Origin: a virus
Reading direction: 5' to 3' (one strand)
IMG/VR virus record: IMGVR_UViG_3300025093_000018
Coordinates: 1-64,000 of that record
DNA: 64,000 nucleotides
This document shows, piece by piece, positions 1 through 64,000 of the stretch. The notes beneath the pieces are model-generated. The model was given only the letters and a program-made list of their open reading frames with translations, was not told the origin of the DNA and did no database searches. How positions within the stretch are numbered: the stretch's first letter is position 1; every line of letters starts with the position of its first letter. A program made the translations under genes and the position numbers.

Positions 1-1968
1 TTCATCTGTAGCTATTTTAGACATTGCTATATTATAATTATCTTTAGCTCCTTGGTCTAAATCATCTACAGTATGCATAGTCTTTCTTATTGGATGATCT
101 TCATCCAATTCTGTACCATTAGCATTCATAATCTCCTCATCATTACCAATAACTTTTAAAATAGCAACAGCTTGAACATTTATACCTGAAACTTTCCCTT
201 TAGTTTCGTGGTAATAACCATTAGCTATATTATTCCAATAAAACATTTCTCGTTCGTGTATTTCTTGTTTAAGTTGTTTCATCGGTTCACTGTTAGGACT
301 TAAAGTAGCATTAGCTAATTCTTCTTTCTTTTGTTTAAGTACTGGGTCTTTTTGCATATCTTGATACATAGGATTTTCTGGTATCTGTATCATTTTACCA
401 TTTTTATCAACTGGTATATATGATATTACAACGTCTGAATTTTCATCTACTACAAGAGCATCAAGGCCTTTATAAGGTTTTCCTTTAGACCAAATACTGG
501 AATCTAACTCCATTGTAATGTTATTAACTAAAGTACCATCTAAAAATCTAGCCTTTTTCCATAAAAACATTTTTTCTAGATCTCGTTGTTTAGATATTGG
601 TTTTTGAAAATCAATAGATTCTTTAGCTCTATCATCAACATGCCCCTCTAACCTTGTGGTAAAATCAAACTTCTCCTTAGGTTTAAATGCATTATCATCA
701 TCACCAGTATAAATAAAATTAGTTCCTTCTGGATCTATATCATATGTAAAAGACACCCTACGAGTCATACCTAATACAGCATCTAACGATTCTGGTAAAG
801 CTTTATGAGGGCCTTCTCCAGTTCTAGCGGCTTTCTCCTCTTCTGTTTCTTCTAAGTCTCGTACTTTAACAGTAAGCCCCTCAGTTTGAAGTCGTTTAGC
901 TGCTTCTAGCTTTAATCGATTAATAACTATCTGAGACGCTTGAACATCTGCAGCAGCATATGCATTATTTATTATCTTCTTTGCCTGCTCTTTATCAGCC
1001 ATTCTTGCCTCTTTATAAGCATCTTCTATAATTTTCGCAACAGAACTTTCCTGATAAGCATCAGCTACTAAAGTATTAAACCCTGGTGAACTAGCTAACC
1101 TATCCGGTAATGTTTCAAGCGCACTATTTAATTGGTTAATATTAGACTTAGCATCTTCTCTATCTGTTTTTTCCGTATAAAAAGTCGCCCCATCAAATGT
1201 TACATTTTTATAAGTTTCTTTAGCTGAATCGGCAGTATATCCAATATCAGTAAATACCGGGTCTATTAATTCCTTATAAGCATCTTTAGTAGATATACCG
1301 CTAGCTAATGTATTTGTAAAATCACCATTTACAATCATACTGCCTTTAGTATTATCAATATTAATAATCTCATCAAGACTATTTTCTCTAAGCTGTAATC
1401 CTTTTTTATATTTTACAGGTCTATAAATTTTACTACCGTCTTTATCAGTAGCGTGTATACTAGCTGCTTGGATATACTCGGTTTTACCAGTCTTATTATT
1501 TATAGCAACACCAACACCATTCTGCATTACCCACTGGTCACCATATCCCCCATCTTTAATTCTTTGTGACGCATCATCATGAGCTGCTTTTTCCTGAGCT
1601 AAATGATCTAATTCCGTACTATATAATTGATTTAATTTACTATTAAGATCAAGAAATTCTGGGTTCGATTGGTAATTAGGGTCTGTAGTCATTACAAGGT
1701 TTAGTCTATCTTCTAAATCTCTAGCTTTAGCCATATAAGCCTGCTTATCTACCTGTAGTCCTTTAATATCTTTATAAGGATTTGGTAACTCAACTTTTGA
1801 GTCTCCCTTACCTGAGGCTTTAGTTTTTGGTTTGTGTTTATCTAACATTACCCCAATATCAGCAGCTGTAGACTCTTGTCTTAGTTGTACTTTGTATGGG
1901 TAATAGTGTGTTACAGATCCACCGGCCTGGTGTTTCTTTATTGGTTGTTTTTTCCTGAAAAGTATCAT
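1..1968 (-). CDS. Large putative virion cargo/ejection protein, runs off the left edge (not in ORF track)
   Basis: ATG at 1968 reads MILFRKKQPIKKHQAGGSVTHYY...; no stops in the segments checked near both ends; N-terminal KHQAGG motif shared with other cargo-like proteins; position matches crAss-like ejection genes. Confidence 0.7.
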   Translation of the reverse strand, partial: MILFRKKQPIKKHQAGGSVTHYYPYKVQLRQESTAADIGVMLDKHKPKTKASGKGDSKVELPNPYKDIKGLQVDKQAYMAKARDLEDRLNLVMTTDPNYQSNPEFLDLNSKLNQLYSTELDHLAQEKAAHDDASQRIKDGGYGDQWVMQNGVGVAINNKTGKTEYIQAASIHATDKDGSKIYRPVKYKKGLQLRENSLDEIINIDNTKGSMIVNGDFTNTLASGISTKDAYKELIDPVFTDIGYTADSAKETYKNVTFDGATFYTEKTDREDAKSNINQLNSALETLPDRLASSPGFNTLVADAYQESSVAKIIEDAYKEARMADKEQAKKIINNAYAAADVQASQIVINRLKLEAAKRLQTEGLTVKVRDLEETEEEKAARTGEGPHKALPESLDAVLGMTRRVSFTYDIDPEGTNFIYTGDDDNAFKPKEKFDFTTRLEGHVDDRAKESIDFQKPISKQRDLEKMFLWKKARFLDGTLVNNITMELDSSIWSKGKPYKGLDALVVDENSDVVISYIPVDKNGKMIQIPENPMYQDMQKDPVLKQKKEELANATLSPNSEPMKQLKQEIHEREMFYWNNIANGYYHETKGKVSGINVQAVAILKVIGNDEEIMNANGTELDEDHPIRKTMHTVDDLDQGAKDNYNIAMSKIATDE

Positions 1969-2031
1969 AAATACATTGTTTATGTCTGTTAATATACTAA
2001 AAATAGTCTAATATATTAAGGTTATAATAGT

Positions 2032-2063
2032 AAAAAAGCCTTGATTTTTATACCAAGGCTCTT
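2032..2063 (-). terminator. Intrinsic terminator
   Basis: Minus strand AGCCTTGG...TCAAGGCT followed by T-run, downstream of the 744-aa gene. Confidence 0.7.
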
Positions 2064-2101
2064 CGTCATATATTAAGTCTCTCCTACTTGAGAGTTATTT
2101 T

Positions 2102-4336
2102 TTATTTATTTTCATCTACTTCACGAGCTCCGTAGTTAAGATTTAAAAGTGAGTCCCCTTTACTAAACACATCATGCTTATACATAGTTTCTTCCATATC
2201 TGTCTCACCTAAAAGTCCTAGTTTCTCAGCATACTTAGATCTGTTCTCATATAATTCTTTATTAGACTCTTTAAAGGCTTTATCATAATCATTAACCTTT
2301 TGTTGTCTCTCTGCCTCACTTAAGTTTTTATCTAACCCAGTTACATACTTTTGTCTATCTAGTCTATGTGTACCTTCAGCATAACGAAGTGTTCTTTCGT
2401 TATCATCGTATTGTTTAAGAGCTAAGTTATATTCTCTATCTTTATTTTCTTTCCAAATAGCCGCTCTAGCAGTATTTCTTTGTTTAGCATTAGCATTCCA
2501 TCTACCTTGTATAGTATTAAATACAGCACCTAAATTAGAAGCCCATTGAGCTTCTCTAGCGACTTCATTTGCAGCATCCTTAACTTTCCCCTCAGTAACA
2601 CGTAATTCGTTCGCATTCTTCACTCTATTAGCCTCTACTAAGTCATCTGAGATTTGCTGTCTCTTCTCTTCTGACTCTCTAGCAAATCTTTCCTCTTCAG
2701 CGCGTAAATGTTCAGCCTCTTTAACAGCCCAGTCCATTCTAGCATCCCTTTTAGCTTCACTGATTTTCATACCAGTAATCATCTGCATAATAGGATCAGA
2801 ACCTTGATATCCGGAACCACCTATCTTAGCTATATCTTTTTGTACCCTACTTCTTATAGAAGGGTCGATACCAGAAATAGATCTAACAGTTCTAGAACCT
2901 CTTCCTTGGTAATCTTCCTGATATACAGGTGTTACAGCTACTGGTCTATCATAAGCCTTTTTAGCTAACCATAACTGCGCTATATCATTAAATTGAATAG
3001 GACCTAATGGTGTATTAAATCCAGTCCTAGAAACTATAGGTGCCATTCCTTCTCTAACTACACCAGTATTTTTATGTCCTCTAGCTTTTTGAACTAAATC
3101 CTCCTCTAAATCAGCGCTAGCATAATCATCTATAACAGATGAATATTGTGTGGCTTGATTCTGCCCAAAACTATGATCAACATTCCTACCGAATTTATTT
3201 ATAGATTCTGTTCTAGGTAATAAGTATCCTGTAGGAGTTCCGTATTTACTAACATCCTTCTGTGACGGCGTTGTGTAATCCCCTTCCGTATCTTTAGATC
3301 TTTCTGGAATATAGTCCTGATAATCAACATCATCCCCGGGTGTGCCATAATTAGCTACATTAATAGGGTTAGTAGTTTCTTGTATATAATTACTAGGATC
3401 TGAACCAGGTGTTTTATAAGTATTAATATTTAAAATATCACCAATACTTTTATATTGCCCAGCATTTTGTACTGGAACACCTTGATATGGCGCTGCATTA
3501 TAAACAGGACTTCTATAACCTGAAGCGTCTTGTGCAGGTTGTACAGTAAATTTATTAGGATCTAGTGGTGTAGGAACTGTGTAAGAACTACCATCTACAT
3601 TAGGTCTACCATATGTACTACCATCTGTAGTAGGTGTTGTATATCTAGGGTCTAACATTACAGGAGGATTATAAGAACTCGGGTCAGTATTAGTCCCAGG
3701 ATCTTGGATAAGATCCAATATGTAGCTATCATTAAGTATACTACTACCTGATTGATATTTAGGAACTAACTTACCACCATTTTTAAATTTAGCAACATCA
3801 GTAACAGTATAACCAATTTCTCGTTTTTTCATACTTTCCTGTGCAGTTTTTAATGTTGGGTCTTTAAATACCTCATTTGCTACATTAGTATATTGATATA
3901 TCTTCTTATCAATGTACCTATTAATTTCTTTTCTATCCTCCTCGTTATACCTGTCCATACTAAGAGCCATACGTCTTTCACCGTTTAGGTAACGTACAGC
4001 AGCTTCAGCATAACCTTGTGCTTTATGTTTGATAGTATTATTAAAGTGTTTATCAAGCTTTCTATAATGATTCATCAATTTATCCATTGATTGATCCTTA
4101 TATTTCTCCCCCGGCTCCTTACCAGCTCTTCTGTTTTCAATTTCTTTCCCAAGATCTCCTAAAGTTTTATGTAATGATTTTAGATTTGTCTTATCTTCAT
4201 CATAATAAACAGATTTAGAAAATCCGCCCATAATAGATTTAACTTTAGGGTCTATATAAGAAAGCTCACTTTCAACGTAAGAAGCCGAAGACCCGACCGA
4301 ACCTCCAGTTTGATATTTCTTTAAATAATCTAACAT
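2102..4336 (-). CDS. Putative virion cargo/ejection protein
   Basis: 744 aa; KYQTGG and KFKNGG motifs, P/T/Y-rich disordered middle, helical coiled-coil C-terminus. Confidence 0.55.
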   Translation of the reverse strand: MLDYLKKYQTGGSVGSSASYVESELSYIDPKVKSIMGGFSKSVYYDEDKTNLKSLHKTLGDLGKEIENRRAGKEPGEKYKDQSMDKLMNHYRKLDKHFNNTIKHKAQGYAEAAVRYLNGERRMALSMDRYNEEDRKEINRYIDKKIYQYTNVANEVFKDPTLKTAQESMKKREIGYTVTDVAKFKNGGKLVPKYQSGSSILNDSYILDLIQDPGTNTDPSSYNPPVMLDPRYTTPTTDGSTYGRPNVDGSSYTVPTPLDPNKFTVQPAQDASGYRSPVYNAAPYQGVPVQNAGQYKSIGDILNINTYKTPGSDPSNYIQETTNPINVANYGTPGDDVDYQDYIPERSKDTEGDYTTPSQKDVSKYGTPTGYLLPRTESINKFGRNVDHSFGQNQATQYSSVIDDYASADLEEDLVQKARGHKNTGVVREGMAPIVSRTGFNTPLGPIQFNDIAQLWLAKKAYDRPVAVTPVYQEDYQGRGSRTVRSISGIDPSIRSRVQKDIAKIGGSGYQGSDPIMQMITGMKISEAKRDARMDWAVKEAEHLRAEEERFARESEEKRQQISDDLVEANRVKNANELRVTEGKVKDAANEVAREAQWASNLGAVFNTIQGRWNANAKQRNTARAAIWKENKDREYNLALKQYDDNERTLRYAEGTHRLDRQKYVTGLDKNLSEAERQQKVNDYDKAFKESNKELYENRSKYAEKLGLLGETDMEETMYKHDVFSKGDSLLNLNYGAREVDENK

Positions 4337-4348
4337 GTAAGTGTTATC

Positions 4349-4639
4349 TTACAGTTTTCCGCCTAATTTAAACTTAGGAGCACCAGACATACGCATACCG
4401 TTTCTAGCCATAGGAGCAGCACCTTCAGGAGCAGGAGCACCTTGAGCAGCGCCTAACATAGCTACTAAAGTATCACAAATAGCCATAGCTAATTCTGGGT
4501 TAGGGTTTGCAGCATACTCTTGTAGCATACCTTCTACATCTGGTCCTTGAGGAGCAGCTGCAGGAGCAGCACCTGGTACAGGCCCACCAGCTTGGTGTTT
4601 AGTTACGTTTTCGCCGTAAGTGTTTAAATAATCTTTCAT
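4349..4639 (-). CDS. Small Ala/Pro-rich putative internal virion protein
   Basis: 96 aa; KHQAGG near the N-terminus and KFKLGG at the C-terminus. Confidence 0.5.
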   Translation of the reverse strand: MKDYLNTYGENVTKHQAGGPVPGAAPAAAPQGPDVEGMLQEYAANPNPELAMAICDTLVAMLGAAQGAPAPEGAAPMARNGMRMSGAPKFKLGGKL

Positions 4640-4709
4640 TTGATTTTTGTTTTATGTAATGATTATATTATGTATTTATATTAAAATTATTTCAAATTCG
4701 TATGGGTAA

Positions 4710-5336
4710 TTACTTGAATATAGAGCGTTTTACTCTTATCCAATAAATAGGTTCAGATCCTGAGACCAGAGGTTTTTCTATTGAAGTACCTATAATAGTT
4801 CTTTGCTTAATAGTCAAATCCAGATCTAAACTAACAGATTTTAAATCCCATTGATAAAGTCCTAAACCAGCTCCAGCGTATAACCCAAATGTTCTTTTCT
4901 TTACTACAGTAGTTTGTTTTTCCGTGTATTTAATCTGTAGATTGTCTAATTTAGGAAATAGATATCCTTCTGTAGAGTCTTTTTGTATAGATAGATCACC
5001 AGTAATTGATAAACTATCTCCAGTAGAAGATAAACTATCAGTTTCATATTTAAACTCTCTATCTACTGTTGGTACCTCAGCCTCTATTTGTTTCTCTATA
5101 TATGTTGTATCACCTGTAATAGAATCAATAACCGGAATATAAATTTTAACTGGAACTTCAATATATTCTTTAGGCCCTTCTTTGTATACAATTTTTTCTA
5201 CTGGAACTTCTACTATCTTTTCAATATATTCTACCTTTGGTTCAGATATATCACCATTACCACACCCTTTAAATGATGTAGCAATAACAGCCCCCAAAAC
5301 TAGTCCAATCACTAATATGATCCAATTGTTTTTCAC
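4710..5336 (-). CDS. Membrane-anchored lysis accessory protein (spanin-like)
   Basis: N-terminal TM/lipobox-like FKGC, VEVPVE stalk, C-terminal amphipathic beta strands; directly follows the endolysin. Confidence 0.5.
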   Translation of the reverse strand: MKNNWIILVIGLVLGAVIATSFKGCGNGDISEPKVEYIEKIVEVPVEKIVYKEGPKEYIEVPVKIYIPVIDSITGDTTYIEKQIEAEVPTVDREFKYETDSLSSTGDSLSITGDLSIQKDSTEGYLFPKLDNLQIKYTEKQTTVVKKRTFGLYAGAGLGLYQWDLKSVSLDLDLTIKQRTIIGTSIEKPLVSGSEPIYWIRVKRSIFK

Positions 5337-5920
5337 TCGAAGTCTGATTTGTTAAATAAGGTGTAGGTGAAGGTGCTACCGTATAATCCTGTACTTTTTT
5401 CAAGTAAGGGTATAAATTCTTTTTCAAACCTAGGTTTACTCTTAATAACCTGACACCCGGCCGAATTTTTTCCAATATATTTTGCACTCCAAGCATGGTG
5501 TATATTAGTATAAAAAATCCCTTCTTCAATGGTAGATGGGTCTAAATCGTGGTTTGTATCCTTATTATTATCTCTATATACTGGTATAGCTTTAAATTGT
5601 CTACCAGCTTTATATCTTTTCCTTCCGTGAGGACCTATTTTAAAGGCTCCTCTGTATTGACCTTCTACCATGATTGCACACCCAGTTTTTCTCATTGGAT
5701 TCTTTAACCAATGTGACCCTGGATCTGTAGTCGCCTCAAACGAAACTACTTGAAAACATCCGTCATTATTATAGTATGCAACACATATATAATCATCAAA
5801 TAAATTGGTATTTGTTTGCATTCTAATACCAAATACATTAATAGAGTAAGGGGCAGTAAAAAACTTATACCCCTTACAATCAAATGCTTTCTTTATATTT
5901 TCTTCTGATAAATCTATCAT
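5333..5920 (-). CDS. Putative endolysin, L,D-transpeptidase-like His/Cys fold
   Basis: GIR...FDD...TTDPG...GQY...NIH...SAGCQV motif set; lies between holin-like and spanin-like genes. Confidence 0.65.
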   Translation of the reverse strand: MIDLSEENIKKAFDCKGYKFFTAPYSINVFGIRMQTNTNLFDDYICVAYYNNDGCFQVVSFEATTDPGSHWLKNPMRKTGCAIMVEGQYRGAFKIGPHGRKRYKAGRQFKAIPVYRDNNKDTNHDLDPSTIEEGIFYTNIHHAWSAKYIGKNSAGCQVIKSKPRFEKEFIPLLEKSTGLYGSTFTYTLFNKSDFE

Positions 5921-6189
5921 TATCCTATATCTTCTGGATCAAATTCTCTTTTTTCTTCACTTGCTTCTTCACCTTTTTCTTCACTTGCTTCAGCTTCTTC
6001 ACTTTCTTTTTTCTTTAACGAAGCCACTTGATAAGCTTTAATTTGTGGTTCAGTCTGTTCAAGTATAGCATTAATCGTACCACTAGCAGTTTTATAAGGT
6101 AATTCACTTAAAGCTTCTAATGCTATATTAATTATTACTACTGGTAACTTTAATGTAACTTGAATATTGTCTAATTCTTCTTGTGTCAT
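5920..6189 (-). CDS. Hypothetical protein
   Basis: 89 aa ORF coupled to the endolysin; acidic C-terminus. Confidence 0.6.
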   Translation of the reverse strand: MTQEELDNIQVTLKLPVVIINIALEALSELPYKTASGTINAILEQTEPQIKAYQVASLKKKESEEAEASEEKGEEASEEKREFDPEDIG

Positions 6190-6260
6190 ATTTACATATT
6201 TATTAATTTATAATCACTAATAATATAATGTTAATTTATTAATTCTTAAAGGTACTAGGA

Positions 6261-6515
6261 TTAAATTTGTTGGTCTTTTGGCATACCAAGTAATCCAGCT
6301 CCTATTGTAAGGATACCTAATATTAATGGAGTATCTAAAGTGAACCAATGCATTCCGTTTAATAATGCGGCTATAACCCCAGTAAATATAAGGGCAAGAC
6401 CACCAAGCCTTTTAGAAGAAGGTTTACCATTTTTATCAATAAAAAACTTATTATCAGATAATCTAGGTAAAATATATTTATTTAGAAATCTTTTAAATTT
6501 ACTCATTAGTGACAT
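6261..6515 (-). CDS. Holin-like two-TM protein
   Basis: SSKR followed by two hydrophobic helices. Confidence 0.55.
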   Translation of the reverse strand: MSLMSKFKRFLNKYILPRLSDNKFFIDKNGKPSSKRLGGLALIFTGVIAALLNGMHWFTLDTPLILGILTIGAGLLGMPKDQQI

Positions 6516-6889
6516 TCATATGCTCTGCCTTGGAAATCATAATAATATGCTCCTAAGGCTGGATTATAATAAGCACGGTATAATCTAAGATCCATACCAG
6601 CTCTGTAAAATAATTCGTTTGTTTCTGTGTTCTTTCTGAGGCCGATAGCTTTAGTTTTTGATTTTAATTCTTTCCAGGATTCTAATTCAGTAACTCTCCT
6701 CTCAAAATCGGGGATAATTTTTGTTCTTGCAGAATCAGCAAAATGAATAGTTTCCATAATTTCGGTAATCTCTTTATGATATACCTTCTCAATTACGTAT
6801 CCACCAGCCCCTGTAAGAAACCCCCAAATAGTAACTATAGCTCCAATATAACCAGCAATCTTTAATAAGTTTTTACCAAAATCATTCAT
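6506..6889 (-). CDS. Single-TM membrane protein of the lysis region
   Basis: N-terminal TM then coiled coil. Confidence 0.5.
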   Translation of the reverse strand: MNDFGKNLLKIAGYIGAIVTIWGFLTGAGGYVIEKVYHKEITEIMETIHFADSARTKIIPDFERRVTELESWKELKSKTKAIGLRKNTETNELFYRAGMDLRLYRAYYNPALGAYYYDFQGRAYECH

Positions 6890-6891
6890 AA

Positions 6892-7431
6892 TTAATCTCT
6901 TTCAACGTCTAAGTCAAACCATTTATTTATCTGTCTCTTAATTACAATTAATAATTTATTAGCTTCCATTAGTCCCATCCTACTAAAATTCTCAATAACA
7001 CTAATAATTAATTGTACTAATATCATATTTAATATTACATAATAAAACCACTCATAAATATTAACTCCGTACCCAAATATTTCTGGAATAGTTAATTGAG
7101 TTTTAAATATATGTATGATACCTAAAGTTATAGTATAAGCAGCGATTTTAACGATCATACGACCAAACTTTCTACTTTGTATCTTCTTTCCTTGTTTTAA
7201 ACTAGCTTTTAAACCAGTAAAAAACTCAAGACCTATTAATAATATAAATGCCAAATATGCCATTGGAGTTAATCCTATAAAAGTTTCTATCACGGTTGCT
7301 ACGGTACCCAACACAACTCCTATTTTAGCTATTTTAGTAAATCCTATGCACATATGCATAAGACTTTGACCTAAATCTTGAAGGCTTTCAAACCCAAATC
7401 CTTTTAAGGTGTGTAGTAATAATTTGGACAT
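6892..7431 (-). CDS. Holin (phage holin 4-like)
   Basis: 3-4 TMs, FFTGLKAS...IQSRKFGRMIVK...SVIENF pattern. Confidence 0.7.
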   Translation of the reverse strand: MSKLLLHTLKGFGFESLQDLGQSLMHMCIGFTKIAKIGVVLGTVATVIETFIGLTPMAYLAFILLIGLEFFTGLKASLKQGKKIQSRKFGRMIVKIAAYTITLGIIHIFKTQLTIPEIFGYGVNIYEWFYYVILNMILVQLIISVIENFSRMGLMEANKLLIVIKRQINKWFDLDVERD

Positions 7432-7508
7432 TAGTTAAATCTTTTTTCTAATTAGTTATTTATTCTCTTATTAGTACTTATTATTTTCTATTTTTAGTAG
7501 TGTTTTAA

Positions 7509-9659
7509 TTATAAACCTGAATTTTTAATAGCCACTGCTTCAGAAACTGCTGTTGCTTGATCTACATAAGCTGAATAAAACACCCCTTTTATTTTTCCTG
7601 TTCCATATAACGGTGAACTATCTAATACTGCCCCTATTGAAATAATGTCGTTTGTTGTACTGTCGTTAAACCAATCATCAGTTAGAGTTGTTATGTCGTA
7701 ATCCGTTACTTCAACACCATCCCAATAAAATTTCATTTGAACTCCATCTTGAACTATTGAAAAAACGCCATAACCAGCATAATCATTTGTAGACCTCAAT
7801 GAAGGTGTACCTCCCCCTAAAGTATGAATAACCCTTAGTTGGTCGCTCCCTGATTGAAACAAAGCATCCCAATATTCGAGAGTTTGTGAACTATCGGCAC
7901 TACCAAACACTATTAAAGCATTTTCATTTTCTACAAAAAAGTGCATTACACCTGTAGAGTCACTACTCCTGAAATTAGCGTAGCTATTTGATAAATACTC
8001 TGGCCCAGCAGCATTGAAATGTAGATGGTCAGCATTCAACGTTGGTTGGTTTGCTGCTGCAGGGTTATTCATTGTAATTTCACCAGTTAAATCAAATCCA
8101 TATGTAGTGGTAGAAATCTCTTCTGTCCAGTTATATGTCCACCCATGTATAATAGGGTTTATTTGATTTAACTTACTCATAGATAGTTGAATATCCATTT
8201 GATATACTCTCATTATATCTTGATGCATTGCTATGACGTCAGCTTCAGATTGGGCAATACTATGATATCCAGATAAAAACCACTCCATATCCCCATAATT
8301 AACAGAACTTCTTATAGATTTACCTATAGTAATATTATCTGTATTTATAGTTAGATCATCAATCCATTGTCCGTTATTAATCCCATTAACATCAACATCT
8401 TGAAAAATTCCATTAATGCATACTTTGTATTCTGTGCCAGTAGATAATACAGTACATAAATATAACGGAAACTGTGTAGTGTTATCATTTGCTACATTTC
8501 TAATTCTGTTATCTCCAGCCCCACCAGTATTTACCCTTAGAATATTATTAGAACCAAAATTTGCAGCTCCGCCCCAATAACGGTTTGTTGTCCCATTATC
8601 TGCAGCAACTAGAGCCATTGTTACTTTTGTGGATTCTGGCTTTAATAACCAAGTAACCATTCCTTGCGAGTCTGACCCCCTCCAATCGCTAGTATGTTTT
8701 TCTACCCCAGTAGACAACCCATTAAAAGTTAATGATGGTAATCCACTAGCTGTAAGAGCTGAACTTGCATTATATGTTGGTTCTTCCCCTGATACACTAT
8801 ATAGATTGTGTTCTCCTGCGTAATCGTTAGCAGCAAAATAATCATCTGTTGCCACATCTCCCACTTCGCAATTAGTTGTATCAACAGTTATACTACTAAT
8901 CTCGTCATAGAATCTCCATTCATTAGCTATATCACTGTTATAGTTATCTGAAGCATTTGAGAATCTGTAGTAAGCAATTGCATTAGCAATAGAACTTTCA
9001 TCTTTAGGAACTCCATTATTATAAATATCTACGATTTGAGGGGCTGTTAATACTCTATTGATCAATAATACATCAGTCATTGAACCATCAAAAAATAAAT
9101 CATCGCCAGCAGAGTTATATTTTCTACAACCAAATCTTCCATTATCCAAACCTGTCATATCATTAAACCAATATTGAGGTTGTCCAGATGTTACATAGCT
9201 TTGTGGAACCGCTACCCCATTAACATAAAGTGTTGGAGTAACTCCATCCTGAACAATAGCAACATGGGTCCACAAATCAGCCACAAATACAGGATTATCT
9301 GTCTCTCTAAGAAATTTAGATGAACCTGCTTCTCGAGCCAACATCCTTAATGTGCCAGATGTATGCATATATAACATAAAATCTGTCTGAGCATCAGTGT
9401 CTCCAAAACAAATAATAACATTATTAGTTAATGGTGTTGGATCAGTAGGTTTAACCCAAACACTCCACGTACCAGTTGTAGTTGTTGCTAGAGGAGTTAA
9501 TACATTATCTGCAACAACAAGTTCATCTGTAGAAACTGTTAAAGCTTTATCTATAGTGTGAGTTTCTGTATTCTCAGCACTCCACATATTTGTAAATGAA
9601 AAGTCCTTGTACACACTACTTAAAGAAGGTGCCATTATATAAGGATTAACTACAAACAT
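7509..9659 (-). CDS. LamG/concanavalin-A domain tail fibre or receptor-binding protein
   Basis: TWSVWVKP...WTHVAIV...LYVNG...FDGSMTDV LamG signature; three lectin-like domains. Confidence 0.75.
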   Translation of the reverse strand: MFVVNPYIMAPSLSSVYKDFSFTNMWSAENTETHTIDKALTVSTDELVVADNVLTPLATTTTGTWSVWVKPTDPTPLTNNVIICFGDTDAQTDFMLYMHTSGTLRMLAREAGSSKFLRETDNPVFVADLWTHVAIVQDGVTPTLYVNGVAVPQSYVTSGQPQYWFNDMTGLDNGRFGCRKYNSAGDDLFFDGSMTDVLLINRVLTAPQIVDIYNNGVPKDESSIANAIAYYRFSNASDNYNSDIANEWRFYDEISSITVDTTNCEVGDVATDDYFAANDYAGEHNLYSVSGEEPTYNASSALTASGLPSLTFNGLSTGVEKHTSDWRGSDSQGMVTWLLKPESTKVTMALVAADNGTTNRYWGGAANFGSNNILRVNTGGAGDNRIRNVANDNTTQFPLYLCTVLSTGTEYKVCINGIFQDVDVNGINNGQWIDDLTINTDNITIGKSIRSSVNYGDMEWFLSGYHSIAQSEADVIAMHQDIMRVYQMDIQLSMSKLNQINPIIHGWTYNWTEEISTTTYGFDLTGEITMNNPAAANQPTLNADHLHFNAAGPEYLSNSYANFRSSDSTGVMHFFVENENALIVFGSADSSQTLEYWDALFQSGSDQLRVIHTLGGGTPSLRSTNDYAGYGVFSIVQDGVQMKFYWDGVEVTDYDITTLTDDWFNDSTTNDIISIGAVLDSSPLYGTGKIKGVFYSAYVDQATAVSEAVAIKNSGL

Positions 9660-9660
9660 A

Positions 9661-10068
9661 TTAATCTAATAATTTAATCTTAAGACCGGCCCCAGCGATC
9701 GTAGAGCCTACTTGTGTAACAAATACTTCTATTTTATCTCCTTGTACAAAAGCTATATCACCATCTAATACATAAGGTGTGGCAGCTGTTAGACTAGTAT
9801 TTTCACTAGCATCTATTGTAATAGGGGTACTAAATATAGTAGTTCCGTTCTTTTTAATATCGACTGAAATAGCAGCTCCGGTAGGGGCAGTAACAACACT
9901 TATCATTACACTATCTAAGGATATCGCATATGGTATATAATCAGTAAATACTGATGTAGACGCATCAGCTACTAGATCTGACGTTTCATCAGACCCGGCA
10001 AAGAAATAATGATTCTTTACATTATCTTTTCTTAATCTATTTAATATGGGATCAAATATAATAGCCAT
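9661..10068 (-). CDS. Tail fibre-associated protein
   Basis: VDIKKNGTTIFST...QVGSTIAGAGLK beta-sandwich typical of phage fibre tips/adaptors. Confidence 0.55.
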   Translation of the reverse strand: MAIIFDPILNRLRKDNVKNHYFFAGSDETSDLVADASTSVFTDYIPYAISLDSVMISVVTAPTGAAISVDIKKNGTTIFSTPITIDASENTSLTAATPYVLDGDIAFVQGDKIEVFVTQVGSTIAGAGLKIKLLD

Positions 10069-10071
10069 TTA

Positions 10072-10362
10072 TTATCCGTATGATAATGTTCCTAATAATG
10101 CAATAGTACCGGCAGAGTCTGTCTTTATATTTCTATCAGAGTCAGCTAATCTAGCTGCTTCTGTTAAAAACCCCGCGTCAAAATAAGTCTGACTTGCACT
10201 AGGTTCGGTTACTCGAGAAATCGGATATCCAGAAACACCATTAATTGCTCTGGCTCCATATATTACATAAGTAATAGTACCATTAACATGTATTGATAAT
10301 GGTGGTGTATTCGATTCTCTTAAAATATCTATTAATTCGTCTAATTGTAATTCTCGTCCCAT
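10072..10362 (-). CDS. Hypothetical tail-module protein
   Basis: 96 aa ORF in tail cluster. Confidence 0.5.
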   Translation of the reverse strand: MGRELQLDELIDILRESNTPPLSIHVNGTITYVIYGARAINGVSGYPISRVTEPSASQTYFDAGFLTEAARLADSDRNIKTDSAGTIALLGTLSYG

Positions 10363-10447
10363 ATTGATTACGTTTATTTATATACTATCAATGAATATAC
10401 AAAATTTATATTAATTTTTTAAAGTTAAAGTTTTATAGTGAAGAATA

Positions 10448-11905
10448 TTATTTCTCCTCTTTCCAGGCAATAGATACAGTAGTATCTCCAGCACTTGTTC
10501 CTGATACTGTCTTAGCTGCTATCACAAAAGTTTCTTCTGGTAATAACTCTGTCTTTAATTTTGTTAAGTCTGCACTTGCATCCCCATTAGCTGCTACAAT
10601 AAAGGAAAAAATTAACGTACCATTTGTTACAGTAGTACCTGATTTATCAATAACTGAAATACTATTAAACTCATCCACAAATTGATAATTAGTAGTACCA
10701 TCTACATCAGGAGTTTTATAAATTTCTACAATAACTGCTTTATTATGTTCACTATCCACAAATACTGTGACAGGAAAAACTTTTCCTAAATTATAATAAT
10801 TTCCATAAACTAATCTACTCTTTAAAGTAATTAAATTAGTAAGAGTAGTTCCAAGACTACTAACAATATCATTATCAGAAAATGTATTATTTTTAACAAG
10901 CTCGTCCCCTTCAAGAGATATGGAAGCAGAAGCTCCTAAAACTGTTAAATTAGTTCCACTACTACCAAGGCTAGCAGAAGCCCACCCAACTTTTAAATTA
11001 GGTTTTCCTGTATGAGTAACTGTATCAGTGTTAGACCATTTGATGCGATGAACTTCTACAAAAATACCTTTATTTGGATCATATACAGAAAATGTAATAT
11101 TAGCTACACCTAGATACCCGTAACGTATTTTATATACATTTAGTTTTGTGGGGTCAAACCCACTAAATGGTGTTGTAGTTATATTCCAGTTTGTTTGTGC
11201 TTCATGTCCATCTGTTTTGGCTTTACCTGCTGTTTTTTGTGCGATAGATGCCGTGACTCCACCACTAACTGAAAATGTACCAGTCTGTACTGCTGCTGAC
11301 TTAGCTATACAATATACTACATTTGAAACTTGTTCAAAACGCCATTTCCCACTTAACGTACCATCAGCAGCCAATCCTGCTCTTATTTCTTCTGCATTTG
11401 TTTCTGTATTACTATTAGTTACTGATATACCTACTGCATCATCAGCCAAAGTTACAGTACATGTCCCGGCACCTGTGGCAGTTACAGTAATTATTTGTTC
11501 TTCAGCAGCCCCATCATAGGAATGAATAATACCAAAATTAGCTCCATCATATCCAAATGCAATAGTTTCCGTTAGATTAAACATTCCACCAAATTGTAAA
11601 GAACTAGCTATACCAGTAGTAAAAGCAGCTGTAAATTTACAAACTATACCTTGTCCAGCCCTATAATTTAAAGTTTCTCTAGATCTTACCACACCATATC
11701 CGCCTAAAGAAGTCCCCGATTGACATCTAAATAGGTTACCAACATTATCTGCTATACCACCAGTTGCCGTAAAAGTTTCTAATTCTTGTAAATTAGAAGG
11801 ATCTATTTTATATTTATTTGCTAATTGAACAACAGGAGTTAAATGGGAAGTTATTTGCTCCCCAAAAGCACCATATTCATTATTATTCGATTTAATTACC
11901 GACAT
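10448..11905 (-). CDS. Putative tail/structural protein
   Basis: 485 aa Gly/Thr/Ser-rich beta protein, YRAGQG and YGYLG motifs. Confidence 0.55.
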   Translation of the reverse strand: MSVIKSNNNEYGAFGEQITSHLTPVVQLANKYKIDPSNLQELETFTATGGIADNVGNLFRCQSGTSLGGYGVVRSRETLNYRAGQGIVCKFTAAFTTGIASSLQFGGMFNLTETIAFGYDGANFGIIHSYDGAAEEQIITVTATGAGTCTVTLADDAVGISVTNSNTETNAEEIRAGLAADGTLSGKWRFEQVSNVVYCIAKSAAVQTGTFSVSGGVTASIAQKTAGKAKTDGHEAQTNWNITTTPFSGFDPTKLNVYKIRYGYLGVANITFSVYDPNKGIFVEVHRIKWSNTDTVTHTGKPNLKVGWASASLGSSGTNLTVLGASASISLEGDELVKNNTFSDNDIVSSLGTTLTNLITLKSRLVYGNYYNLGKVFPVTVFVDSEHNKAVIVEIYKTPDVDGTTNYQFVDEFNSISVIDKSGTTVTNGTLIFSFIVAANGDASADLTKLKTELLPEETFVIAAKTVSGTSAGDTTVSIAWKEEK

Positions 11906-11917
11906 TATTATTATAAT

Positions 11918-12697
11918 TTATTTTATTAACCACTCAGTCCCTGTAAATTGATAAGTATGATTCTCTCCCTGTAAAACTACTTCTGTTTGACTTTCAAAGT
12001 CTACATTATTTCCATTCCCATCTACTATTATTTTACCACCGGCATTATCATACTTATACACATTTATAACATCGTCTTTACTAGGTGATTGTGGTAAGGT
12101 TACTGTTTTATCACTTCCTCCAGTTGTCATTACAACAAAATCCCCAGCAGAAGCGTTATAATTATTAGACACTTCTGTTATTGTAGACCCGTCGCCTCTT
12201 TGAGAATTTAACTCTGACTCATATAGAATATTTGAAATATTTGCATTTTGTAAGTCAGAAAATTTTATTTTAAAAGTATATATTATAGCAACATTTGTAT
12301 CTGCCGGAGTTCCAGAGAATACATAATTTCCATCTGCATCTAGTGATGTTGTTACTATCGTTCCCCCACTAGTTTGAGGGCTTTCCCAAGTGACGTTATT
12401 GTTCCCATCAATCTTTGAAAGAATTGCATCTTTTGAGGCTCCAAACTTGTCGAGTACGATCGTCCCATTCGTCGGTACAGTAACCGAGTCTGGTGAGCTT
12501 GTTCCTGCGACAACTTCATAATATGTGATAAGTAACTCATTATTATTTATTATTGTTAGCGTTCCAGATACCTCATCTATTGCGTCTTTAACATTAACAG
12601 ATGTTAACCCGGACGCAGTATTATCATAGTTTACCTGGCTAGCTCGAGAAACCAATCTATACCTATTAAGTATATAATCAAATATAACTTTACTCAT
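11918..12697 (-). CDS. Tail fibre protein
   Basis: ASQVNYDNTASGLTSVNVKDAIDEV fibre repeat and C-terminal TVTLP...W domain. Confidence 0.65.
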   Translation of the reverse strand: MSKVIFDYILNRYRLVSRASQVNYDNTASGLTSVNVKDAIDEVSGTLTIINNNELLITYYEVVAGTSSPDSVTVPTNGTIVLDKFGASKDAILSKIDGNNNVTWESPQTSGGTIVTTSLDADGNYVFSGTPADTNVAIIYTFKIKFSDLQNANISNILYESELNSQRGDGSTITEVSNNYNASAGDFVVMTTGGSDKTVTLPQSPSKDDVINVYKYDNAGGKIIVDGNGNNVDFESQTEVVLQGENHTYQFTGTEWLIK

Positions 12698-12700
12698 ACC

Positions 12701-13549
12701 TTAACTTTTAAGTAATGGTTTCTTCTTTTGTTTATAACTAAATATATTATTACCTTCTCCATCAGGTATATATTTATATGCTATACCTTGAATAAGTTGT
12801 GAGGGGTCTACATTATACTTAGATGATGTACCATAGTGTCTAACTTTAACGTGTGGTGCTGTCATAGAACCTGATCCAGTTGTATACCCCCAAATTTCAT
12901 CCCCCCTTTTTAACTTTTTACCTTTAAGATTTTTTATATCAGTTTCTGTCATAGGATCAAGATGCATATACTGTGTTTTAGTACCGTCAGAATTTCTAAC
13001 CACTACATAATACCCAGCTGCAGGTTTTGCTCCGGTTCCTACTTTTGATCCATCGCCTTCCAATAAAACACTTTCAATAACCCCATCTGATAAAGCATGA
13101 GCTTTTCCAGTAGAAGTTGTAATATCAATTCCTCTAGAGTGTTCTTCTTTTCTCCCTTTTAAATTTCTTAATCCGTACCCTCCAGTAACTTTAATCGTAG
13201 CATCCCCTACTTTAACCTTATCACCCTCTTTAAGACTGTTATAGCCATCTTCTACAGAAAAGTTATGCCACTTACCATCTATAACTTCTTTATCCTTAGA
13301 CTGCGTTGTTTTACTTCTATTAATAGGTTTTTTATTTGTAATAGATGCAGCTTTAAAATATCTTCTAGCTGGTGACTCAAATTCTCCAGGTATAGTATTA
13401 TGTTTATACCCGTGAGGCTGTGAGATCATATGGTCCATAGGTTTTACATCACCAGAGTAACGACTAAGGTCAATTATATCCTGAGGAATAGTACTAGGAT
13501 CAGTACCGATAAATTCGCCACCTTTTTGATATTTCTTTAAAACCCCCAT
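12701..13549 (-). CDS. M23-family peptidase-like virion protein
   Basis: HSRGID (HxxxD), GYYVVV...YMHL, GSMTAPHV; N-terminal KYQKGG. Confidence 0.75.
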   Translation of the reverse strand: MGVLKKYQKGGEFIGTDPSTIPQDIIDLSRYSGDVKPMDHMISQPHGYKHNTIPGEFESPARRYFKAASITNKKPINRSKTTQSKDKEVIDGKWHNFSVEDGYNSLKEGDKVKVGDATIKVTGGYGLRNLKGRKEEHSRGIDITTSTGKAHALSDGVIESVLLEGDGSKVGTGAKPAAGYYVVVRNSDGTKTQYMHLDPMTETDIKNLKGKKLKRGDEIWGYTTGSGSMTAPHVKVRHYGTSSKYNVDPSQLIQGIAYKYIPDGEGNNIFSYKQKKKPLLKS

Positions 13550-14208
13550 TACTTTGTAACGTACTCTTGTTTTTGATTATCTTGCCTATCGATCATTTCA
13601 ATCATAGCTTCTGCTAAAGCAAGTTTATCCCCATTTTTATGTTTACTAATTAATCTTTTAGTATCCTCTCTACTAAAAATACGAGCTCCAGGTTCTATAT
13701 TAGCAACAACTTCTCCGTCCGTGTTAAGTATTTGCAATTTATTAGGATCCACTTTTATATCATCAACTTTAACCTCAAATACCTTCTCACCAACCATTTC
13801 AAACCTACCGCCATGTTTAAATTTTTGTACCCCTTTTAATTGAGTAGATAAATCTTTTTCAGGGTTTAAAGTCATGCCAAGTCTAATCCCTAAACGATCT
13901 ATATCGCCTTTATTTAACTCTAATACCATATGAGGTGGCATAAGAGCTGTAATACCAAACCTATCATCTTTATCTAAAGATCCTACCTGTATAACTTCCC
14001 AGTTAGAATCTAGCATTACAAAATCAAGATCATAATTCATATCGCGCATAACCATAGTAACGTTAGAAGGTTTTGGAAACATAAATAACATTCCTTTATT
14101 TTTACCTAACCTCTTAGTACCAGAAAGACCTTGATATAAGGTCTCTTCTGTATTGGCCACGGCGACCTTTAATTTTTTATCACCTATATTTAATTTATAT
14201 AGCCCCAT
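13549..14208 (-). CDS. DUF192-like domain protein
   Basis: VAVANT...QGLSG...GMLFMF...MRDMNYDLDFVMLD...VLELN pattern; KFKHGG then a C-terminal domain. Confidence 0.7.
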   Translation of the reverse strand: MGLYKLNIGDKKLKVAVANTEETLYQGLSGTKRLGKNKGMLFMFPKPSNVTMVMRDMNYDLDFVMLDSNWEVIQVGSLDKDDRFGITALMPPHMVLELNKGDIDRLGIRLGMTLNPEKDLSTQLKGVQKFKHGGRFEMVGEKVFEVKVDDIKVDPNKLQILNTDGEVVANIEPGARIFSREDTKRLISKHKNGDKLALAEAMIEMIDRQDNQKQEYVTK

Positions 14209-15635
14209 TAATCTGTCATTAATTCAGAGTAATCAAACGTATTATCAGCTAATTCTTTATTCACTAGTTCCCCTAATTTTTTCTTAGCTTCCGGATTCTT
14301 TTTAGCTTCTTTAGCTAGTTTTTCTATTTCTAAAGTAGATTCTTTATTAATAACTAATTCCTTACTTTCTATCTCAGCTACTTTAGCACCATTTTTTACA
14401 ACGGGTAAACCTCTATCGCCCTTTACACTTGTATTATTTTCCTCATCATGAGATGGCCCATCTACAATTACATTAGTTTTAGCCACATCTATTTTACCGC
14501 CCCTTCTAAATACAGGTACAGTTTTACTTCCGTTTTTCTTGAAAATAACTTTTGTAGGTTTAGTTTCTCTCCCTAAGAGTGTACCACCTTTCTCATACCT
14601 ATGTGTAATTTTTCTAGGCTTAGCTTCTGGTGTTGGCTCGTCTCTTTTTTCAGTTTCTGCTTTAATAGAAGCTATTTCATTCACAGAGATAATACCATAT
14701 CTAAGCACACCACCTTTTTTATATCTAAGATTACCTTGAGCATCATATCTAGATGCTTCATTCATTACTCTTTGATATCTAGCCTTTTCAGTAGCTTTAC
14801 CAATTATCTTTCTTTTTTGCTCCCTAATAGCAGCATTATGTCTTTCCCTAGCAGCGGCTGCTTTTTTCTCAGCTTTTTCTCTCTTTTCCTTAGCTCCTTT
14901 ACCAGAAAAATACCCAGCTACACCACCAATAACAGCTCCAGCTGCAGCACCAATAGGTCCTAAGGTCATACCAATACTAGCACCGGTAGCAGCACCAGAC
15001 ATAGCACCGCCAACATCTTCATTTTTATTAGCAGATTGTTGAGCACCAGCAGCACCAACTAAAGCAGTACCAGCCGCAACAGCAGCTCCACCACCAGCAG
15101 AGAAACCACCTCCTCCACCACCGCCGGATTTACCGCCACCAGAAGCAGCAGCTCCACCGCCTTTAGCTGTAGCAGCTCCACCGCCTGTAGGTTTACCAGC
15201 AGCTTTCCAATCAGCCCTAGACATAGCACCTTCCCCAGCACTAGATTTATATCCAGAATACCCTTTACTTTTACCCATACCACTAAACATACCACCTCCA
15301 GATCCTCCAGATTGTTTCCCACTCTGATAACCACTTATACCAGCTTGCATAGCTCCAGTCGTAGCTCCAGCATAATCAAAGTCAGTTTTTTCAAACTCAG
15401 GGGCTTCTTGTTCTTTAAGTAAATCAGCCTTATCCTTAGCCTCTGACATAGTTTTATTATGGTCTAAAAATTTTCTTCTTTTTTTATCTTTTTCAACAGA
15501 AGATAATTCTTTATCCTTACTTCTCATATTAAGATTAGAAGATGGTCTAATAGTTCCAGGTGGGGTCATACTATTAAGACTATTCCCATAAGCATCTGGT
15601 TGGTATCTGTTAAAAGCGTTATTTCTTAGTAACAT
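14208..15635 (-). CDS. Glycine-zipper putative ejection/membrane-channel protein
   Basis: GAATGASIG..GPIGAAAGAVIGGVAG zipper, Gly/Ala tract, three KxGG motifs. Confidence 0.6.
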   Translation of the reverse strand: MLLRNNAFNRYQPDAYGNSLNSMTPPGTIRPSSNLNMRSKDKELSSVEKDKKRRKFLDHNKTMSEAKDKADLLKEQEAPEFEKTDFDYAGATTGAMQAGISGYQSGKQSGGSGGGMFSGMGKSKGYSGYKSSAGEGAMSRADWKAAGKPTGGGAATAKGGGAAASGGGKSGGGGGGGFSAGGGAAVAAGTALVGAAGAQQSANKNEDVGGAMSGAATGASIGMTLGPIGAAAGAVIGGVAGYFSGKGAKEKREKAEKKAAAARERHNAAIREQKRKIIGKATEKARYQRVMNEASRYDAQGNLRYKKGGVLRYGIISVNEIASIKAETEKRDEPTPEAKPRKITHRYEKGGTLLGRETKPTKVIFKKNGSKTVPVFRRGGKIDVAKTNVIVDGPSHDEENNTSVKGDRGLPVVKNGAKVAEIESKELVINKESTLEIEKLAKEAKKNPEAKKKLGELVNKELADNTFDYSELMTD

Positions 15636-15701
15636 ATTGTGTGTATTTATTTCTTAGATATCCTAATATATAGCAAAATATCTCTAAATTTTAATGTTCT
15701 A

Positions 15702-16010
15702 TTAAAGTTCTCCTCGATCGATTATTGACGTATCAAGGTCTTGAAAGTTTAATGGTAAGGTAGGCATTTCAGAAGCCCATTCCGATTTTGATGGCTCAAC
15801 TAAGATAGGTTTACCTTCAGTTGTTCGTAAATCTACTCTACCGCCTGCCCCAGCAAAATTTTGACTGGTATAATCCCCCGACTCTAATACATTACCATCT
15901 TCATCAGTAGATTGCTTACCATACTTACCATATAAAAAATTATGTATAAGTTGTTCTTTATTTCTGTAATCAGTATCGTTATTACAAACTATTCCTCTAA
16001 AAGTAGCCAT
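15702..16010 (-). CDS. Hypothetical protein
   Basis: 102 aa ORF following the LamG protein. Confidence 0.55.
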   Translation of the reverse strand: MATFRGIVCNNDTDYRNKEQLIHNFLYGKYGKQSTDEDGNVLESGDYTSQNFAGAGGRVDLRTTEGKPILVEPSKSEWASEMPTLPLNFQDLDTSIIDRGEL

Positions 16011-16012
16011 AA

Positions 16013-18223
16013 TTAGTATATATTATAAATTTTATTTAATTTAGTGTGTAAATTTTGAACAGTAGCTACATCAGTATAAGGAGCGTAATCCATATAAGCC
16101 ATCTCTACATCTGGAGAATAAGTAGCAGCTGAATTTACTTTTGCTCCCATCTGTATTGCATCGGATACAGTATAGTCATCTAACCAGTCTCCTGTAGAAG
16201 ATCCTGACATAACTTCATTAACCCCATTTATTATAACAGCTAATGTAGAAGCGCCTTTTTGCATAAATGACATTATATAGGTATTTCCAGCTGTGATTGT
16301 AGTAGTTGTAGCATCTCTAAAAAATACCCCGGCACCATCCTTATTATATAAAACCCTAGCATTACCTGATGTAGTAACGGCCCCTAGATGTCTCTCGGTA
16401 TTTGTAGCTACGTCTACAACAGAATATAAAATATTTGTAGCAGATAGATCAGTTATTTTACATACAACAGTAAATACACCAGTAGTTCCTAAAGTACTAC
16501 CGTAATTAGCCACTGAATTTTCTAAATAATCTGTTCCTGCATCTACAAAAGTAATACTAGATTCATTATTAAAATCTACGTCAGATGTAGTAAATGTAGG
16601 TTGATTAGCAGCAGCTGGGTTAGCCATATCATATTTCCCCAGAATATCAAAAAGTGTTGTAGTTGTACCGTCTACGAAACTCATATTAGCATTCCACATA
16701 TTATGTGTACTATAAGTATTAACTATCTCACTTATCGCTACCTCAAAATCCATACCATAATACTTCATAATATCTTGGTGCATAGATCTTAGATCAGCGT
16801 CACTTAAAACCGAATCATGGTACATAGTTAATGCCCAATCCATCGAGGCAAAAGATTCTGTAGATTGATTAGAAAACCCTATAGAAATATTATCAAGCTC
16901 CCCAGCAACCATATCATTTAACCACTGACCATCAGCTGTTATTGTAGCAGTAGATTGCTCAATACCATTTACCCATATTTTAAAATTTACCCCATCAGAC
17001 AACACAGTGCAAATCATTTTAGGATATCCTCTAGGTTGAGTGTTTTGAAAGTTATTAATAGTAGATGTTCCGTTAATAGATCTTATACGCCCAAAATTAC
17101 TAGAACCAGTGCCACCACCAATAAAATATCTATTATTCGATGATTTATCAGCTGTTGAAAACGCATAAATTAAATCATCGTTGGGGGTACAAATATAAGT
17201 TATCATACCTACGTTATCTCCTGATCTAAAATCTGAAAAGTTTTTATTAAATCCAGTAGATGTACCATTAAATTTAAACGTCTGTCTTCCTTTGTAGTTA
17301 GAATCATCATATTGTATAGTGGGGTAATTCCATCCATGACTAGATAAATCGTGCGTCCCAGCATAATCATACAATACCACATGAGAAGTTATTTCAGTTT
17401 CAGCTATATCACCAACCTCACAATTTACCGAATCAGCTGTTATACTACTTATTTCATCATAAAATCTCCACTCATTAACTACATCGCTATTATAATTATC
17501 AGAAGCATTATCAAATCTATAGTAAACTATAGCATTAGATATACTACCTTCATCTTTAGGAAAACCATTATTATATATATCAGTTACAGCAGCTGCATTT
17601 TTAGCATCACTTGTAATTAAGATATCACCAAACTTACCGTCAAAAAATTCGGTATTACCACCTGAATTGTAATTTAAACACCCAAGTCTACCATTATCCA
17701 ATCCCGTGCAATCTGTAAACCATTTTGTACGATCTACATCCACAGCCCATATAGTAGATATATCAACCCCATTCACAAATAAATTAGGTTTAACTCCATC
17801 ATGAGCCACTAATAAATGTACCCAATTACCATCAGTTGTATCTATAGCGAAGGTAGATCTAATATTCCACTGGGTAGTACCGGCAATACCTAAAGCCACT
17901 ACAAATCTTCCAAGAGTATCTATTTGGAAGACTAAAAATTCATTAGCATCTGTATCACCAAATGTTATTAATCTGTGAGTAACACCAGCTATTACATCTG
18001 GTAAATATACCCAAGTAGAAATTGTACCTGTAGTCTGAGATGCAACAGCAGTTAATACATTATCAAAATTAACATACTCATCTGTAACTACAGTTAAAGC
18101 ATTCTTAGTAGAGTATTCACTGATATTTTCAGCACTCCACATATGTAAAGGGCTATACTTATTATATATTACCGGTAAAGACGGAGGCTTTGCTCCCGCA
18201 TATAAACTAGAATGAAAAAGCAT
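16013..18223 (-). CDS. LamG-domain tail fibre/RBP, paralogue of 7509-9659
   Basis: Shares MWSAEN and YYRFxNASDNYNSDxxNEWRFYDEISSIT blocks with the 716-aa protein. Confidence 0.75.
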   Translation of the reverse strand: MLFHSSLYAGAKPPSLPVIYNKYSPLHMWSAENISEYSTKNALTVVTDEYVNFDNVLTAVASQTTGTISTWVYLPDVIAGVTHRLITFGDTDANEFLVFQIDTLGRFVVALGIAGTTQWNIRSTFAIDTTDGNWVHLLVAHDGVKPNLFVNGVDISTIWAVDVDRTKWFTDCTGLDNGRLGCLNYNSGGNTEFFDGKFGDILITSDAKNAAAVTDIYNNGFPKDEGSISNAIVYYRFDNASDNYNSDVVNEWRFYDEISSITADSVNCEVGDIAETEITSHVVLYDYAGTHDLSSHGWNYPTIQYDDSNYKGRQTFKFNGTSTGFNKNFSDFRSGDNVGMITYICTPNDDLIYAFSTADKSSNNRYFIGGGTGSSNFGRIRSINGTSTINNFQNTQPRGYPKMICTVLSDGVNFKIWVNGIEQSTATITADGQWLNDMVAGELDNISIGFSNQSTESFASMDWALTMYHDSVLSDADLRSMHQDIMKYYGMDFEVAISEIVNTYSTHNMWNANMSFVDGTTTTLFDILGKYDMANPAAANQPTFTTSDVDFNNESSITFVDAGTDYLENSVANYGSTLGTTGVFTVVCKITDLSATNILYSVVDVATNTERHLGAVTTSGNARVLYNKDGAGVFFRDATTTTITAGNTYIMSFMQKGASTLAVIINGVNEVMSGSSTGDWLDDYTVSDAIQMGAKVNSAATYSPDVEMAYMDYAPYTDVATVQNLHTKLNKIYNIY

Positions 18224-21200
18224 TAACTAAAAGTTTGATTGAATGATGCTAGATAGTTTGTCCCGTCGTAAAAAAGAATAATTAAATCTATAGCTGAAGC
18301 TCCAGTAGAAATTACTGGTGCAGTACCTCCAGGCCATTTAACTGCTGCAGGCCACACAAGGTCTCTTGGTGTAGTAGCGTCTTGAATTACTTTTACTACA
18401 TAAGATGCTCCTGCTTTAGGATTACTTAATGTTAAGGTAACATCTCCCGTGGCAGAGGCTAAATCTACTGTAGCAGCATTACTATCATTCCAATCAATTG
18501 TTTCAGTAGTTCCTGTAGGTGTTAAAGTAGAAGCAGCCGCAGAATATGCTTGACCTTCAACTCTATGGTTACCTTTTACATCTAGTGCCTCTGTAGGAGA
18601 GGTAGTATTTATACCTACTTTTCCTGTACTATCTAATTGTAATCCTGTATAATGTATTTTATAAGCTTGTGATCCTACTGTTGCACTTGTATCTACATCA
18701 ATAGAAGTACCACTTGTATATGTAGTAATTGTACCTGCATTAGTACCATCAGCAAAAATAAATTGAGAACCAACCATCGCTGCTGTAAATGTTGTACCAG
18801 AACCTGTAATAGTATTACCAGATTGTGATGCTGTACCTGTTTCATACTGTATAGGAGATACAGATAAATCATTAGCAGGCACTTTAACAAAAATACCTAA
18901 TTTACCAGTACCAGCCATATAAGAATCGGCTGTCTTAGCTAATAAGAAACTTGGCGTAGTTTCCTCCCAACCTATACCAAAAGAATTTCCAACTGAATTA
19001 GTTAAATCTGTTGATGTTGGATTATCTGATCTACCTATTATTATAGCTCCAGCTGCCGATGCAACACATCCTCCACCTATTGCTATAGATTCTATACCTG
19101 TAGCCTCTGCTTCTGTACCTATTGCAATAGTATGAGCAGCACCAACTATTGCTGTATGCCCTATACCTACACCGCTAGATGCTCCAGTATCTGTTACAGA
19201 ATATCCTATTAAAAAGTTTGCTGCTGTAGTAACAACAGATGTTCCAATAGCTATTGCATAATTAGCCCCGGCAGTTGTCGCTCCATTACCTATTGCTACT
19301 GAATACCCTGCCCCAGCATTTGCTTGAAATCCAACTGCTGTTGCTCTAAACCCAGTAGATACTGATGAACCGCCAAGTGCAACAGCATTATTTCCTGTAC
19401 CATCAGCGCCATTTCCAATAGCAACTCCTGCCCCTGTAGTTGATCCTACTCCAATAGCAATACCTCCATTAGCTGTGTTTGTAGCATCTTTCCCGATAGC
19501 TACAGATGATGAGGCTACACTTGCATTAGTTCCAATAGCAACTCCATATACAGCACCTGCTGCACTTTGAGTAGCACCTACACCTATAATAATTTGTTCT
19601 CTTGTACTCCCCGCATTATCACTTGCTCCATTTCCAATCACGATAGATGAAGCATGGGTAGCTGATGCATTAAGACCTATAATAACAGTAGTGTTAGTAT
19701 TAGGAACAGCACCTTCGCCTAATGACCAAGAACCATCATCTCTAATTTGAAAAAAGTCAACCCCCGCAGAATCTTCAACAAGAAAAGAGGTAGTTCCAGC
19801 ATCTGTCCCTTCCCCTTGAACATGTAATTTTGCATCTGGAGCATCATCACCTATCCCTAACCTACCATTTATATAGTTATAACCAGAATCAGATAAATAT
19901 AAACCGTATCTAGCTCCAACAGCAGGCGCTCCAGTTACAGCACTTAGATCAGGTGTATAATAAGCTTTAAATCCTGTAATAGTACCTAAATTAGAAGTAG
20001 ATAAACCACTCCAAGATCCTATAGCTTCGGTTATAGTACCATTAGCTGTAACAGTTTGAAATTCATTAAGAATGCCAATACCTTGGGTTACAGTACCCTG
20101 ATCAACTAAAATAATTCTATTAGCACTACCAACCATACCTCTAGATGCGGTAAGTGATTGTCCAGCAGTTGTTTGATTCCAAACAGCCATATTTCTAGAC
20201 CCTCTAATAGAGGTAAGGGCATCACCAGCAACAACATCTTGTAAAACTCCTACAGATTGAGTCCCAAAGAAAGCAGCTCCAGGAAGAACAGTTTTTGTAT
20301 TTTCTGTATAACTACCAACGTCTTGAAGTAATCCTGCGGTTGGCCCACCACCTTTAACAAACATTACAAGACCGTCTCTAACTTCAAATTTAGTCCCTAC
20401 AGTAGGAGAACTTGTATTAATAGCTATCTGCTCTGATCCTCCGTCTATCCAAAATAAGTTAGATCCACCGCCAGTAAAAAATGTAAAATCATCAGTTAAA
20501 GTAGCAACTACTGATGTAGGTACAGTACCACTTCCTGCGTAAATACCATAACTAAGCGGTGTGATGTCGCTTAACATAGCAAGTGTTCCGGACTTATCGG
20601 GAACAGTAACAGCTCTATCCGCAATACCAGCAAATGTAAATATTGATTCTACATTAGTTGTACTACTACTAAAAAATCCAAGCTTATCAACATAAGCTGT
20701 ATCGTTAGTTTTTAAATGTCTAAGAACCCCAGCAGAACCCCCACCAATAGCAACAGACCCTGTTACACCTATATCAGACTGGATTTTACTAGAAGTACCT
20801 ATAAGTACAGGTGATACACTTGCGTTAAGAATTGAGTGAGTAGAAGTGTTTAAACCAGATTTAAGTATTATCTTATCACCAGCTTTAACCTGTATAATAT
20901 TATCAGAAGCAAATGCTTGAAACCCTGCTTTAGGTGTTACCCCTATATAATCAAACCCCATAGTAGCTTCAGCATCATCAAAATAGATGTTTGCTTTAGC
21001 ATATCCACCAGAATCATTCGTTATAGCTACAACATTGTCAGAACTATCTCTTAAATTAATCTGACCACCACCATTTAATGCATCAATAGTTTGACCATCA
21101 TTAGTAGTATTTCCAGCCGCCAATACTTGAGCTAAAGTATCAACATTAGATTTAATACCTAAAAAATCTGCAGCTAAAATAGCAGAATCTGCAGTAGCCA

Positions 21201-21618
21201 TTAATATATCACCTATATTTAGAGTAGTTTCCCCAGCAATACCAGCAATAGTACCACTAACAGAAATTATCCAAAAATCACCCTTTTGAATATTAGCAGG
21301 TGCAGTAGCTGATAAACCTTCATCATCTACACCAGAACCTATTTGACCAGCCGTAACGCCGTCAGGGATAGCTCCAGTTGAGGCGTCATAAGTACCAATT
21401 AAAGCTCCAAATTTATTTAAATCATCAGCAGTTACTATCTTTTTAATAGTAGTATCGGAGTAAATATAAATGTCTTTTTCGCCTGTAGTTAATTGCCACA
21501 TTCTACCCTCATAAAGATCACCTCCAGTAGGGTGGGCACCTAACTTTTCAACAGAAAAATTTCTTATCTCATGTTTATTATGGTCAATATGTACGTGTAT
21601 ATTATTAGTGTCTGCCAT
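18223..21618 (-). CDS. Long tail fibre with YadA-like head repeats
   Basis: Many AIG/AVG 14-residue repeats, RLGIG..P..KLHV fibre motifs, C-terminal QDATTPRDLVWP domain. Confidence 0.75.
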   Translation of the reverse strand: MADTNNIHVHIDHNKHEIRNFSVEKLGAHPTGGDLYEGRMWQLTTGEKDIYIYSDTTIKKIVTADDLNKFGALIGTYDASTGAIPDGVTAGQIGSGVDDEGLSATAPANIQKGDFWIISVSGTIAGIAGETTLNIGDILMATADSAILAADFLGIKSNVDTLAQVLAAGNTTNDGQTIDALNGGGQINLRDSSDNVVAITNDSGGYAKANIYFDDAEATMGFDYIGVTPKAGFQAFASDNIIQVKAGDKIILKSGLNTSTHSILNASVSPVLIGTSSKIQSDIGVTGSVAIGGGSAGVLRHLKTNDTAYVDKLGFFSSSTTNVESIFTFAGIADRAVTVPDKSGTLAMLSDITPLSYGIYAGSGTVPTSVVATLTDDFTFFTGGGSNLFWIDGGSEQIAINTSSPTVGTKFEVRDGLVMFVKGGGPTAGLLQDVGSYTENTKTVLPGAAFFGTQSVGVLQDVVAGDALTSIRGSRNMAVWNQTTAGQSLTASRGMVGSANRIILVDQGTVTQGIGILNEFQTVTANGTITEAIGSWSGLSTSNLGTITGFKAYYTPDLSAVTGAPAVGARYGLYLSDSGYNYINGRLGIGDDAPDAKLHVQGEGTDAGTTSFLVEDSAGVDFFQIRDDGSWSLGEGAVPNTNTTVIIGLNASATHASSIVIGNGASDNAGSTREQIIIGVGATQSAAGAVYGVAIGTNASVASSSVAIGKDATNTANGGIAIGVGSTTGAGVAIGNGADGTGNNAVALGGSSVSTGFRATAVGFQANAGAGYSVAIGNGATTAGANYAIAIGTSVVTTAANFLIGYSVTDTGASSGVGIGHTAIVGAAHTIAIGTEAEATGIESIAIGGGCVASAAGAIIIGRSDNPTSTDLTNSVGNSFGIGWEETTPSFLLAKTADSYMAGTGKLGIFVKVPANDLSVSPIQYETGTASQSGNTITGSGTTFTAAMVGSQFIFADGTNAGTITTYTSGTSIDVDTSATVGSQAYKIHYTGLQLDSTGKVGINTTSPTEALDVKGNHRVEGQAYSAAASTLTPTGTTETIDWNDSNAATVDLASATGDVTLTLSNPKAGASYVVKVIQDATTPRDLVWPAAVKWPGGTAPVISTGASAIDLIILFYDGTNYLASFNQTFS

Positions 21619-21626
21619 AATTTAAA

Positions 21627-22169
21627 TTATAATATATAAGTTGCTTTTACAGATAAATTAGCTAACGAATCTAATGAAGTTAAGGTTATATCATCAACTG
21701 CTGTTAATTCAATATTAATACCATCAGTTATATTTTCACCTGTAGCAGTGTAAACACTTACAGATATAATATCAGCTGCTCCGGGTACATTTACAACATA
21801 AGGAGTTGAAGCTACTAAAGATACAGATGTAACTATATGAGTACTGGCTACAACTGATAAACTAACAGTACCAGTCTCAACAAAGTTAAAATCACGTCCA
21901 CCATAAGATATACCATTAACTGTCAATCCAGCGGGGTAAGTAAATGATGATGGTAATTCACCTGTTGCAGACTCCTTCCATACATACTCCCTTTCTGTAG
22001 AAAGTACCCAAGCACGCATACCTTCATAATAACGATATGCATTAGAATCCCCGGCACCTAAATCTTGTAAGTCTGTAAGATCTGTAAATACAACCCTATC
22101 ATCTACAGGTGTTTGAGATCCTATACGAAGACCTTCTCCTTGAGCATTTTTATTAGTAATAGCTGACAT
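21627..22169 (-). CDS. Tail fibre-associated protein
   Basis: PVDDR...YEGMRAWV motif typical of fibre N-termini. Confidence 0.55.
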   Translation of the reverse strand: MSAITNKNAQGEGLRIGSQTPVDDRVVFTDLTDLQDLGAGDSNAYRYYEGMRAWVLSTEREYVWKESATGELPSSFTYPAGLTVNGISYGGRDFNFVETGTVSLSVVASTHIVTSVSLVASTPYVVNVPGAADIISVSVYTATGENITDGINIELTAVDDITLTSLDSLANLSVKATYIL

Positions 22170-22858
22170 TAAAAGATAAATTTATAATAGTAAGTAGCTG
22201 GTGCTATTGTATTTATACTGCAATATATTTTTCTATTGTTACCAGCATCTACAATAACATTAAATTGACTAGTAATATCTAGACCTGCTCCATCCTCAAT
22301 AGCCGTAACAGTACCATAAGAATCCGGTACAACAAACACTACCCTAGCTGTTACTGCAGCAACTAAACTAAATATATTAATAATAGTCGCTTTATCTGTC
22401 ACAGTTAAAGCAGCTTCTAAAGGCGCTGTTAAATCTCCAGGAACAGTAATATTATCTCCAGGACCTGATAATTGGCCGTACTTAAACGCAGCAGTAACCA
22501 CAACAGTTATAGACTCAATAAAACTTTGTGGATCTCCATTTGAATCTGTATAATATACAGTTAAATAGTAATTATATGTACCAGGTGAAGATGGTATACT
22601 ACCTCCGGTTAATGTTGTAGATGGTGTTAAATTAGTTCCTGTAGCTATAGGAGTTGGTGTTACACCTTCATTAATTGCCCAACTATCTACAGTACCATCA
22701 TTTTGTGTAATAGTTCCGGATAAAACGATACTACCAGGTAATGAAGTATCTACGTATGTATCTGGTGTAGCTGTAAATGTTGAGGTAGGCGGAGTGTACC
22801 CAGGTATTCCTGAGAACATATAATCTGCCATATTTTTAAATTGTTTTCCGCTTATCAT
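22169..22858 (-). CDS. Ig-like structural tail protein
   Basis: Thr/Ser-rich beta protein in tail cluster. Confidence 0.5.
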   Translation of the reverse strand: MISGKQFKNMADYMFSGIPGYTPPTSTFTATPDTYVDTSLPGSIVLSGTITQNDGTVDSWAINEGVTPTPIATGTNLTPSTTLTGGSIPSSPGTYNYYLTVYYTDSNGDPQSFIESITVVVTAAFKYGQLSGPGDNITVPGDLTAPLEAALTVTDKATIINIFSLVAAVTARVVFVVPDSYGTVTAIEDGAGLDITSQFNVIVDAGNNRKIYCSINTIAPATYYYKFIF

Positions 22859-22859
22859 G

Positions 22860-24341
22860 TTATTTCAATTTAGTTATTTCTAAATAACCAGCTAATGTAG
22901 TATTTAAAGAACTGGCAGCCCAAGAACTAGTAGTTGTTAATCCAAGGATAACGCCGTCACCAACCCCAGCTGTAGATCCAATAATTAGTAAAGCCTCTAC
23001 TTCATAAGAAGCTTGGTCAGAATCAGTCCACGCTGTTGTAGGACTAGCTACTGTTGCAATATCTTTTAAAACAGTAGTACCTGGAACACCTGCAGCTGCA
23101 GTAGTTAATCCATTTATACTGTAAAAATTAAATGTAAAATCATTATGTTTATCAGATACAACATTTATCTTTACCTTTACTTTATATGTACCTTCAGGTA
23201 ATGTGAACGATACTTTTTCCGTGGCTGGTCCGTCTGCATTCCACGCGGATACCAAAGCGTCCCCATTTGCAGTAGTTGTGTCAACTCTAGGGTTATAATT
23301 AGAACCTACAGCAGTTAAAGATGCATCTGCTGCAATATCGTATCTAACTATCTTAGAGTTATTTAACGGTTGATCTATTTGAATCCAGTTATTAAATACC
23401 GTAGGGTCTTTTTGGGGCGGTAATAGATAAGCACCTTGGTCAGTAGACCTTAAATCTACCCAATAATAATTATCGGCCGGTGTAGAGTAAAGACCTGGTA
23501 TCCATGTTGTAGGATCTATAGATTTAGGTCTAGTACCAGACCAAATTTCCCATGCCCATGGTAAAGCATATAATACATTTGGATCAGTTCCAGTCCACGC
23601 TAAATGTGTACCAAGATTAAAATTATCTACCTTTCCTTGTATAGCTTGGTTAAGTAAATTTCCTTGGTAAGCAGATAGTGGAGATGTTGTACTTGTAGAT
23701 GTAAGATTATTAATAACTCCTATAGCATCTAAGAAGTTAGTGATTAAATCCCCTTTCTTTATATACTGAACAGCATCCCACTGACACATTGCTGTACCAT
23801 GATTCTTAAATGTAACAGATTCATTACCGGTTACACGACCATTAATAGTCATATCAAACCCGTCTTCCATTACAATATCGTTTGACCCAGCAACATCATA
23901 ATCTTTATGTACAAAAGTTAATTGTTGTGCATCTGCTATATAAAATGTAACTTGCTCACCTGCAACTGCATTTGTAATGCTAGCAATAGTAGCGGATCCA
24001 CCACCAACTACAGTAACTACTACACTATGACATGTAGCAATAGCTGGAGACACTAATGATAAATCTAATACAGTAGTAGTAGGTGTTATATTAAGAGCTC
24101 CAGTCGTTTTAGATGTAGTTGTAGCTCCACCAATATTAACCCATGCTAGCACGCTAGGAGCTGATTCTTGGGCTTGGTAATTTAATTGTACATCCTGTAC
24201 ATAAATAATAGCCCCTTCTGGGATAAAATTAGCAGCGGCATTAGGATCTGGTAAACTAGCAACATTAGCCACAGGAGCTAACCTTGCATCTAAAGATTCT
24301 TTTATCTTAGGATTTAGATTATTATTAATTTCTGTTGCCAT
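22860..24341 (-). CDS. Tail fibre protein
   Basis: LDAR N-terminus; INNLTSTSTTSPLSAYQGNLL fibre repeat. Confidence 0.65.
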   Translation of the reverse strand: MATEINNNLNPKIKESLDARLAPVANVASLPDPNAAANFIPEGAIIYVQDVQLNYQAQESAPSVLAWVNIGGATTTSKTTGALNITPTTTVLDLSLVSPAIATCHSVVVTVVGGGSATIASITNAVAGEQVTFYIADAQQLTFVHKDYDVAGSNDIVMEDGFDMTINGRVTGNESVTFKNHGTAMCQWDAVQYIKKGDLITNFLDAIGVINNLTSTSTTSPLSAYQGNLLNQAIQGKVDNFNLGTHLAWTGTDPNVLYALPWAWEIWSGTRPKSIDPTTWIPGLYSTPADNYYWVDLRSTDQGAYLLPPQKDPTVFNNWIQIDQPLNNSKIVRYDIAADASLTAVGSNYNPRVDTTTANGDALVSAWNADGPATEKVSFTLPEGTYKVKVKINVVSDKHNDFTFNFYSINGLTTAAAGVPGTTVLKDIATVASPTTAWTDSDQASYEVEALLIIGSTAGVGDGVILGLTTTSSWAASSLNTTLAGYLEITKLK

Positions 24342-24346
24342 ATTAA

Positions 24347-25051
24347 TTATGTTGTTTTAATCGTAAATGTCTTCTTATGCGGTTCCGTAAATATAGTATC
24401 ATAATTTAATACCCAAAATTCATGAGATCCTACAGTGGTTTGAGTAAAATCTGATGCTGGAATCCATACTTTATTTGGTTCGATAGCCACCCCTTTAAAA
24501 TTGGCCCCTCCACTAGCTGTGGGTATAGCTACATATAATCTCTCTGGTACCCCATTTGTTGTAATTTCAAATGTATCTAATGAACTAGATATTTCAGATA
24601 GAGATGTACTATCTGGAGCTCCAACAGGAGCCGTCTTCATTCCATAATAAGTTGGTAGTACAGATGTAATGGTAAGTGAGGCATTTAAAGTTACCGGAGT
24701 AACACCATCAGTAATATCGACTGTAGATGTTACTACGAATGTAGACCCAACTGCTCCTAAAATAACACTGGTAGGTACACCAGATAACGGAGTAGCACTA
24801 CCTACTGTATTTGGTTCAGCTGTAGGATATGTAATAACATGAGAACTGGCTACAATACTATAACCAGTTGGCATGTTTACTATTGTAGAAGTAAATACTA
24901 CAGCACCATTATTATAATTTTCCGGTACTGTAATTTCACCTATAGATGATGAAAGTTCTAAGCGGGCTGTATTAAGACTTGCACCTTGCAGATCTTCTAG
25001 CCTTAGAATGATCTCAGAGATCGTTAAATCGTAAATATTATCTTTTGCCAT
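24347..25051 (-). CDS. Structural tail protein
   Basis: Beta-rich, resembles the 229-aa neighbour (YYG...LYVAIP versus KYG...VFVVP). Confidence 0.5.
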   Translation of the reverse strand: MAKDNIYDLTISEIILRLEDLQGASLNTARLELSSSIGEITVPENYNNGAVVFTSTIVNMPTGYSIVASSHVITYPTAEPNTVGSATPLSGVPTSVILGAVGSTFVVTSTVDITDGVTPVTLNASLTITSVLPTYYGMKTAPVGAPDSTSLSEISSSLDTFEITTNGVPERLYVAIPTASGGANFKGVAIEPNKVWIPASDFTQTTVGSHEFWVLNYDTIFTEPHKKTFTIKTT

Positions 25052-25057
25052 TGTTTA

Positions 25058-28000
25058 TTAGTTAAATGAGTAAACGAACTTAGAAATGATTGACTGTATC
25101 GTAACATAGTCGTTTCCTTCATATACAATTCTTATTTTTATTGCTTTATCTCTTACCCTTGATTTATCAGTACCCTTACCAACTTCAACATATAAGTGAT
25201 CTTCCCTATATTCCATATTTTGTTTGATGATCCCGAATTCTAATCTATTGATATTCAGACCAGTAAGTGGTGCTGTAACAGGAGCTCCAAACTCATCAGT
25301 TATGCCTACATAGTTTACTCCATTCAACGTAATAGCATTCCCAATGATATAAAAAATATTGTTATGTACAAAGTGGGATCCTACAATACGTTCGGCTTCT
25401 TCAGCACTAATTCCAAAGTCTATAAGTAAGTTTCCACCATTCATAAACTGAGTAGCAGTCCATGAAATATATTCATGTCTTTGTTTCATTAATTGCGTAT
25501 AAGATCCGTCAGTAACTGCGAATGTCTCATAATCAACATCAGAATCAATCTTATATGTAATTCTACCCGGGAAAGTTCTATTACATATAAAGTGTAAATT
25601 ATTTAATATCTTTTGAGCTGAAGAATTATCAACCAACACAAATTCAAATTCAAACTTATCTTGATTACCATAGAAATGACAATAAGGTACATTAGGTGAA
25701 AAATGCTCCCAAACCTTATCCATATTATCTACAGCATTAAATGAATATAAATCATTACTTATATTAAATGTAAACAGAGGATTCCAACTTAATCTAGATA
25801 CCCACTTACTTATAGTTTCATTAAAATATAAACTACCTAATTTATTAGTCTCTACTAATACAGGCTCATATATTTGAAGTTGTTCATTATATCCCGGTAT
25901 AGTGGTATAACCGCCAGGCAATATAACCTCCCCTTTACTATTAGGACTTAATGTATCTAAACCATCTACTGCGTCATCAGTTGCTGTTCCCGCAGAAGCA
26001 TCTGTGACAGGTGTGTCAGAAGCTGCTTTTGTTTTCTTAGCGGTTTCATACGCAGCAAAATCAGCAGCATTTACAGGACCACTTAAATCTATATCTGTAA
26101 ATTCATCGTCTACCGGCGGATCAACTGGAGTATCTCCTCCAACATCACCAACCTCTACAGGTACATCACCTATAGGATCTGGGTCATTAGGGGGAACTGC
26201 AACCATTTGATATAAATCTGTAGTATACTTACCATCTAATTGGTTTAAGAATGAGAATATAACATTATTTCTTTCCCTATCATAATTAGCTTTTACGAAA
26301 CTTGGTAATCTATTATTATCTAACCTGTCCTTGTACTCGTTTAATATTACTTGTACTGCAAAATCACTAATAAGCTCCATACTATGCTGCTCACCTTGGC
26401 TTACAATTCTCCATATTTTGGTTTTATTTAAATCACACCCATATATGTACTCATCTGTTTTAATAATACTAAATTGTTGATCACTACCATATTCAGTAGA
26501 AATTATTTTCATTTTCTGTGCTAAGATCTTAGCATCATCAATAAATACTCCGTCTCCTTCACCCCCAACCATAGTACGTTGGTTCATAGGAACAACTCCT
26601 GTACCCTTTTCAAAAATACAGAATAAGTGATTATTATGAGCAACTAATTTTGTAATCTCTCCTAATTGTTTATTATAATCTCTAAAATTAAGACCACTAA
26701 AGTCTGTGTAACCATTTTTAAAGTTACCAGCAACAGCTGACTCAGAAACCATTACACGGTTACCATAATTTATATTTAAAACAGGAGACCTATCATTAAG
26801 AGCTGTATAATTACGATCACTAAATGCATAATGGTACCCGTGGTTATAACCAGCACTTTCATTTTGTCTAGAACCTCTAATATCTTCAATAGTATCTATT
26901 GGAAAATAAGTTCTATTTTTACCATATAATACTTTTTCTTCCGGGCTAAAGAACTCAAATGTTCTCATAGATGTATTATAATTACTCTCACATACAATAG
27001 GGAATACAGTACCTCTATCATATAAACCTGGTTGTAATAGATATGCATATAAAGTAGGGTCTGTGGCTGAAGGTGTACCTTCAATACCTAAAGAGTAATT
27101 TAATCTTTTATAAGCATAATTTATAAAACAATCCCCATCATAAATATCTATATCTGCATTATTTATTACATCTTCCCAACTATATCTTTTAGAAATTGCA
27201 TAATAAGGTTCGACAACACCAGAATTATTATATTTATTTTTCCAGTCTGTTTGTGTTTGTGGACCTATTGGTGAACTATAGATGTTAGAAACAACACCAA
27301 GTCTGAATCCTTCATGCTGTACTTTATATGTCCAATCAGCTATATCTGTACCAGCTAATCCATATCCATTTTGTTGAAATGCTAAATAATTACGAACACT
27401 CTGATCATCATTTCTAAGTTCATTAGCTAGGTATATATCTGCTTTATCATTTTGTTCTATCTTAGATATTTTAACCCCAATATAATCTGCAAAACGAATT
27501 TGATCAGCTGCCCATATAATACCAGTATTTACACCGCTTAATGCTTGCTCACTATTAGGGTTACTAGAATAAGGTTGATCAATTAAATTATTATCTTGCG
27601 CATCTCTTGCAGTATAGAATAGGTTTCGATCACTTTTAGAGGCAAACTGCCCGTTACTGAAAGAATCTTGATTATCGGGTATATAATTAACTTTAATAGA
27701 TTCACCAGTATCTAGATCATCTAATGGTGTAGGATCAAATACAATATTCTCAATACGTATATCTTGAATAGGTGTATTATCTGTAGAAGATACAGTATGT
27801 AAATTATTATTAATTGTATTTTGCATACCAGTTAAAGTATATGTACCAGTAACTTCTACTGTTTCAGTATACGCTAGAGTAGGTGTATTACCCTCACTAT
27901 TACCATAATATTTATAATATCTATAGATAGGTAATTTTACTTGTATTGTAAATGTACCAGTTTGTCCGACAGACATTGTATTTAAAGGAACGGAGAAAAC

Positions 28001-30667
28001 AGCTGAGTTAACAACCCCAATTTCCCTATCATGTTGCGGTGATTGAGCAAATTGATTACCATATACAGATGGCTTCTTAGGTGATGAATCAAATACTTCT
28101 AAATACCTAAATGCAGTCCATGCACTAGTACCCGTGCTATATGTAGCATCTAACGCGTACCCACCAACAGTACCAGATCCTGGAACATAATTACCAGAAG
28201 AATCTATTTGTAAATCTATTTTTAAAAACCCGGTCTCTGTTCTAGTATGAGAGATATTTAGGAGATCAACATATGTATGTGTAACAGGTCCTATACTCCA
28301 TGCCCCATCTAAAGATCTAAACTCAGCATCTAAATTTAATGTTATATTACTATTAGGTGCTGTTTCAAAACCACCACCCCAAGGCCCTAATATAGTTAAA
28401 TCACCGTTTGCTGGCGGATTAGTACCACAAGTTAAATTACCTGTAGTAGCCGTTCCCGTAGTACATATATGTGAGTTAATAGTTTGGTTACTTGGTATTG
28501 GAAACTCACCCTGCCACTGTATTGGGTACCCAGTACCACCACCTGGAGTTGTAGTTACTTGTAAGTTCTCTACTACATCTTGACGACCTATAACTGTATT
28601 ACCATTAACACCATTTATAGCTAATCCTTTATTTGATCCATTAAATATAGACGACATATAAGGCTTATTAACTAAAGCATCAGGTGTATAGAATGCGTAA
28701 GACATTGGAACAGCTTTCCCATTATGAGAGTAATAAGTTGGATCTGGCCAAACTATACCTTGCATAGATAATGGATCACCTCTTTTTATACCAGGTACAT
28801 TATTATTAGTAACAATAGGTGTATCTTGATACATTATAATATTTTCCCATATTCTACCTGGGGAAGGCATAACTTTTACATTATCTTCAAAAGCAGGTTG
28901 ACCGTGATTATTTGAACCATATCTATCTTTACCAATGCCCCATCTACAATCTTGAACAGACTTGTATGTAGGTGTGGTTGGGCTTAACAGCGTAGGTATT
29001 TCTGCAGTGTTACACATGTAACCCTGAACTAAGGCGTCATTTTTTCTTTCTTTCCTAACAAAAAAGAATCCATCAGTCTCAGACTGAATAATAGAATTAT
29101 TAATTAATGATTGTACATTAACTCTAAGACCTTTTACCTCAGTAGTGTCGTAAGCTGCCCCCTTTAAAAGTACCTTACGTTTGTGAGTTCTGTAAACCCC
29201 AAGTCTATTTTCAGATGTGTTGCCAACAAAACCGTCAGCACTTGTTATTGGAGAGGTTCCTGTATAAGAGAAAGTCCCATCATAATTATCACCACCTCTT
29301 ATAGGTAATGCTGGTGTTAGACCTCGTCCATTATTTAAAATAAATATAATACCAACTTCATAAGTTTCTCCAGACCAATAACCTAAATTATAGTAAACGT
29401 TAGAAGGATCAGCATATCCTTCACCTTTCTCTTTTATAGTTATATCTTTAGTAATCTCCTCTATGTGTAATCCTTGGGCGGCATCACTAAATATATCAAA
29501 ATTATCTGTAGTATTTGTAATATTACCTAAAACAAGTCTATCATCATGCTGAGCGATTGTTTTTACGGTATCAATAGAAGAATAATCTATGTTAAGAGTA
29601 GCATATGATATTACATCTGTGACTTCAGTACCATATACAGTGATATTCATAGACCCACCAGTAGCTGGTAAATCATAAATATCTTGAATTTCATAAATTG
29701 TAGTTGTAGTATCGGTTTCTCCTACAGCATGAGAGTAATATACCTTTATACCACTAAATTTCTGGTCTAAGTTATTTAATGTAAAACTTATTGTTTTACC
29801 AGTATCTTCTTGATCAGTTGCTCCATGATCATCATAACCCATAGAAATTAAACGAGATTCTTCTATAATGTCTGTTAATCCGCCATCACTATCCGTGTAT
29901 TTAAAATAAAATCTATATCCGCCACCTTTAATAGCCCCACCATAACTAAGACCATTATAAGTTAAGTCGACTATAGTATCCGACTGTCTTAGTAATTTAG
30001 TAGCACCAAACCTCGCTTCAGCATAAGTATTTGTATCTTTATCTTGACGCCTATCAGCAATAGCAGCATTTTTCCCATCCTCACTCACTTTAAATCTACT
30101 GTTAATTAATCTAACAGGGTTATAATCATCAGTAAATATAATATTCACTGAATCATCGTATGATGGTTGTATCTCTACTTCTATTAATCTATCACTTAAA
30201 AAATTTAACTCTGGAGTTCTAAAAGGTTCATTATAGTTTACATCATCATCTAGTGGATGAGGTATAACTGGTGAATTATTTGGTATAGTAGAAAAATTCT
30301 TTAGTGGGGCATACTTATCCTTCATAGGTAAATAATAACTAGCATCTATACCATTATTTACCAGATTGTCCCAGTCTGGAGACGGGAAAGACCCTATTTC
30401 TCCTTCGATAAAATTTCCGTTAGAGTCAAATCTACCAGATACTATATAAGATATACCTTTAAATACTTCAACACCTAATGGCTGAAATCCCTCAGTAAGT
30501 TGAGTAACATGCTCATTACCATTCATATTTTGAAGGATAAGCTGGTTTTTCCCTTTAGTTGTAAGAGCCGCGTTAATAGCGTCAGTCATCACATTAGGTT
30601 TTGTATTAATCGGATGTGAATCTGTGTTAAGCTCTGTAAACTGATTAACTGACTGTTCTTGACTCAT
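25058..30667 (-). CDS. Tail stabilisation/muzzle protein (P22 gp10-like, crAss Tstab)
   Basis: 1869 aa; LNTDSHP...MTDAINA...LQN..GN, EIGSFPSP, LNF, N.IFTDD.NP.R.IN motifs; position after the ring genes. Confidence 0.75.
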   Translation of the reverse strand: MSQEQSVNQFTELNTDSHPINTKPNVMTDAINAALTTKGKNQLILQNMNGNEHVTQLTEGFQPLGVEVFKGISYIVSGRFDSNGNFIEGEIGSFPSPDWDNLVNNGIDASYYLPMKDKYAPLKNFSTIPNNSPVIPHPLDDDVNYNEPFRTPELNFLSDRLIEVEIQPSYDDSVNIIFTDDYNPVRLINSRFKVSEDGKNAAIADRRQDKDTNTYAEARFGATKLLRQSDTIVDLTYNGLSYGGAIKGGGYRFYFKYTDSDGGLTDIIEESRLISMGYDDHGATDQEDTGKTISFTLNNLDQKFSGIKVYYSHAVGETDTTTTIYEIQDIYDLPATGGSMNITVYGTEVTDVISYATLNIDYSSIDTVKTIAQHDDRLVLGNITNTTDNFDIFSDAAQGLHIEEITKDITIKEKGEGYADPSNVYYNLGYWSGETYEVGIIFILNNGRGLTPALPIRGGDNYDGTFSYTGTSPITSADGFVGNTSENRLGVYRTHKRKVLLKGAAYDTTEVKGLRVNVQSLINNSIIQSETDGFFFVRKERKNDALVQGYMCNTAEIPTLLSPTTPTYKSVQDCRWGIGKDRYGSNNHGQPAFEDNVKVMPSPGRIWENIIMYQDTPIVTNNNVPGIKRGDPLSMQGIVWPDPTYYSHNGKAVPMSYAFYTPDALVNKPYMSSIFNGSNKGLAINGVNGNTVIGRQDVVENLQVTTTPGGGTGYPIQWQGEFPIPSNQTINSHICTTGTATTGNLTCGTNPPANGDLTILGPWGGGFETAPNSNITLNLDAEFRSLDGAWSIGPVTHTYVDLLNISHTRTETGFLKIDLQIDSSGNYVPGSGTVGGYALDATYSTGTSAWTAFRYLEVFDSSPKKPSVYGNQFAQSPQHDREIGVVNSAVFSVPLNTMSVGQTGTFTIQVKLPIYRYYKYYGNSEGNTPTLAYTETVEVTGTYTLTGMQNTINNNLHTVSSTDNTPIQDIRIENIVFDPTPLDDLDTGESIKVNYIPDNQDSFSNGQFASKSDRNLFYTARDAQDNNLIDQPYSSNPNSEQALSGVNTGIIWAADQIRFADYIGVKISKIEQNDKADIYLANELRNDDQSVRNYLAFQQNGYGLAGTDIADWTYKVQHEGFRLGVVSNIYSSPIGPQTQTDWKNKYNNSGVVEPYYAISKRYSWEDVINNADIDIYDGDCFINYAYKRLNYSLGIEGTPSATDPTLYAYLLQPGLYDRGTVFPIVCESNYNTSMRTFEFFSPEEKVLYGKNRTYFPIDTIEDIRGSRQNESAGYNHGYHYAFSDRNYTALNDRSPVLNINYGNRVMVSESAVAGNFKNGYTDFSGLNFRDYNKQLGEITKLVAHNNHLFCIFEKGTGVVPMNQRTMVGGEGDGVFIDDAKILAQKMKIISTEYGSDQQFSIIKTDEYIYGCDLNKTKIWRIVSQGEQHSMELISDFAVQVILNEYKDRLDNNRLPSFVKANYDRERNNVIFSFLNQLDGKYTTDLYQMVAVPPNDPDPIGDVPVEVGDVGGDTPVDPPVDDEFTDIDLSGPVNAADFAAYETAKKTKAASDTPVTDASAGTATDDAVDGLDTLSPNSKGEVILPGGYTTIPGYNEQLQIYEPVLVETNKLGSLYFNETISKWVSRLSWNPLFTFNISNDLYSFNAVDNMDKVWEHFSPNVPYCHFYGNQDKFEFEFVLVDNSSAQKILNNLHFICNRTFPGRITYKIDSDVDYETFAVTDGSYTQLMKQRHEYISWTATQFMNGGNLLIDFGISAEEAERIVGSHFVHNNIFYIIGNAITLNGVNYVGITDEFGAPVTAPLTGLNINRLEFGIIKQNMEYREDHLYVEVGKGTDKSRVRDKAIKIRIVYEGNDYVTIQSIISKFVYSFN

Positions 30668-31418
30668 TTTGTTTCTTTTCTCTATTTAATCTTTTCTTCT
30701 TGACGGATCTCATTACTTTATCATGATTTTTACCTAGAGGTCTATAAAATCTGATCTCACCGTCTTTATCTATGATCCTAAGTTCTTCCCCTCTCCTTAA
30801 ATTGTAAGCCATTCTTCTGGATCCTATTCTTACAATCTTATTTATACTACTTTCTTTAATATAAGGAAATTGTTCGTAAATCTCCGGTAGAAAGTGATTA
30901 ATATTTTTTGGTCGCTTAGAGAAGTTTTTACCACTATTAGCTGTATCTACTAGATGTTTATAATATGGTTTATTAACATAAACTTCTAATTGCTGACGTC
31001 TAGAGTGTTTAGAAAATCTATACTTAACTCTAGGTATTTTATAATTAGTGGCTAAAAGATCGAATTCATGTAACTGACCTTTCTGCCTTCTATACTTAAC
31101 AACTGAATCTTTCATTTCAGCTGTATATATCTCAGCTTTACAATTACCTGGAAACATATATGAACAATTTCCAGATATTATATCCCAAAGAACACTTTTT
31201 ATATATAATCTAAAGATCTTCCTAACTAATGAAGAATTATCTTTAACATTATATAACTTTTGTAGTTTACCCTTAGGTGAGTTTGATTTAACTTCCAATA
31301 CTTCCTTAGCGAATTCTTTATCGTTAGGAAATATATCCTTAAGGGTAAGCATAAGACTTGCGTCAAATGCTGCTACCTTTATTAATTTTCCGTCCTCATT
31401 ATAAACATGAGTAGGCAT
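30645..31418 (-). CDS. Basic conserved protein of the crAss tail module (possibly IHF-like)
   Basis: 257 aa Lys/Arg-rich; synteny only. Confidence 0.4.
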   Translation of the reverse strand: MPTHVYNEDGKLIKVAAFDASLMLTLKDIFPNDKEFAKEVLEVKSNSPKGKLQKLYNVKDNSSLVRKIFRLYIKSVLWDIISGNCSYMFPGNCKAEIYTAEMKDSVVKYRRQKGQLHEFDLLATNYKIPRVKYRFSKHSRRQQLEVYVNKPYYKHLVDTANSGKNFSKRPKNINHFLPEIYEQFPYIKESSINKIVRIGSRRMAYNLRRGEELRIIDKDGEIRFYRPLGKNHDKVMRSVKKKRLNREKKQNESRTVS

Positions 31419-32185
31419 TATTCTAAAGTTTTATAACTACTATAAAATACTTTTCTATCTGATCTAGTTTTTGCAGAAAGTAGTCTGTCTAAGAAGTTTT
31501 GAGATAAATATTCAGGAATTTTAGCTGCAGCGGCCATACGCTCAGCTTCTGGTTTAATATATGGTAGGAATTTAGTAGATTGATCATCCCCCATAAAAGC
31601 TTTCTTTTGTGTTACTAAGAAGGCCATCTTATAAGCAATGGCTTCAACTTCTTTCCTAGTTAACAACGGGTTTTGATCGGAATCCATTAAAATACCCCTA
31701 TAAATAACGGTAACCATATTACCAACAAACTTCTTATCAAATCTAAGTTTCTTACAAGTACCAGATGCATCAATTTCATATGGAACAAAATCACCCTTTG
31801 GATGAAGGTCTGATCTAGATAAATTATGTCTTTTAAAAGACGGATCACTAACCACATCAGGTAAAAATGAATAACTAGCTGTTATAGTTATAGTTGTAGG
31901 GTCTCCATATAGAATTACTAGATCATCATCACTAAAATCTGCTGTTGACCCCTCTGATACAGCCTCTATATATTCGAAATTACAAGGAAGGTCTACAAAA
32001 CCATCTTGATCTATATTAGCCGTAAACCCATGTACAGCTGTAGCAACATTTCCTAGGTCGCGAAATATAAAGTAAGAATCTTCAACGAAATCATCATCAG
32101 TCATAGATATTCCAAATAATGCTTTCATTCTATGCTTACTAGTCAAGTATTCATATAAACGCTCTTGAGCTTCTTCTTGTGCCAT
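31418..32185 (-). CDS. Tail ring/tubular protein
   Basis: VDLPCN...IEAV...VIYRGIL.D...PLL; synteny with crAss ring genes. Confidence 0.6.
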   Translation of the reverse strand: MAQEEAQERLYEYLTSKHRMKALFGISMTDDDFVEDSYFIFRDLGNVATAVHGFTANIDQDGFVDLPCNFEYIEAVSEGSTADFSDDDLVILYGDPTTITITASYSFLPDVVSDPSFKRHNLSRSDLHPKGDFVPYEIDASGTCKKLRFDKKFVGNMVTVIYRGILMDSDQNPLLTRKEVEAIAYKMAFLVTQKKAFMGDDQSTKFLPYIKPEAERMAAAAKIPEYLSQNFLDRLLSAKTRSDRKVFYSSYKTLE

Positions 32186-32192
32186 AAATTAA

Positions 32193-32888
32193 TTAAGTTA
32201 CTGGGTCAGACTGAGTATTAGGTAAAGGAGGCAGATTCATCTGTCTATAGTATCTAACATATTTCTCAGTCAAAGTATCAATTATAGCTTGTTGAACGTG
32301 TCCTGGTGCTGGATATTCCTTATCACCAAAATCAGGACTATCATCCCCAATTCTTGATGGGTGTTCAAAAATAGCTCTTATTGACATATATTTTAAACCA
32401 ACATGTTGACCAGCATTCATTAGATAAGCTGTCATCATGCCATTTTTATCTTGTGTTGTATCAATCCAAATAAACGGTCTTTTAGACGTTCTAACGCGAT
32501 ATTTATGGTTTTGCATACTATCGGTATCAAAATACACAATAAAGTCTTCCTGCTTATTCATAAGACCAAAATATTCTACAGCACTATCATCGAATGTAGC
32601 TGCTACAGGTGGTATTTTAACAGCTGGTACTCCATCCCCGGAAGAAAACCCACATGGAGCATTCTGTGATAAGTCGTGACAGGTTACGTGTAAAGCATCT
32701 ATAGTTTGGTATAAATATTTAGGATTAAGCTTTCTTCCGGAGTCTGCATATTTTTGTATATAAGCAGCTCTTTCTAAATCAACTTCCTCCTCAATTTGTT
32801 TAACTGAGTAAGCTTGGTTAGAAATATTTCCAGATAAACCATCTGAAACTCTATTACGTATTGCTGATGTTATCTCGTTTAGAGTCAT
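32193..32888 (-). CDS. Tail ring protein
   Basis: MTLNEITSAI..., SIRAIFEHP, YPAP, YYRQ...PNTQ; crAss ring-like. Confidence 0.6.
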   Translation of the reverse strand: MTLNEITSAIRNRVSDGLSGNISNQAYSVKQIEEEVDLERAAYIQKYADSGRKLNPKYLYQTIDALHVTCHDLSQNAPCGFSSGDGVPAVKIPPVAATFDDSAVEYFGLMNKQEDFIVYFDTDSMQNHKYRVRTSKRPFIWIDTTQDKNGMMTAYLMNAGQHVGLKYMSIRAIFEHPSRIGDDSPDFGDKEYPAPGHVQQAIIDTLTEKYVRYYRQMNLPPLPNTQSDPVT

Positions 32889-32890
32889 AC

Positions 32891-34654
32891 TTATCTCTTT
32901 ATAGTAGCAATCTTATTTAAATCTAAAGAGCCTTGTTTTTTTAATGCTTTCTTATAAGTCTTTTCAGATTTCTTAGCCCTTTTTTCTTTATCTTTCTGAG
33001 ACTTTTTATAATCTTTGTCATTCTTTTTAGTAACCGAATTATCCTTTACTACAAAACCTTTTTGACCTTTTCTAAGTAAAACCCCACCACCTTTGTGAGA
33101 TTTACCACCGCAGTTATAGCTAGCTGTTTTACTATCTGCTTTTCTTTCAGCTTTTCTTTTAGCTTTATTTAAAACACGTAATTCTTTTTTATATAGTTCC
33201 TCTAATGAACCATCTCCACCACCTTGTTTCTTTCTTTTATTCTTACGTTTTTTAGATTGTTTAGTAAGCCACTTACCATAAGTTTCACTTACTACCCCAT
33301 CGTAACCCTCAACTTTAGTAGTTAACTTACCACCTTTCTGTGATTTTTTAAGTAAAACCCCACCTCTTTTATGTTTTCTAGCAGGCGCTTGAGATCCAGT
33401 AGTTAATCTATAACCAAAGTTTAAATCTCTAATATTTGTCTGAGGTGTATAACCTTGCTGTTCAGCTTCTTTACTTCCGTAATATTGTTTTTCTTTAAAC
33501 CCCGCTCTTCTTCTATAAGCATTTTTCCACTCTAGATTTTTATAAAAATTTTCTAAGTCTTCTGCTGGTATCATTCTTTGACCTGCTTGTTTGTGGTCTT
33601 CCGGATAAACAGCATTAGGGTCGATTGTTTGGTTTATATCCATAGTATTAGGATCTATGCCATATTTCTTCTGAACCCCTTGTCTAAATTTAATTATCTC
33701 TTGATTTCTTCTATTTCTTTCTGCCATTATAGCTGCATTAGCTTTGGCTTTACTATCTAATTGAGTAGGTCTGTTTGGATCATAGGCTGGCTGCCATTCG
33801 CTTAAACCTTGATATTGTTTAGGATCTACTTCACCTGGAGTTAAAACAGCTGTATTTGTTCTTTGTACACCGTTTACTGCCTTAGGTGTAATCTGGTAAG
33901 TATTTACAGAGTCTACTTTATTACCGGTTTGGTATTTTAGTAATCTACCTCCATTTCTATAATTTGTCATATTATTTTCCTTAATTTTAATTCCTTGTGC
34001 TTGAGCTATATTTTGTGGTGTGCCCCAAGTAGAGGCAAATGCTCTTGGGTTTTCTTTAACCTGTTGAACTATCTCTTTACTACTTAAACCATCTGTACCA
34101 TATTTCTTAGCGTACATTTTGGCCATATTATAGTTGGAAGCTTCCCAATGTTCTTTTCCTGTATCCTTACCTTGTCTTCTTTGGTATAGTTGACCATCCT
34201 CATATTTAAATCCAGGTGTAAACCCTCTAGCACTATCTGATTGTCTCTGTGCAGCTATAGCATCAGCTTTTCTTTTAGCAGCTAATTCATCAGTAGCTTT
34301 TCTATCAAATATCCAGTCTGCCTTTGTAGCATCTGCATCATACGAGTATACTTCTCCCATATCTCTAGCTACATCTTGAAAGAATTGTTCTCCTCCTTCT
34401 CTTCCTGTAGACCCCGGTAAACTTTTATAGTAATCTACAATACCTTGTTGTTTTGTATTACCTCGGGATGCTGCTGCTACATAATTTGGGTCACTTATAT
34501 ACTTTTCATATCCAGATTTATCCCAAACTGCAGGTTTAACCACTTTATTTGGTTGTGCTTTATAATTTGGAGCAGAAGCAGCTCTAGTAGCTATAATATT
34601 ATCTCCTTTAGCGGCTATTAATTTATTACCTCCTTGATATTTTAATATTCCCAT
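32891..34654 (-). CDS. Lys-rich putative internal virion protein with many KxGG motifs
   Basis: LKYQGG, YRNGG, KYQTG, HKRGG, SQKGG, HKGGG; very basic C-terminus. Confidence 0.55.
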   Translation of the reverse strand: MGILKYQGGNKLIAAKGDNIIATRAASAPNYKAQPNKVVKPAVWDKSGYEKYISDPNYVAAASRGNTKQQGIVDYYKSLPGSTGREGGEQFFQDVARDMGEVYSYDADATKADWIFDRKATDELAAKRKADAIAAQRQSDSARGFTPGFKYEDGQLYQRRQGKDTGKEHWEASNYNMAKMYAKKYGTDGLSSKEIVQQVKENPRAFASTWGTPQNIAQAQGIKIKENNMTNYRNGGRLLKYQTGNKVDSVNTYQITPKAVNGVQRTNTAVLTPGEVDPKQYQGLSEWQPAYDPNRPTQLDSKAKANAAIMAERNRRNQEIIKFRQGVQKKYGIDPNTMDINQTIDPNAVYPEDHKQAGQRMIPAEDLENFYKNLEWKNAYRRRAGFKEKQYYGSKEAEQQGYTPQTNIRDLNFGYRLTTGSQAPARKHKRGGVLLKKSQKGGKLTTKVEGYDGVVSETYGKWLTKQSKKRKNKRKKQGGGDGSLEELYKKELRVLNKAKRKAERKADSKTASYNCGGKSHKGGGVLLRKGQKGFVVKDNSVTKKNDKDYKKSQKDKEKRAKKSEKTYKKALKKQGSLDLNKIATIKR

Positions 34655-34708
34655 AATACAAGTTTTGCGTATTATACATTATAGTAAAAATACTTGAATA
34701 TATAAAGT

Positions 34709-34743
34709 AAAAAAGCCCGCCTTTGTAGACGAGCTTTCTTTTT
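34709..34743 (-). terminator. Intrinsic terminator (possibly bidirectional)
   Basis: AGCTCGTC/GGCGGGCT stem with T-runs on both sides. Confidence 0.7.
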
Positions 34744-34761
34744 AATCTATTTCTTAGACTA

Positions 34762-35781
34762 TTACGCGATAAACGCAGCAACAGTAGCAACAGAACTTCT
34801 ATCAGCTAAGATTAATGATTCTGTCTCTTCTTGTGCTCTTGTTAAAGGAGCAGCTTGAACAGTAGCTGTAGATCCAGCGTTAGCAGCAGCAGCTAAGATA
34901 GCAGCAGCAGCCATTTTAGAAATAGCAGCGTTAGCAGCAATCATTGTAGACTCATTCATCCAGATAGTAAATCTGTGAGTAGCTGGAAGCGGACCATGGT
35001 CAGCAGCTAAAGTAGATAGATTCTCATCGAAAGTAGTATCAATAGTGAAAGATACTTCAGTATACAATCCTCTAATATCTACGTTAGTAGAATCTTGATC
35101 TAATCCATAAGGATCAGTATTGTATCCTGTAGCCATTTTTACAGACTCTTCTAAGAATTTACCAGTACCTAATCCTGGCTCAGCAGATGAGTTAGTTACG
35201 TTTTTAGCTAATGATACTGGAGTTTGAGTTCCAATACCAGAGTTAGCTCTAGAAATTTCAATTTTAGTTACTTCAACTGACTCATAACCAGCAGTAGTAG
35301 CAACATCGATATCAGCAGCAGCAGCACCGTTAGTAATATTAATTACTGGATCCTCAATATGGAATTGAGTTACTCTATTAGTCCAAGCAGTTACAATTGC
35401 AGTTCTAATAGCAGCAGCGGTAACAGCTGTTAATGGTTGGGTCATAAAAGTAATTGGTCTAGCAGCACCAATAAAGTTATTTTTAACTTCTGATTGATAT
35501 CTTCCAGTCTTAGCGTATACTCTAACTTCTACAGCATCACCAATAACAATACCAGCTGGAGCAACAATAGTCCAATCAATTGATTCGTTAGCAGCAGTAA
35601 TTCCTCTGTGCATTTTCATATCTGAAATATCAGCAATAGCAAAGGTACCAAAACCTTCAATTGAGATAGTATCAGTATTTGCTACAGCACCACTTGTGGC
35701 TACAGTAGCTCCGGTATTATCTCTTACGATAACTTCGGCATCTGAGTTTAATACTCTTAATTTGTCTCCTAATGTAAACAT
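34762..35781 (-). CDS. Auxiliary capsid/decoration protein
   Basis: 339 aa Ala/Thr-rich, biased codon usage of a highly expressed gene, own terminator, downstream of MCP as in crAss-like phages. Confidence 0.55.
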   Translation of the reverse strand: MFTLGDKLRVLNSDAEVIVRDNTGATVATSGAVANTDTISIEGFGTFAIADISDMKMHRGITAANESIDWTIVAPAGIVIGDAVEVRVYAKTGRYQSEVKNNFIGAARPITFMTQPLTAVTAAAIRTAIVTAWTNRVTQFHIEDPVINITNGAAAADIDVATTAGYESVEVTKIEISRANSGIGTQTPVSLAKNVTNSSAEPGLGTGKFLEESVKMATGYNTDPYGLDQDSTNVDIRGLYTEVSFTIDTTFDENLSTLAADHGPLPATHRFTIWMNESTMIAANAAISKMAAAAILAAAANAGSTATVQAAPLTRAQEETESLILADRSSVATVAAFIA

Positions 35782-35914
35782 AATTTTCTTTTGTTTTTGA
35801 TCTTACTTATACCAGTGTAGTAAAATCGTTTTTATAAATTTTATAAGGTCACAGCTGGTATCCGCAACCTATTGTTTTTGTAGTATACTAAATTAAATTC
35901 TAACTACAAAGGTA

Positions 35915-36691
35915 TTATTCAATCGACTCATTTGTCGGTATATGTGTCTGTAATCTAGGGTTTTGTTGGTTTTCCAAAATTAATTTTACTGTACGTTTTA
36001 TAATTTCATTACAAACATATTCTGGAAATTCCATTTGTGGGGTATTATCAGTTACTGCATCTCTTTGTGTAGCAGTCATCGTTATTAAAGCTGGTTGTTT
36101 TAAATAGTCAATATTAAACTCTGTCACGGAAAACTTATTGGGATCACCGTAATAAATTTCTATAGCTCCAGGTTTAATATTATCTCTATAATCATCTACT
36201 ATTTTATAATAAGTAGTTCTATAATCAGGCTTTAAAAATGCATTATTCATTATACCAACGGCTAGATCAGATGTCAATCTTTTCGTAACACCTTGGTGTA
36301 TATACCCAGCAGGTTGACACTTATAAGGTATATTAGTTTGTACACTTGTATTACAACTTAGTAAGTGAAAATAATCACTAGGAAGCCCAACAACCATAAA
36401 AGCACTATTATACTTATTACCAAAATAAGTATTTCTAGACCCGGAAAAACTTCCTGTAAAAGTAGTGGTGGCTGGGGATGAATTTGTTACATACACCCCA
36501 CTCGTAGAAGAGTGGAGCGCTTGTAAATCATCTGTAAGTTGTTGTGTATCTTGATACTTTCTGTATCTCTCATTGACATATTCTTGAATACCTTTATTAC
36601 CAAAGTATAAGAAATCTTCAAGATGTAATGACGGAGCTTTTACTGTATTAAGCTCTGTTAGTAGATATTCGTAAAATTGTCTGTGAGTCAT
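35915..36691 (-). CDS. Head-tail connector/ring protein
   Basis: ELN.VKAPSL.LEDF.Y..NK...QQLTDDL...EFPEYVC.EII...LEN...PRLQT; conserved crAss-type gene. Confidence 0.65.
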   Translation of the reverse strand: MTHRQFYEYLLTELNTVKAPSLHLEDFLYFGNKGIQEYVNERYRKYQDTQQLTDDLQALHSSTSGVYVTNSSPATTTFTGSFSGSRNTYFGNKYNSAFMVVGLPSDYFHLLSCNTSVQTNIPYKCQPAGYIHQGVTKRLTSDLAVGIMNNAFLKPDYRTTYYKIVDDYRDNIKPGAIEIYYGDPNKFSVTEFNIDYLKQPALITMTATQRDAVTDNTPQMEFPEYVCNEIIKRTVKLILENQQNPRLQTHIPTNESIE

Positions 36692-36697
36692 TTATTA

Positions 36698-37600
36698 TTA
36701 TTTTGTGAAGTCGAAAGCAGCCCCCTGTTCTGTACCTTCCTCTTTGTCGTTTGCGGGGTCATTATCTTTCACAAAGTAATCAGGATTAGTTTCTTTTTCT
36801 AATAACGCTAATACTTCCTTATTATCTTTGTTTTGTAAGAAAGAAATTGCAGCTTCGTCAGACATTCCAAATACTTGAGATCCAAACTTAATTGCTCCAT
36901 TAGGAGTTGTAGTAATTACATTTTTTTGTTTAGCCTTCAAATAAAGTAAGTGAATACCTAAGAATTTACTTTCATATACTTCGATTACTTTTTTACAAGT
37001 TTTACTATTATTAGCTTGTTCTAATAGGAACTGTTTAACAACCTCAGGATTTTCACCCTTCATGTCAAATCCTAATAACAAAGCTCTATTTTCATAGTTT
37101 ACTGGTGAATCCTCTAATACATATTTAATAGCTTCGAATTTCTTCTCAACTTCAATATTTTTCTTTAAAGCTTCTTTACCTTCAATTTCTACGTAGAATC
37201 TTGCTGTCTTTGATTTTTGTGCTTCCTCAAATGATGAAGCAACTTCTTTAGTCTCCTTTACCCAGGCCCAGTTAATAGCATCTACTTCATTATCAAGGTT
37301 AAACTCAATACCATCCTCAAGGACAATTGAAGTATTTTTTCTAGCATTTTCGCCTGTTTCACCTACAGTTACATAATAAGTAAGGGATTTTTTATCATCC
37401 TCTGTAATTCTTTTTACGCCTCTATACCACCCTACTTTAGGGTCAAAAGCCGGTTGAACTGTATGCTTTGTTTTAAAGATTCCCCTAAGGGTAATAATCT
37501 TATCAATAGGAGTACCATTCTCCTTCTGCTCTAAATTAAGCATTCCTTTTTCACTCATATTATTCTTATTTGTTTTTATTAAAATGTTTATAACAACCAA
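36698..37600 (-). CDS. Conserved capsid-module protein downstream of MCP (true start probably the internal MSEKG)
   Basis: Synteny; FNLDNEVDAINWAW motif. Confidence 0.55.
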   Translation of the reverse strand: MVVINILIKTNKNNMSEKGMLNLEQKENGTPIDKIITLRGIFKTKHTVQPAFDPKVGWYRGVKRITEDDKKSLTYYVTVGETGENARKNTSIVLEDGIEFNLDNEVDAINWAWVKETKEVASSFEEAQKSKTARFYVEIEGKEALKKNIEVEKKFEAIKYVLEDSPVNYENRALLLGFDMKGENPEVVKQFLLEQANNSKTCKKVIEVYESKFLGIHLLYLKAKQKNVITTTPNGAIKFGSQVFGMSDEAAISFLQNKDNKEVLALLEKETNPDYFVKDNDPANDKEEGTEQGAAFDFTK

Positions 37601-37638
37601 AATATAGTCATAATATTTTAATTTTCTATGTGTATAAT

Positions 37639-37668
37639 AAAAAAGAGGTACCTAAATAGATACCTCTT
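37639..37668 (-). terminator. Intrinsic terminator after MCP
   Basis: AAGAGGTA/TACCTCTT stem plus T-run. Confidence 0.7.
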
Positions 37669-37690
37669 AGTATATTACGAGTAATTATTA

Positions 37691-39103
37691 TTACACAATT
37701 ACTGACTCTTCCAAGATGAAAGATTTGTAAGGGTTGAATACAACTGTACCAGCGAACCCTAACAAGTGGTACTGAGAACCAGCAACTCCTGTAGAAACTT
37801 CTCCAGAAGTCATACCGTCTTGTCCACCCATACCGTTTAAGTTTCCAGAAATCATTTCTGACCCTTTTAACGTAAACATAGCGATATTAGGTCTTCCAGA
37901 GTTTAAGTCAACACCTGTATCTAAGAAGATACCGTATCCATGATCAGGATATTCTTGACCTAAAGATCTATCTGGCATAAAAGTAATTGTATTACCTTGT
38001 ACATGGTAAGATTTGAAAGTAGCTCCAACTTCAACCTCTTTACCTTTAGCTTTAGAGTAGAAGTAAGATCCATCAGATGGAGAAATAAATCTCAAGTCAT
38101 CTTTCATCAATTTACCAAATGCTCTCCATAATCTTTCGTTACAGATAACAGCATAAACATTTCCAGTTGGGTTATCTGATTTTTCAACCATTGAAGTGAT
38201 AACGTCATCTAAAATGTCAGCAGTTAAAATAGAGTAAGAGAATTTATCACAGTATCTCTCGATTTGAGCTACTACACCATCTCCCATAGGGATGTCACGA
38301 CCGTGGTCATCTTGCAAACGACATTTACCGTTCACATCGTAGTTAGTCTCACCCCAAACACATGCTTGGTCTCTTGAGTTCAAGAAGTGATCTAAACAAT
38401 CTTTCTCTTTTTTATTCATTTTGTAGTAAGCTGAATCATCCTTACCTTTAGCAGTTTGGATATAGATATCTTCTTGTCTAGCATAGTCAGATGACCAGTC
38501 TACAGAAGCTCTATGACGAGAAATGTAATTTCTGTGCTTTTCAGTGTTACTTACAAATTTAGTGTATCCTCTCTCAGATAACTCTGGGAAGTAGTTACTT
38601 CTGTATCTAGTAGTGAAACCAGCAGCAGCGTAAGCAGTGTTAATAGTCTTGGTTGGATCATTAGTCACCAATCTTACTCTGTACTCATATTTCTTTTGTG
38701 AGATTTTCTTAGGAACTGCAGTAACAAATAATTGTTGCTTGTTCTCTAATGTGAAAGTATCATTTTTGTCATAATATCTTTCCTCCAAGATGATAGTCTC
38801 AACTTGCTCTTGAGAACCGTCTCCCGAGATAGCACCAACAATCTTAACTTTCTTAATAAAGTTAACGTTGATATCCCACTCAATACACATTGAGTTCACA
38901 GGGCTAAAAGACCCTTCTGATTTCTTAGGATTGTAATAAACATTTTTTAATGCATCAGTCAAAGTACTGATTGCTAAGTGTGGGTACATTGTAACCACAG
39001 TACCCAATTTGTGAGGCTTTTCTCCTAAAAGAGTACCAAAATGTTGGATAGTTTTCGTATCGCTCATATTCTGAGGGATAGTATTTCTGTCTACAATTTT
39101 CAT
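37691..39103 (-). CDS. Major capsid protein (crAss-like HK97 fold)
   Basis: 470 aa; ELSERGY.K...EKHRNYIS.HR, GDGVVAQIE, FNPY.SFI motifs; position after scaffold and portal. Confidence 0.85.
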   Translation of the reverse strand: MKIVDRNTIPQNMSDTKTIQHFGTLLGEKPHKLGTVVTMYPHLAISTLTDALKNVYYNPKKSEGSFSPVNSMCIEWDINVNFIKKVKIVGAISGDGSQEQVETIILEERYYDKNDTFTLENKQQLFVTAVPKKISQKKYEYRVRLVTNDPTKTINTAYAAAGFTTRYRSNYFPELSERGYTKFVSNTEKHRNYISRHRASVDWSSDYARQEDIYIQTAKGKDDSAYYKMNKKEKDCLDHFLNSRDQACVWGETNYDVNGKCRLQDDHGRDIPMGDGVVAQIERYCDKFSYSILTADILDDVITSMVEKSDNPTGNVYAVICNERLWRAFGKLMKDDLRFISPSDGSYFYSKAKGKEVEVGATFKSYHVQGNTITFMPDRSLGQEYPDHGYGIFLDTGVDLNSGRPNIAMFTLKGSEMISGNLNGMGGQDGMTSGEVSTGVAGSQYHLLGFAGTVVFNPYKSFILEESVIV

Positions 39104-39213
39104 ATTATTTAGCTTTTGTTTTATGGAAGGTAGTTCCTCCCTTGATTATTATTGATATATCCACCTAAGCAAAATATTTTTTAATTCACAAAGGTAAAAA
39201 TAAAATTATTTTA

Positions 39214-40458
39214 TTAAACGTCATCATGAAGTTCATCTAGAGTAATCCTCTCTGGTTCTCTATATGGAGTTGGTGGTCTATCATCACCTTTTCCACCTTC
39301 TGGCTTTTCTGTTCTACCACTAATAGGTTTAGTAGGCATACCGTCAGTAACGCTAGCTCTACCCTTTTTATGAGCTTTAGTTACCTCTTTCTTCCAATAA
39401 TTATCTAAAGTATCAAGTGCTTCTTCTCCTTTATAATGTAAATAAGCTACTCTAAATAACTTAGCTGGATCAGAGAAAACCTCCTCCATAAACAAAGAGT
39501 CACCACTCTCACCTACCTCTAGAATTTTACTTAGTACCTCATTCTTAACATCATTATCTACAGGAAAACCTACAACGTTTTCAATATCAGCTACAGCATT
39601 AACGATAGTAGTTCTGTCTTGCTCTAGCTCTGCTTTATAGGCTTCATGCTCTTCAGCTGCTAACCTCTTTGCTTCCTCTTGCTGAGTACGTATAAAAGAC
39701 TCTCTCATACGCTCCACATTAGCCTCAAAGAATTTACCTTCTTTAGCTTTTGATAGATCTTCCGCAACCTCTTCGTCAGTTGCTTCCGGATTAGCCTCTT
39801 TAATAAACTTTGTGTAAATAGCATCTTCAGACATACCTTGATAGTCAATTCCAGTAGATTCCGCTAAAGCTCTTTCTTCAGCTAATCTAGACTTAGCCAT
39901 ACCCTCTAGAATTTCTTCTACAGTACCTTCTTGACTTCTAATGTAATTAATTAAACCTACCTCATCTTCGTCTAAACCATGTTGTTGAACAGATTGTCGT
40001 GCGCCTAAGTCTGCTAAAGATTTAAGGACATTAAACTGTTCTTGTTCATCTAGTTCATTGAAGTGACGCTCAACAGTATTACCTTCCTCATCTTCCATTT
40101 CAATGAGTCCAGCCTGGATACCAAATTCAGAAAGATACTGCTCGATACCAGATACTACCACATCATCGTCATTACCTCCTGTATCATCACCGCCGTCATC
40201 ATCAGACCCTCCGGTAGGTTCATTACCTCCATCTGGTTCATTACCATCACCTGGTTCATCTCCCCCTTCAGGGTTATTGTCTGGATCATTTGGTGGGGTT
40301 GTAGCGCTTCTAGGATTCCCTTCTGGGTTAACTACGTAATTAGGATCATTTGGATCCCCTTTGTCATCACCTTCTGGTGCTTTTCCGCCTTCTGGCGTTT
40401 TTCCTTGTTCTAAGTTGTCATCTTCATCACTGTGAAGATCTTCTAATGTAATTGCCAT
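39214..40458 (-). CDS. Acidic scaffold-like protein
   Basis: Highly acidic, disordered N-terminus, coiled coil, immediately upstream of MCP. Confidence 0.65.
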   Translation of the reverse strand: MAITLEDLHSDEDDNLEQGKTPEGGKAPEGDDKGDPNDPNYVVNPEGNPRSATTPPNDPDNNPEGGDEPGDGNEPDGGNEPTGGSDDDGGDDTGGNDDDVVVSGIEQYLSEFGIQAGLIEMEDEEGNTVERHFNELDEQEQFNVLKSLADLGARQSVQQHGLDEDEVGLINYIRSQEGTVEEILEGMAKSRLAEERALAESTGIDYQGMSEDAIYTKFIKEANPEATDEEVAEDLSKAKEGKFFEANVERMRESFIRTQQEEAKRLAAEEHEAYKAELEQDRTTIVNAVADIENVVGFPVDNDVKNEVLSKILEVGESGDSLFMEEVFSDPAKLFRVAYLHYKGEEALDTLDNYWKKEVTKAHKKGRASVTDGMPTKPISGRTEKPEGGKGDDRPPTPYREPERITLDELHDDV

Positions 40459-40525
40459 ATTATTCTTATTTAAGTTATTAACTTATTAATTTTTTCATTA
40501 TATAATATATGTATTCTTTTTGGTA

Positions 40526-40945
40526 TTAGTTAGTACTTTCACTAGATAATCTCCAGTGAAACTGACCATCTATTAATGTACCAAAGAAGGACATTTTCTT
40601 TCCAGCAGTAATAGTATAAGACCTGGTTGTATTAGCAGGATCATCTAATAATATATGATCTGTATTAAAGATAAAAATCTTACTTACTGTATTATTTGAA
40701 TTATCCAATTCTAACCAATGCATAGTTCTATCCTCCCAATTAACCGGAGAATTAATATAAACAGTTTGTGCTTGATTTACTGGAGAAGTATATTTCATCC
40801 TAGTATGGTCATGCATTAAATCAGGTGAAACGGTTAAACCGTAAGATACTAATTCAATCTCTCTGCTATCTGTATCAGGAGCATCAGTATTTTTAAGTGT
40901 TTTACTATTCCTGGTTGCTTGTTCTAATATAGGTGTATTTGCCAT
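40526..40945 (-). CDS. Hypothetical structural protein
   Basis: 139 aa ORF in head module. Confidence 0.5.
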   Translation of the reverse strand: MANTPILEQATRNSKTLKNTDAPDTDSREIELVSYGLTVSPDLMHDHTRMKYTSPVNQAQTVYINSPVNWEDRTMHWLELDNSNNTVSKIFIFNTDHILLDDPANTTRSYTITAGKKMSFFGTLIDGQFHWRLSSESTN

Positions 40946-40956
40946 AATTTAAATTT

Positions 40957-41295
40957 TTAGTTGTTAGAGTTTTTTAATGCATTCAGATCTACTGGATCTG
41001 GTAAATTATTAAACACTCTATCAGGTAATTGACTATTTGTTCCGCAAAGATCCTTAGTCAATAATTCTTTTAATATATCTAATAAATACTCATTATCTGC
41101 AACTTCTTCATTATCTTCATACTCTAAGTGATCAATAATAGCTCCAATTGCAATAGATAAAGCATACATCTTATCTAATTCTACTGAATTACCTACAAAA
41201 GGCTCCTTGCTGGCAATCTTATCTATAAGTCTACCAACAAGAGCTCTACCCTCTATAAGATAAGGCTCATAACTATCTGTAAATTTAATTAACAT
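40957..41295 (-). CDS. Hypothetical protein
   Basis: 112 aa helical ORF in head module. Confidence 0.5.
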   Translation of the reverse strand: MLIKFTDSYEPYLIEGRALVGRLIDKIASKEPFVGNSVELDKMYALSIAIGAIIDHLEYEDNEEVADNEYLLDILKELLTKDLCGTNSQLPDRVFNNLPDPVDLNALKNSNN

Positions 41296-42359
41296 AAGTG
41301 TTCTTTATCATGGTATAAGCATAGGTAACATAATTCTCTTGTAGATTCAATGATCTTTTGAGATGTTTTAAATACCTCAGCGTTAAATTTAACTAATGCC
41401 CCAACTCTCTTCTGAGTTAGTTTTATCCAGTTATGGATAGTAGACATACCAAAATCCTTTTTATCACAACAACATGCTATTTTTAATAACTCCTTTCTAA
41501 TCGCCTCGTTTAAATCTGGTGTAGCTAAATGTTGAGTTTCAACAAAATAAACAGGATCATTAGTCATTGCTGGTCCCATATTATTTCTTAAAAAATCCAT
41601 CCACTCTACAAACGTAGGAGTTTCTTTCCAATCTGTTGGATCTGGTATAGTTAAATTAGAATCATTAGGGTCTACAACAGGTGCTCCTGTATTACCTGTA
41701 ATATTCACATAAAACTTTTCTTGAGTTGGGTAGTAAATGATTTGTCCATTAGCTGCACTTGTAGCAGCGTTTGCAGCAGTCCAAGTCTTACAAGCTATAA
41801 CATAAGAAGTATACCAACCATCTGTATAAATTTTAGTCCCTATAGCATTAGCTAATTCAAACGAGTGTTGAACTGGAGCCCTATAGAAAGCTGTATATCT
41901 ATTTTCAACTAAACCAGACTCTCCACCTAAAAATTGTTTTACAACAGTAATTCCTTGAGATTGATCGTATGGCCAGTTAGCTGTATCTAATGGGTTAGAT
42001 GTTTCTGGAAAGGATCCAGGTAGTTGAAATTCTGCTGGTTTATATACCCATTCATTTGAGTTGTTATACCCGGCTAATTGTGTAGCGCTAGCCCCTGAAT
42101 CAGATTCCATAACTACAGTTTGTATTAATTCCTGAGTTTCACAAGAAATACCATTATAAGTTAAGAAAGTTTTCTTAACCATATCAGTCCCTAATTGCCA
42201 CGGTAATACAGCGTAATTTAAATTAGTATCAAGTAGAGCTAGATCCTTGTCAGTGAAATCATAGTCTAATGATATATTCTCAACATTAGGGTTTAATCTA
42301 AATGCTGAGTCAGATAAACTACCTGCAGTAGGCATTGACTCTACTATTCTAATATCCAT
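41289..42359 (-). CDS. Hypothetical structural protein with Cys-rich C-terminus
   Basis: 356 aa; DGWY motif, CCC and CYLC. Confidence 0.55.
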   Translation of the reverse strand: MDIRIVESMPTAGSLSDSAFRLNPNVENISLDYDFTDKDLALLDTNLNYAVLPWQLGTDMVKKTFLTYNGISCETQELIQTVVMESDSGASATQLAGYNNSNEWVYKPAEFQLPGSFPETSNPLDTANWPYDQSQGITVVKQFLGGESGLVENRYTAFYRAPVQHSFELANAIGTKIYTDGWYTSYVIACKTWTAANAATSAANGQIIYYPTQEKFYVNITGNTGAPVVDPNDSNLTIPDPTDWKETPTFVEWMDFLRNNMGPAMTNDPVYFVETQHLATPDLNEAIRKELLKIACCCDKKDFGMSTIHNWIKLTQKRVGALVKFNAEVFKTSQKIIESTRELCYLCLYHDKEHLC

Positions 42360-42517
42360 TATTTATAATTTTTAATAAATTCTTTTACTTTATCTACAGA
42401 ACCAAAGTAATTAATCCATCTCGGTTTAAAAAGTTGTCTAATATTAACAGTTACAACCGCTCTATTTTCTAACTCAATTTTATACTTTTGACTTGTATTT
42501 TCCGAAATCTCTGCCAT
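42359..42517 (-). CDS. Small hypothetical protein (not in ORF track)
   Basis: MAEISENTSQ...KNYK, 52 aa; TAATG overlaps with both neighbours. Confidence 0.6.
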   Translation of the reverse strand: MAEISENTSQKYKIELENRAVVTVNIRQLFKPRWINYFGSVDKVKEFIKNYK

Positions 42518-44883
42518 TATATATTATTTCTAATTTCTCTCGCATTACCGGCAGTGTTCTCAGCATATAGTTGTTCTCTTTCTAATTGTACAATCTCCCT
42601 ATCTTTTTCAATATCTGCGGCATCTTTCTTAATTTTACGTTCTATCTCTTCTTTACCAAGATCAATCTTATCTTGATCATTTTTAGCTTTAAGAGCTAAC
42701 TCTCTATTTTTTAGGTCTACATCCTCTTGAGATTTTTTATCAATCTCTTTTTGTAACTGATCTATTAATTTAGCTTGTTCTTGGCTATCATTACTCATTT
42801 GCTCTACCTGACCCTCTAACTGACCAACCATATCGTTCTCCTCCCTACGTTTCCTTATACTAGTTTGTACTAGTTGTAGGATATTTGTAGTAGAATCAGA
42901 CATAATCATTTCGATTAAAATTTCTGGATCTATAACACCAGCTGCAATTAACTCTGGTACAGCAGCTGATAACTTCTCTAACTTAGCGTTCTCCCTACTA
43001 GAATTAACAACTTGTATATTGAAATCTGTAAAACAAAAGTCTTTAGCTTGGACATCAAATAAAATTGATCTATGACCAACAATATAAGAACCTCGCTTAC
43101 CTTTTATATAGGAGTATCTTGCTCTATTAATTAAGTCAATAAGCATATATCTCCTAGCCGTATGAACTAATTCAAATAAATCTTTCGTGATTAAAGATGT
43201 TTGTTGTTGACCAACTTTAACATTACTAACCGCATCTCTAACCTCAGCGGCTTGATACATATGTCTATTTATACCAGATACAACATCTGCTTGAGCTTGT
43301 ATAGTCTCAAGTACCGCATTTAATGAGGCTATAACATTACCATCTACCGAACCTTTAAAATCTCCGTAATGTTGGAATAAATTTGCCCCATCTTCTGTAG
43401 GGTCTATTATTTCAACGCCTTGCTTTCTTAGTGCGATAAATTTTAATAACCGCTCCATAAAATCATTACCAAGTACTTTTGGTATAGCTGCTAGGTTAAT
43501 ACGTGACCCATCAACACCAGAGTTAGCTATTAAGTTATCTCTAAAGAACATTACAATATCAAAAGAGTCTTGTAAATCCTTTAAAGACCATGCTAATGAA
43601 TATGGTTCTCCATTTCTTTCATTATACCCTACACCATTATAAGATAATTTAGTTTTCCACGGGGTACCTATACTTCTTACGGTATTTCTACTCTTACCAC
43701 ATTCCAGGTAAATATTATAACCAATTCTAATTCCTTGATATTTATCAAGTCTATAAGCTTTCTTTTTTACCTTACTAGCCCCAGCATCTGCTCCATAAAA
43801 TTCTCTATACTCCTCTGTTGATACTTTACTTTCATTTACAACTTGTAAGTCGTCTTGTGTCTCGTCATCAATGTCAACCTCATTACTAGCTAACCACTCA
43901 ACAAAATATACCGGTATATAATCAGTTCCTCTTCTAGTGTATTGATTAGTTTTACCTATAGTTCCATCAATACTTCTATTGGCATACTCGATTTCTCTTG
44001 TAGATCTTACTATATTTGTATGTCCAGTACCTCTACCAGGTGCTTTACCAAATAAGTCTTCTTTATCCTGTTTACTTAGTAAATGCCCCCATCTATTTAA
44101 GATCTCTTCCCTCTTCATATACTCTCTCTGAACAACAGTGTCTACATTAGGATTATTTCCTGTAGACATAAATTGATGGTTAGTATTCTTACTAAAGAAT
44201 ATATTTTCTGGTTTAACTATCTCTAAAACAGGGTCAGCACCTATCTGAGGTACTGATGTTTTATAGTAAGCTTCCCCAGTAACTAAAAGGTCTAAAAAGA
44301 ATAATTTAACCTTCTGCTTTAAGTCTATAGTTGGGTCTTGTGAAAAGAATTTAATTAATGATTGAGCAGCTATTTCGAAGGAAGATATAAAGGATTCATT
44401 TATCAAAGAGTCAATGGATTCCAAATATCTTTGGCTAACCATATTATCCTCTATAGGCATCCCTTTCTGGAGATTTGTTTTATTCCTACTTAACTGCTCT
44501 TGGTACTTTGCTCTAACACGTTTTACTCTCTCCTCTGTTTTCTGTGTCTCTATGTTTTCTAGGGATACAGAATCATTAACAGTTACCCTATATGTAAATG
44601 TTTCATCTAATAAAATTCCAAGTAATACATCAATCCTTGTTTTTACAAGAGGGGTCATTTTAAGCGCTAACGGGGTTTCAATTCCGAAAGTCTCTTGTAA
44701 ATAACGAAATTCATCATCATCCCTAATACCTTCGTAAAGGTTTCTGGCTCTTCTAATATGATCTCTCTCGTAAACTAATTGAGCAATACTGAAGTCTATA
44801 CACTTGTGTAGATACTCAAAGGTATTCTTTTCCTTTTCTGTAGTATATACATCTTCTATATTTTTATTAGTTACATATGGCAT
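42517..44883 (-). CDS. Portal protein
   Basis: 788 aa; DLLVTGEAYY, YNG..Y..RNG.PYSL....DLQD, R.AVSNV.VG; between terminase and MCP. Confidence 0.85.
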   Translation of the reverse strand: MPYVTNKNIEDVYTTEKEKNTFEYLHKCIDFSIAQLVYERDHIRRARNLYEGIRDDDEFRYLQETFGIETPLALKMTPLVKTRIDVLLGILLDETFTYRVTVNDSVSLENIETQKTEERVKRVRAKYQEQLSRNKTNLQKGMPIEDNMVSQRYLESIDSLINESFISSFEIAAQSLIKFFSQDPTIDLKQKVKLFFLDLLVTGEAYYKTSVPQIGADPVLEIVKPENIFFSKNTNHQFMSTGNNPNVDTVVQREYMKREEILNRWGHLLSKQDKEDLFGKAPGRGTGHTNIVRSTREIEYANRSIDGTIGKTNQYTRRGTDYIPVYFVEWLASNEVDIDDETQDDLQVVNESKVSTEEYREFYGADAGASKVKKKAYRLDKYQGIRIGYNIYLECGKSRNTVRSIGTPWKTKLSYNGVGYNERNGEPYSLAWSLKDLQDSFDIVMFFRDNLIANSGVDGSRINLAAIPKVLGNDFMERLLKFIALRKQGVEIIDPTEDGANLFQHYGDFKGSVDGNVIASLNAVLETIQAQADVVSGINRHMYQAAEVRDAVSNVKVGQQQTSLITKDLFELVHTARRYMLIDLINRARYSYIKGKRGSYIVGHRSILFDVQAKDFCFTDFNIQVVNSSRENAKLEKLSAAVPELIAAGVIDPEILIEMIMSDSTTNILQLVQTSIRKRREENDMVGQLEGQVEQMSNDSQEQAKLIDQLQKEIDKKSQEDVDLKNRELALKAKNDQDKIDLGKEEIERKIKKDAADIEKDREIVQLEREQLYAENTAGNAREIRNNI

Positions 44884-44895
44884 TGATACTAGCTA

Positions 44896-45483
44896 TTATA
44901 ATGTGCACAGTATATCTCTACTGTTTAATGTTTTTATCTGCTCACCAGGTTTATTTACAATTAAATTACCTGCATGAGGTTCAAAGAAAACTACAGTACC
45001 TTCCGAATAACCGGTAGAGTTTATACCACATTTAATAACCTTTCCCTTTTGTGTTACAGCCTCTCTCGGGTCATTGTGATCTCCTATATATACTTCGTCT
45101 TCTACTTTTTGATCTTCTATAAGTTCTACTAAAATTCTATCATTAGTAGGTTTAAGTTCTTCTTTTGTCATCTCTAAACTATCTGAAATTGCTACTATAT
45201 TATATGCTGGAATTATTTTCGTATAAACACCTTTGGTTGCTAGTGCGTGGCCTGACCACTGTGAAAATATTGCATACTTACCTTCTTCTATACTAGGACA
45301 CTGATCCTTATCTTTTGCTTTAGGTCCAAACTTATGAATTTTACCTATATAAAACTCTGTTGGATGTGCATCTGTCTCGACAGCATTTTGATTTCCTACG
45401 TATAAACCTTCAGATACTTCTTCTAGTTTTTCAACTTCTACCAGAACATGTTGATTTTCTGGTTTTACATCATTTACTTCCAT
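44896..45483 (-). CDS. Tandem double GroES-like co-chaperonin
   Basis: Two Cpn10 starts (VKPENQHVLVE; LKPTNDRILVE), each followed by G.I/V...G and ending in IV/IL. Confidence 0.7.
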   Translation of the reverse strand: MEVNDVKPENQHVLVEVEKLEEVSEGLYVGNQNAVETDAHPTEFYIGKIHKFGPKAKDKDQCPSIEEGKYAIFSQWSGHALATKGVYTKIIPAYNIVAISDSLEMTKEELKPTNDRILVELIEDQKVEDEVYIGDHNDPREAVTQKGKVIKCGINSTGYSEGTVVFFEPHAGNLIVNKPGEQIKTLNSRDILCTL

Positions 45484-45541
45484 ATTATTTATATTTACAT
45501 TACCTCGATAATATATTAAATTCTATTTAATTAAAAATGTG

Positions 45542-47866
45542 TTAATACATTGGCTTTGGGTCATCAGGATCGGTCATATCTATCCATCTTACCCCACCAT
45601 GTTTTTTAAATTTTTCAGCTTCTAAGAATTGCTCCATCTCATTTCCTCCTTGACCTTTTTTCTCGGGAATTACTCCGTACCTTTTAATTCTACGACCGTC
45701 TGGTAACTTTTCTGTCCAATAACCAAAAGATTGTAATTGTTGAGTTTCTCTTACTGGTGGTTTAGCTACCTTACCCATTAAATCTTCATCTGATAATTCA
45801 CATAACCCCATAGCTATTACCATATCATACTTAGTACGATTATCTCTATCATAATCTTGTAGTTGAGCTAGTAAATCCGGAAACCATATTTTATCATAAC
45901 TATCATCAATATATGATTTAATTTTACCGTCCATATGATCAATAAGATAAGAACTTACCTGAGTACCTATTAAATTAGAGCTCTTCTTAGGGTCTCCCCC
46001 TTGTAAAGCAATAGATGGTCTCTTCTTTAGTAAGTGATAAAACCCCATATCTCTAAAATAACCAACAATACCAATTTTAGTATACTCTATATTTACTTGA
46101 GAGTTATAGTATATGGCCAGCTTAAGTGCATTACCCCAATCATCCCTAACATCGTCAGAACGTTTATTATATTTAGCAACATAAATATTTGATGTGTATT
46201 TAAAGTACCCTTTATCCACAACACGTTTTTTAACCATCATACAAAGTTCAGAACCTTTTTTATTATCTGTTGCGTAAGATGAATCAATATTACCTTGATC
46301 AATACTATCACAACCGGATACATATAAATCTTTCATTGGTTGTTTCTCGTCGTCAGGTAAATCTGTTATATCCTGCAACCAGTGTGGATGCTCTAGTATT
46401 TCTATATCACCAGTAGTTGGTGCTGGATCCCATTCTACCCCAATAATTTTACCATTCTCAGCTTGTTTCCATTTAAGGAAACCTCTACCAGGTTTTGGTA
46501 TATTATCTTTACCAAAGTCAATTGTGGTCCTTTGTGTGGCTATCTTATCCTGATCAAAGATATTTACTCCTGTACGTAAGAATACCTCTTTAATAGTCAT
46601 AGGGAATTCTTGTAGAAGCCCCATGTATGCAATTGGGTCTGATTTCTTCTTGGCTCTCTCTTCTTCCGTTTCCATTCTACCTAAAGCTACATCTGGGCAT
46701 CCACTATCTTCCCAAGTACCAGAACGTTTTATATGTGTTGGGATAAATATTCCACAACCTTTATCGCCAGCTTCTTCCCAATCCCATGTTGGTATACATT
46801 CACTAGCAATAGGATCCATAAATATCCCTTCTGCTTGATCATTTTCTACAGTACCTCCAGTCCCAGAATATAAAACTGTACATTTCTTCATACCACCCAT
46901 TACATACCAAGATCCTCTAGATTCTCTCATGCATGATTTAAGATCTCCTTTTTGTCCTGTAGGTGGGAACGCAGCAAACTCCTCTATTAACTGTATAGTA
47001 GGACGCTTACCCCTTGTCTTACCGGCGTTTTTACCATAAGTAATTTTTTCCATTTTAGCTAGATACCCTCTATCTTCTGTTGTACCATCTGGTAATTCTA
47101 CCACCTCTCCAGAATATTTCATTGTTAGCGAGTCGGTAATACGTTTATGTTTAAGAGCTCTATGTAACTTTTCAATAGCTGTTAAACATTCCTCAACCTT
47201 ATTCCAAGCCTCGGAAGTTGTTTCATCATTTGTAGAAGATACTACAGTCCAAGAGTTAGGGAATAATCTATATTCTCTATCCATAATCGAGCCCCATAGG
47301 TATGATTTACCTATACCACGACCTCCCATTAAAGATACATCTTGTTTTGTAAGTCTTGCCTTCCAAGCTATATCAAGTATATATCTATCGATATTACAAT
47401 AAAAAGGATGACCTGGGTCAAAATCAGGAACTAAGTTTCCGTCTTCATCATATTTTGGGACTGGGAATACAAAAACATTTAACCAGTAAACCATATAAGG
47501 ATTCCAATACTCACCATCAACCCAAACACCATGTTTACAATATTCTATAAGATCTCGATACCAATTCTCCATATCTAAAGAATCCGGATGATAAGCTGGT
47601 AAGTCTCTCCATTGTATTAGTTCTTTAGGTACAGGTCTATATACTAAGTAATCTTTTAAATTAATTTCTTCATTACCTGTTGGACAACCATATAATTTAT
47701 CTGGTACATCAGTAACATCAAACTCACCATTCATGATTTTTCCATCTTTCTTAACTAAGAAATCTAAATCAAACTTATCATAGTCATTTTCAAACGCAGC
47801 TCTTGGAAGTTTATTAATATCAATAAACTTTACCGGTTTTGGTTTATGTAATTCTCTAGTTGTCAT
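45542..47866 (-). CDS. terL: Terminase large subunit
   Basis: Walker A GRGIGKS, Walker B LIEEF, nuclease GCDSID and D.VIAMG. Confidence 0.9.
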   Translation of the reverse strand: MTTRELHKPKPVKFIDINKLPRAAFENDYDKFDLDFLVKKDGKIMNGEFDVTDVPDKLYGCPTGNEEINLKDYLVYRPVPKELIQWRDLPAYHPDSLDMENWYRDLIEYCKHGVWVDGEYWNPYMVYWLNVFVFPVPKYDEDGNLVPDFDPGHPFYCNIDRYILDIAWKARLTKQDVSLMGGRGIGKSYLWGSIMDREYRLFPNSWTVVSSTNDETTSEAWNKVEECLTAIEKLHRALKHKRITDSLTMKYSGEVVELPDGTTEDRGYLAKMEKITYGKNAGKTRGKRPTIQLIEEFAAFPPTGQKGDLKSCMRESRGSWYVMGGMKKCTVLYSGTGGTVENDQAEGIFMDPIASECIPTWDWEEAGDKGCGIFIPTHIKRSGTWEDSGCPDVALGRMETEEERAKKKSDPIAYMGLLQEFPMTIKEVFLRTGVNIFDQDKIATQRTTIDFGKDNIPKPGRGFLKWKQAENGKIIGVEWDPAPTTGDIEILEHPHWLQDITDLPDDEKQPMKDLYVSGCDSIDQGNIDSSYATDNKKGSELCMMVKKRVVDKGYFKYTSNIYVAKYNKRSDDVRDDWGNALKLAIYYNSQVNIEYTKIGIVGYFRDMGFYHLLKKRPSIALQGGDPKKSSNLIGTQVSSYLIDHMDGKIKSYIDDSYDKIWFPDLLAQLQDYDRDNRTKYDMVIAMGLCELSDEDLMGKVAKPPVRETQQLQSFGYWTEKLPDGRRIKRYGVIPEKKGQGGNEMEQFLEAEKFKKHGGVRWIDMTDPDDPKPMY

Positions 47867-48468
47867 TACTCTTCATCATCCCTAAACACGCCACGTTCTA
47901 TCATAGAACTTCCCTTATCTCCTCTAACTCTACCAACATTTTCTACTTTCTTAGCTGTTTCCTTGGCTTTTAACATACCAACTGCTAGTACTTCTAATTG
48001 TTTTACAAATCCAGCAATAGCTCTCTCATTAGTAACAACCTTATCTAGTTGACCGTCTTCATCATGAACAATCTCTATAAAGGGTTCTGTTTTATTTAAT
48101 AAAGCACTGATTTCATCAATTTTCTTTTGTTGTACCATAGCAGATCTTTCTAACGCATCCTCATTAAAGTAGTTGTATGCGTCCATAGCAGCATCTATAA
48201 GACTCTGTTCTTTATTAGTGAATGATGTTTTATTGATAGGACCTAGAGCTCTGACCATGGCTTGTCTAGGTTTTTCGCGGTAGTCTACATCTTTCATAGG
48301 ATTGCTGTTTGTAAGATCACAACAATAAAATACGTATAATAACATACGCATGCCTAGCTCTTCTTTGTTCTTTTTACTAGCGTATTCAAGGATATTAGTA
48401 AATTCCTCAATCATAGCTAATTTAGGATCAATAGCTAGTTTACCACCAAGTAGTGTAAACGATATCAT
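47866..48468 (-). CDS. Putative terminase small subunit
   Basis: Helical 200 aa, coupled directly upstream of terL, C-terminal RVRG. Confidence 0.45.
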   Translation of the reverse strand: MISFTLLGGKLAIDPKLAMIEEFTNILEYASKKNKEELGMRMLLYVFYCCDLTNSNPMKDVDYREKPRQAMVRALGPINKTSFTNKEQSLIDAAMDAYNYFNEDALERSAMVQQKKIDEISALLNKTEPFIEIVHDEDGQLDKVVTNERAIAGFVKQLEVLAVGMLKAKETAKKVENVGRVRGDKGSSMIERGVFRDDEE

Positions 48469-48491
48469 ATTCTTCTTATTATCTTATATTA

Positions 48492-48710
48492 TTATTTCGA
48501 ATGTACTAAATCTTTAGTATTAAAGATCTGTTCTTGATATTCTCCTTTATTTGTAAACCAAAAACATAAAACACCCATTAGCTGAGGTTTATTAGTCTTC
48601 TCATCTTTCATTCGACTTTTCTTGATCTCTTTAACGATCATTTGAGGTCTAAACATAATTTCCTGTTTCAACTCTACAACTTCTCCAGGAACAAAATATA
48701 CCATACTCAT
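48492..48710 (-). CDS. YodC/DUF2158-like small protein
   Basis: F.PGEVVELK...P.M.V...V.C.WF...F...L pattern. Confidence 0.6.
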   Translation of the reverse strand: MSMVYFVPGEVVELKQEIMFRPQMIVKEIKKSRMKDEKTNKPQLMGVLCFWFTNKGEYQEQIFNTKDLVHSK

Positions 48711-48814
48711 AACTTATTAACATTAAAATTTATATTACTTTAATATAAGAAAGTTTTTAATAAGGTCAATGGGATTCGCGATTCGCGTATTGCATATCGT
48801 GATATGGAATATTG

Positions 48815-48887
48815 TTACCCCGCTAGGACTCGAACCCAGATCTGCGGGGCCGTAACCCACTGTTTTATCCAATTAAACTACAAGGCA
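48815..48887 (-). tRNA. tRNA-Arg(ACG)
   Basis: Cloverleaf; anticodon arm GTGGG-TTACGGC-CCCGC; GGTTCGAGTCC T-arm. Confidence 0.9.
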
Positions 48888-48893
48888 ATATAG

Positions 48894-48964
48894 AGCACCT
48901 GGTAGGATTCGAACCTACGTCTGAGGTTTTGCAGACCCCTGCCTAGCCACTCGGCCACAGGTGC
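48894..48964 (-). tRNA. tRNA-Cys(GCA)
   Basis: GCACCTG/CAGGTGC acceptor, U73, CT-GCA-AA loop. Confidence 0.92.
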
Positions 48965-48968
48965 GTAG

Positions 48969-49039
48969 CACGACAGGAAGGATTCGAACCTTCATGATAC
49001 GGTTTTGGAGACCGATCAGCACAACCTACGCTCTGAAGT
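48969..49039 (-). tRNA. tRNA-Trp(CCA), atypical acceptor and D arm
   Basis: CT-CCA-AA loop, good T-arm, G73; two acceptor mismatches. Confidence 0.75.
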
Positions 49040-49107
49040 AAATATTGTTATTTATATCCGATTAGTAAGGTTATAAGTGACTAACCAGATATAAATAACA
49101 AGTTTTG

Positions 49108-49190
49108 TAGCCGGGGCGGGAATCGAACCCGCACGTCCTAGGGACAACGGATTTTAAGTCCGTCGCGTCTACCTGTTCCGCCACCCGGCC
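49108..49190 (-). tRNA. tRNA-Leu(TAA)
   Basis: ACGGA-CTTAAAA-TCCGT, long variable arm, A73. Confidence 0.93.
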
Positions 49191-49252
49191 ATAGATTATA
49201 TTTGTTTCATTACCATTCACGTACAGTGAACAGGGACTTTTATTGAACATTG

Positions 49253-49333
49253 TAGCTTCGGTGGGATTCGAACCCACAAACCTCTTGCTTCTAAGGCAAG
49301 GTACTCTTCCATTCGTCTTTACGGCACGAAGCT
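49253..49333 (-). tRNA. tRNA-Leu(TAG), short variable loop, enlarged D region
   Basis: AGCTTCG/CGAAGCT acceptor; CTTGC-CTTAGAA-GCAAG. Confidence 0.8.
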
Positions 49334-49338
49334 ATTTG

Positions 49339-49414
49339 TAGCCCTAGAGAGGATCGAACTCTCTTTTCCGCAGTGAAAACGCGACGTCCTAACCAACAAT
49401 TAGACGATAGGGCC
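49339..49414 (-). tRNA. tRNA-Glu(TTC)
   Basis: GGCCCTA/TAGGGCT acceptor; TT-TTC-AC loop. Confidence 0.88.
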
Positions 49415-49421
49415 ATAAAAC

Positions 49422-49449
49422 AAAAAACCCCGGTGGTTACCGAGGTTCT
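49422..49449 (-). terminator. Attenuator terminator of tRNA operon 1
   Basis: AGAACCTCGGT-AACC-ACCGGGGTTTTTT, ending 7 nt upstream of tRNA-Glu. Confidence 0.85.
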
Positions 49450-49490
49450 TTAGTGTTTAACTTTAAAACTTTAAATTATGTCAATCAAAT

Positions 49491-49577
49491 TCAAATATCT
49501 TTAGCGCATACACCAGAACCTCCGTTGGATTCTTCCAACAGCCATAAACAAAGTTCTAATGTGCGTAATGTTTTCAT
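49491..49577 (-). CDS. Leader peptide 1 MKTLRTLELCLWLLEESNGGSGVCAKDI
   Basis: Hand translation; codons 4-16 are L,R,E,C,W except one Thr; contains antiterminator GAGGTTCTGGTGT. Confidence 0.8.
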   Translation of the reverse strand: MKTLRTLELCLWLLEESNGGSGVCAKDI

Positions 49578-49581
49578 ATTG

Positions 49582-49589
49582 CAAATTTA
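49582..49589 (-). promoter_or_regulatory. Bacteroidota -7 promoter element TAAATTTG
   Basis: Matches TAnnTTTG; 4 nt before the leader ATG. Confidence 0.7.
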
Positions 49590-49616
49590 ATAATAAAATT
49601 TAAAAGTAAAATGGGG

Positions 49617-50063
49617 TTAATCGTAAACTCGAACTTCTATAGTGTGATTTTTATAAAACTCGTTATTTACATAAGTTCCAGCAGAGTTAACCATTTCATA
49701 ATAAATAGTATTTACATCTTCCCAATACGCTAATACGTGACTATTACCATTTTGTGCTGTATTATTATGAAAAACTGCAGTTTTACCTTCTGTAAATACT
49801 CCAGCTAAGGTCATATAATAACCACCTGGGTACCCAGCATAACTCCAAACAGGTGTTCCTCCTAAAGTATTTTCTAATACAGTAGCATCAGGAGCACTAG
49901 TACCTGATTGTGTTAATGTTGCTGTATATACTCTATAGGGTCTTACAGTCTTATTGGCTAAAGCTATAAGTTCCTCTCTAAGTCTATTAATATCTTTTAC
50001 ATCTTTACCAGTATGTTGTATATTGGCTTTGATAGAATCTGTAGTATCAGATACTTGTCCCAT
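49617..50063 (-). CDS. Putative structural/fibre-tip protein
   Basis: YRVYTATLTQSGTSAP...LENTLG...IEVRVY domain. Confidence 0.55.
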   Translation of the reverse strand: MGQVSDTTDSIKANIQHTGKDVKDINRLREELIALANKTVRPYRVYTATLTQSGTSAPDATVLENTLGGTPVWSYAGYPGGYYMTLAGVFTEGKTAVFHNNTAQNGNSHVLAYWEDVNTIYYEMVNSAGTYVNNEFYKNHTIEVRVYD

Positions 50064-50089
50064 AATTGATTATTTTTAATTAAATTTTA

Positions 50090-50524
50090 TTAACTCTTAA
50101 CTGACCAATCAATTACCATTGCAGCGTCTAATGCGTTAGAAGCGTGAGCATTAAAGATCTTAATAGTAAGGGTATCATCTGTAGGCTCTACTTTAGAGAT
50201 TACAGGCATTCCAGCTCCTGTATAACTAGAGATTACAGCTGTAACAATTGAACCTGTAGTTAGTAAAGTATTAGAAATAGTTAATACAGTTGCTTCTGTA
50301 AGAGCAGCAGTTGATAACGCAGCAGTAGTAGATTTACCAACTGAGTTATTTAATGTAGGTGTTGCACCTGTTGTTGTGTTGTCTGAAGCTTCACCTGTTA
50401 AGTAGTTAGCTACATCAGTCATGAAGTTTCTAAGGGTCGTAGTAAAATCTTTTCTATCTGAATTGTATTGTAAGTCAGCTAAGATTCTAGTTTTAAGACC
50501 CGCGGATCCTGTAATAGTTGCCAT
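50090..50524 (-). CDS. Putative head fibre/decoration protein
   Basis: Thr/Ala-rich 144 aa, codon bias of a highly expressed gene. Confidence 0.5.
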   Translation of the reverse strand: MATITGSAGLKTRILADLQYNSDRKDFTTTLRNFMTDVANYLTGEASDNTTTGATPTLNNSVGKSTTAALSTAALTEATVLTISNTLLTTGSIVTAVISSYTGAGMPVISKVEPTDDTLTIKIFNAHASNALDAAMVIDWSVKS

Positions 50525-50625
50525 AATTTTTTATTTAAAATATTAATTAATATTGTTTATACGACTAAAGAATACAAAAATTTATCGTAAATACAAGGTT
50601 AATTACAAACTATTTAATTTAAGTA

Positions 50626-52890
50626 TTATTTATAAGGTAATAGATTACTCTTTTTTACTGAGTTTGTTTTAAATTCTGGTAATGTATAAGCATTTCCAGT
50701 CTTTAAATAATCTTGTAACTGGGTAAACTTCTCTTTAATCTTGGTATCTTTTAAATATACTTCTCTAGCTTTAGGCCAATATCTAGCCTTTTCAAACTCT
50801 TCTTCAGTTCCTTCAAACATTAATCCCCTGATCTGTCCATCTATCCAATTCTCTTTAAACTGCTCTTTACCATCTCCCTCTCCATAATCTTCCTTAGACA
50901 TTTCCCAATCACGCTCAAAATCTCCTTTATGTTTTTCCAAGAAAGCATCCTCAAATTCTTTTCTATGTTTTTTGTACACTTTATCACTAGTCATACCATG
51001 CATCATATCTAACATGATAGACTGCTCGTTGTTAGTTTTAGGGTCATAGACTATACCATGAGTACCAGGTTTAGGGTGATCATATGAATATCCACTATAA
51101 TAAGTTACTTTTTCTCGTCCTTCTTTAGGACTGAAATACTCTATACTACCAACACCAGTCTTATCTCTTGTGAACTCTGGGTCAGATTTTATAGTAACTT
51201 CACCCATGTTTTTAAATGCTGGATATTTATTATAGATGTTATCAAGCATTACCCCACCTTGTTGATACTTCAATAACACTCCTCCATTCCTTTTTGATTG
51301 TATTGATACAGCTCCAGATACTCCCACCAAAGGTGTTGTAGTGTAAACAGCATTTAAAAACTGTTTTAGGTCTTTTTTATCTAAATTCACTACTAAATTA
51401 GTAATATCATTTGGTAAATCTCCTCCTATTCTACTGCTAGATTTTAATTGATCAATGGCTGCATCAGATATATCCCCACCACTCCATAAGCCCTTTTCTT
51501 TTAGATAGGATAGAGCTCTAACACCTCTAACTTGTTGTTCTGGTTTTTTATTTAAATATTCTATTGTACGAATAACTTGTGGATTATCAGATTGTTGTCG
51601 TATAGTTTTAAAAGGTATCCCTTTCATACTATAGTCAATATTATACGTATTTGAGGCGTGTATAAATTCATGGTTAGCTATATTACTTAACTCCTTATTA
51701 TTAACGTTTTTATCTATACCTAACCAAACATGCGGGTTTTCATCTATAGTAGAAGAAAATCCTAACTGTCTAGTATCTACCCCGGTCATATCTTTATACG
51801 TAACTTCAGTTTTATTTAACTTATGTAAAGCTATTGCTCTAGCTCTCTTAGCATCAGCCTTACTTTCTTTGGCTACAGACATTCTACGTTTTAACCATTC
51901 ATCTGATTTTAACCAATTTTCTTGTTCTTTAAATGCTTTTTGTACTACCTCCAAATTCTTCTTACTTGGTATCACAGTAGGTGTGTTTAATAAATCTTTC
52001 TTTTTATATAATTGCTTATTTATAATATGTTGTTGTTTATCTTTTGGAGACTTTTTAACTATTTCCCAAAACTCTCTATCTTTTGATGTTAATAATTTAA
52101 TTTTATCATTTGATAATTTTAATATATCATCAACTGACTTAATATTATTAGTATTTGTATTTAAAGCGTCATATACATTTTTTACACTACCATCCTGATT
52201 ATAATGTATAGTTCTCTTTGTATCTATCTTTGCTTTACCTTCTGGGGATAAAAAAGAATTAAATATTTCCTCTTCTTTACTATAAATCGGTTTCTTTTTA
52301 GATAAATAAGGTTCTAATTTAGGGTCAAGAGTTGTTTTATTTAGTTTAGGATATATAACTGTTCCTTTATATACTTTAGGTGAAGGGGATTTTCTTAGTA
52401 ATCCTAAACCACTCTTACTTACAGGTTTAACATACTTACCAAGTTTAAGAGTATGCGCTGCTGCACCTATTTCTGGGGCTACAGCAATTACATCTAAAGC
52501 TTGATCAACACCTTCCCAATAAGGGCTCTTAGTGATAGGATTTACATAAGACATTTGAGCGTACATAGCTGAACCTGGGTTTGCGTACATAGTTAAATCT
52601 GCGGCAGTCTTCGCGGTACCTTTTGCTGTCCCTACAGGGTCATCTATAATTCTTGTCATAGAATTAAACGGTGTTATATCACCTAAAAAATTCATAACAC
52701 TATGACCTATTTGATCTAATTCTTCAGTTGTAGACTTAGATTTAACTGTAAATTCTGATAAATCAGGTGCCTGATAAACATCTGTTTTAGGGTTATACTT
52801 AGTTACGGTACCTTTTTTATAAGCTTTTTTATAATCAGAAGTTCCGTATTTAATCCCGCCACCTTTTTGGTATTTTAATAATATACCCAT
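50626..52890 (-). CDS. Multidomain putative cargo protein with zincin-like HExxH
   Basis: ANHEFIHAS...EQQVR; KYQKGG at the N-terminus and KRNGGVLLKYQQGG before the last domain. Confidence 0.6.
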   Translation of the reverse strand: MGILLKYQKGGGIKYGTSDYKKAYKKGTVTKYNPKTDVYQAPDLSEFTVKSKSTTEELDQIGHSVMNFLGDITPFNSMTRIIDDPVGTAKGTAKTAADLTMYANPGSAMYAQMSYVNPITKSPYWEGVDQALDVIAVAPEIGAAAHTLKLGKYVKPVSKSGLGLLRKSPSPKVYKGTVIYPKLNKTTLDPKLEPYLSKKKPIYSKEEEIFNSFLSPEGKAKIDTKRTIHYNQDGSVKNVYDALNTNTNNIKSVDDILKLSNDKIKLLTSKDREFWEIVKKSPKDKQQHIINKQLYKKKDLLNTPTVIPSKKNLEVVQKAFKEQENWLKSDEWLKRRMSVAKESKADAKRARAIALHKLNKTEVTYKDMTGVDTRQLGFSSTIDENPHVWLGIDKNVNNKELSNIANHEFIHASNTYNIDYSMKGIPFKTIRQQSDNPQVIRTIEYLNKKPEQQVRGVRALSYLKEKGLWSGGDISDAAIDQLKSSSRIGGDLPNDITNLVVNLDKKDLKQFLNAVYTTTPLVGVSGAVSIQSKRNGGVLLKYQQGGVMLDNIYNKYPAFKNMGEVTIKSDPEFTRDKTGVGSIEYFSPKEGREKVTYYSGYSYDHPKPGTHGIVYDPKTNNEQSIMLDMMHGMTSDKVYKKHRKEFEDAFLEKHKGDFERDWEMSKEDYGEGDGKEQFKENWIDGQIRGLMFEGTEEEFEKARYWPKAREVYLKDTKIKEKFTQLQDYLKTGNAYTLPEFKTNSVKKSNLLPYK

Positions 52891-52928
52891 ATCTAGGTAA
52901 TGTACAAAAAATTATTAAAAATATAAAG

Positions 52929-53002
52929 TACTCCCGGTAGGATTCGAACCTGGAACCGTCCCCTTAGAAGGGGGATGCTCTATCCAGTTGAGCTACGGGG
53001 CC
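52929..53002 (-). tRNA. Chimeric tRNA-Arg(TCT), probably a fusion of two tRNA genes
   Basis: Perfect D and anticodon arms (TCCCC-CTTCTAA-GGGGA) but T-stem CCAGG/CCTAC and acceptor GGCCCCG/CGGGAGT mispair. Confidence 0.75.
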
Positions 53003-53006
53003 AAAT

Positions 53007-53040
53007 AAAAAAGCCCCGGAACTTTGTAGTCCGAGGCTTC
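53007..53040 (-). terminator. Attenuator terminator of tRNA operon 2
   Basis: GAAGCCTCGGACT-ACAA-AGTTCCGGGGCTTTTTT just upstream of tRNA-Arg. Confidence 0.85.
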
Positions 53041-53064
53041 CTGTTATATATGAATTATTCTTAC

Positions 53065-53157
53065 TTACATATTTACAAATACAGATAGCCGCGGACTCCG
53101 TCTCGAATCGACAGTTCCGTTACTCTTAATGCCTGTATTTATAATTATTGCTTGCAT
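53065..53157 (-). CDS. Leader peptide 2 MQAIIINTGIKSNGTVDSRRSPRLSVFVNM
   Basis: Hand translation; contains antiterminator AGTCCGCGGCTATCTGT; preceded by near-consensus TTATATTGC. Confidence 0.78.
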   Translation of the reverse strand: MQAIIINTGIKSNGTVDSRRSPRLSVFVNM

Positions 53158-53189
53158 GTTGATTGCAATATAAATATTAAATTTTAAAC

Positions 53190-53789
53190 CTAAAAGGTCT
53201 TAGAATAATTTTTTAGCTTTTCTTTATCAGAACTTGAAAATTTAGATGAGTAGGTTAGGTTACCTTCTTCGCTCATTATATAATCCTCTGTACCACTATG
53301 GTATAAACCAAATAGATGTCCAAACTCATGTATAATAACCCTTGAACAATCCTTATTCGAATCCTGAAGACTGAGATCTACAAGGGCTACAGCCTTTAAA
53401 GTACCTATACAGTTAGTATGAGCTGCTCCTATAACATCTTCGTCACTTCTACCTGTAATATACAAACTTATATCGGCCCAATTATTAGTTAACCTTTTAA
53501 TAGAGGCTATTACAGAAAGATACGGGTTATAATCACTACCTCCATATGTAAAGGTAGAAATTTTAAAGTGGATGCCTACTTGAGCATATACATTATTAAC
53601 GTGGATCATAATCTCTTTAAGATCACTATAAGTTTTACTGGATGTGGTATCTACAAAGATATTTACGTTATAATGTTGGGTAGCTACTAACTCCTGCGCA
53701 TTAGATTTCAACACAGGATCAATTTTATATTGCCCTAGTAATGTAAAGCTGCAAACAAATAAGGCTAAAAATAATAAAAGTTTTTTCAT
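53190..53789 (-). CDS. Secreted metzincin (reprolysin/M12-like) metalloprotease
   Basis: Signal peptide; HEFGHLFGLYH plus Met-turn YIMS. Confidence 0.8.
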   Translation of the reverse strand: MKKLLLFLALFVCSFTLLGQYKIDPVLKSNAQELVATQHYNVNIFVDTTSSKTYSDLKEIMIHVNNVYAQVGIHFKISTFTYGGSDYNPYLSVIASIKRLTNNWADISLYITGRSDEDVIGAAHTNCIGTLKAVALVDLSLQDSNKDCSRVIIHEFGHLFGLYHSGTEDYIMSEEGNLTYSSKFSSSDKEKLKNYSKTF

Positions 53790-53859
53790 AATTTAAATCA
53801 TATTTACATTCTCATAGTACTAAGGTAACACTTTTTATTTGAATAAAAAAGTGTAATTG

Positions 53860-53930
53860 TTACCAGGAGAGGATTCGAACCTCTACCTTCTGGACCAAAA
53901 CCAGACGTCCTGCCATTAGACCACCCGGCA
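53860..53930 (-). tRNA. tRNA-Gln(TTG)
   Basis: TCTGG-TTTTGGT-CCAGA; U1-A72. Confidence 0.92.
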
Positions 53931-53936
53931 ATTTTG

Positions 53937-54009
53937 TGGACGAGGGCGGATTCGAACCACCGACGCTAGGCTCTTCAGGCCCACGCTCTACCAACTGAGC
54001 TACTCGTCC
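53937..54009 (-). tRNA. tRNA-Phe(GAA)
   Basis: GGACGAG/CTCGTCC; CT-GAA-GA loop. Confidence 0.93.
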
Positions 54010-54016
54010 AGTTTAG

Positions 54017-54104
54017 GGTGTACGATGGGATTCGAACCCATGACGTGTCACTAACCGTACCGGGACCACAACCCAGCGCCTTCGACCGCTTGGCTACGCA
54101 CACC
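54017..54104 (-). tRNA. tRNA-His(GTG) with G-1 and an 18-nt variable arm
   Basis: G-1:C73; TT-GTG-GT loop; variable region TACGGTTAGTGACACGTC. Confidence 0.87.
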
Positions 54105-54110
54105 ATGTAG

Positions 54111-54192
54111 TGGGACCGGGAGGACTCGAACCTCCAAGCCGTTAGGACCCGGGTTACAACCGGGGACGCTACCAATTACGCTCTACGTTCCC
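54111..54192 (-). tRNA. tRNA-Tyr(GTA)
   Basis: CCCGG-TTGTAAC-CCGGG; extended variable arm; A73. Confidence 0.88.
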
Positions 54193-54308
54193 ATATTATA
54201 TACGATCACATATAATCCCCGATATATCAGGTAATTTTATAATATTATACCCGCTATAGCATGGTTTTATATGTTTTACATATATTATACCCTAATAGGT
54301 ATAATTTG

Positions 54309-54382
54309 TGGAGCTACCGGGATTCGAACCCGGAACCTCTTCCGTGCAAAGGAAGCGCTCTTCCAGTTAGAGCTACAGCCCC
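54309..54382 (-). tRNA. tRNA-Ala(TGC)
   Basis: G3:U70; CTTCC-TTTGCAC-GGAAG. Confidence 0.93.
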
Positions 54383-54387
54383 ATATG

Positions 54388-54461
54388 TAGCGGGGGCGAG
54401 ATTCGAACTCGCGTCCTTCGGGTTATGAGCCCGACGTCCTAGACCCCTAGACCACCCCGCT
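54388..54461 (-). tRNA. tRNA-Met(CAT), initiator-like
   Basis: Three G:C pairs in the anticodon stem (TCGGG/CCCGA); A1-U72 pair. Confidence 0.88.
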
Positions 54462-54464
54462 AAG

Positions 54465-54537
54465 TCGAGTGAGCTGGATTCGAACCAGCGAATTCGTGCT
54501 CCCAAAGCACGCCCGTATAGCCTCTGCGTACCACTCG
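54465..54537 (-). tRNA. tRNA-Pro(TGG), atypical D arm
   Basis: C1-G72, A73; CGTGC-TTTGGGA-GCACG. Confidence 0.83.
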
Positions 54538-54545
54538 ATATAATA

Positions 54546-54577
54546 CAAAAAGCCCGAACTCTTTAAGAATCCGGGCT
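54546..54577 (-). terminator. Attenuator terminator of tRNA operon 3
   Basis: AGCCCGGATTCT-TAA-AGAGTTCGGGCT followed by TTTT, upstream of tRNA-Pro. Confidence 0.85.
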
Positions 54578-54604
54578 AATCAGCTTAGTATATGTATGAT
54601 CACA

Positions 54605-54682
54605 TTATAACACACTAATATCACCCAGAGAGCTAAAGGCCATCGGCTGAAAATAAAATGCGTTATGTTGTGTTTTTCTCAT
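54605..54682 (-). CDS. Leader peptide 3 MRKTQHNAFYFQPMAFSSLGDISVL
   Basis: Hand translation; codons 5-16 are Q,H,A,F,Y,P,M except one Asn; contains antiterminator TCTGGGTGATATTAGTGTGT. Confidence 0.8.
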   Translation of the reverse strand: MRKTQHNAFYFQPMAFSSLGDISVL

Positions 54683-54715
54683 TGAAGTTATTTCTTCGTT
54701 TTGTTTATCGTACTG

Positions 54716-54723
54716 CAAATATA
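54716..54723 (-). promoter_or_regulatory. Bacteroidota -7 promoter element TATATTTG
   Basis: Exact TAnnTTTG upstream of leader 3. Confidence 0.7.
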
Positions 54724-54762
54724 AATATATGTTTTTAATCTACAAGGTACTAAATAAAAATT

Positions 54763-55494
54763 TTAAATATCTGTTACATCAGGTAATGCTTTATATGTCT
54801 TCAATTCTTCTTCAGCCTTTAATCTAAGCTGTCTCTCCTTCAACCCCATAGATTTCCATTTGGCCTCACTTTGTACAGCTCTAGAGTACTCGTATTCGGC
54901 TTCATCTATTACTACAGCATAGATATTTATTGTGTCTTCATCAGATACATGGCCTAACGATTTAAGCTTTTTAGCTAAATCATTTAAAGCTTTATTTGTA
55001 AAACCACAGGGCTTGACTCTGTTACTTTTTGCATCATTAAATTCTATCTCCTTGCCTGTTTTTACCGTATAGATGTATAGTTGTCCTATCATTAACTTCT
55101 CTTCCCAGGTAAGATTCTTTGAATTAAGAAAAGCACTGGGGATCTTCATCACATCTCTATAACTACTGCTTACTCTATACTTGCCATTAGATATCTTCCC
55201 AAGGACACCGAGTTCTTCAAGATCTTTAAAAGCTCTTTTGATCGTACTAAGTGATGCTCCAGTAATTTCCGCTATCTCAGACCTATTAGGCAATGTTAAG
55301 GTATTTGATCTCGAATCATAAACACCTATTGTTTTAAGTATGGCTAGTACCATTAATTGTTTTGGATAATTAATAAAACCATCAGGTAATGTTACATACC
55401 CTCCGGTTCTTAATGTGGCTTTCATACCACCAACCCCTTTAAAGGTTACAGGACTTCCGTCGTCCTTTAGTGCATTAAACTTCTTCATTTCCAT
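54763..55494 (-). CDS. Winged-HTH protein, putative replication initiator
   Basis: RSEIAEITGASLSTIKRAFKDLEELG HTH, second NLTWEEKL module; adjacent iterons; TATATTTG (55499-55506) 4 nt before the ATG. Confidence 0.6.
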   Translation of the reverse strand: MEMKKFNALKDDGSPVTFKGVGGMKATLRTGGYVTLPDGFINYPKQLMVLAILKTIGVYDSRSNTLTLPNRSEIAEITGASLSTIKRAFKDLEELGVLGKISNGKYRVSSSYRDVMKIPSAFLNSKNLTWEEKLMIGQLYIYTVKTGKEIEFNDAKSNRVKPCGFTNKALNDLAKKLKSLGHVSDEDTINIYAVVIDEAEYEYSRAVQSEAKWKSMGLKERQLRLKAEEELKTYKALPDVTDI

Positions 55495-55539
55495 AATGCA
55501 AATATAAGGAAAATTAATGAATTAAAAAAGGTTCATTTT

Positions 55540-55765
55540 AAAAAGGGTCAGATTTCCTCACCCGTCTTTAAAGGGCTAGAGAGCTTTTAGTAGTTTTAGT
55601 ATGGTTCATTTAGGTGTTTTTCGGTAGTTTTTCGGTAAAATTTCGGAAAAAGGGTCAGATTTCCCCCAAAAAGGGTCAGATTTCCTCAATGATTTTTGGT
55701 AAAATTTTTGGGGTTAAATAGTTGAAAATAAAAACGTTAAAAAGAAAAAGGGTCAGATTTCCTCA
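55540..55765. repeat. Four 21-bp direct repeats AAAAAGGGTCAGATTTCCTCA (iteron-like)
   Basis: Copies at 55540, 55647 (ends CCCC), 55668 and 55745; interspersed TTTCGG and GGTTCATTT repeats. Confidence 0.9.
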
Positions 55766-55798
55766 TCTTTTTAACGCTATTATATATTAAGGATTATT

Positions 55799-56122
55799 TT
55801 ATTTTGAAGTACTACAAGTAACCCAAAACGGTTGATCAAGTGGTCTATATGTCCAATCAGGTCTACTTAGAATAGGGCCATGGATTGGGCACCAGGTTGA
55901 GTTCCACCAACCGCATGTACATGTTTGGGAAATATATGGTACTGGAGATGTTACCGGAGGTACGTAAACTTCCTCCTCTACCTCCTCATGTTTGTCCGTA
56001 GATTTGTCGGAAAACTTTGCTAATTTATCTTTAATCTTTTGTACTTGTTCTTCATTTAAGGTCTTAGCTCCTGATATATCAAAGAAACCATTTAACCAGA
56101 TTATAAATTCTTCGTGTGTCAT
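55799..56122 (-). CDS. Hypothetical protein
   Basis: MT.EEF..WL.GF.......L...Q...IK..L N-terminus common in phages; CTC...CP.H. Confidence 0.6.
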   Translation of the reverse strand: MTHEEFIIWLNGFFDISGAKTLNEEQVQKIKDKLAKFSDKSTDKHEEVEEEVYVPPVTSPVPYISQTCTCGWWNSTWCPIHGPILSRPDWTYRPLDQPFWVTCSTSK

Positions 56123-56298
56123 TTCTTATTAAATATTAAATTAAATTCAAACGTTGTTACAAGGAAAGTAAAACTATACGGCTTTTTACTCTTTTCATAA
56201 ATCTCTATATCATCTTCTTCATTATCATGTAATCTTTCCCAGTATTTACTATTTTCAAATATTACCTCAGGGTTATATTCATATTGTTTTTTCGTCAT
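56119..56298 (-). CDS. Small hypothetical protein (not in ORF track)
   Basis: MTKKQYEYNPE...NKK, 59 aa; ATGA overlap with the next gene. Confidence 0.5.
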   Translation of the reverse strand: MTKKQYEYNPEVIFENSKYWERLHDNEEDDIEIYEKSKKPYSFTFLVTTFEFNLIFNKK

Positions 56299-56363
56299 AT
56301 TCTTCTTATTTTGTACCCACCAACCCGCCCTTTGAGTAAAGCGGCTTCGCCGTGTTTACGATG

Positions 56364-56642
56364 TTAAATCCTATATTTATCCCATTTTGAATCAATATCG
56401 TCTTCTTGATCTGTAATTTTTATAGATCTTTGATCACGAAGTCCTTTATTAATTATTTCCTCAGGTTCATTTATAGGTTTGATAAAATCTTGCTGAATGT
56501 CGGTATTCGGTTCTGACTCTTGAGATTTGGCCGGCCCAGATTCATCATACATTTCAATATCGTCATCATCATCACTATGTAAGTCATCTAAACCACTTGA
56601 CTCTTCACCTTTATCTATGTCATCCCAATCTTTAAAATCCAT
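56364..56642 (-). CDS. Acidic disordered protein
   Basis: 92 aa; LDDLHSDDDD motif. Confidence 0.6.
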   Translation of the reverse strand: MDFKDWDDIDKGEESSGLDDLHSDDDDDIEMYDESGPAKSQESEPNTDIQQDFIKPINEPEEIINKGLRDQRSIKITDQEDDIDSKWDKYRI

Positions 56643-56644
56643 AA

Positions 56645-56917
56645 TTAATCTTTTAGTTCATATGTTATTTGTTCCAGGTGTTTAAAATCTTTTATATCCG
56701 CTAAATTAATTCTAACTAACGTGCTACAGGATGCAGCTACATTACATACTTTACCTACCTCTAAAGATACTTCAATTTCTACATAATCCACAGCCTCGTC
56801 AAAGGTGATCTTCATCTTATTTATACTGCAAATTAATTTGGTTGGGTCGTCCTCCGGACTGAAGACGAAATTCTTTGGTAAGCCATCTAAGTATTCATAT
56901 ACTTCTTCTATTGTCAT
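56645..56917 (-). CDS. Hypothetical protein
   Basis: 90 aa; first gene of the minus-strand block. Confidence 0.55.
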   Translation of the reverse strand: MTIEEVYEYLDGLPKNFVFSPEDDPTKLICSINKMKITFDEAVDYVEIEVSLEVGKVCNVAASCSTLVRINLADIKDFKHLEQITYELKD

Positions 56918-57383
56918 ATTATTCTTATCAAGTGATTTAATTTAATTATCAAATCGACTACATACCTAATATAGTGATTTATAACGAAATAACCATGGGT
57001 ATGCTAAAGTAACACTATGTATGTTATACAAGAATCTTCTCTGTTAGTTTTCTGATATACAGGTACTTATATACAAACCCCCGCCCTTTATATTAAAGAG
57101 GTACTTTATATAATAACCCCCATCGAATTATATTATAGCATGTTAGGAGGTATAAAGAGCTTGTATAGTATGTGACAAGGTGGCAGGAACGTGACAAGTT
57201 GACATAAATAAGGAAGGGGTGGGGCTAATCTTACAACCTCCCCGGCTAAGTTTCAGTGGGAAAACAATATATATTGAACTTCGATTTATATTTTGGAAAA
57301 CTCCAATCCCAAATTAAATTGCTAAATAATTAGCATTTGTTTCAACAACCCGATAACGGTGTGGGTGCTCATATACATGAGTT

Positions 57384-57818
57384 TTGGCCGTCTTTGTCAT
57401 GAAGGAGAATTTAAGTAAGGTTTCAGACTACATCAGAGCAATCTCTGAGCATTTTAACCATGACCCTAAGTATATAACTCTGCGTGTGCTGGTGGGTAAT
57501 ATGCATTTTGACGGTAGTGTGAGTGAGTCTGGTATGAAGGTTATCAAGGCTATGAAGGCTCTAAGCCCTGAGGATCATGTTGTTTCTCATATTTACAATG
57601 AGCTTGATATGATCAGGATGGGTGCTGAGTATGAAGCTAGTATTGTTAAGGAGCCTGTTATCATAGGTCGTATAGATCTTGATAATGAGGTTAAGGAGCA
57701 AATAGCTCTTGAGGTTGCAGAGGATAGGGCTAACATGCCTGATATGAACCCTGGACCACAGGAGCATTGTCCTGAATGTAGAGAGATGATAGTGTTGGGT
57801 CATTGCAGATGCTTCTAA
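57384..57818 (+). CDS. Hypothetical early protein with C-terminal Zn ribbon (start probably the ATG at 57399)
   Basis: CPEC...HCRC. Confidence 0.55.
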   Translation: MAVFVMKENLSKVSDYIRAISEHFNHDPKYITLRVLVGNMHFDGSVSESGMKVIKAMKALSPEDHVVSHIYNELDMIRMGAEYEASIVKEPVIIGRIDLDNEVKEQIALEVAEDRANMPDMNPGPQEHCPECREMIVLGHCRCF

Positions 57819-57865
57819 TAATTTATTAACTTGCCGGAACTAGTGGCGGCACTCTTGATTGAGTT

Positions 57866-58165
57866 ATGGCTAGAATTATCATGGCGAAGGCTTTGATTAG
57901 TGGTGTTGTGACTAAGGTCAGTTTATTCACACAGAATGAACCACCGCGTTTTGTTGACATGCCTGTCAGGTGTGTGTCAGTTTATAAGGGGAAGTCTGAT
58001 CTTCTTATAAATACTAGTGACTTGAACGATGAAGCTATTGCTTATATCACTAAGCATGCTTTAGACAGTCAAGTTGAAATTGTAGGACTTGGTAGTCTTA
58101 CAAGAGTAGTATTTGCTCCGGCTGATGGCGTTGTTATGGGGTTTGGCGCTGATGTTATCCCTTAA
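57866..58165 (+). CDS. Hypothetical early protein
   Basis: 99 aa ORF. Confidence 0.55.
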   Translation: MARIIMAKALISGVVTKVSLFTQNEPPRFVDMPVRCVSVYKGKSDLLINTSDLNDEAIAYITKHALDSQVEIVGLGSLTRVVFAPADGVVMGFGADVIP

Positions 58166-58200
58166 TAATCTTTCAACTACCCTGCTAAGATTTAGTGGGG

Positions 58201-58256
58201 TAGCTGTCTACAGATGTGTGTCTGTACTGATGAGTTCCAAAAGGACGAAACAGCTA
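58201..58256 (+). ncRNA. Type III hammerhead ribozyme
   Basis: TAGCTGT-C^TACAGA-TGTGTG-TCTGTA-CTGATGA-GTTCC-AAAA-GGAC-GAA-ACAGCTA: complete CUGAUGA/GAAA/GUC core with three paired stems. Confidence 0.92.
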
Positions 58257-58293
58257 ATTTAATAGGTGATGACTTACCATCGAAATTCATGTT

Positions 58294-58812
58294 ATGAAAA
58301 TGTATTCAATCTACCTACGGGGTTCAGAAGGACAGTACGAACACGTAGGCGCAGTAGATGCGACAAATCTTGAAGAAGCGTTTGTAATGACGCAAAATAT
58401 TGATGAGCGTCCTAACGCTTTAGGCAATTGTAGAAGTACATCAGTTGGTGATATCTTTGTTGAATTTGACTTAGACTCACAGGAACCAATACCTTACAAG
58501 GTAGAGGTGACTGGGTTTAGTATTTCTGATGTAGATCCTAGTGCTCCTGGTAGACACTATTTCCAAGAGAAGATGACAGAACAAATGTGTGCTCCTGCAC
58601 CTAGTTATGTTATTAGTTTCGAAGGAGTAGATGTTGAGTTAGAAAGTGCTAGAGATCTTATACCAACAATTGTTAAGTTATTACCATTGTATGATGATGA
58701 TACTAAATTCGAAGTAATCCAAGTAATTGGTAACCAAGAAGGTATTGTTGCACAAGGGTATGGAGAAGAAGTATTACCTAAAGTAGCTCAATACATCTTT
58801 GAAAACTACTAA
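58294..58812 (+). CDS. YodL-like domain protein
   Basis: LEEAF...N...RSTSVGDI...Y.V...GF motif. Confidence 0.65.
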   Translation: MKMYSIYLRGSEGQYEHVGAVDATNLEEAFVMTQNIDERPNALGNCRSTSVGDIFVEFDLDSQEPIPYKVEVTGFSISDVDPSAPGRHYFQEKMTEQMCAPAPSYVISFEGVDVELESARDLIPTIVKLLPLYDDDTKFEVIQVIGNQEGIVAQGYGEEVLPKVAQYIFENY

Positions 58813-58892
58813 TAATCTTATATCCACCTAGCTATTTTATAGTTGGGTGGATTTATTACTAATTAATAAGCCCTGGAAACAGGCAATATAAA

Positions 58893-59105
58893 ATGAAAAC
58901 ATCGTTAAAAATATCCAAGAAACATTTACTGTACTTAATAGACCTATGTATAACATTATGTGGATACACAGTGACATTAGGCTTAGGTAAAATGAATGAC
59001 AACCCTTACTACAAAAGCTATTACATATCTCTTCACAATAAGAAAGGACATACAATAGCTGAGTGCGGGAGAACTAATAAGTATAAACAATTACTAAATA
59101 AATAA
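58893..59105 (+). CDS. Hypothetical early protein
   Basis: 70 aa; preceded by a GAAA hairpin. Confidence 0.55.
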   Translation: MKTSLKISKKHLLYLIDLCITLCGYTVTLGLGKMNDNPYYKSYYISLHNKKGHTIAECGRTNKYKQLLNK

Positions 59106-59109
59106 AACA

Positions 59110-59667
59110 ATGAACAAAAAAGAAATAGTAACTATGCTACAATTTGCAGTAGACAATACTGCTGCAAGAAATCCTGCTTTGACTAAGGACGTAGCGGACA
59201 GAATTTACAGTCTAATTAATGATGACTATATGGAGCCAAACTATAGTTCTGCTAGCCGGATTCTAAAGGTTAACATGTCTATGAACTTTGGTAGTATAGA
59301 AATCCAAACAGTTGATCATCTTGATCAAGATGGTGGTGATGTACGTGAGGGTGAAAGAGTAAGTGTTGAAGGAACAAGCACTGTTATCTATTTTGGTGAA
59401 AAAGGTAAGAAAGGACCTGAACCATACAATAGACAAGGTGTGCAATACATACCACTACAGTGGTCAAGCCTTGAACTTGTAGATGAGAGAGAAGAGTGTG
59501 ATGTGTATGCTACACTTCCTATGAAATGTAATACATCAATAGAAATAGGAAGGTTCAACTACAACGATCACTGGAATACAATAGAATTCACTATAGTTGT
59601 TGAGCAATTTAATAAAGATGATTTCATCAATGAATTGTTCGAAATACTACAGTATTCTAACAAATAA
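59110..59667 (+). CDS. Hypothetical early protein
   Basis: 185 aa ORF. Confidence 0.6.
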   Translation: MNKKEIVTMLQFAVDNTAARNPALTKDVADRIYSLINDDYMEPNYSSASRILKVNMSMNFGSIEIQTVDHLDQDGGDVREGERVSVEGTSTVIYFGEKGKKGPEPYNRQGVQYIPLQWSSLELVDEREECDVYATLPMKCNTSIEIGRFNYNDHWNTIEFTIVVEQFNKDDFINELFEILQYSNK

Positions 59668-59751
59668 AATAAGTAGGGCAAGGTAATCTTATCACTACCT
59701 TGCTCTATTTTAACCTTTAATTAATAAAATCCTAGAAATAGGTAATATAAA

Positions 59752-59865
59752 ATGAAAAAGTTATTAAGTAAAATCGTAAGTCTCCTAGTAATGACACCTA
59801 GAGAGAACAGATTGGTAAGAGTGTCAGCGTTAATGATAACAGGTCATAGACCACAAAACAAATAG
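59752..59865 (+). CDS. Small hypothetical protein (not in ORF track)
   Basis: MKKLLSKIVSLLVMTPREN..., 37 aa; preceded by the GAAA hairpin at the same spacing as other genes. Confidence 0.5.
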   Translation: MKKLLSKIVSLLVMTPRENRLVRVSALMITGHRPQNK

Positions 59866-59867
59866 TT

Positions 59868-60323
59868 ATGTTGGTAGAGATAATAAAAGATGACGAAGGA
59901 TGTCCAATCCTTTTAGAAGATGGTAAGAGGGTAGATTCTCATACTATAGCAACTAGTAGAGGGGATTACATAGGTAAATCAGCTTATATGTTATTCCGAA
60001 GATATGGGTGGGGATGTAAAGGTAAACTTACAGGTCCTGCTGAGGATTGTAAAGAAATAGATGCTGAATTACATGAAAAGTATTTCACTATTAATGGTGA
60101 AGATGCTTCTAAGTATGTTATTCATTTACCTCCGAGTTTAGCTAATTTAAATTGTAGAATAGCTAGATTGCATGGGTATGAGTATTATAAAGAGTTAATT
60201 AAAGCTGGATTTACAGAGTATTTCTCAGCTACTACTGCTTATAACTACGGACTACTGCTTGCAAACCCGGATAAAGAAGAAATCTTCGACATCTTAGGTA
60301 TAAAATCAAAAACTAATTATTAA
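59868..60323 (+). CDS. Hypothetical early protein
   Basis: 151 aa ORF. Confidence 0.6.
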   Translation: MLVEIIKDDEGCPILLEDGKRVDSHTIATSRGDYIGKSAYMLFRRYGWGCKGKLTGPAEDCKEIDAELHEKYFTINGEDASKYVIHLPPSLANLNCRIARLHGYEYYKELIKAGFTEYFSATTAYNYGLLLANPDKEEIFDILGIKSKTNY

Positions 60324-60414
60324 TTAATAAAGTCCTGGAAACAGGCAATAAAAGCAAGGTAATCTTACGGGACTGCCTTGCTTTTATTAAGTGTCTAATT
60401 TAAAATGAAACAAA

Positions 60415-60630
60415 ATGATAGCACGTATCAACGGTATCGTCATGCCGGTAGTATTTGATGGCGAAAACATAGTAATAGCTCTTGACCCTTCAATTGAGGG
60501 TGACGACCAAAGAGTGAGTATTAACAAGGCAGAGAACGAGGTCGTGTTCACTGAAAACACTCGTTTAACAAAACGACCAAAGAGACGACGCATGAAGCGA
60601 AGTCCTATTAACCTAAGCAGAATAAAATGA
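60415..60630 (+). CDS. Hypothetical protein with basic C-terminus
   Basis: 71 aa; ATGA overlap with the next gene. Confidence 0.5.
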   Translation: MIARINGIVMPVVFDGENIVIALDPSIEGDDQRVSINKAENEVVFTENTRLTKRPKRRRMKRSPINLSRIK

Positions 60631-61058
60631 AAAGAACATTTGCTCCGCTTGTCCTAATGATGATATTCTCGTTGGGACTAGCACTGACCTCTGTATGTCA
60701 GTCCAAAACTGCAGAAGCTAAAGTAGCTGAAACAGCTGTATTTGATTACGATTTAAATCGCTACTTGAGTAGTAAAAACGGTGAGGTGGATAACCACTAC
60801 ACCGAAGCTGTAATCACTAAAAAGAATAACCTAATGACTTTCAAGATGAAAGTAGGAAAGGATTCTGTACATACAGCTGTATACAAGATCGTTGAACGAA
60901 AGCAGGGTCATCGAGTAATTTTAGCCAAACGTGTTGACACTAAGGCTAAGATAAAGATAATTCAGCGGAAGCACGAGCTCGAAGTACTATGTGACTTTAA
61001 CCGGAAACATAATAGATTCGATGGTGCTATTATATTTACCGATCTTGAATTTAAATAA
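60627..61058 (+). CDS. Exported protein with signal peptide
   Basis: MKRTFAPLVLMMIFSLGLAL signal; beta-rich body. Confidence 0.6.
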   Translation: MKRTFAPLVLMMIFSLGLALTSVCQSKTAEAKVAETAVFDYDLNRYLSSKNGEVDNHYTEAVITKKNNLMTFKMKVGKDSVHTAVYKIVERKQGHRVILAKRVDTKAKIKIIQRKHELEVLCDFNRKHNRFDGAIIFTDLEFK

Positions 61059-61258
61059 TGTTTAACCGGGGATCATTTCGGTGGTCCCCATATTATTTGT
61101 CAATCATGAAAGGATTAACAAAAGAAGAGTTTGAAACAGAGTATATAGCAATAGCTAATACAAACTTCAACTCTAAACCCTGGAAGATAATCGTCCGGGC
61201 CCTCGCTCAAAAAGCTATACAGAGCTCAATGGTTGGGGACAAACTAGACAGTAAATAA
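61058..61258 (+). CDS. Hypothetical protein
   Basis: 66 aa, TAATG coupling. Confidence 0.45.
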   Translation: MFNRGSFRWSPYYLSIMKGLTKEEFETEYIAIANTNFNSKPWKIIVRALAQKAIQSSMVGDKLDSK

Positions 61259-61334
61259 TCTTACTGTCAACCCAGCTTTAATTAAGTCAATCAATTGTTT
61301 AACTAATAAAGTCCTAGAAATAGGCATTTTTACT

Positions 61335-61820
61335 ATGAGTAAAATCAAGTATTCCAAGAAGAGGTTAACCTCTCAAGCGAGATTGAAGAACTTCATCTCG
61401 AAAATTATCCCTGTAGGGACAGTGTTAATGGTTACTGACCTTATGAAGGGTCACTACGAAGACAACGACGGAAACGAAGTTGCCAACGATGTGATTCTTT
61501 GTCAGGATCCTGATGGTCAAATTCTTAAATTGTCAGTTCGTGAGTTCATGAAGATGACAGTGAAGGATGGTGAGCACTATCAGGGTGAGTCTGACAACGA
61601 TGATATCTTCTTACCTGAGAAGATTGAAATTGTTGCTAGTGAGGACCGAAAAGGTAAGGGCGAGGATGAACCTCGGTACCCTACTTACGCGTACAATGGT
61701 GCGCAAGAGTTCATCGACTCTAAAGGTCAGCTTGATTACGTTGAAACCGTGATTAAGTCTGGGCTAAGAGAAGATAACCCTTTCGACCCACTTCAGAACT
61801 ACACTGTAGTATTGTCGTAA
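61335..61820 (+). CDS. Hypothetical early protein, paralogue A
   Basis: MSKIKYSKKR...NDVILC.D.DGQ...IFLPE.I....SEDR...YPT.AYN...QNYTV. Confidence 0.7.
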   Translation: MSKIKYSKKRLTSQARLKNFISKIIPVGTVLMVTDLMKGHYEDNDGNEVANDVILCQDPDGQILKLSVREFMKMTVKDGEHYQGESDNDDIFLPEKIEIVASEDRKGKGEDEPRYPTYAYNGAQEFIDSKGQLDYVETVIKSGLREDNPFDPLQNYTVVLS

Positions 61821-61827
61821 GACTTAT

Positions 61828-61859
61828 AGCATCTCCGGCTAACCACCGGGGGTGCTTTT
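61828..61859 (+). terminator. Intrinsic terminator
   Basis: AGCATCTCCGG/CCGGGGGTGCT plus T-run. Confidence 0.7.
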
Positions 61860-62003
61860 AAAAAATTTTGCCAGTAAAAAATTTAATCTTCCGATCGACT
61901 ACATAATCTTCCAATCGACCCAGCTTTGCCGTAGGCGCGATGGATTGCAGTAGAAATCGATGTCGCATTAATTAAATTAATTTTATAATTAAAAATAAAA
62001 ATT

Positions 62004-62495
62004 ATGTCAAGAGTAAAATATTCAAAGAAAAGAATGGTAGGTCAATCAAGAACTAGTAACTTGAAATACATGCAACCACTTAAACCTGGAACTGTGTTGC
62101 ACGTTGAAGATACCGTAGAAGGTAGCTTTATTGGACCAAATGGACAGGAAGTAATGAATGATACAATCTTATGTCGTGACGCTGATGGTCAAGCTATCAA
62201 AGTTCCTGTAAGAGAGTATGCAAAAATGGATATCGACGGACAACCTTGGGATTCTGAAGGTGATTCTGATGAAATCTTTTTGCCTGAAAGTATTACTATT
62301 ATCTCATCTGAAGATAGAGTATATACTCCTCAAGGTGGAGAAGAGCAAAAGCTTTATCCAACATTCGCTTACAATGATGCAGAAGCATTTGTAGCATCTC
62401 AAGGTGGAATGGAATTTGATGACTTGGTGAAGTCAGGAGTTAAAGAAGATAACAACTTCGCTCCAGTGCAAAACTACACTGTACAAGTAAAATAA
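62004..62495 (+). CDS. Hypothetical early protein, paralogue B
   Basis: Colinear with 61335-61820 over its full length. Confidence 0.7.
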   Translation: MSRVKYSKKRMVGQSRTSNLKYMQPLKPGTVLHVEDTVEGSFIGPNGQEVMNDTILCRDADGQAIKVPVREYAKMDIDGQPWDSEGDSDEIFLPESITIISSEDRVYTPQGGEEQKLYPTFAYNDAEAFVASQGGMEFDDLVKSGVKEDNNFAPVQNYTVQVK

Positions 62496-62828
62496 TGTAA
62501 CACGGGGAGGCTACTGACTCCCCTATACATATTAGATTCATACTTGAAGAAATCTTAAGTTGGTAGAACATAAATCCAATCTCTAAGTAGGTAAGAAATC
62601 ATAGAAATGTCGCCTTAAAGAACATATTATTTGATAATTAGCCGAGTTTAATCACTTGAACTCTTAGGCTTGAATTATATAACCTTATAACCCTTTGGTG
62701 GTATGGATCGAATCCAGTTATAAGGTCAATAACTATTACTTTTGGTAAATTGTTTATTAATCTGTTGACATAATGGCAGAAATTGCTACGTTTTAGATTG
62801 ATAAATATTAGTTAGGTTGATTGACTGA

Positions 62829-62858
62829 AGGCTCCTGGGTAACACCGGGAGCTTTTTT
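62829..62858 (+). terminator. Intrinsic terminator
   Basis: GGCTCCTGG/CCGGGAGCT plus TTTTT; ends a gene-free structured region. Confidence 0.7.
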
Positions 62859-63019
62859 AATGACAATCTGGCGGGATTCGGGGGAAATGTCACCCTCTCA
62901 ATTACCCATACAAGCCATTTTGACACATCTGTCAATCTGTCACTTAAATAAAAGTAATAATACTGCACGTCCTTGAGACTTGCTCTTAAAAAATTTAAAC
63001 CAACAAAAACACTATAAAA

Positions 63020-63178
63020 ATGAACTTAATTAAAGGAATTTGGACCCTATTTCTTATCAGTTTAATACTATTTTTATGGTGGATAGGTGGTTGGTTATTT
63101 TGGGCCGTATGTATAACAGCTAGTTTTATGTTAGCGTTATTCTTTGTAATAATATATTTATTAAACGAAAATAAATAA
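63020..63178 (+). CDS. Small two-TM membrane protein (not in ORF track)
   Basis: MNLIKGIWTLFLISLILFLWWIGGWLFWAV..., 52 aa, A-rich leader. Confidence 0.55.
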   Translation: MNLIKGIWTLFLISLILFLWWIGGWLFWAVCITASFMLALFFVIIYLLNENK

Positions 63179-63180
63179 TC

Positions 63181-63420
63181 ATGAAAAGACCTAGACTAAA
63201 AAATGGTTCACAAATAAACTTAGACTCATTTGTCTTAACAATGGACCAACCAAAAGAAGAGTATAAAAAACCGGATACACTCTGTAAGATCACAGTAGAG
63301 AATATCCGTGAGACCAGAGCTCGACGAATTGCTAATAAATTTATTCCAATATTTTTATCAGAAGCTCGTAAGATTGCTGGACCTAGAAGAATCCTTGAAA
63401 ACCTTAATTATGATTTTTGA
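63181..63420 (+). CDS. Hypothetical protein
   Basis: 79 aa ORF. Confidence 0.55.
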   Translation: MKRPRLKNGSQINLDSFVLTMDQPKEEYKKPDTLCKITVENIRETRARRIANKFIPIFLSEARKIAGPRRILENLNYDF

Positions 63421-63550
63421 AGATAATTCTAAACAAAAACCAGTGAAACGCTGGGCAAACGCATTGCTTTCCGCAGTAGTATTTGTGATCGTGTGGTTAG
63501 CATTTTGGTGGTGTGTTAATTCAATTATTTGGTTAATATCATTACTATAA
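63410..63550 (+). CDS. Small membrane protein (start reassigned to internal ATG)
   Basis: MIFEDNSKQKPVKRW plus hydrophobic helix. Confidence 0.45.
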   Translation: MIFEDNSKQKPVKRWANALLSAVVFVIVWLAFWWCVNSIIWLISLL

Positions 63551-63619
63551 AGATCGATAAGATGCCCAAGCATGTAAACGCCCTGGTATATGAGATCTGT
63601 AACTATTAAATAAACTATT

Positions 63620-63715
63620 ATGAAAACATTAATTGCATATTATATAGGCTTAGGCATAGGTTGGTTAATGTTTCATCCTGATAGTCCATTTAATAAAACT
63701 AAAACTAAAACTTAG
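63620..63715 (+). CDS. Very small membrane peptide
   Basis: MKTLIAYYIGLGIGWLMFHPDS..., 31 aa. Confidence 0.35.
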   Translation: MKTLIAYYIGLGIGWLMFHPDSPFNKTKTKT

Positions 63716-64000
63716 TAAGACAAACCAATTTCATGCAAAGAAATGGTAGACTAATAACGGGTAGAATAAGATCCAAAGTTATTAATCTTTACTCAAATTA
63801 CGAGACTACGGCGAAGCCGTATCTCTTCATGTGCTTGCCCAGCACTTTAATGAACTAGTAGATAAATAAATGAGTAGTTATAAGAGACAAGCGGAGAAAT
63901 TCGCTTTAAGGCACCTGTACTCCCAGGTTAAGAAAACAGCCGTAAACATTATTGAACTTAAGGTAGTAATAAAAGGAGAACCCTACCAGTCTTAGAAGTT

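What the first reader, a model, noticed from the sequence alone, without database searches (positions are those of the whole stretch)
48815..54723. Three phage tRNA operons each gated by a codon-matched leader-peptide attenuator: a candidate on-demand tRNA-replacement system covering all 20 amino acids
Seen: each tRNA cluster on the minus strand has the same layout: TAnnTTTG-type promoter, 25-30 aa ORF, spacer, strong intrinsic terminator, then tRNAs within 10 nt. The 3' part of each ORF is complementary to the 5' arm of its terminator (antiterminator). The sensing windows of the three leaders are LRTLELCLWLLEE, QHNAFYFQPMAF and IIINTGIKSNGTVDSRR. They split the 20 amino acids into R/L/E/C/W, Q/H/A/F/Y/P/M and I/N/T/G/K/S/V/D(+R). 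The first two sets are exactly the tRNAs encoded downstream. Established: trp/his/pheST-type attenuation uses ribosome stalling on leader codons to choose antiterminator over terminator, and host anticodon nucleases (PrrC, RloC, PARIS AriB, VapC-type toxins) destroy tRNAs during phage infection. Inference: a ribosome reaching the stop codon covers the antiterminator so transcription stops; stalling on any depleted or cleaved tRNA frees it, and the phage transcribes the operon holding the replacement. This is a multiplexed sensor whose output is tRNA rather than enzymes. I know of no description of this for phage tRNA arrays.
Basis: partly seen in the sequence, partly recalled or inferred. Interest (0 to 1): 0.96.

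Follow-up and report, generated by a model that had tools for sequence, protein, structure and literature searches.

The report
Codon-matched attenuators gating phage tRNAs
In this marine phage, blocks of tRNA genes sit behind tiny test genes written in the amino acids those tRNAs carry and wired to a switchable stop signal, so the phage probably makes tRNAs only when ribosomes slow down on the matching codons; in one of the three units most of the tRNAs have since been lost.

Summary
On the minus strand there are three units, each made of a short ORF, a strong intrinsic terminator and then tRNA genes. Leaders 1 and 3 are the top scorers among 559 ORFs for the amino-acid sets of their own arrays (11 of 12 residues each). 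Their cross-scores are 1-2.

Related phage contigs carry the same three leader families. A more distant lineage splits the amino acids differently among its arrays, and its leaders follow that split. The true leader-array pairing is the single best of 5184 permutations.

In 19 of 19 units the leader segment just after the matched codons is the best partner of the terminator's 5' arm. Each window leader alone folds into a hairpin that hides this segment. Together these give a four-region, trp-like attenuator.

Leader 2 is orphaned: relatives have Lys...Val tRNAs behind it, whereas this phage has one damaged tRNA-Arg and three cargo ORFs. A ribosome parked at the stop codon does not cover the antiterminator.

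The link to anticodon nucleases is untested. There is no expression data. Six literature searches found no published description. This scan has reported the same design before on other DNA.

The parts
54716..54723 (-). Bacteroidota-type -7 promoter-like motif (TAnnTTTG) of unit 3, about 30 nt before the leader ATG
   Evidence: Exact motif match. A similar motif stands before the leader-3 homologues in L013 and L035. The motif alone is at chance frequency in the window (81 vs 81), so the promoter is inferred.
54605..54682 (-). Leader ORF 3 (25 codons plus stop). Codons 5-16 are the sensing window for Gln, His, Ala, Phe, Tyr, Pro and Met.
   Evidence: unique top of 559 ORFs: 11 of 12, 7 of 7 kinds. 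(11 of 16 for its own array against 1 and 1). Homologues in L013, L032, L035 and L090.
54622..54630 (-). Core of the antiterminator strand (region 2) of unit 3, in codons 18-21
   Evidence: Best duplex with the terminator's 5' arm is -11.2 kcal/mol, z -1.9, shuffle p 0.06. This is the weakest of the three. An extended two-helix antiterminator appears in constrained folds.
54550..54577 (-). Intrinsic terminator of unit 3 (12-bp stem plus T run)
   Evidence: -17.5 kcal/mol.
53859..54537 (-). tRNA array 3: Pro(TGG), Met(CAT), Ala(TGC), a 115-nt spacer, then Tyr(GTA), His(GTG), Phe(GAA), Gln(TTG)
   Evidence: ARAGORN. Rfam 30.6-69 bits.
53065..53157 (-). Leader ORF 2 (30 codons plus stop). Its window of Ile, Asn, Thr, Gly, Lys, Ser, Val, Asp and Arg codons is orphaned in this phage.
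   Evidence: 0 of 16 match to its own array here, but its homologues score 16, 13 and 12 of 16 against their arrays in L012, L013 and L035. Alignment.
53083..53098 (-). Antiterminator strand (region 2) of unit 2, in codons 20-25
   Evidence: Duplex with the terminator's 5' arm is -17.7 kcal/mol, z -4.4, 0 of 300 shuffles as good.
53009..53040 (-). Intrinsic terminator of unit 2 (bulged stem plus T run)
   Evidence: -17.7 to -18.4 kcal/mol. Missed by the simple scan.
52928..53002 (-). tRNA-Arg(TCT) with a damaged 3' half
   Evidence: ARAGORN and Rfam 41 bits. Acceptor stem 5 of 7 pairs and T-stem 3 of 5 pairs, against 7 of 7 and 5 of 5 in L012, L013, L032 and L035.
49617..52890 (-). Three ORFs (754, 144 and 148 aa) standing where relatives carry the Lys...Val tRNA block
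   Evidence: No Pfam or PHROG family. No tblastn match in any TerL-related locus. No tRNA-like match in this stretch.
49582..49589 (-). TAnnTTTG promoter-like motif of unit 1, 4 nt before the ATG (a leaderless mRNA is likely)
   Evidence: The same 4-6 nt spacing is seen in L012, L013, L035, L061 and L080.
49491..49577 (-). Leader ORF 1 (28 codons plus stop). Codons 4-16 are the sensing window for Leu, Arg, Glu, Cys and Trp.
   Evidence: unique top of 559 ORFs: 11 of 12, 5 of 5 kinds. (12 of 16 for its own array against 0 and 1). Homologues in L012, L013, L015 and L035.
49514..49526 (-). Antiterminator strand (region 2) of unit 1, in codons 18-22
   Evidence: Duplex with the terminator's 5' arm is -15.3 kcal/mol, z -4.5, 0 of 300 shuffles as good.
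49419..49452 (-). Intrinsic terminator of unit 1 (14-bp stem plus T run)
   Evidence: -17.4 kcal/mol.
48814..49414 (-). tRNA array 1: Glu(TTC), Leu(TAG)-like with a short variable arm, Leu(TAA), Trp(CCA), Cys(GCA), Arg(ACG)
   Evidence: The Trp gene (25 bits) and the Leu(TAG)-like gene (27 bits) are below Rfam's cut-off of 29.

Best explanation
Each unit is a ribosome-mediated (leader-peptide) transcription attenuator that controls tRNA genes.

Proposed steps:
1. A promoter fires just upstream of a 25-30-codon ORF.
2. The first part of the ORF, about codons 4-17, is written in codons for the amino acids served by the tRNAs downstream. It also forms one strand (region 1) of a stable hairpin with the 3' part of the ORF (region 2).
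3. Region 2 can pair instead with the 5' arm of the terminator (region 3).
4. If decoding is fast, the ribosome runs through and the 1:2 hairpin re-forms behind it, or region 2 is still covered. Region 3 then pairs with region 4 and transcription stops a few bases before the first tRNA.
5. If any of the sampled codons is decoded slowly, the ribosome stalls on region 1. Region 2 captures region 3 and RNA polymerase reads into the tRNA block.
6. The new tRNAs relieve the stall, which closes a negative feedback loop.

What is shown:
- the anatomy;
- the frame-specific codon match;
- its co-variation with array content in relatives;
- the position and co-variation of region 2;
- the alternative folds.

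What is inferred:
- that the ORFs are translated;
- the promoters;
- the kinetics and the sign of the response.

In this phage unit 2 is a relic. Its leader, switch and terminator are intact, but its tRNA block is gone apart from one damaged tRNA-Arg, and read-through would now run into three cargo ORFs.
For: 1. Specific match. Leaders 1 and 3 are the unique best of 559 ORFs for their own arrays' amino-acid sets. The match holds only in the ORF frame: 177, 73 and 56 of 256 own-array matches in frames 0, 1 and 2 over 16 units.

2. Relatives. 77 TerL-related loci were fetched. With the window, this gives 19 leader-plus-terminator units in 9 sources. For the 16 units in sources with at least 2 units, 15 leaders match their own array best. 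Own-array matches are 177 of 256 at amino-acid level and 144 of 256 at codon level. The true pairing is the single best of 5184 joint within-genome permutations.

3. Co-variation.
- L061 and L080 (TerL about 41% identical) partition the amino acids differently: Pro/Glu/Gln/His/Leu/Arg; Ala/Lys/Ile/Gly/Met/Asp/Thr/Val/Arg; Tyr/Ser/Asn/Trp/Phe (L080) or Tyr/Ser/Asn/Cys/Trp (L061). Their leaders follow these partitions.
- L080 lacks the Lys and Arg(TCT) tRNAs, and its leader B lacks Lys and Arg codons.
- L013 lacks tRNA-Arg(ACG), and its leader 1 has no Arg codon.
- L032 lacks tRNA-Pro, and its leader 3 has no Pro codon in the matched stretch.

4. Switch.
- The best duplex between the leader and the terminator's 5' arm lies at codons 15-31 in 19 of 19 units, and starts at codons 15-21 in 18 of 19.
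- Shuffle p is at most 0.02 in 12 of 19 units and at most 0.05 in 14 of 19.
- The paired sequences differ between relatives while complementarity is kept.

5. Folds.
- The full leaders fold as the 1:2 hairpin plus the terminator, with P(terminator) 0.90-0.96.
- Before region 3 exists, each leader forms the 1:2 hairpin at -28.5, -25.4 and -26.0 kcal/mol.
- With a ribosome footprint on codons up to about 15 (unit 1) or 17 (unit 2), region 3 is paired with region 2. It is freed when the footprint covers region 2.

6. Coding constraint. Gaps inside the sensing windows of the family alignments are multiples of three, and start codons are kept.
Against: - There is no expression, ribosome-profiling or 3'-end data.
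- Translation of the ORFs is inferred only.
- At equilibrium the terminators win in most stalled states for units 1 and 3. P(terminator) falls only to 0.32-0.77 for stalls at codons 9-13 of unit 1 and to 0.45-0.80 for codons 8-10 of unit 3. The switch must therefore be kinetic, which folding cannot show.
- The antiterminator of unit 3 is weak (p 0.06). Five of 19 units are not better than shuffles at p 0.05.
- The last 2-4 matched codons lie so close to region 2 that a ribosome stalled there should hide it.
- Leader content does not always track the array. L032 keeps His, Phe, Tyr and Met codons with only the Ala and Gln tRNAs behind it. L013 and L035 keep Lys, Val or Ile codons without those tRNAs. 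The window's leader 2 matches 0 of 16.
- Asn in leader 3 and Thr in leader 1 are conserved although no tRNA for them is in the same array.
- The 16 units fall into at most six homologous leader families in two lineages, so they are not independent.
- A promoter inside array 3 (the 115-nt spacer before tRNA-Tyr) cannot be excluded. One search lists a sigma-70-like site there.
- Bacteroides phage crAss001 has no such units, so the design is not general among crAss-like phages.
Confidence: 0.75

Rival explanations
1. The circuit is the same, but its role is specifically counter-defence. It lies silent until a host anticodon nuclease or tRNA-depleting system cuts host tRNAs, and then supplies replacements.
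For: The circuit would respond to any loss of decoding capacity for the sampled codons (inference). From my own recall rather than any call, phage tRNAs are known to counter tRNA-targeting defences.
Against: - Nothing in the window or its relatives links the units to a defence system.
- The sensor reads total charged tRNA, so codon-usage mismatch, shut-off of host tRNA synthesis or amino-acid shortage would trigger it equally.
- In this phage, 8 of the 20 amino acids sampled have no replacement tRNA on the contig.
Confidence: 0.15
2. The leader is translated and senses the codons, but the output is not termination read-through. A stalled or passing ribosome would change RNA processing or stability, for example access of RNase P or RNase E to the precursor, or Rho action.
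For: - The terminators abut the first tRNA (5-13 nt), so the hairpin is part of the pre-tRNA 5' leader.
- Equilibrium folds do not show a clean switch for units 1 and 3.
Against: - All units have a canonical G+C-rich stem plus T run.
- They also have a region-2 strand that competes for the terminator's 5' arm, at a conserved place and with co-varying sequence.
- That is the hallmark of termination control and is not needed for a processing model.
Confidence: 0.07
3. The small ORFs are not sensors. They are chance ORFs, or small functional peptides, beside ordinary terminators that insulate the tRNA genes.
For: - Parts of the peptide sequences are conserved, including residues with no tRNA in the same array (Asn in leader 3, Thr in leader 1).
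- TAnnTTTG is not enriched in the window.
Against: - Each of the two leaders ranks first of 559 ORFs for its own array's set.
- The match is frame-specific.
- The true pairing is the best of 5184 permutations, and leader content changes with array content in a lineage with another partition.
- The C-terminal halves of the peptides vary freely while keeping RNA complementarity to the terminator.
Confidence: 0.03

Closest known systems
Leader-peptide (ribosome-mediated) transcription attenuators of amino-acid operons: trpL, hisL, pheL, leuL and the multivalent thrL and ilvL (named from my own knowledge; search listings only)
   Same: - A short translated leader with regulatory codons.
- Four pairing regions (1:2, 2:3, 3:4).
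- An intrinsic terminator just before the regulated genes.
- Stalling on the regulatory codons favours the antiterminator.
- Several amino acids are sampled in one leader, as in thr and ilv.
   Different: - The regulated genes are tRNAs, not biosynthetic enzymes, so the product acts directly on the stalled ribosome.
- Five to ten different amino acids are sampled, mostly with one to three codons each rather than runs of one codon.
- Region 2 lies inside the ORF, 5-7 codons before the stop.
- At least unit 1 looks leaderless.
- The host is a phage of a lineage without Shine-Dalgarno-led initiation (inferred).
pheST and thrS-type control of translation-apparatus genes by leader translation (recalled, not checked in a call)
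   Same: A component of the decoding machinery is regulated by how fast its own codons are read.
   Different: Those units sample one amino acid and regulate synthetase genes, not tRNA genes.
T-box riboswitches
   Same: Both sense tRNA status and switch between a terminator and an antiterminator in a 5' leader.
   Different: - T-boxes bind uncharged tRNA directly and need no ORF.
- No T-box match appears among the 25 Rfam matches of the sensitive search of 48000-55500.
The long tRNA array (trn operon) of Anabaena sp. PCC 7120, silent until translation is stressed (PMC8421152, PMC10272220)
   Same: It is an accessory tRNA array that is switched on when translation is impaired.
   Different: - By the title and abstract start in the listing, control there is by the transcriptional repressor TrcR.
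- The words 'attenuat' and 'leader' occur 0 times in the main text of PMC8421152, and 'attenuat' and 'leader peptide' 0 times in that of PMC10272220 (find mode only).
Earlier reports of this scan on other phages (e1-3258323, e1-3450868, e1-3412744, e1-4038560, e1-5618024)
   Same: They describe the same design: a mini-ORF spelling the repertoire of the array behind it, followed by a terminator-antiterminator switch.
   Different: - They concern other genomes and are AI notes that I did not check.
- New here are a three-way split of all 20 amino acids, an orphaned leader whose array was lost, and a sister lineage with a re-partitioned code.

Membership tests
Leader-peptide transcription attenuators | A short ORF in the transcribed leader, between the promoter and the terminator | tested here: met
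   - ORFs of 25, 30 and 28 codons lie 24-38 nt upstream of the terminators.
- The ORFs are conserved in relatives, with in-frame gaps only inside the sensing windows.
- Translation itself is not testable with these tools.
Leader-peptide transcription attenuators | Regulatory codons for the monitored amino acid(s) are enriched in the leader | tested here: met
   - Units 1 and 3 score 11 of 12 in their best windows and rank first of 559 ORFs.
- 15 of 16 units match their own array best.
- The window's unit 2 meets this only with respect to the array present in relatives.
Leader-peptide transcription attenuators | An intrinsic terminator between the leader ORF and the regulated genes | tested here: met
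   Hairpins of -17.4 to -17.7 kcal/mol, each followed by a T run, end 5-13 nt before the first tRNA.
Leader-peptide transcription attenuators | An antiterminator pairing (2:3) that excludes the terminator | tested here: met
   - Duplex energies are -15.3 (z -4.5), -17.7 (z -4.4) and -11.2 (z -1.9, p 0.06) kcal/mol for units 1, 2 and 3.
- The position is conserved in 19 of 19 units.
- Unit 3 is marginal.
Leader-peptide transcription attenuators | An anti-antiterminator pairing (1:2) whose 5' strand is covered by a ribosome stalled on the regulatory codons | tested here: met
   - The minimum-free-energy folds pair codons about 4-9 (and 12-16 in unit 2) with the region-2 side.
- Footprint-constrained folds free region 2 for stalls up to about codon 15-17.
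Leader-peptide transcription attenuators | The regulated genes are amino-acid biosynthesis or synthetase genes | tested here: not met
   The genes behind the terminators are tRNAs. This is the point of novelty, so I describe the units as working like this family rather than as ordinary members of it.
Leader-peptide transcription attenuators | Read-through rises when the cognate charged tRNA is scarce | not testable with these tools
T-box riboswitch | A match to the T-box leader model (specifier loop and T-box sequence) | tested here: not met
   No T-box hit appears among the 25 matches at E up to 1 in 48000-55500.
Crassvirales-like phage (context) | Terminase, portal and capsid proteins related to those of crAss-like phages | tested here: inconclusive
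   - TerL is 21-27% identical to crAss-like phage terminases, the only named relatives found.
- PHROG families for TerL, portal and head protein match.
- No taxonomic assignment was attempted.

The most novel reading that the evidence does not exclude
The three units form a code-wide monitoring system. Between them, the leaders sample all 20 amino acids, and each switches on the block of tRNAs for its own share. tRNA genes can be reshuffled between blocks as long as the leader is rewritten to match, as the sister lineage shows. In this phage the orphaned leader 2 has been co-opted: it now turns on protein-coding cargo (the 754-, 144- and 148-aa ORFs) when the host's Ile, Asn, Thr, Gly, Lys, Ser, Val or Asp decoding fails. 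That would make it a translation-stress-inducible switch for non-tRNA genes, born from a tRNA attenuator.
Probability: 0.15. Interest if true: 0.9.

Novelty: new variant of a known kind. Interest (0 to 1): 0.85.

Why it matters
- tRNA genes are generally treated as constitutively or growth-rate controlled. A translation-speed sensor that gates tRNA genes, with the product feeding back on the sensor, would be a new regulatory logic for the decoding machinery.
- It would show that phages measure the host's decoding capacity codon by codon.
- It would explain how phages carry large tRNA sets without paying for them all the time.
- It gives a rule for annotating tiny ORFs before tRNA arrays, and for predicting lost or unassembled arrays from the leader alone, as for unit 2 here.
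- It offers compact natural parts for multi-codon translation sensors.
- It makes the question of when and why phage tRNAs are needed testable with simple reporter fusions.

Tried and rejected
- Close relatives by DNA: blastn of 48700-54800 against 50,697 phage records gave 0 records covering at least 80% of the query. The hits were short partial matches, annotated mostly as tRNAs plus one DUF285 protein stretch.
- Single-protein scans of IMG/VR: the 754-aa ORF gave one locus without tRNAs. The 243-aa ORF gave none.
- A leader-2 DNA pattern in IMG/VR returned only the three loci already known.
- Sequencing runs: no RNA holder was listed. There were two DNA rows, one of them probably the source sample.
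- The equilibrium folding model of a clean ON/OFF switch was rejected as too simple, because the terminators stay favoured in many stalled states.
With the footprint at the stop, region 3 is still paired upstream at 0.71, 0.89 and 0.68.
- TAnnTTTG enrichment was rejected as evidence: 81 found and 81 expected. Only two motif-N4-ATG cases exist with ORFs of at least 20 codons.
- Bacteroides phage crAss001 was looked at as a possible cultured model. None of its tRNA-region gaps shows a leader ORF followed by a terminator.
- Column-wise covariation counting on the MAFFT alignments was not attempted. Region 2 is misaligned by one column between relatives, so I used an alignment-free duplex test instead.
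- The relaxed ARAGORN call of the odd gene at 49252-49333 as Arg(CCT) was rejected in favour of a Leu(TAG) orthologue.
- Supplementary files of papers were not consulted.

Rows left out of the permutation test:
- L015, L032 and L090, which have one unit each.
- L034, which has no leader within the contig.
- tRNA calls that ARAGORN could not name.
- For the last unit of each locus, tRNA calls more than 1000 nt beyond the array.
Low-score ARAGORN calls on the transcribed strand were included.

Full report
**What the window is.** The window is the first 64,000 nt of an 80,990-nt IMG/VR virus record. Its G+C content is 33.5%, and CheckV estimates it at 42% complete. A DNA run of a marine metagenome holds the stretch in full. 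A long minus-strand block encodes the large terminase (45542-47866), the portal protein and the major head protein. The only named relatives of the terminase are crAss-like phages, at 21-27% identity. No close relative is in the phage collection.

**Anatomy.** Reading the minus strand from 54,723 downwards, there are three units.
- **Unit 3:**
  - An exact TAnnTTTG motif at 54716-54723.
  - A 25-codon ORF at 54605-54682.
  - A 12-bp terminator at 54550-54577 (-17.5 kcal/mol).
  - From 54537, tRNAs Pro, Met, Ala, a 115-nt spacer, then Tyr, His, Phe, Gln.
- **Between units 3 and 2:** a 199-aa ORF with reprolysin/matrixin-type Pfam matches.
- **Unit 2:**
  - A 30-codon ORF at 53065-53157.
  - A bulged terminator at 53009-53040 (-17.7 kcal/mol).
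  - tRNA-Arg(TCT) at 52928-53002.
- **Between units 2 and 1:** three ORFs of 754, 144 and 148 aa without family matches.
- **Unit 1:**
  - TAnnTTTG at 49582-49589, only 4 nt before the ATG.
  - A 28-codon ORF at 49491-49577.
  - A 14-bp terminator at 49419-49452 (-17.4 kcal/mol).
  - From 49414, tRNAs Glu, a Leu(TAG)-like gene, Leu(TAA), Trp, Cys, Arg(ACG).
- **Weak calls in array 1:**
  - The Glu gene is missed by default ARAGORN but scores 49 bits with Rfam.
  - Trp (25 bits) and the Leu(TAG)-like gene (27 bits) are below Rfam's cut-off of 29.
  - The Leu(TAG)-like gene aligns with the Leu(TAG) genes of relatives, with an invariant anticodon loop, and has a short variable arm like those of L012 and L013.

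**Is the codon match more than chance?**
- I scored all 559 ATG ORFs of at least 15 codons in the genome for their best 12-residue window against each array's amino-acid set.
- Leader 1 is the unique top scorer for the set of array 1 (11 of 12, all five kinds present).
- Leader 3 is the unique top scorer for the set of array 3 (11 of 12, all seven kinds present).
- The crossed scores are 1 and 2.
- The two sets make up 19% and 26% of the residues in the phage's long ORFs.
- The match exists only in the ORF frame.
- Leader 2 is different. Its codons 2-17 match its own array, tRNA-Arg alone, 0 times out of 16.
It passes over one Thr in leader 1 and one Asn in leader 3.

**Relatives.**
- A profile of 36 terminase homologues retrieved 77 loci from IMG/VR. 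Most have no tRNAs, so the arrays are an accessory island.
- Loci L012, L013, L015, L032/L033, L034 and L035 (TerL 62-69% identical) have arrays in the same place, just upstream of two conserved small genes and the terminase.
- L012, L013, L015, L032 and L035 carry homologues of the window's leaders; the L034 contig begins inside array 1, so no leader is within it. Contig L090 carries another leader-3 copy.
- Behind the leader-2 homologues stands tRNA-Arg(TCT), then a gap or small ORF, then (Lys) Met, Gly, Asp, Asn, Ser, Ser, Thr, (Ile, Val). This is exactly the set that leader 2 of the window spells.
- These homologues match their arrays in 16, 13 and 12 of 16 codons.

**What happened to the array of unit 2.**
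- The three ORFs in its place have no tblastn match in any related locus.
- No tRNA remnant is found among them.
- The surviving tRNA-Arg has only 5 of 7 acceptor pairs and 3 of 5 T-stem pairs. Its orthologues in L012, L013, L032 and L035 have 7 of 7 and 5 of 5.

**An independent partition.**
- Two more distant loci, L061 and L080 (TerL about 41% identical), have leader-terminator-array units in which the amino acids are dealt out differently.
- One block holds Pro, Glu, Gln, His, Leu, Arg.
- One block holds Ala, (Lys), Ile, Gly, Met, Asp, Thr, Val, (Arg).
- One block holds Tyr, Ser, Asn and Trp, with Phe in L080 or Cys in L061.
- Their leaders follow these sets: 11 and 14 of 16 in L061, and 9, 14 and 11 of 16 in L080.
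- L080 lacks the Lys and Arg(TCT) tRNAs, and its leader has no Lys or Arg codon, unlike L061.

**Permutation test.**
- It covers the 16 units in the six sources with at least two units.
- 15 leaders match their own array best.
- The true pairing (177 of 256 matches) is the single best of all 5184 within-genome permutations, whose mean is 86 and next best 169.
- The codon-level count with conservative wobble rules gives the same result, at 144 of 256.
- Smaller events agree. L013 has neither tRNA-Arg(ACG) nor an Arg codon in leader 1. L032 has neither tRNA-Pro nor the Pro codon in leader 3.

**Against perfect tracking.**
- L032 keeps His, Phe, Tyr and Met codons with only the Ala and Gln tRNAs left.
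- L013 and L035 keep Lys, Val or Ile codons whose tRNAs ARAGORN does not find.
- The window's leader 2 is fully orphaned.
- Arrays therefore decay faster than leaders are rewritten.
- The units belong to at most six homologous families, so the permutation p-value overstates independence.

**The switch.**
- For each of the 19 units I asked where, between the ORF start and the terminator, the terminator's 5' arm finds its best partner.
- The partner lies at codons 15-31 in 19 of 19 units and starts at codons 15-21 in 18 of 19. The exception is an ORF called from an upstream alternative start.
- This is directly after the matched codons.
- It beats 300 dinucleotide shuffles at p of 0.02 or less in 12 of 19 units and at p of 0.05 or less in 14 of 19.
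- For the window the values are -15.3 kcal/mol (z -4.5), -17.7 (z -4.4) and -11.2 (z -1.9, p 0.06) for units 1, 2 and 3.
- The paired sequences differ between relatives while complementarity is kept.

**Folds.**
- The full leaders fold into a long hairpin between the sensing window (region 1, about codons 4-9, plus 12-16 in unit 2) and the region-2 side, together with the terminator. P(terminator) is 0.90-0.96.
- Before region 3 is made, this 1:2 hairpin is already worth -28.5, -25.4 and -26.0 kcal/mol. The later gain from switching to the antiterminator is only 3-5 kcal/mol. The default state is therefore plausibly OFF by kinetic trapping.
- With a 28-nt footprint placed codon by codon on RNA truncated after region 3, the pairing of region 3 depends on where the ribosome sits:

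| Unit | Ribosome upstream of region 2 | Footprint covering region 2 |
|---|---|---|
| 1 | 0.64-0.77 (A site at codons 1-15) | 0.2-0.3 |
| 2 | 0.78-0.85 (A site at codons 1-17) | 0.4-0.5 |
| 3 | 0.38-0.86 (codons 1-14; 0.6-0.86 from codon 3) | 0.5-0.6 (little contrast) |

- A ribosome at the stop codon leaves region 2 free (0.71, 0.89 and 0.68).
- At equilibrium on the full RNA the terminator often still wins. As in the classical attenuators, the decision must be kinetic, and folding cannot prove it.

**Other points.**
- Indels inside the sensing windows of the family alignments are multiples of three.
- The windows are far better conserved at the nucleotide level than their flanks. This fits a double constraint of codon identity and 1:2 pairing.
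- On the minus strand, no TAnnTTTG lies between any terminator and its tRNAs. A sigma-70-like site in the spacer before tRNA-Tyr leaves an internal start possible.
- No RNA data were available.

**Comparison with what is known.**
- The units work like leader-peptide attenuators. They meet every structural criterion I could test, but they regulate tRNA genes.
- They sample five to ten amino acids each, and region 2 lies inside the ORF.
- They are not T-boxes.
- Six full-text searches gave no paper that describes leader-peptide attenuation of tRNA genes.
- The nearest case is the stress-induced tRNA operon of Anabaena. By the title and abstract start seen in the listing, it is controlled by a repressor. 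Of the two papers I saw only term counts and two passages in find mode: 'attenuat' and 'leader' occur 0 times in PMC8421152, and 'attenuat' and 'leader peptide' 0 times in PMC10272220.
- The library lacks most subscription journals, and supplements were closed.
- This scan has reported the same design on other phage genomes. I did not check those notes.
- Bacteroides phage crAss001 does not have the design.

**Verdict.**
- The attenuator reading is well supported by comparative and structural evidence (confidence 0.75).
- The claim of a 20-amino-acid replacement system does not hold for this phage, because unit 2 has lost its cargo.
- The anti-defence role is speculation.

Noticed in passing
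window 52928-53002 (-): tRNA-Arg(TCT) has mismatches confined to its 3' half. Its acceptor stem has 5 of 7 pairs and its T-stem 3 of 5, whereas four orthologues are perfect. This suggests a chimera left by the deletion that removed the Lys...Val tRNA block.
   Followed up: partly
window 49252-49333 (-); L012 2102-2175; L013 5505-5578: The tRNA-Leu(TAG) genes of this phage group come in two forms. L015 and L061 have a long variable arm. The window, L012 and L013 have a short one, which is unusual for a bacterial-type tRNA-Leu.
   Followed up: partly
G000 69853-69965 (+), beyond the window's end: A tRNA-like gene (Rfam 46 bits) carries a 38-nt insertion in the anticodon arm. ARAGORN reads it as an intron-containing tRNA with anticodon CGA on a type I body.
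   Followed up: no
G000 73243-73678 (+), beyond the window's end: ARAGORN calls a permuted tmRNA here with a long tag peptide.
   Followed up: no
window 53190-53789 (-): A 199-aa ORF with a hydrophobic N-terminus and zinc-metallopeptidase matches (Reprolysin_3, Peptidase_M10) sits between tRNA arrays. Weaker relatives stand at the same place in L032 and L033, directly before tRNA-Arg(TCT).
   Followed up: partly
window 49617-52890 (-): Three ORFs (754, 144 and 148 aa) have no Pfam or PHROG family and no counterpart in 77 related loci. The C-terminal part of the 754-aa protein is 53% identical to a protein on an unrelated viral contig (L001).
   Followed up: partly
window 55499-55506 and 54763-55494 (-): The 243-aa DnaD/RepL-like gene has TAnnTTTG exactly 4 nt before its ATG, like leader 1. 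This hints at leaderless mRNAs in this phage.
   Followed up: partly
proteins P0005, P0014, P0038, P0040, P0044, P0059: Several terminase homologues are about 350 residues longer and carry the Pfam family PF14528. This suggests (my reading, not checked) an intein or homing-endonuclease insertion in the terminase of some relatives.
   Followed up: no
L092 (MH675552) 1400-5810: The tRNA region of Bacteroides phage crAss001 has a promoter-like motif directly before its first tRNA. No leader ORF followed by a terminator was seen in any of its gaps.
   Followed up: yes

Follow-up and report, generated by a model that had tools for sequence, protein, structure and literature searches.

Leader-peptide attenuation is described for several enterobacterial operons, among them the multivalent ilvGMEDA leader (Ile/Leu/Val) and thr leader (Thr/Ile), and also trpL, hisL, leuL and pheL. 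A chromosomal attenuator of the same kind, with the pheM leader and a single amino acid, controls the pheST genes for phenylalanyl-tRNA synthetase in E. coli. tRNA genes themselves are usually considered to be controlled by their promoters, and the tRNA arrays of phages are usually treated as constitutive cargo. Here, we analysed a stretch of phage DNA of 64,000 nucleotides (positions 1 to 64,000 of the IMG/VR record IMGVR_UViG_3300025093_000018), referred to as the window. We propose that transcription of a phage tRNA operon in this stretch is gated by an attenuator of the ribosome-mediated, leader-peptide type, and we assign this reading a probability of roughly 0.78. The analysis was performed in silico and without expression data; the runs listed with the window's stretch are three DNA runs, with no RNA run among them.

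The phage locus shares with the enterobacterial attenuators a short leader that is rich in control codons, although its translation is only inferred here, and that combines several amino acids in one peptide. It also shares with them the alternative 1:2, 2:3 and 3:4 helices, a region 1 that lies within the control codons, an open reading frame that extends across region 2, and an intrinsic terminator directly ahead of the regulated genes. In contrast to these systems, the regulated genes are tRNA genes and not genes for biosynthetic enzymes; five amino acids, corresponding to six tRNA species, are addressed at once and by isoacceptor-specific codons; and the unit is phage-borne, in a Bacteroidota-type setting and without a Shine-Dalgarno sequence. 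None of the Rfam leader families matched at its gathering score, and at E-values up to 1 only sub-threshold matches to PsrR1 and rimP were obtained, which rest on the terminator hairpin. Like pheST, the phage unit would use leader-peptide attenuation to control a component of the translation apparatus in a loop on the supply of charged tRNA, but pheST controls a synthetase, whereas the products of the phage unit are the tRNAs themselves. T-box riboswitches likewise report the state of a specific tRNA by a terminator/antiterminator switch; unlike the phage unit, they bind uncharged tRNA directly and need neither a ribosome nor an open reading frame, and no T-box was detected by Rfam, either at the gathering score or at E-values up to 1.

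Among published systems, the closest in function is a long inducible tRNA array, the trn operon of Anabaena sp. PCC 7120 (PMC8421152). This array is reported to be supernumerary and horizontally mobile and, as proposed for the phage unit, to stay silent until impaired translation induces it; its control is attributed there to direct repeats over the -10 box and the transcription start, a putative repressor site. In the text of PMC8421152, the terms attenuat-, leader peptide and terminator occur 0 times. A second paper (PMC3082878) mentions a tRNA operon only in passing. In the full-text literature, which does not cover subscription journals and supplements, no description of a leader-peptide attenuator ahead of tRNA genes was found. 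What is new here is tRNA genes as a target class of trp-type attenuation: a switch of this type turned on the tRNAs themselves, multivalent for five amino acids and isoacceptor-specific.

The leader and the tRNA cluster

The source genome is a single phage contig of 80,990 bp with a G+C content of 33.5%, and the phage is a marine, crAss-like phage. Its large terminase subunit (TerL) shares only 21-27% identity with those of named crAss-like phages (tblastn), and a blastn search with positions 48700-50100 against named phages returned only tRNA-level matches and one DUF285 match. Terminase and portal genes are located just downstream of the tRNA cluster; among the 10 neighbouring ORFs, the only names provided by PHROGs are terminase, portal, GroES-like protein and replication protein. 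All features of the attenuator unit lie on the minus strand, at the coordinates given in the initial annotation of this DNA. In the direction of transcription they are:

49582-49589, minus strand: TAnnTTTG box TAAATTTG, a candidate -7 promoter element of the Bacteroidota type, located 4 nt 5' of the ATG
49491-49577, minus strand: leader ORF MKTLRTLELCLWLLEESNGGSGVCAKDI, 28 codons plus TGA, with an ATG start; homologous ORFs precede the same tRNA cluster in the contigs L003, L010, L012 and L032
49530-49568, minus strand: control codons 4-16; the downstream tRNAs read 12 of these 13
49551-49565, minus strand: region 1, the 5' strand of the anti-antiterminator, inside codons 5-9 (from minimum free energy folds)
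49522-49541, minus strand: inner hairpin of 8 pairs with an AGAA loop, -9.1 kcal/mol
49510-49522, minus strand: region 2, the switch strand, in codons 19-23, with region 1 or region 3 as alternative partners
49442-49456, minus strand: region 3, which overlaps the 5' arm of the terminator and is the partner of region 2
49421-49452, minus strand: intrinsic terminator (regions 3:4), 13-14 pairs with an AACC loop and a T-run, -15.8 to -16.9 kcal/mol

The leader ORF starts with the ATG at 49577 and ends with the TGA at 49493-49491, and its control codons 4-16 read TTA CGC ACA TTA GAA CTT TGT TTA TGG CTG TTG GAA GAA, exactly as they had been listed before. With the sole exception of ACA, these codons specify Glu, Leu, Trp, Cys or Arg (CGN), i.e. 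amino acids of the downstream tRNA set. Codons of this set make up 15.3% of all codons in the genome's ORFs of at least 150 amino acids, and the binomial probability of finding at least 12 set codons among 13 is 1.8e-9 at the genome's codon usage. We also scanned every ATG ORF of 15-60 codons on both strands (n = 692) for 13-codon stretches, and the leader ORF was the only one that reached a score of at least 10, with its 12 set codons; the runner-up score was 9, found in 2 ORFs. These calculations substantiate the codon enrichment that had been noticed by inspection.

The leader ATG is separated from the end of the upstream gene by 39 nt. No Shine-Dalgarno sequence is present at the leader, and its start codon follows 4 nt after the box TAnnTTTG, which we take to be the Bacteroidota -7 promoter consensus. 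The motif as such (TANNTTTG) is not enriched in the window, with 81 occurrences found versus 81 expected, and it is placed 4-6 nt 5' of the start codon in 6 of 7 leaders of the Glu/Leu type. This position points to a promoter of the host type and to a leader mRNA that is leaderless or nearly so; the promoter is inferred, and so is the translation of the ORF.

Six tRNA genes follow, the first one starting 7 nt past the terminator and the last one ending at 48814:

49338-49414, minus strand: tRNA-Glu(TTC), 49 bits with Rfam, found by ARAGORN at a relaxed threshold only
49252-49333, minus strand: aberrant tRNA-like gene 'Leu(TAG)', with a clean UAG anticodon arm (Leu CUN), which aligns with the Leu(TAG) genes of relatives
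49107-49190, minus strand: tRNA-Leu(TAA), solid call
48968-49039, minus strand: weak tRNA-Trp(CCA), 25 bits with Rfam against a cut-off of 29, found by ARAGORN at the relaxed threshold
48893-48964, minus strand: tRNA-Cys(GCA), solid call
48814-48887, minus strand: tRNA-Arg(ACG), solid call

The initial annotation had counted six tRNAs, and four of the six (Glu, Leu(TAA), Cys and Arg(ACG)) are solid. The remaining two appear degenerate. In the 'Leu(TAG)' gene, the D region is too long and the variable loop short; neither ARAGORN nor Rfam calls the gene at default settings, and its UAG anticodon arm was read by eye. The gene for tRNA-Trp(CCA), below the Rfam cut-off, has two mismatches in the acceptor stem and can be aligned with the Trp genes of relatives. 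For both genes, the counterparts in the relatives are canonical.

Leader composition and tRNA content

Relatives were searched for with TerL, which has 97 homologues; 45 of these 97 were aligned, and with this alignment 77 viral loci were retrieved, which together with the genome gave 78 sources for ARAGORN. At least four tRNAs were present in 8 sources (the genome, L003, L010, L012, L032, L058, L070 and L077), one to three in 7, and none in 63. A DNA pattern built from two shared leader words matched 5 stretches in viral contigs, of which 3 were chance matches inside genes and 2 were true, in L004 and in L006, the latter being the same contig as L003. In metagenome contigs, the match listed for this pattern was a chance match in high-GC DNA, and the far end of the record of L031, a linear fragment, gave no match.

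In total, 15 leaders from 7 phages were scored for the number of their codons 4-16 that are read by a given tRNA set; this table leaves out the window's orphan third leader and unit 2 of L077. On its own tRNA set, a leader scores 9-13 of 13, and on the sets of other types, the mean is 1.1-4.2 of 13. In the window, the leader of the cluster that starts with tRNA-Glu scores 1 on the Pro/Met/Ala/Tyr/His/Phe/Gln set, and the genome's other two leaders score 2 and 1 on the Glu/Leu/Trp/Cys/Arg set. One of the two sister units in the window has the control part QHNAFYFQPMAF ahead of tRNAs for Pro, Met, Ala, Tyr, His, Phe and Gln. In the more distant phages L058 and L077, whose TerL is 41-42% identical to that of the window, the tRNAs are grouped differently and the leaders are regrouped to match: for example, a Pro/Glu/Gln/His/Leu/Leu/Arg set stands behind LRHIELLEQPLQ, and an Ala/Lys/Ile/Gly/Met/Asp/Thr/Val/Arg set behind DIATIVRVGGIDKI. 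Leader composition tracks the own tRNA set, down to the Arg isoacceptors: the Arg codon is CGY in all four leaders that precede Arg(ACG) and AGA in all five that precede Arg(TCT). Codons and genes are also lost together. L010 has neither an Arg(ACG) gene nor an Arg codon in its leader, and unit 2 of L077, its version of the Ala/Lys/Ile/Gly/Met/Asp/Thr/Val/Arg unit, lacks the Lys and Arg tRNAs as well as K and R in the leader, while unit 2 of L058 has both. There are also mismatches, as L010 retains TTA codons without a Leu(TAA) gene, unit 1 of L077 has CGA without a detected Arg(ACG), and L012 has CGT with no Arg(ACG) called by ARAGORN. L070 has a tRNA array without a leader.

This tracking bears on the nature of the signal, which is inferred. 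Classical attenuators sense charged tRNA, and the same hardware could respond to amino-acid starvation via tRNA charging instead of tRNA abundance, such that tRNA synthesis would be tied to host nutrition in a stringent-like manner. A ribosome stalls in the same way whether a tRNA is missing or uncharged, and the folding, the masked folds described below and the codon statistics fit this explanation equally well. However, extra tRNA gives no relief of an amino-acid shortage, and the output of such a system would not correct its input. The isoacceptor match (CGY versus AGA) and the codons lost together with tRNA genes in L010 and L077 also speak against it; they favour the tRNA species over the amino acid as the sensed quantity, and we consider starvation as the signal unlikely. 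If tRNA abundance is the signal, the products of the operon are the sensed tRNAs, and the circuit therefore exerts negative feedback on the supply of those tRNAs. If true, this would provide phages with a self-correcting tRNA supply.

Whether phages of this crAss-like lineage use a ribosome-read gauge of the tRNA pool, in which each block is transcribed only when one of its own tRNA species is limiting, is a question on which we are evenly divided. Such a gauge would allow the on-demand, isoacceptor-wise replacement of host tRNAs that are mismatched to phage codon usage, and of tRNAs that are destroyed during infection by host shut-off or anticodon-nuclease defences. It would represent a general, so far unpublished mode of tRNA gene control and the first attenuator family whose leaders disclose which tRNAs a locus contains or once contained. 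If the attenuator reading holds for the Glu-first unit, the reason why phages carry tRNAs also becomes directly testable, because the leader spells out the codons whose decoding the phage anticipates to be limiting. The unit would in that case also be a compact, portable and codon-specific sensor for synthetic biology.

Annotators could then use a leader to infer which tRNA genes belong to it, even where these have been lost, e.g. at positions 52929-53173 of the window. The third leader of the window contains I, N, T, G, K, S, V, D and R codons and stands ahead of a lone Arg(TCT), which predicts that relatives carry the listed tRNAs. L003 bears this out: behind its homologue of the third leader stand genes for Arg(TCT), Lys, Met, Gly, Asp, Asn, Ser, Ser, Thr, Ile and Val.

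Alternative helices and the proposed switch

According to the predicted folds, the RNA has the complete trp-type four-region layout. The fold of the 202-nt leader region has a z-score of -4.78, and none of 200 shuffled sequences folds as well. Region 1 forms 12 pairs with 49521-49510 and three additional pairs between 49565-49563 and 49507-49505. The resulting 1:2 helix, in which codons 6-9 (49562-49551) pair with 49521-49510, encloses the inner hairpin 49541-49522. In the antiterminator, 49522-49510 pairs with 49456-49452 and 49449-49442, for which RNAduplex calculates -18.2 kcal/mol, and this pairing had been proposed correctly in the initial annotation. The calculated energies are -21.6 kcal/mol for 1:2 with the inner hairpin, -22.6 kcal/mol for 2:3 (-18.2 kcal/mol for the duplex alone) and -16.9 kcal/mol for 3:4, and region 1 resembles region 3 because both are complementary to region 2. 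The best partner of region 3 within the ORF has an energy of -19.0 kcal/mol, which is reached by none of 300 shuffled ORFs. A spacer of 35 nt, rich in A/U, connects the leader stop codon to the terminator, whose T-run ends 7 nt 5' of tRNA-Glu.

The 1:2 helix had escaped the initial annotation, which assumed that nothing competes for the antiterminator strand and argued that total translation failure should result in read-through. The premise does not hold, because codons 6-9 pair with 49521-49510 at -21.6 kcal/mol, and a corresponding helix exists in all five related ORFs; the argument for read-through falls with it. As the 1:2 helix is made first, the default without translation would be termination, like in trp. 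On the other hand, 1:2 and 2:3 are nearly equal in energy prior to the synthesis of region 4, and the outcome without translation is therefore a matter of kinetics.

The consequences of a stalled ribosome were modelled by folding a transcript truncated immediately 5' of region 4, in which an unpaired mask of 30 nt represented the ribosome. For an A site at any of codons 1-14, 8-10 of the 13 nucleotides of the terminator 5' arm are paired upstream; codon 15 leaves 6 of them paired and codon 16 leaves 1, and for codons 17-26 the number is 0. The stall codons for which read-through is predicted therefore include the control codons. A ribosome at the stop codon allows 1:2 to re-form in the window's leader. 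The probability of the terminator at equilibrium was also tried as a readout for the full transcript under the ribosome mask, and it was replaced by the folds of the cut transcript: no clean switching was observed, with probabilities of 0.99 for stalls at codons 1-8 and of 0.47-0.90 for codons 9-13. Since the terminator is favoured at equilibrium, read-through requires that 2:3 is kinetically trapped during transcription, as in trp, and this trapping is inferred.

Based on these models, the phage probably makes its six tRNAs only when ribosomes decode their codons slowly. Host RNA polymerase would start just 5' of the ATG and transcribe the 28-codon leader, whose control codons 4-16 are the codons of the six downstream tRNAs. 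If the charged tRNA for any of these codons is scarce, slow decoding would keep the ribosome on region 1 and leave region 2 free to pair with the emerging region 3, such that the terminator is blocked and the genes for Glu, Leu, Leu, Trp, Cys and Arg(ACG) are transcribed. If decoding is fast, the ribosome would cover region 2 (codons 19-23), or it would have left and 1:2 would have re-formed; the 3:4 terminator would then form, and transcription would stop 7 nt before tRNA-Glu. The core of this reading, i.e. a leader-peptide attenuator with an isoacceptor-level codon match and an antiterminator that takes the terminator 5' arm, was already contained in the initial annotation. It is supported by the codon statistics, the ribosome-mask folds, the conservation in four further contigs and the tracking of tRNA content by the leaders.

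Conservation in related contigs

A cluster that starts with tRNA-Glu is found in five sources, namely the window and L003, L010, L012 and L032, and TerL of these four relatives is 62-69% identical to that of the window. All five clusters have the leader, the hairpin with T-run and the same tRNA gene order. The control part of the leader is LRTLELCLWLLEE in the window, LVTLLECRLWLEE in L003, LYTLECLWLEE in L010, LHTLLERCLWLES in L012 and LRTLLERCLWLEK in L032. A 1:2 hairpin is predicted in all five ORFs, with z-scores of -3.5, -2.6, -2.8, -2.3 and -2.8 and 0-4 of 200 shuffles folding as well. These whole-ORF z-scores were used in place of a shuffle test of region 1 with a 16-nt 2:3 window, which was uninformative in four of the five, as the parts of region 2 that engage in 1:2 and in 2:3 are adjacent. 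The fractions of shuffled ORFs (n = 300) that match the best partner of the terminator 5' arm are 0.000, 0.017, 0.013, 0.003 and 0.037. The masked folds of the five sequences are broadly alike: the arm pairs upstream with the A site at codons 1-13, and a ribosome that covers region 2 abolishes or strongly reduces this pairing. For a ribosome at the stop codon, the masked folds of L003, L010 and L032 still favour 2:3.

A translated ORF in which stalling matters might also serve a readout other than termination, such as the processing, stability or RNase access of a precursor that is read through at all times, or the tuning of late genes located downstream of the tRNAs. Between the tRNA cluster and the ORFs that follow on the same strand, no terminator was detected by the terminator scan, so read-through may reach the packaging genes; moreover, RNase P cuts at the 5' end of tRNAs, and the T-run is only 7 nt away from this site. 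Against such a readout, a canonical hairpin with a T-run directly precedes the first tRNA in all five clusters, and the best ORF partner of the terminator 5' arm always lies within codons 14-23, which is the signature of a competition between terminator and antiterminator. We therefore regard a purpose other than termination as very unlikely, and the proposed attenuator remains the preferred reading.

The two halves of the leader differ in what is conserved. In L032, a deletion of 1 nt after the control codons changes the frame of the peptide tail, and despite this frameshift regions 2 and 3 retain their nucleotide sequence and an open frame continues to span region 2. The stop codon is located at least four codons past region 2 in all five leaders, the frameshifted one included. 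As far as only five related sequences allow this to be judged, conservation concerns the RNA in the 3' half of the leader and the codon content in the 5' half, which is what an attenuator predicts. A constitutive terminator for the upstream gene block, with a micro-protein or a chance frame as the small ORF and separately expressed tRNAs, is hardly tenable: a terminator would be expected anyway behind a gene that ends 39 nt before the ATG, and the N-terminal peptide is fairly well conserved among the Glu-first clusters, but the codon statistics (P = 1.8e-9, one ORF among 692), the 7 nt between T-run and tRNA-Glu, which leave no room for a promoter, the L003 unit, which comes after another tRNA array and not after a protein gene, the L032 tail, frameshifted while the RNA is kept, and six differently composed leaders that each match their own tRNA set all speak against it.

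The hairpin GTTGGA-AGAA-TCCAAC, for which a role as RNA polymerase pause site had been considered, does exist (49541-49522, -9.1 kcal/mol), and equivalent inner hairpins of different sequence are present in L003, L012 and L032. In three relatives, the 3' arm of the inner hairpin belongs to region 2, and the hairpin would therefore act as part of the anti-antiterminator; on a role in pausing there are no data. From a MAFFT alignment, RNAalifold recovered no more than two structures, the inner hairpin and the terminator, and 2 pairs are changed on both sides; the reason is that MAFFT misaligns region 2 and the terminator of the window. Covariation in 1:2 and 2:3 was consequently read by eye from the folds of the individual sequences. 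Between regions 2 and 3, compensatory changes are seen from A-U to G-C (L012 to L032) and from C-G to U-A (L032 to L010), and L010 has wholly different region-2 and region-3 sequences in which complementarity is kept.

Sister and orphan leader units

Besides the leader in front of the Glu-first tRNA cluster, the window carries two further putative attenuators, and comparable units occur in the related viral contig L003 and at L029, another viral locus.

Window 54546-54723, minus strand: sister attenuator of the Pro/Met/Ala type, leader MRKTQHNAFYFQPMAFSSLGDISVL, terminator 54577-54551
Window 52929-53173, minus strand: orphan attenuator, with a homologous leader in L003 407-1790
L003 655-795: small lipoprotein-like ORF of 46 aa, with a Cys after the hydrophobic N-terminus
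L029 5796-6152: leader unit of the Pro/Met/Ala type

In the sister attenuator, the leader precedes tRNAs for Pro, Met, Ala, Tyr, His, Phe and Gln, and 11 of its 12 control codons match this downstream set. A TATATTTG box is located upstream in the same unit. The control list of the orphan leader comprises I, N, T, G, K, S, V, D and R, and only Arg(TCT) follows it in the window; its L003 homologue stands in front of tRNAs for Arg, Lys, Met, Gly, Asp, Asn, Ser, Ser, Thr, Ile and Val. Every one of the 20 amino acids is covered by at least one of the window's three leaders. In L003, the lipoprotein-like ORF separates Arg(TCT) from the remaining tRNA array, and the related contigs L010 and L032 carry ORFs at that position as well.

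The L029 leader has lost its Pro codon and reads QQM instead of QPM. Downstream of it come a terminator, a tRNA-like stretch with a CCA end and then Gln(TTG) alone. Judged from sequence, this locus looks like a partly decayed attenuator unit.

Within and downstream of the Glu-first cluster

Window 49252-49333, minus strand: UAG-anticodon (Leu CUN) tRNA
L003 2102-2175, L010 5505-5579 and L032 5433-5507: UAG-anticodon (Leu CUN) tRNAs
Window 49041-49106: 11-nt inverted repeat TTATTTATATC / GATATAAATAA, occupying the whole Leu(TAA)-Trp spacer

The UAG-anticodon tRNAs of this phage lineage, for which charging with Leu is not established, are 74-75 nt long, with an 85-nt form only in the related contig L012, and they lack the long variable arm that is present in bacterial tRNA-Leu. 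The window copy additionally has an expanded D region. For the Leu(TAA)-Trp spacer, Rfam returned miRNA-like hairpin matches, all of which were sub-threshold.

The last tRNA is followed by ORFs of 72 aa and 200 aa and then by the terminase. Since a terminator scan found none in the interval from that tRNA to the first of these ORFs (48814-48470, minus strand), attenuator read-through may also feed the packaging genes.

tmRNA gene and TerL homologues

Outside the window, ARAGORN called a permuted tmRNA gene in the phage (73243-73678 of the whole contig, G000), encoding a tag of 23 residues that ends in LAA. Several homologues of the terminase large subunit, TerL (P0005, P0014, P0038, P0040, P0044, P0059 and P0064), are 822-1141 aa long and contain the intein or homing-endonuclease domain PF14528, which is accompanied by PF05204 in P0040.

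Follow-up and report, generated by a model that had tools for sequence, protein, structure and literature searches.

Amino acid operons controlled by leader-peptide attenuators include trp, his, leu and pheA, as well as operons with multivalent leaders, such as thr, whose leader carries Thr and Ile codons, and ilvGMEDA, whose leader carries Ile, Leu and Val codons. Leader-peptide attenuation can also act on the decoding machinery, as in the pheST operon of E. coli, which is controlled by the pheM leader attenuator. T-box riboswitches follow a different principle, since they bind uncharged tRNA directly and need no open reading frame (ORF). Among tRNA arrays, the nearest published case to the locus described here is the cryptic trn operon of Anabaena PCC 7120, a silent extra array that is induced when translation is impaired and whose promoter is reported to carry direct repeats through which the repressor TrcR controls it (PMC8421152, PMC10272220). 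A promoter-bound repressor sets this operon apart from an attenuator, and the words attenuation, leader and terminator do not occur in PMC8421152. A literature search returned no published account that links leader peptides, attenuators or antiterminators to tRNA arrays or to the tRNAs of phages. The open question addressed here is what phages carry tRNA genes for, and how such genes are controlled.

The DNA analysed, referred to below as the window, comprises 64,000 nucleotides of a marine phage with a GC content of about 34% and is the first part of the 80,990-bp viral record IMGVR_UViG_3300025093_000018, whose completeness is estimated at 42%. Its terminase shares only 21-33% identity with the terminases of crAss-like phages of Bacteroidota, so it has no cultured close relative; a blastn search with 3 kb of the region against cultured phages gave only tRNA-sized matches, and none of the 358 records covers 80% of the query. 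The window carries three short leaders, of which leader 2, surrounded by genes that all lie on the minus strand, is the subject of this analysis. We propose that leader 2 is a ribosome-mediated transcription attenuator, although its working, that is, leader translation and conditional termination, is inferred from anatomy only. It was probably inherited together with a block of about 11 tRNA genes, and a single recombination within a T-loop would then have removed the block and left the switch orphaned.

Judged by analogy, the design of leader 2 is that of the leader-peptide attenuators of amino acid operons, with a short ORF rich in regulatory codons, alternative helices (1:2, 2:3 and 3:4) and a terminator. 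The features expected of such a system are met, namely a short ORF just upstream, an intrinsic terminator and mutually exclusive helices, the latter as predicted folds; the regulatory codons match what the operon supplies in a related phage, L004, and the window uses the same codon set with the array absent. The proposed logic, by which slow decoding leads to read-through, would be shared as well. In contrast to these operons, leader 2 would regulate tRNAs and not biosynthetic enzymes, and its roster, as we call the run of putative regulatory codons, covers nine amino acids, mostly with one to three codons each. The resemblance to pheM lies in the use of leader-peptide attenuation for a decoding-machinery gene of the same amino acid, although pheM is cellular and not from a phage, and governs the synthetase of a single amino acid. 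With T-boxes, leader 2 would share the sensing of tRNA supply through the choice between terminator and antiterminator, but not the direct binding of tRNA or the absence of an ORF.

The leader peptide is encoded by a 30-codon ORF on the minus strand (53157..53065; translation MQAIIINTGIKSNGTVDSRRSPRLSVFVNM, followed by a stop), which is homologous to the L004 leader and whose start codon at 53157 corrects an earlier reading. Codons 4-21 (53148..53095, minus strand) form the roster, in which 18 of 18 residues come from the set I, N, T, G, K, S, V, D and R, with all nine kinds present. Across the 161,874 18-codon segments in the six frames of the 80,990-bp contig, a score of 18/18 is reached by 12 segments in 4 places, and together with all nine kinds in 2 places, leader 2 and one at 8351 on the minus strand. 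The residue set itself is common (frequency 0.594), with p = 8.4e-5 per segment for a run of 18, which counts against the attenuator reading; taken by itself, the roster composition is thus uncommon without being unique. According to the initial annotation, leader 2 names eight amino acids for which the window has no tRNA, and the tRNA inventory agrees: ARAGORN finds 11 tRNAs, to which Rfam adds a Glu at 49 bits, and two matches below the Rfam cut-off of 29 (27 and 25 bits) are read as Leu(TAG) and Trp. The anticodons of Glu, Leu(TAG) and Trp were assigned by eye. A by-eye codon-anticodon reading under strict wobble indicates that 3 of the 18 roster codons (GGC, ACT and GTC) need four-way reading by U34 tRNAs, and that CGG has no partner in the array behind leader 2 of L004.

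Upstream of the ORF lies a promoter-like -7 box (53165..53172, minus strand), identified by reading the sequence and one T short of TAnnTTTG, which we take to be the Bacteroidota -7 promoter motif. An exact box is absent before leader 2 of the window, and is present upstream of leaders 1 (49589) and 3 (54723) and of leader 2 in L004. A scan for sigma-70-type promoters gave 34 sites against 29.6 expected and was uninformative, and its terminator rule missed the leader 2 hairpin.

Predicted folds support both a terminator and an antiterminator in leader 2, as the initial annotation had claimed. The intrinsic terminator (53007..53038, minus strand) is a 9-bp GC-rich stem followed by six T, with a predicted energy of -19.3 kcal/mol, and ends 4 nt before the tRNA-Arg(TCT) gene. 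The antiterminator (53028..53098, minus strand; -22.0 kcal/mol in the fold prediction) pairs region 2 (53098-53081) with region 3 (53044-53028), which includes the 5' arm of the terminator. The roster codons are connected to region 2 by an upstream 1:2 helix, predicted at -22.6 kcal/mol, whose apex is a predicted hairpin inside the ORF (53098..53114, minus strand) with a 5-bp stem and a 7-nt loop. The 13-nt core of this hairpin is identical in L004, and the outer flanking stem pairs have changed on both sides. In both phages (window 53098-53114; L004 449-465) the loop contains TTCGA, in the manner of a tRNA T-arm.

When the first 30 or 60 nt are masked, as they would be by a stalled ribosome, the antiterminator is predicted, and when at least 75 nt are masked, the terminator is predicted. 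Masking of 45 nt also yields the terminator and not the antiterminator, which is an imperfect fit to the attenuation model. Cognate 2:3 duplexes reach -24.2 (window) and -24.0 kcal/mol, and swapping the partners between the window and L004 weakens them to -13.7 and -8.8; cognate 3:4 duplexes reach -17.2 (window) and -18.4 kcal/mol, against -8.5 and -9.9 after the same swap; the observed 2:3 energy was reached by 0 of 500 shuffles. The terminator of L004 (-16.7 kcal/mol) has a T run after its stem, as in the window. The same predicted helices are thus formed from different letters in the two phages, and the alternative helices covary, as far as two sequences can tell. It counts against the model that the minimum-energy fold of L004, in the absence of a ribosome, is already the antiterminator. 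None of the Rfam leader families reached its cut-off in leader 2 (His_leader 19.2 against 49, Thr_leader 13.7 against 55, trpB motif 18.5 against 59). The assignment of leader 2 to the T-boxes or to another known RNA family was also considered, and rejected for lack of an Rfam match in the window.

Inspection by eye also reveals a 6-bp complementarity between the 3' arm of the terminator and the 5' acceptor strand of the next tRNA, in both phages (53012-53020 and 52996-53002 in the window; 544-552 and 562-568 in L004). Where the two phages differ by G-to-A in the arm, the tRNA carries the corresponding C-to-U change. Leaders 1 and 3 display no similar complementarity by eye.

On this anatomy, transcription would start at a host-type promoter and a ribosome would translate the 30-codon ORF. 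Should the ribosome be slow at any roster codon, region 1 would remain covered, the 2:3 antiterminator would form and the polymerase would enter the tRNA genes. Fast decoding would instead bring the ribosome over region 2, so that the terminator would form and transcription would stop 4 nt before the first tRNA.

Relatives in which the locus could be compared are few. Terminase-based searches gave 19 loci (3 viral and 16 metagenomic), two of which, L004 and L008, carry tRNAs according to ARAGORN; Rfam, run on 13 of the 19, adds L016. Beyond the conserved p72-p200-terminase block, only 7 loci reach more than 1 kb further upstream, so most absences of tRNAs are uninformative. The peptidase-like protein encoded upstream of leader 2 (53789..53190, minus strand; Pfam Reprolysin_3 and Peptidase_M10) retrieved no viral locus as a query, and the exact 5' part of the window tRNA-Arg(TCT) had no match. 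A scan with the leader 2 pattern returned one viral contig, that of L004 itself, and no match in the genome collection, in which a terminase profile search found no relative either. The leader 1 pattern occurs in four contigs: that of L004, L044, which is a real relative, and L045 and L046. These last two were rejected as chance matches within coding sequence.

L004, whose terminase is 66% identical to that of the window, is the only relative found with leader 2, which limits the comparative tests to two sequences. Its locus starts with the promoter box, followed by a leader 2 homologue with a 29-codon ORF, a hairpin with a T run, Arg(TCT), a small ORF and further tRNAs. The array behind this leader, array 2, consists of 11 tRNAs: Arg(TCT), Lys, CAT, Gly, Asp, Asn, Ser, Ser, Thr, Ile and Val. 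A leader 1 homologue comes next, then Glu, Leu, Leu, Trp, Cys and Arg(ACG), arranged as in array 1 of the window, and finally the p72-p200-terminase block. ARAGORN finds 17 tRNAs in L004, 14 of which reach the Rfam cut-off (10 of 11 for array 2). Residues 2-19 of the L004 leader belong, in 18 of 18 cases, to the isotypes of array 2, with all nine amino acid kinds present, and Arg(TCT) is here an intact, fully paired cloverleaf. The central prediction of the initial annotation, that leader 2 points to a missing tRNA operon whose Ile, Asn, Thr, Gly, Lys, Ser, Val and Asp tRNAs should be sought at the same locus in relatives, was fulfilled in L004, where all eight isotypes stand behind the homologous leader; with a single relative that has leader 2, the test has n = 1. 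The small ORF between Arg(TCT) and Lys (L004 655-795) has a signal-peptide-like start.

The two other leaders of the window are each followed by their own array. Leader 1 (49577..49491) precedes array 1, with Glu, Leu, Leu, Trp, Cys and Arg(ACG) (48814..49577 as a whole, minus strand; from ARAGORN, Rfam and by-eye anticodons), and leader 3 (54682..54605) precedes array 3, with Pro, Met, Ala, Tyr, His, Phe and Gln (53859..54682, minus strand; from ARAGORN and the roster match). Roster residues match the respective array in 12 of 13 cases for leader 1 and in 11 of 12 for leader 3, and the match between roster and isotypes in three pairs from the window and three from relatives has p = 1e-8 to 8e-5 each. 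Homologues of leader 1 are present in L004, L008 and L044, and the Cys codon of its roster tracks the Cys tRNA, both being present in 3 of 4 copies and neither in L008. The leader 1 region of L008 (488-1044) contains a degenerate Trp-like stretch at about 900-970. Every one of the 20 amino acids is named in at least one of the three rosters, and arrays 1 to 3 together would likewise cover them all. Array 1 directly follows array 2 in L004 and lies 3.3 kb downstream in the window. In L016, an array-1-like tail with Trp and Cys (1-133) is separated from the p72-terminase block downstream of it by 3.9 kb with inserted protein genes, which indicates that the tRNA region is mosaic among relatives.

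Several tRNAs of the window phage are structurally odd; for example, tRNA-His (54016-54103) has a long variable arm and 88 nt in all, and tRNA-Tyr has an A.G mismatch in the acceptor stem. Outside the window, the same contig holds a tRNA-like gene (G000:C1:69853-69964, plus strand; Rfam 46.3 bits) with a 38-nt insert in the anticodon arm, which ARAGORN reads as Ser(CGA) when introns are allowed and which has no long variable arm, as well as a permuted tmRNA (G000:C1:73243-73678; ARAGORN) with a 23-residue tag ending in LAA.

The single tRNA gene behind leader 2 in the window, tRNA-Arg(TCT) (53002..52928, minus strand), matches the tRNA covariance model (Rfam 41.1 bits, cut-off 29) and has the anticodon TCT, but its stems are not fully paired. 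In the ARAGORN drawing, the T-stem has 3 of 5 pairs and the acceptor stem has G.G and C.A mismatches in addition to a G.U pair, whereas the T-stem is complete (5/5) in all of the remaining 10 tRNAs of the contig. The four broken pairs all affect 3' strands located after the T-loop, and a single junction therefore accounts for all of them; this agrees with the earlier description of a tRNA with the 5' arms of Arg(TCT) and a foreign 3' end. The likely junction is the shared 13-mer of the T-loop (52951-52939), which occurs four times in the window, and the non-matching 3' strands lie at 52938-52929. A 3-bp T-stem is also found in Gly(TCC) of L004; weakness of this stem is thus not, by itself, proof that a tRNA is dead.

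The 3' end of the window tRNA, together with the T-stem strand predicted to match it, occurs exactly in 19 viral contigs (L025-L043), where these 3' strands are properly paired with matching 5' strands. The 19 tRNAs comprise 8 Arg(TCT), 7 CAT, 3 Ile(TAT) and 1 Leu(TAG). The discriminator is G in 8 of 8 Arg copies, and A followed by C in the 11 non-Arg copies and in the window. In Aeromonas phage MQM1, Arg(TCT) shares this T-stem and has the discriminator A, and its acceptor 3' strand deviates at a single letter. A blastn search with a 32-nt piece gave, among the 40 matches listed, 21 tRNA-Arg, 13 Lys, 2 Tyr, 1 Ser and 3 unannotated; the query includes 10 nt of the Arg-type 5' part and is therefore biased to Arg. 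More generally, an identical 24-nt T-arm and acceptor 3' end is shared by four anticodon types in the unrelated contigs L025-L043, which suggests a common scaffold or a frequent exchange of tRNA halves.

The place taken in L004 by the tRNAs from Lys to Val is occupied in the window by three protein genes (49617..52890, minus strand; from ORFs), encoding proteins of 754 aa, with an HExxH motif, 144 aa and 148 aa. The 754-aa protein has no Pfam or PHROG family match; among 24 related or fetched loci it matches only L001, a viral locus without tRNAs, and only in its C-terminal part, and in a large protein set it matches 2 other proteins. For the 144- and 148-aa proteins, no PHROG family match was obtained, and no homologue is present in any of the 24 loci. 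The region upstream of leader 1 differs in L004, L008 and L044.

In the reading that we consider probable, leader 2 of the ancestor would have gated Arg(TCT), Lys, CAT, Gly, Asp, Asn, two Ser, Thr, Ile and Val. One recombination, with its junction in the T-loop of the first tRNA, would have removed the block, leaving as a remnant the 5' part of Arg(TCT) joined to the 3' strands of another tRNA and directly followed by the three protein genes. The switch would now be an orphan, either a recent relic or a gate for the protein genes downstream. The census of 3' ends, the discriminators and the MQM1 tRNA leave as donor either a non-Arg tRNA or another Arg allele, and a non-Arg donor fits the ATA codons in the roster. 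A within-array deletion as proposed in the initial annotation, with a non-Arg CAT- or TAT-type tRNA that ended the old array as partner, is slightly favoured, and an exchange with the tRNA of another phage is nearly as likely. The rival to a deletion is a module exchange, in which a crossover between Arg(TCT) and a diverged tRNA of another phage would have replaced the array by foreign genes, in the simplest form through another Arg(TCT) allele followed by the block of the 754-aa gene. This remains possible, since the replacement genes lack homologues in the 24 loci apart from the C-terminal match in L001, but we regard it as rather unlikely. Homology between two Arg(TCT) alleles goes far beyond 13 nt, Arg(TCT) accounts for 8 of the 19 viral tRNAs with the 3' end of the window, the MQM1 allele with its discriminator A comes within one letter of it, and the region upstream of leader 1 is variable as well; however, the A-then-C ending of the window tRNA is that of the 11 non-Arg copies and of none of the eight Arg copies, and no partner genome was found.

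That the tRNAs were not lost and lie in an unsequenced part of the genome, leader 2 controlling only tRNA-Arg and the genes behind it, cannot be excluded with a contig that represents about 42% of the genome and whose last 17 kb hold only the odd tRNA-like gene and the permuted tmRNA. It is improbable, as the array of L004 stands directly behind the homologous leader, the junction in the window tRNA falls exactly where such an array would begin, and the window has array 1, which comes next after array 2 in L004, at a distance of 3.3 kb downstream. The initial annotation had also allowed for an assembly collapse between T-loop repeats that dropped the array from the contig, and the fourfold 13-mer and the modest depth (12.6) leave some room for it. 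This part of the annotation is disfavoured, and we see hardly any chance of it, given that a 61,888-nt Logan contig from a second assembler covers 52300-53700 with no differences and no joints, loose ends arising only from short contigs on the tRNA alone; a repeat of 13-16 nt is, by inference, also too short to collapse an assembly of 31-letter words. Only one public DNA run holds the sequence and it may be the source of the contig, so the Logan check amounts to the same reads under a different assembler. Finally, there may be no attenuator at all, the hairpin being the terminator of the peptidase gene, which ends 152 nt upstream of it, and the ORF a conserved micropeptide or a product of chance. 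The roster composition that is not unique in the contig and the Rfam leader families that stay below their cut-offs are compatible with this, but the agreement of rosters and isotypes in six leader-array pairs, the predicted helices that covary between phages and the promoter-like box between the peptidase gene and the ORF make it very unlikely. The loss of an attenuator-gated block by recombination within a T-loop remains the preferred reading.

A more far-reaching reading, which we hold to be doubtful, combines an ancestral tRNA set for all 20 amino acids, divided among three attenuator-gated rosters that sense the tRNA pool of the host, with a co-option of the orphan sensor. If so, sensing might serve, for example, against host defences that deplete tRNAs, and the transcription of the 754-, 144- and 148-aa genes would depend on the decoding speed of nine kinds of codons.

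If tRNA arrays stand behind a sensor in the style of the trp operon, phages would be gauging the speed of decoding and replenishing tRNAs as needed. The content of the missing array was inferred from the leader alone and then seen behind the homologous leader of a relative fetched later, and the window offers a natural deletion variant, in which the switch is intact and its cargo gone, with two intact switches beside it in the same genome. It also points to tRNA T-loops as recombination sites that reshape the tRNA sets of phages. If the more far-reaching reading is true, leader rosters could serve as records of the tRNA arrays that a phage has lost.

Follow-up and report, generated by a model that had tools for sequence, protein, structure and literature searches.

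The DNA analyzed in this work is a stretch of 64,000 nt (hereafter, the window) that corresponds to bases 1-64000 of an 80,990-nt IMG/VR virus record with an estimated completeness of 42% and a GC content of 0.335. The large terminase of this phage presents 21-27% identity to those of crAss-like phages of Bacteroides, and the record represents an uncultured crAss-like phage that may be of marine origin. The window contains three tRNA clusters, here termed sites 1, 2 and 3. The minus strand carries the tRNA genes considered in this work, as well as the open reading frames (ORF) of at least 100 residues located at 45.5-56.1 kb.

The subject of this report is site 3, where a short leader ORF and a hairpin followed by a T-run lie ahead of seven tRNA genes (Table 1). 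The anticodons assigned by ARAGORN to these genes are, in order, Pro(tgg; 54537-54464), Met(cat), Ala(tgc), Tyr(gta), His(gtg), Phe(gaa) and Gln(ttg; ending at 53859). The tRNA-His gene is called at 87-88 nt, longer than usual for His, both in the window (54016-54103) and in the relative L026 introduced below (968-1054).

Table 1. Features assigned at site 3 and extent of the two sister sites, in window coordinates
Feature	Position	Strand	Basis or remark
-33-like TTG element, 19 nt upstream of the -7 box	54743..54745	-	Read from sequence
Bacteroidota-type -7 box (TAnnTTTG), 33 nt before the leader ATG	54716..54723	-	Exact motif match
Leader ORF, 25 codons plus stop	54605..54682	-	ATG at 54682; stop 54607-54605
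Putative sensing core, codons 5-16	54635..54670	-	11 of 12 residues in the seven-tRNA set
Predicted region 1, 5' strand of the 1:2 anti-antiterminator, within codons 6-9	54657..54666	-	Minimum free energy (MFE) fold; RNAalifold
Predicted region 2 (5' part), antiterminator strand, codons 18-20	54623..54629	-	Stalled-ribosome fold
Predicted region 2 (3' part), pairs with region 1; codons 23-25 and part of stop	54607..54616	-	MFE fold; RNAalifold
Predicted region 3, part of the terminator 5' arm captured by the antiterminator	54570..54576	-	Stalled-ribosome folds
Intrinsic terminator hairpin (regions 3:4), 12 pairs, 3-nt loop, -17.4 kcal/mol	54551..54577	-	
Terminator T-run; tRNA-Pro starts 8 nt further	54546..54550	-	
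tRNA-Pro, Met, Ala, Tyr, His, Phe, Gln	53859..54537	-	ARAGORN; Rfam agrees
Putative sister attenuators 1 and 2	49577-49415 and 53157-53003	-	Layout as attenuator 3

Related loci were sought with several queries. A search with a terminase alignment returned 36 viral loci, seven of which contain tRNAs detected by ARAGORN, while a search with the single terminase protein returned three short contigs, one of them with tRNAs. Homologs of leader 3 were identified in three of the terminase loci, designated L004 (ATG at 1847), L026 (ATG at 249) and L023 (ATG at 5796), and a degenerate pattern search located a fifth copy on the metagenome contig L040 (ATG at 956). In viral contigs, searches with an exact pattern and with a peptide-level degenerate pattern yielded nothing beyond L004, L026 and L023, and the degenerate leader pattern had no match in genome contigs. 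Used as a query, the 243-residue gene product neighboring site 3 retrieved no viral locus, and its three-protein alignment retrieved no metagenome locus; no locus was found with the 199-residue neighbor, and blastn against the phage collection produced matches to tRNAs only. The features of sites 1 and 2 were also examined on L003, L004, L006 and L026.

The 243-residue gene lies immediately upstream (54763-55494, minus strand), with its stop codon at 54765-54763, and the -7 box of site 3 is located between this gene and the leader ORF. The precomputed Pfam assignment of its product is PF05732, of the winged-helix or replication-initiator kind, and a relative is assigned to PF13730 and named as a GntR-family regulator in its source. 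The 33 nt that separate the -7 box from the leader ATG are A-rich. A TTG trinucleotide is present in the -33 zone of four of the five site-3 leaders, and its assignment rests on the -33 consensus of the Bacteroidota promoter literature. Over the phage family, 11 of the 14 leaders have an exact -7 box within the 110 nt upstream, where 0.07 would be expected per stretch. At site 3 the box is found in the window, L026, L023 and L040, and L004 has no exact box.

Two further observations concern this region. A second promoter between the terminator and tRNA-Pro of the window was considered and rejected, there being no room for it. A small GC-rich hairpin is present in the 5' untranslated part of some leaders, downstream of the promoter box and ahead of the ATG, in L026 (220-235 and approximately 2370-2390) and L023 (5757-5772), and is absent at site 3 of the window.

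Codon composition and conservation of leader 3

The leader ORF is open in frame 0, with one and four stops in the other two frames, and a spacer of 27 nt separates it from the terminator hairpin. According to the original prediction, 11 of 12 consecutive codons in this ORF encode amino acids of the downstream tRNA set, with all seven tRNAs represented and with a Pro-Met-Ala run in the order in which the first three tRNA genes occur. Both statements hold: the match spans codons 5-16, with the Asn at codon 7 as sole exception, and the ordered run occupies codons 13-15. The seven amino acids account for a fraction of 0.26 of the 19,795 residues encoded by 51 long ORFs of the record, and the binomial tail for at least 11 in-set residues out of 12 is 3.3e-6. 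When all 73,164 stop-free 12-codon segments in the six frames of the 80,990-nt record are scored, only two reach 11, namely the leader 3 core and a low-complexity stretch at 15065-15100. Leader 3 also ranks first among 260 small ORFs (20-45 codons), its score of 11 being followed by a next best of 8. Two details count against the model: the Asn at codon 7 falls outside the tRNA set, and the GCC at codon 15 is, in our reading, no standard wobble partner of the tgc anticodon.

The low-complexity sequence (15044-15186), which is probably a repeat inside a gene, scores high for the site-3 set on the plus strand and for the site-1 set on the minus strand.

The composition of the core bears directly on a reading in which the hairpin is the ordinary terminator of the upstream 243-residue gene, the ORF encodes a conserved micropeptide that resembles the tRNA set by chance, and the tRNAs are expressed through constitutive leak-through. 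Small conserved phage peptides do exist, and the hairpin is found some 190 nt after the stop codon of that gene (54763), but the intervening promoter box does not fit this arrangement, and a chance match with a probability of about 3e-6 per site would have had to be repeated at three sites. Moreover, one homolog carries a non-conservative change of Phe to Pro in the core, a poor fit for a peptide with a function of its own, and the peptide lacks conservation in its 3' half, whereas the pairing of this part to the terminator, described below, is conserved. We regard this reading as highly improbable.

All five homologs of leader 3 maintain an ORF of 24-25 codons with a score of 11 out of 12. 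These homologs are related and hence cannot be treated as independent. Considering the three leader types together, the leader frame is open in all 14 leaders, and both of the other frames contain stops in 13 of them. With a relaxed ARAGORN threshold, the tRNAs behind leader 3 are of the same seven kinds in L004 and of the same seven plus a second Met in L026, whereas L023 keeps the leader with only the Ala and Gln tRNAs left; the L040 contig ends shortly after tRNA-Pro. Leaders outlive tRNAs, as illustrated by L023 and by leader 2, which in the window stands before a single Arg tRNA, so that the composition of a leader does not closely follow the tRNAs that accompany it.

The residue changes observed within the core are confined to four codons. 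At codon 11, Phe occurs in three homologs, with Pro and Tyr in one homolog each. A single homolog out of the five deviates at each of the other three positions, with His in place of Gln at codon 12, Gln in place of Pro at codon 13 and Leu in place of Gln at codon 5. Four of these five changes fall inside the tRNA set, and one of the four (Phe to Pro) swaps all three bases of the codon; synonymous third-base changes occur at codons 8, 12 and 16. This pattern fits selection on the tRNA that reads each codon better than it fits selection on the peptide. The nucleotide sequence of the core is itself highly conserved, with 33 of the 41 alignment columns 15-55 invariant, synonymous sites included, as compared to 4 of the next 50 columns. 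This suggests a second constraint, putatively exerted through the pairing of region 1.

The near-invariance of the core nucleotides, synonymous sites included, would also fit a constraint on RNA instead of codons, and therefore a structured untranslated RNA, such as a phage small RNA or an element for the processing or stability of the tRNA precursor, and the open frame would then be incidental. Small RNAs are, in addition, commonly laid out as a hairpin with a terminator behind it. Set against this are the frame itself, which is open in five of five homologs while other frames contain stops, and the three-base change from Phe to Pro and the other in-set changes, which make sense only as codons. 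Furthermore, the three leaders of the window differ in sequence, each matching its own tRNA set, and an Rfam search of 54538-54730 with E up to 1 matched no family. We thus consider an untranslated RNA unlikely.

Predicted structures and proposed mechanism of the leader RNA

The MFE fold of the free leader (z = -3.7) consists of a long hairpin, in which codons 6-9 pair with codons 23-25 and the stop, followed by the terminator. The same 1:2 hairpin (columns 17-26 with 67-76) and the terminator are obtained with RNAalifold on the five sequences. Terminators with stabilities ranging from -11.4 to -17.4 kcal/mol and a T-run are present in all five homologs, and the RNAalifold analysis identifies compensatory pairs, changed on both sides, at two positions of the terminator.

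The effect of a stalled ribosome was modeled by placing it on each codon in turn, with the RNA taken as free from 13 nt past the start of the A-site codon, and by folding the RNA made before the 3' arm of the terminator exists. When the A site occupies codon 10, the 3' part of the ORF pairs with 7-10 nt of the terminator 5' arm in all five homologs. In the window this 2:3 pairing involves 7 nt (54629-54623 with 54576-54570) and coincides with the outer helix of the antiterminator advanced in the original prediction, the inner helix of which differs from the one obtained in the stalled fold. The 7-10 nt arm pairing is maintained from codon 3-4 to approximately codon 14-16 in the five homologs and is lost beyond; with the A site at codons 1-3, 0-5 nt of the arm are paired in the window, L004 and L023. 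A sensing range reaching codon 16, as initially suggested, agrees with the end of the in-set run, but the fold profile restricts the sensors to codons 3-14, approximately. Shuffled versions of the upstream part matched the real fold and its arm pairing in 22, 2, 0, 7 and 21 of 300 cases for the five homologs, the control being weak for the two at 22 and 21.

In the MAFFT alignment the terminator of L026 is displaced by one column, and the antiterminator strand occurs in two registers, at codons 18-20 for the window, L026 and L023 and at codons 20-22 for L004 and L040; the 2:3 pairing was therefore judged from folds of each individual sequence. Covariation among homologous loci had been put forward as a check on the proposed pairing, and we read the result as covariation: the pairing strand differs among homologs in sequence and register, and it tracks the terminator of each homolog.

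At equilibrium, the terminator probability never falls below 0.43 in the stalled states of the window and is approximately 1.0 in most states of four of the five homologs, with L026 alone switching clearly. The terminator is therefore still favored at equilibrium in most stalled states, and any switch would have to be kinetic. Classical attenuators switch kinetically.

The preference of equilibrium folding for the terminator can also be read as the mark of a decayed or fixed-level attenuator, derived from a working switch and now providing a constant, low level of read-through, and the persistence of leaders after tRNA loss, in L023 and at site 2 of the window, points in the same direction. 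At site 3 of the window, however, the seven tRNAs and all the parts of the switch are intact, and the compensatory changes show that pairing has been maintained by selection. On balance, we find decay to a constant level quite unlikely.

We consider it probable that site 3 is a multivalent, ribosome-mediated (leader-peptide) transcription attenuator that regulates tRNA genes. The leader-peptide reading made in the original prediction finds support at the sequence level, all parts being present in the window and kept in four relatives, and there are no experimental or RNA data. Examined for the elements that characterize such attenuators, the site has a short ORF between the promoter box and the tRNA genes, open in frame in the five homologs, a run of regulatory codons matching what the downstream genes supply, and an intrinsic terminator between the ORF and the first tRNA. 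Its folds also provide a 1:2 anti-antiterminator in the absence of translation, and it is on folding only that we can predict an antiterminator that excludes the terminator when a ribosome stalls on the core. The site departs from those attenuators in its regulated genes, which are seven tRNAs and not biosynthesis enzymes or aminoacyl-tRNA synthetases. The translation of the ORF, the coupling of ribosome and polymerase, and the regulatory response, with read-through rising when charged tRNA is scarce, are inferred.

In the proposed mechanism, the host RNA polymerase would start transcription a few bases past the -7 box (54723-54716) and transcribe the 25-codon leader, with a ribosome translating it close behind the polymerase. 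Slow decoding on codons 5-14, of any of the seven kinds, would leave the ribosome covering region 1, so that codons 18-20 and the following stretch would be available for pairing with the terminator 5' arm at a time when the 3' arm has yet to be made. Should the 2:3 pairing form first, the polymerase would read through into the genes from tRNA-Pro to tRNA-Gln. Under fast decoding, the ribosome would arrive at the stop codon and cover region 2, allowing the terminator to form, and without translation the 1:2 hairpin would hold region 2, again leading to termination. The predicted outcome is a negative feedback, with the tRNA block made when its codons are read slowly and off when supply is adequate. 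Depletion of host tRNAs during infection could be the trigger, although there is no evidence for it.

Relation to known regulatory leaders

To our knowledge, the leader-peptide attenuators described so far all regulate genes for amino-acid biosynthesis or aminoacyl-tRNA synthetases, and none of them controls tRNAs; a full-text literature search returned no description of leader-peptide control of tRNA genes. If our interpretation is correct, the working principle of site 3 would be that of known leader-peptide attenuation, and its novelty would reside in having tRNAs as the regulated genes.

Multivalent leaders are well established in enterobacteria, where the thr leader responds to Thr and Ile and the leaders of ilvGMEDA and ilvBN respond to Ile, Leu and Val. 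The phage element resembles them in its short ORF with regulatory codons for multiple amino acids, in its mutually exclusive 1:2, 2:3 and 3:4 pairings and in the location of the terminator before the first gene. It is unlike them in that it would regulate tRNAs instead of biosynthetic enzymes and sense seven amino acids, and in its Bacteroidota-type promoters. There is no sequence similarity to these leaders either, as no Rfam leader family matched the phage element in a search of positions 48000-56000 with E up to 1.

In Escherichia coli, the pheST attenuator relies on a leader with Phe codons to control phenylalanyl-tRNA synthetase. There, as predicted for the phage element, the availability of charged tRNA is sensed through a leader peptide and the target belongs to the translation apparatus and not to biosynthesis, but the pheST attenuator senses a single amino acid and controls a protein-coding operon, whereas the products of the genes under the phage element would be of the very class of molecules that its sensor reads.

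The Bacteroid-trp motif is interpreted as a leader with Trp codons. It shares with site 3 the host phylum and the configuration as an upstream leader-type element, and it differs in preceding trp genes, not tRNAs. The motif (RF01692) is listed as a cis-regulatory candidate in Bacteroidetes (PMC2864571). Searching the 80,990-nt record with RF01692 yielded 0 matches, and the same search matched a Bacteroides thetaiotaomicron control.

T-box elements bind uncharged tRNA directly, without a ribosome, and are recognized by a specifier loop and the T-box sequence. As is proposed for the phage element, they respond to tRNA status by switching between terminator and antiterminator ahead of genes related to translation, and they are unlike it in that the phage element carries a conserved ORF. 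Identity of site 3 as a T-box riboswitch was rejected, given the lack of any Rfam T-box match.

Among crAss-like phages, crAss001 offers a comparison. Its first tRNA cluster, upstream of the terminase as in the window, has a -7 box directly before the first tRNA (1660-1683), with no leader ORF of at least 10 codons and no terminator, and none of the other intergenic stretches of crAss001 that were examined yielded a terminator-like hairpin. The layout seen at site 3 hence does not extend to Crassvirales in general.

The reasons for which phages carry tRNAs, and the moment at which they use them, remain an open question. If the attenuator reading holds, the tRNA supply of this phage would be actively regulated by demand during infection, and leader-peptide attenuation would extend from amino-acid metabolism to the tRNA pool itself. 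The element would also constitute a compact and portable part, of approximately 180 nt, that reports on the decoding rate of a chosen set of codons.

The sister sites

The same layout recurs at the other two tRNA clusters of the window, with each leader located directly before its own cluster and presenting its own codon set. Leader 1 (ATG at 49577) ranks first among the small ORFs for the Glu/Leu/Trp/Cys/Arg set, with a score of 11 against 9 for the next one. Leader 2 (ATG at 53157) attains 12 out of 12 for a set of ten amino acids, defined from the tRNAs that follow its homologs in relatives, and 3 of the 260 small ORFs reach that score. Jointly, the sets of the three clusters cover all 20 amino acids.

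The in-set run of the window leaders ends at codons 16, 21 and 16 for attenuators 1, 2 and 3, respectively, and the predicted pairing collapses at codons 15-17, 17-19 and 15-16, so that in all three attenuators it is lost near the end of the run. The original prediction held that attenuators 1 and 3 share their geometry without evident sequence similarity. Their geometry does match, with both runs ending at codon 16 and pairing collapsing at around codon 15-17, and what similarity there is between them is weak, their local alignment score being reached by 9 of 200 shuffles.

A broader interpretation, which we advance only tentatively and regard as possible but doubtful, is that the tRNAs of this phage family, for all 20 amino acids, are divided among three closed-loop regulons, each controlled by a ribosome that test-reads the codons of that same regulon, and that they would work as an on-demand tRNA replacement system. 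Such a system would turn on when host tRNAs run down, as a result of host shut-off or of defense nucleases that cut anticodons, and would turn off once they are restored.

Several observations were made on the sister sites and on tRNA calls elsewhere in the record. In four of five phages, the site-1 leaders start 4-6 nt after the -7 box, and with an ATG so close to the box they may be translated from a leaderless or nearly leaderless mRNA. Two tRNA-like genes (49330-49245 and 49039-48969, minus strand) were missed by ARAGORN under default settings. One of them occupies the position of Leu(tag) in relatives and has a sub-threshold Rfam match and conflicting calls from relaxed ARAGORN, and the other is a weak Trp(cca). 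Cluster 1 of L004 (5282-5740) lacks Arg(acg) and Leu(taa), and leader 1 of L004 lacks an Arg codon; in L006 no Arg(acg) was detected, yet leader 1 retains an Arg codon, so the co-variation of leader and tRNA content is only partial. Beyond the window, a 112-nt Rfam tRNA match of 46 bits is located at 69853-69964 of the record, on the plus strand.
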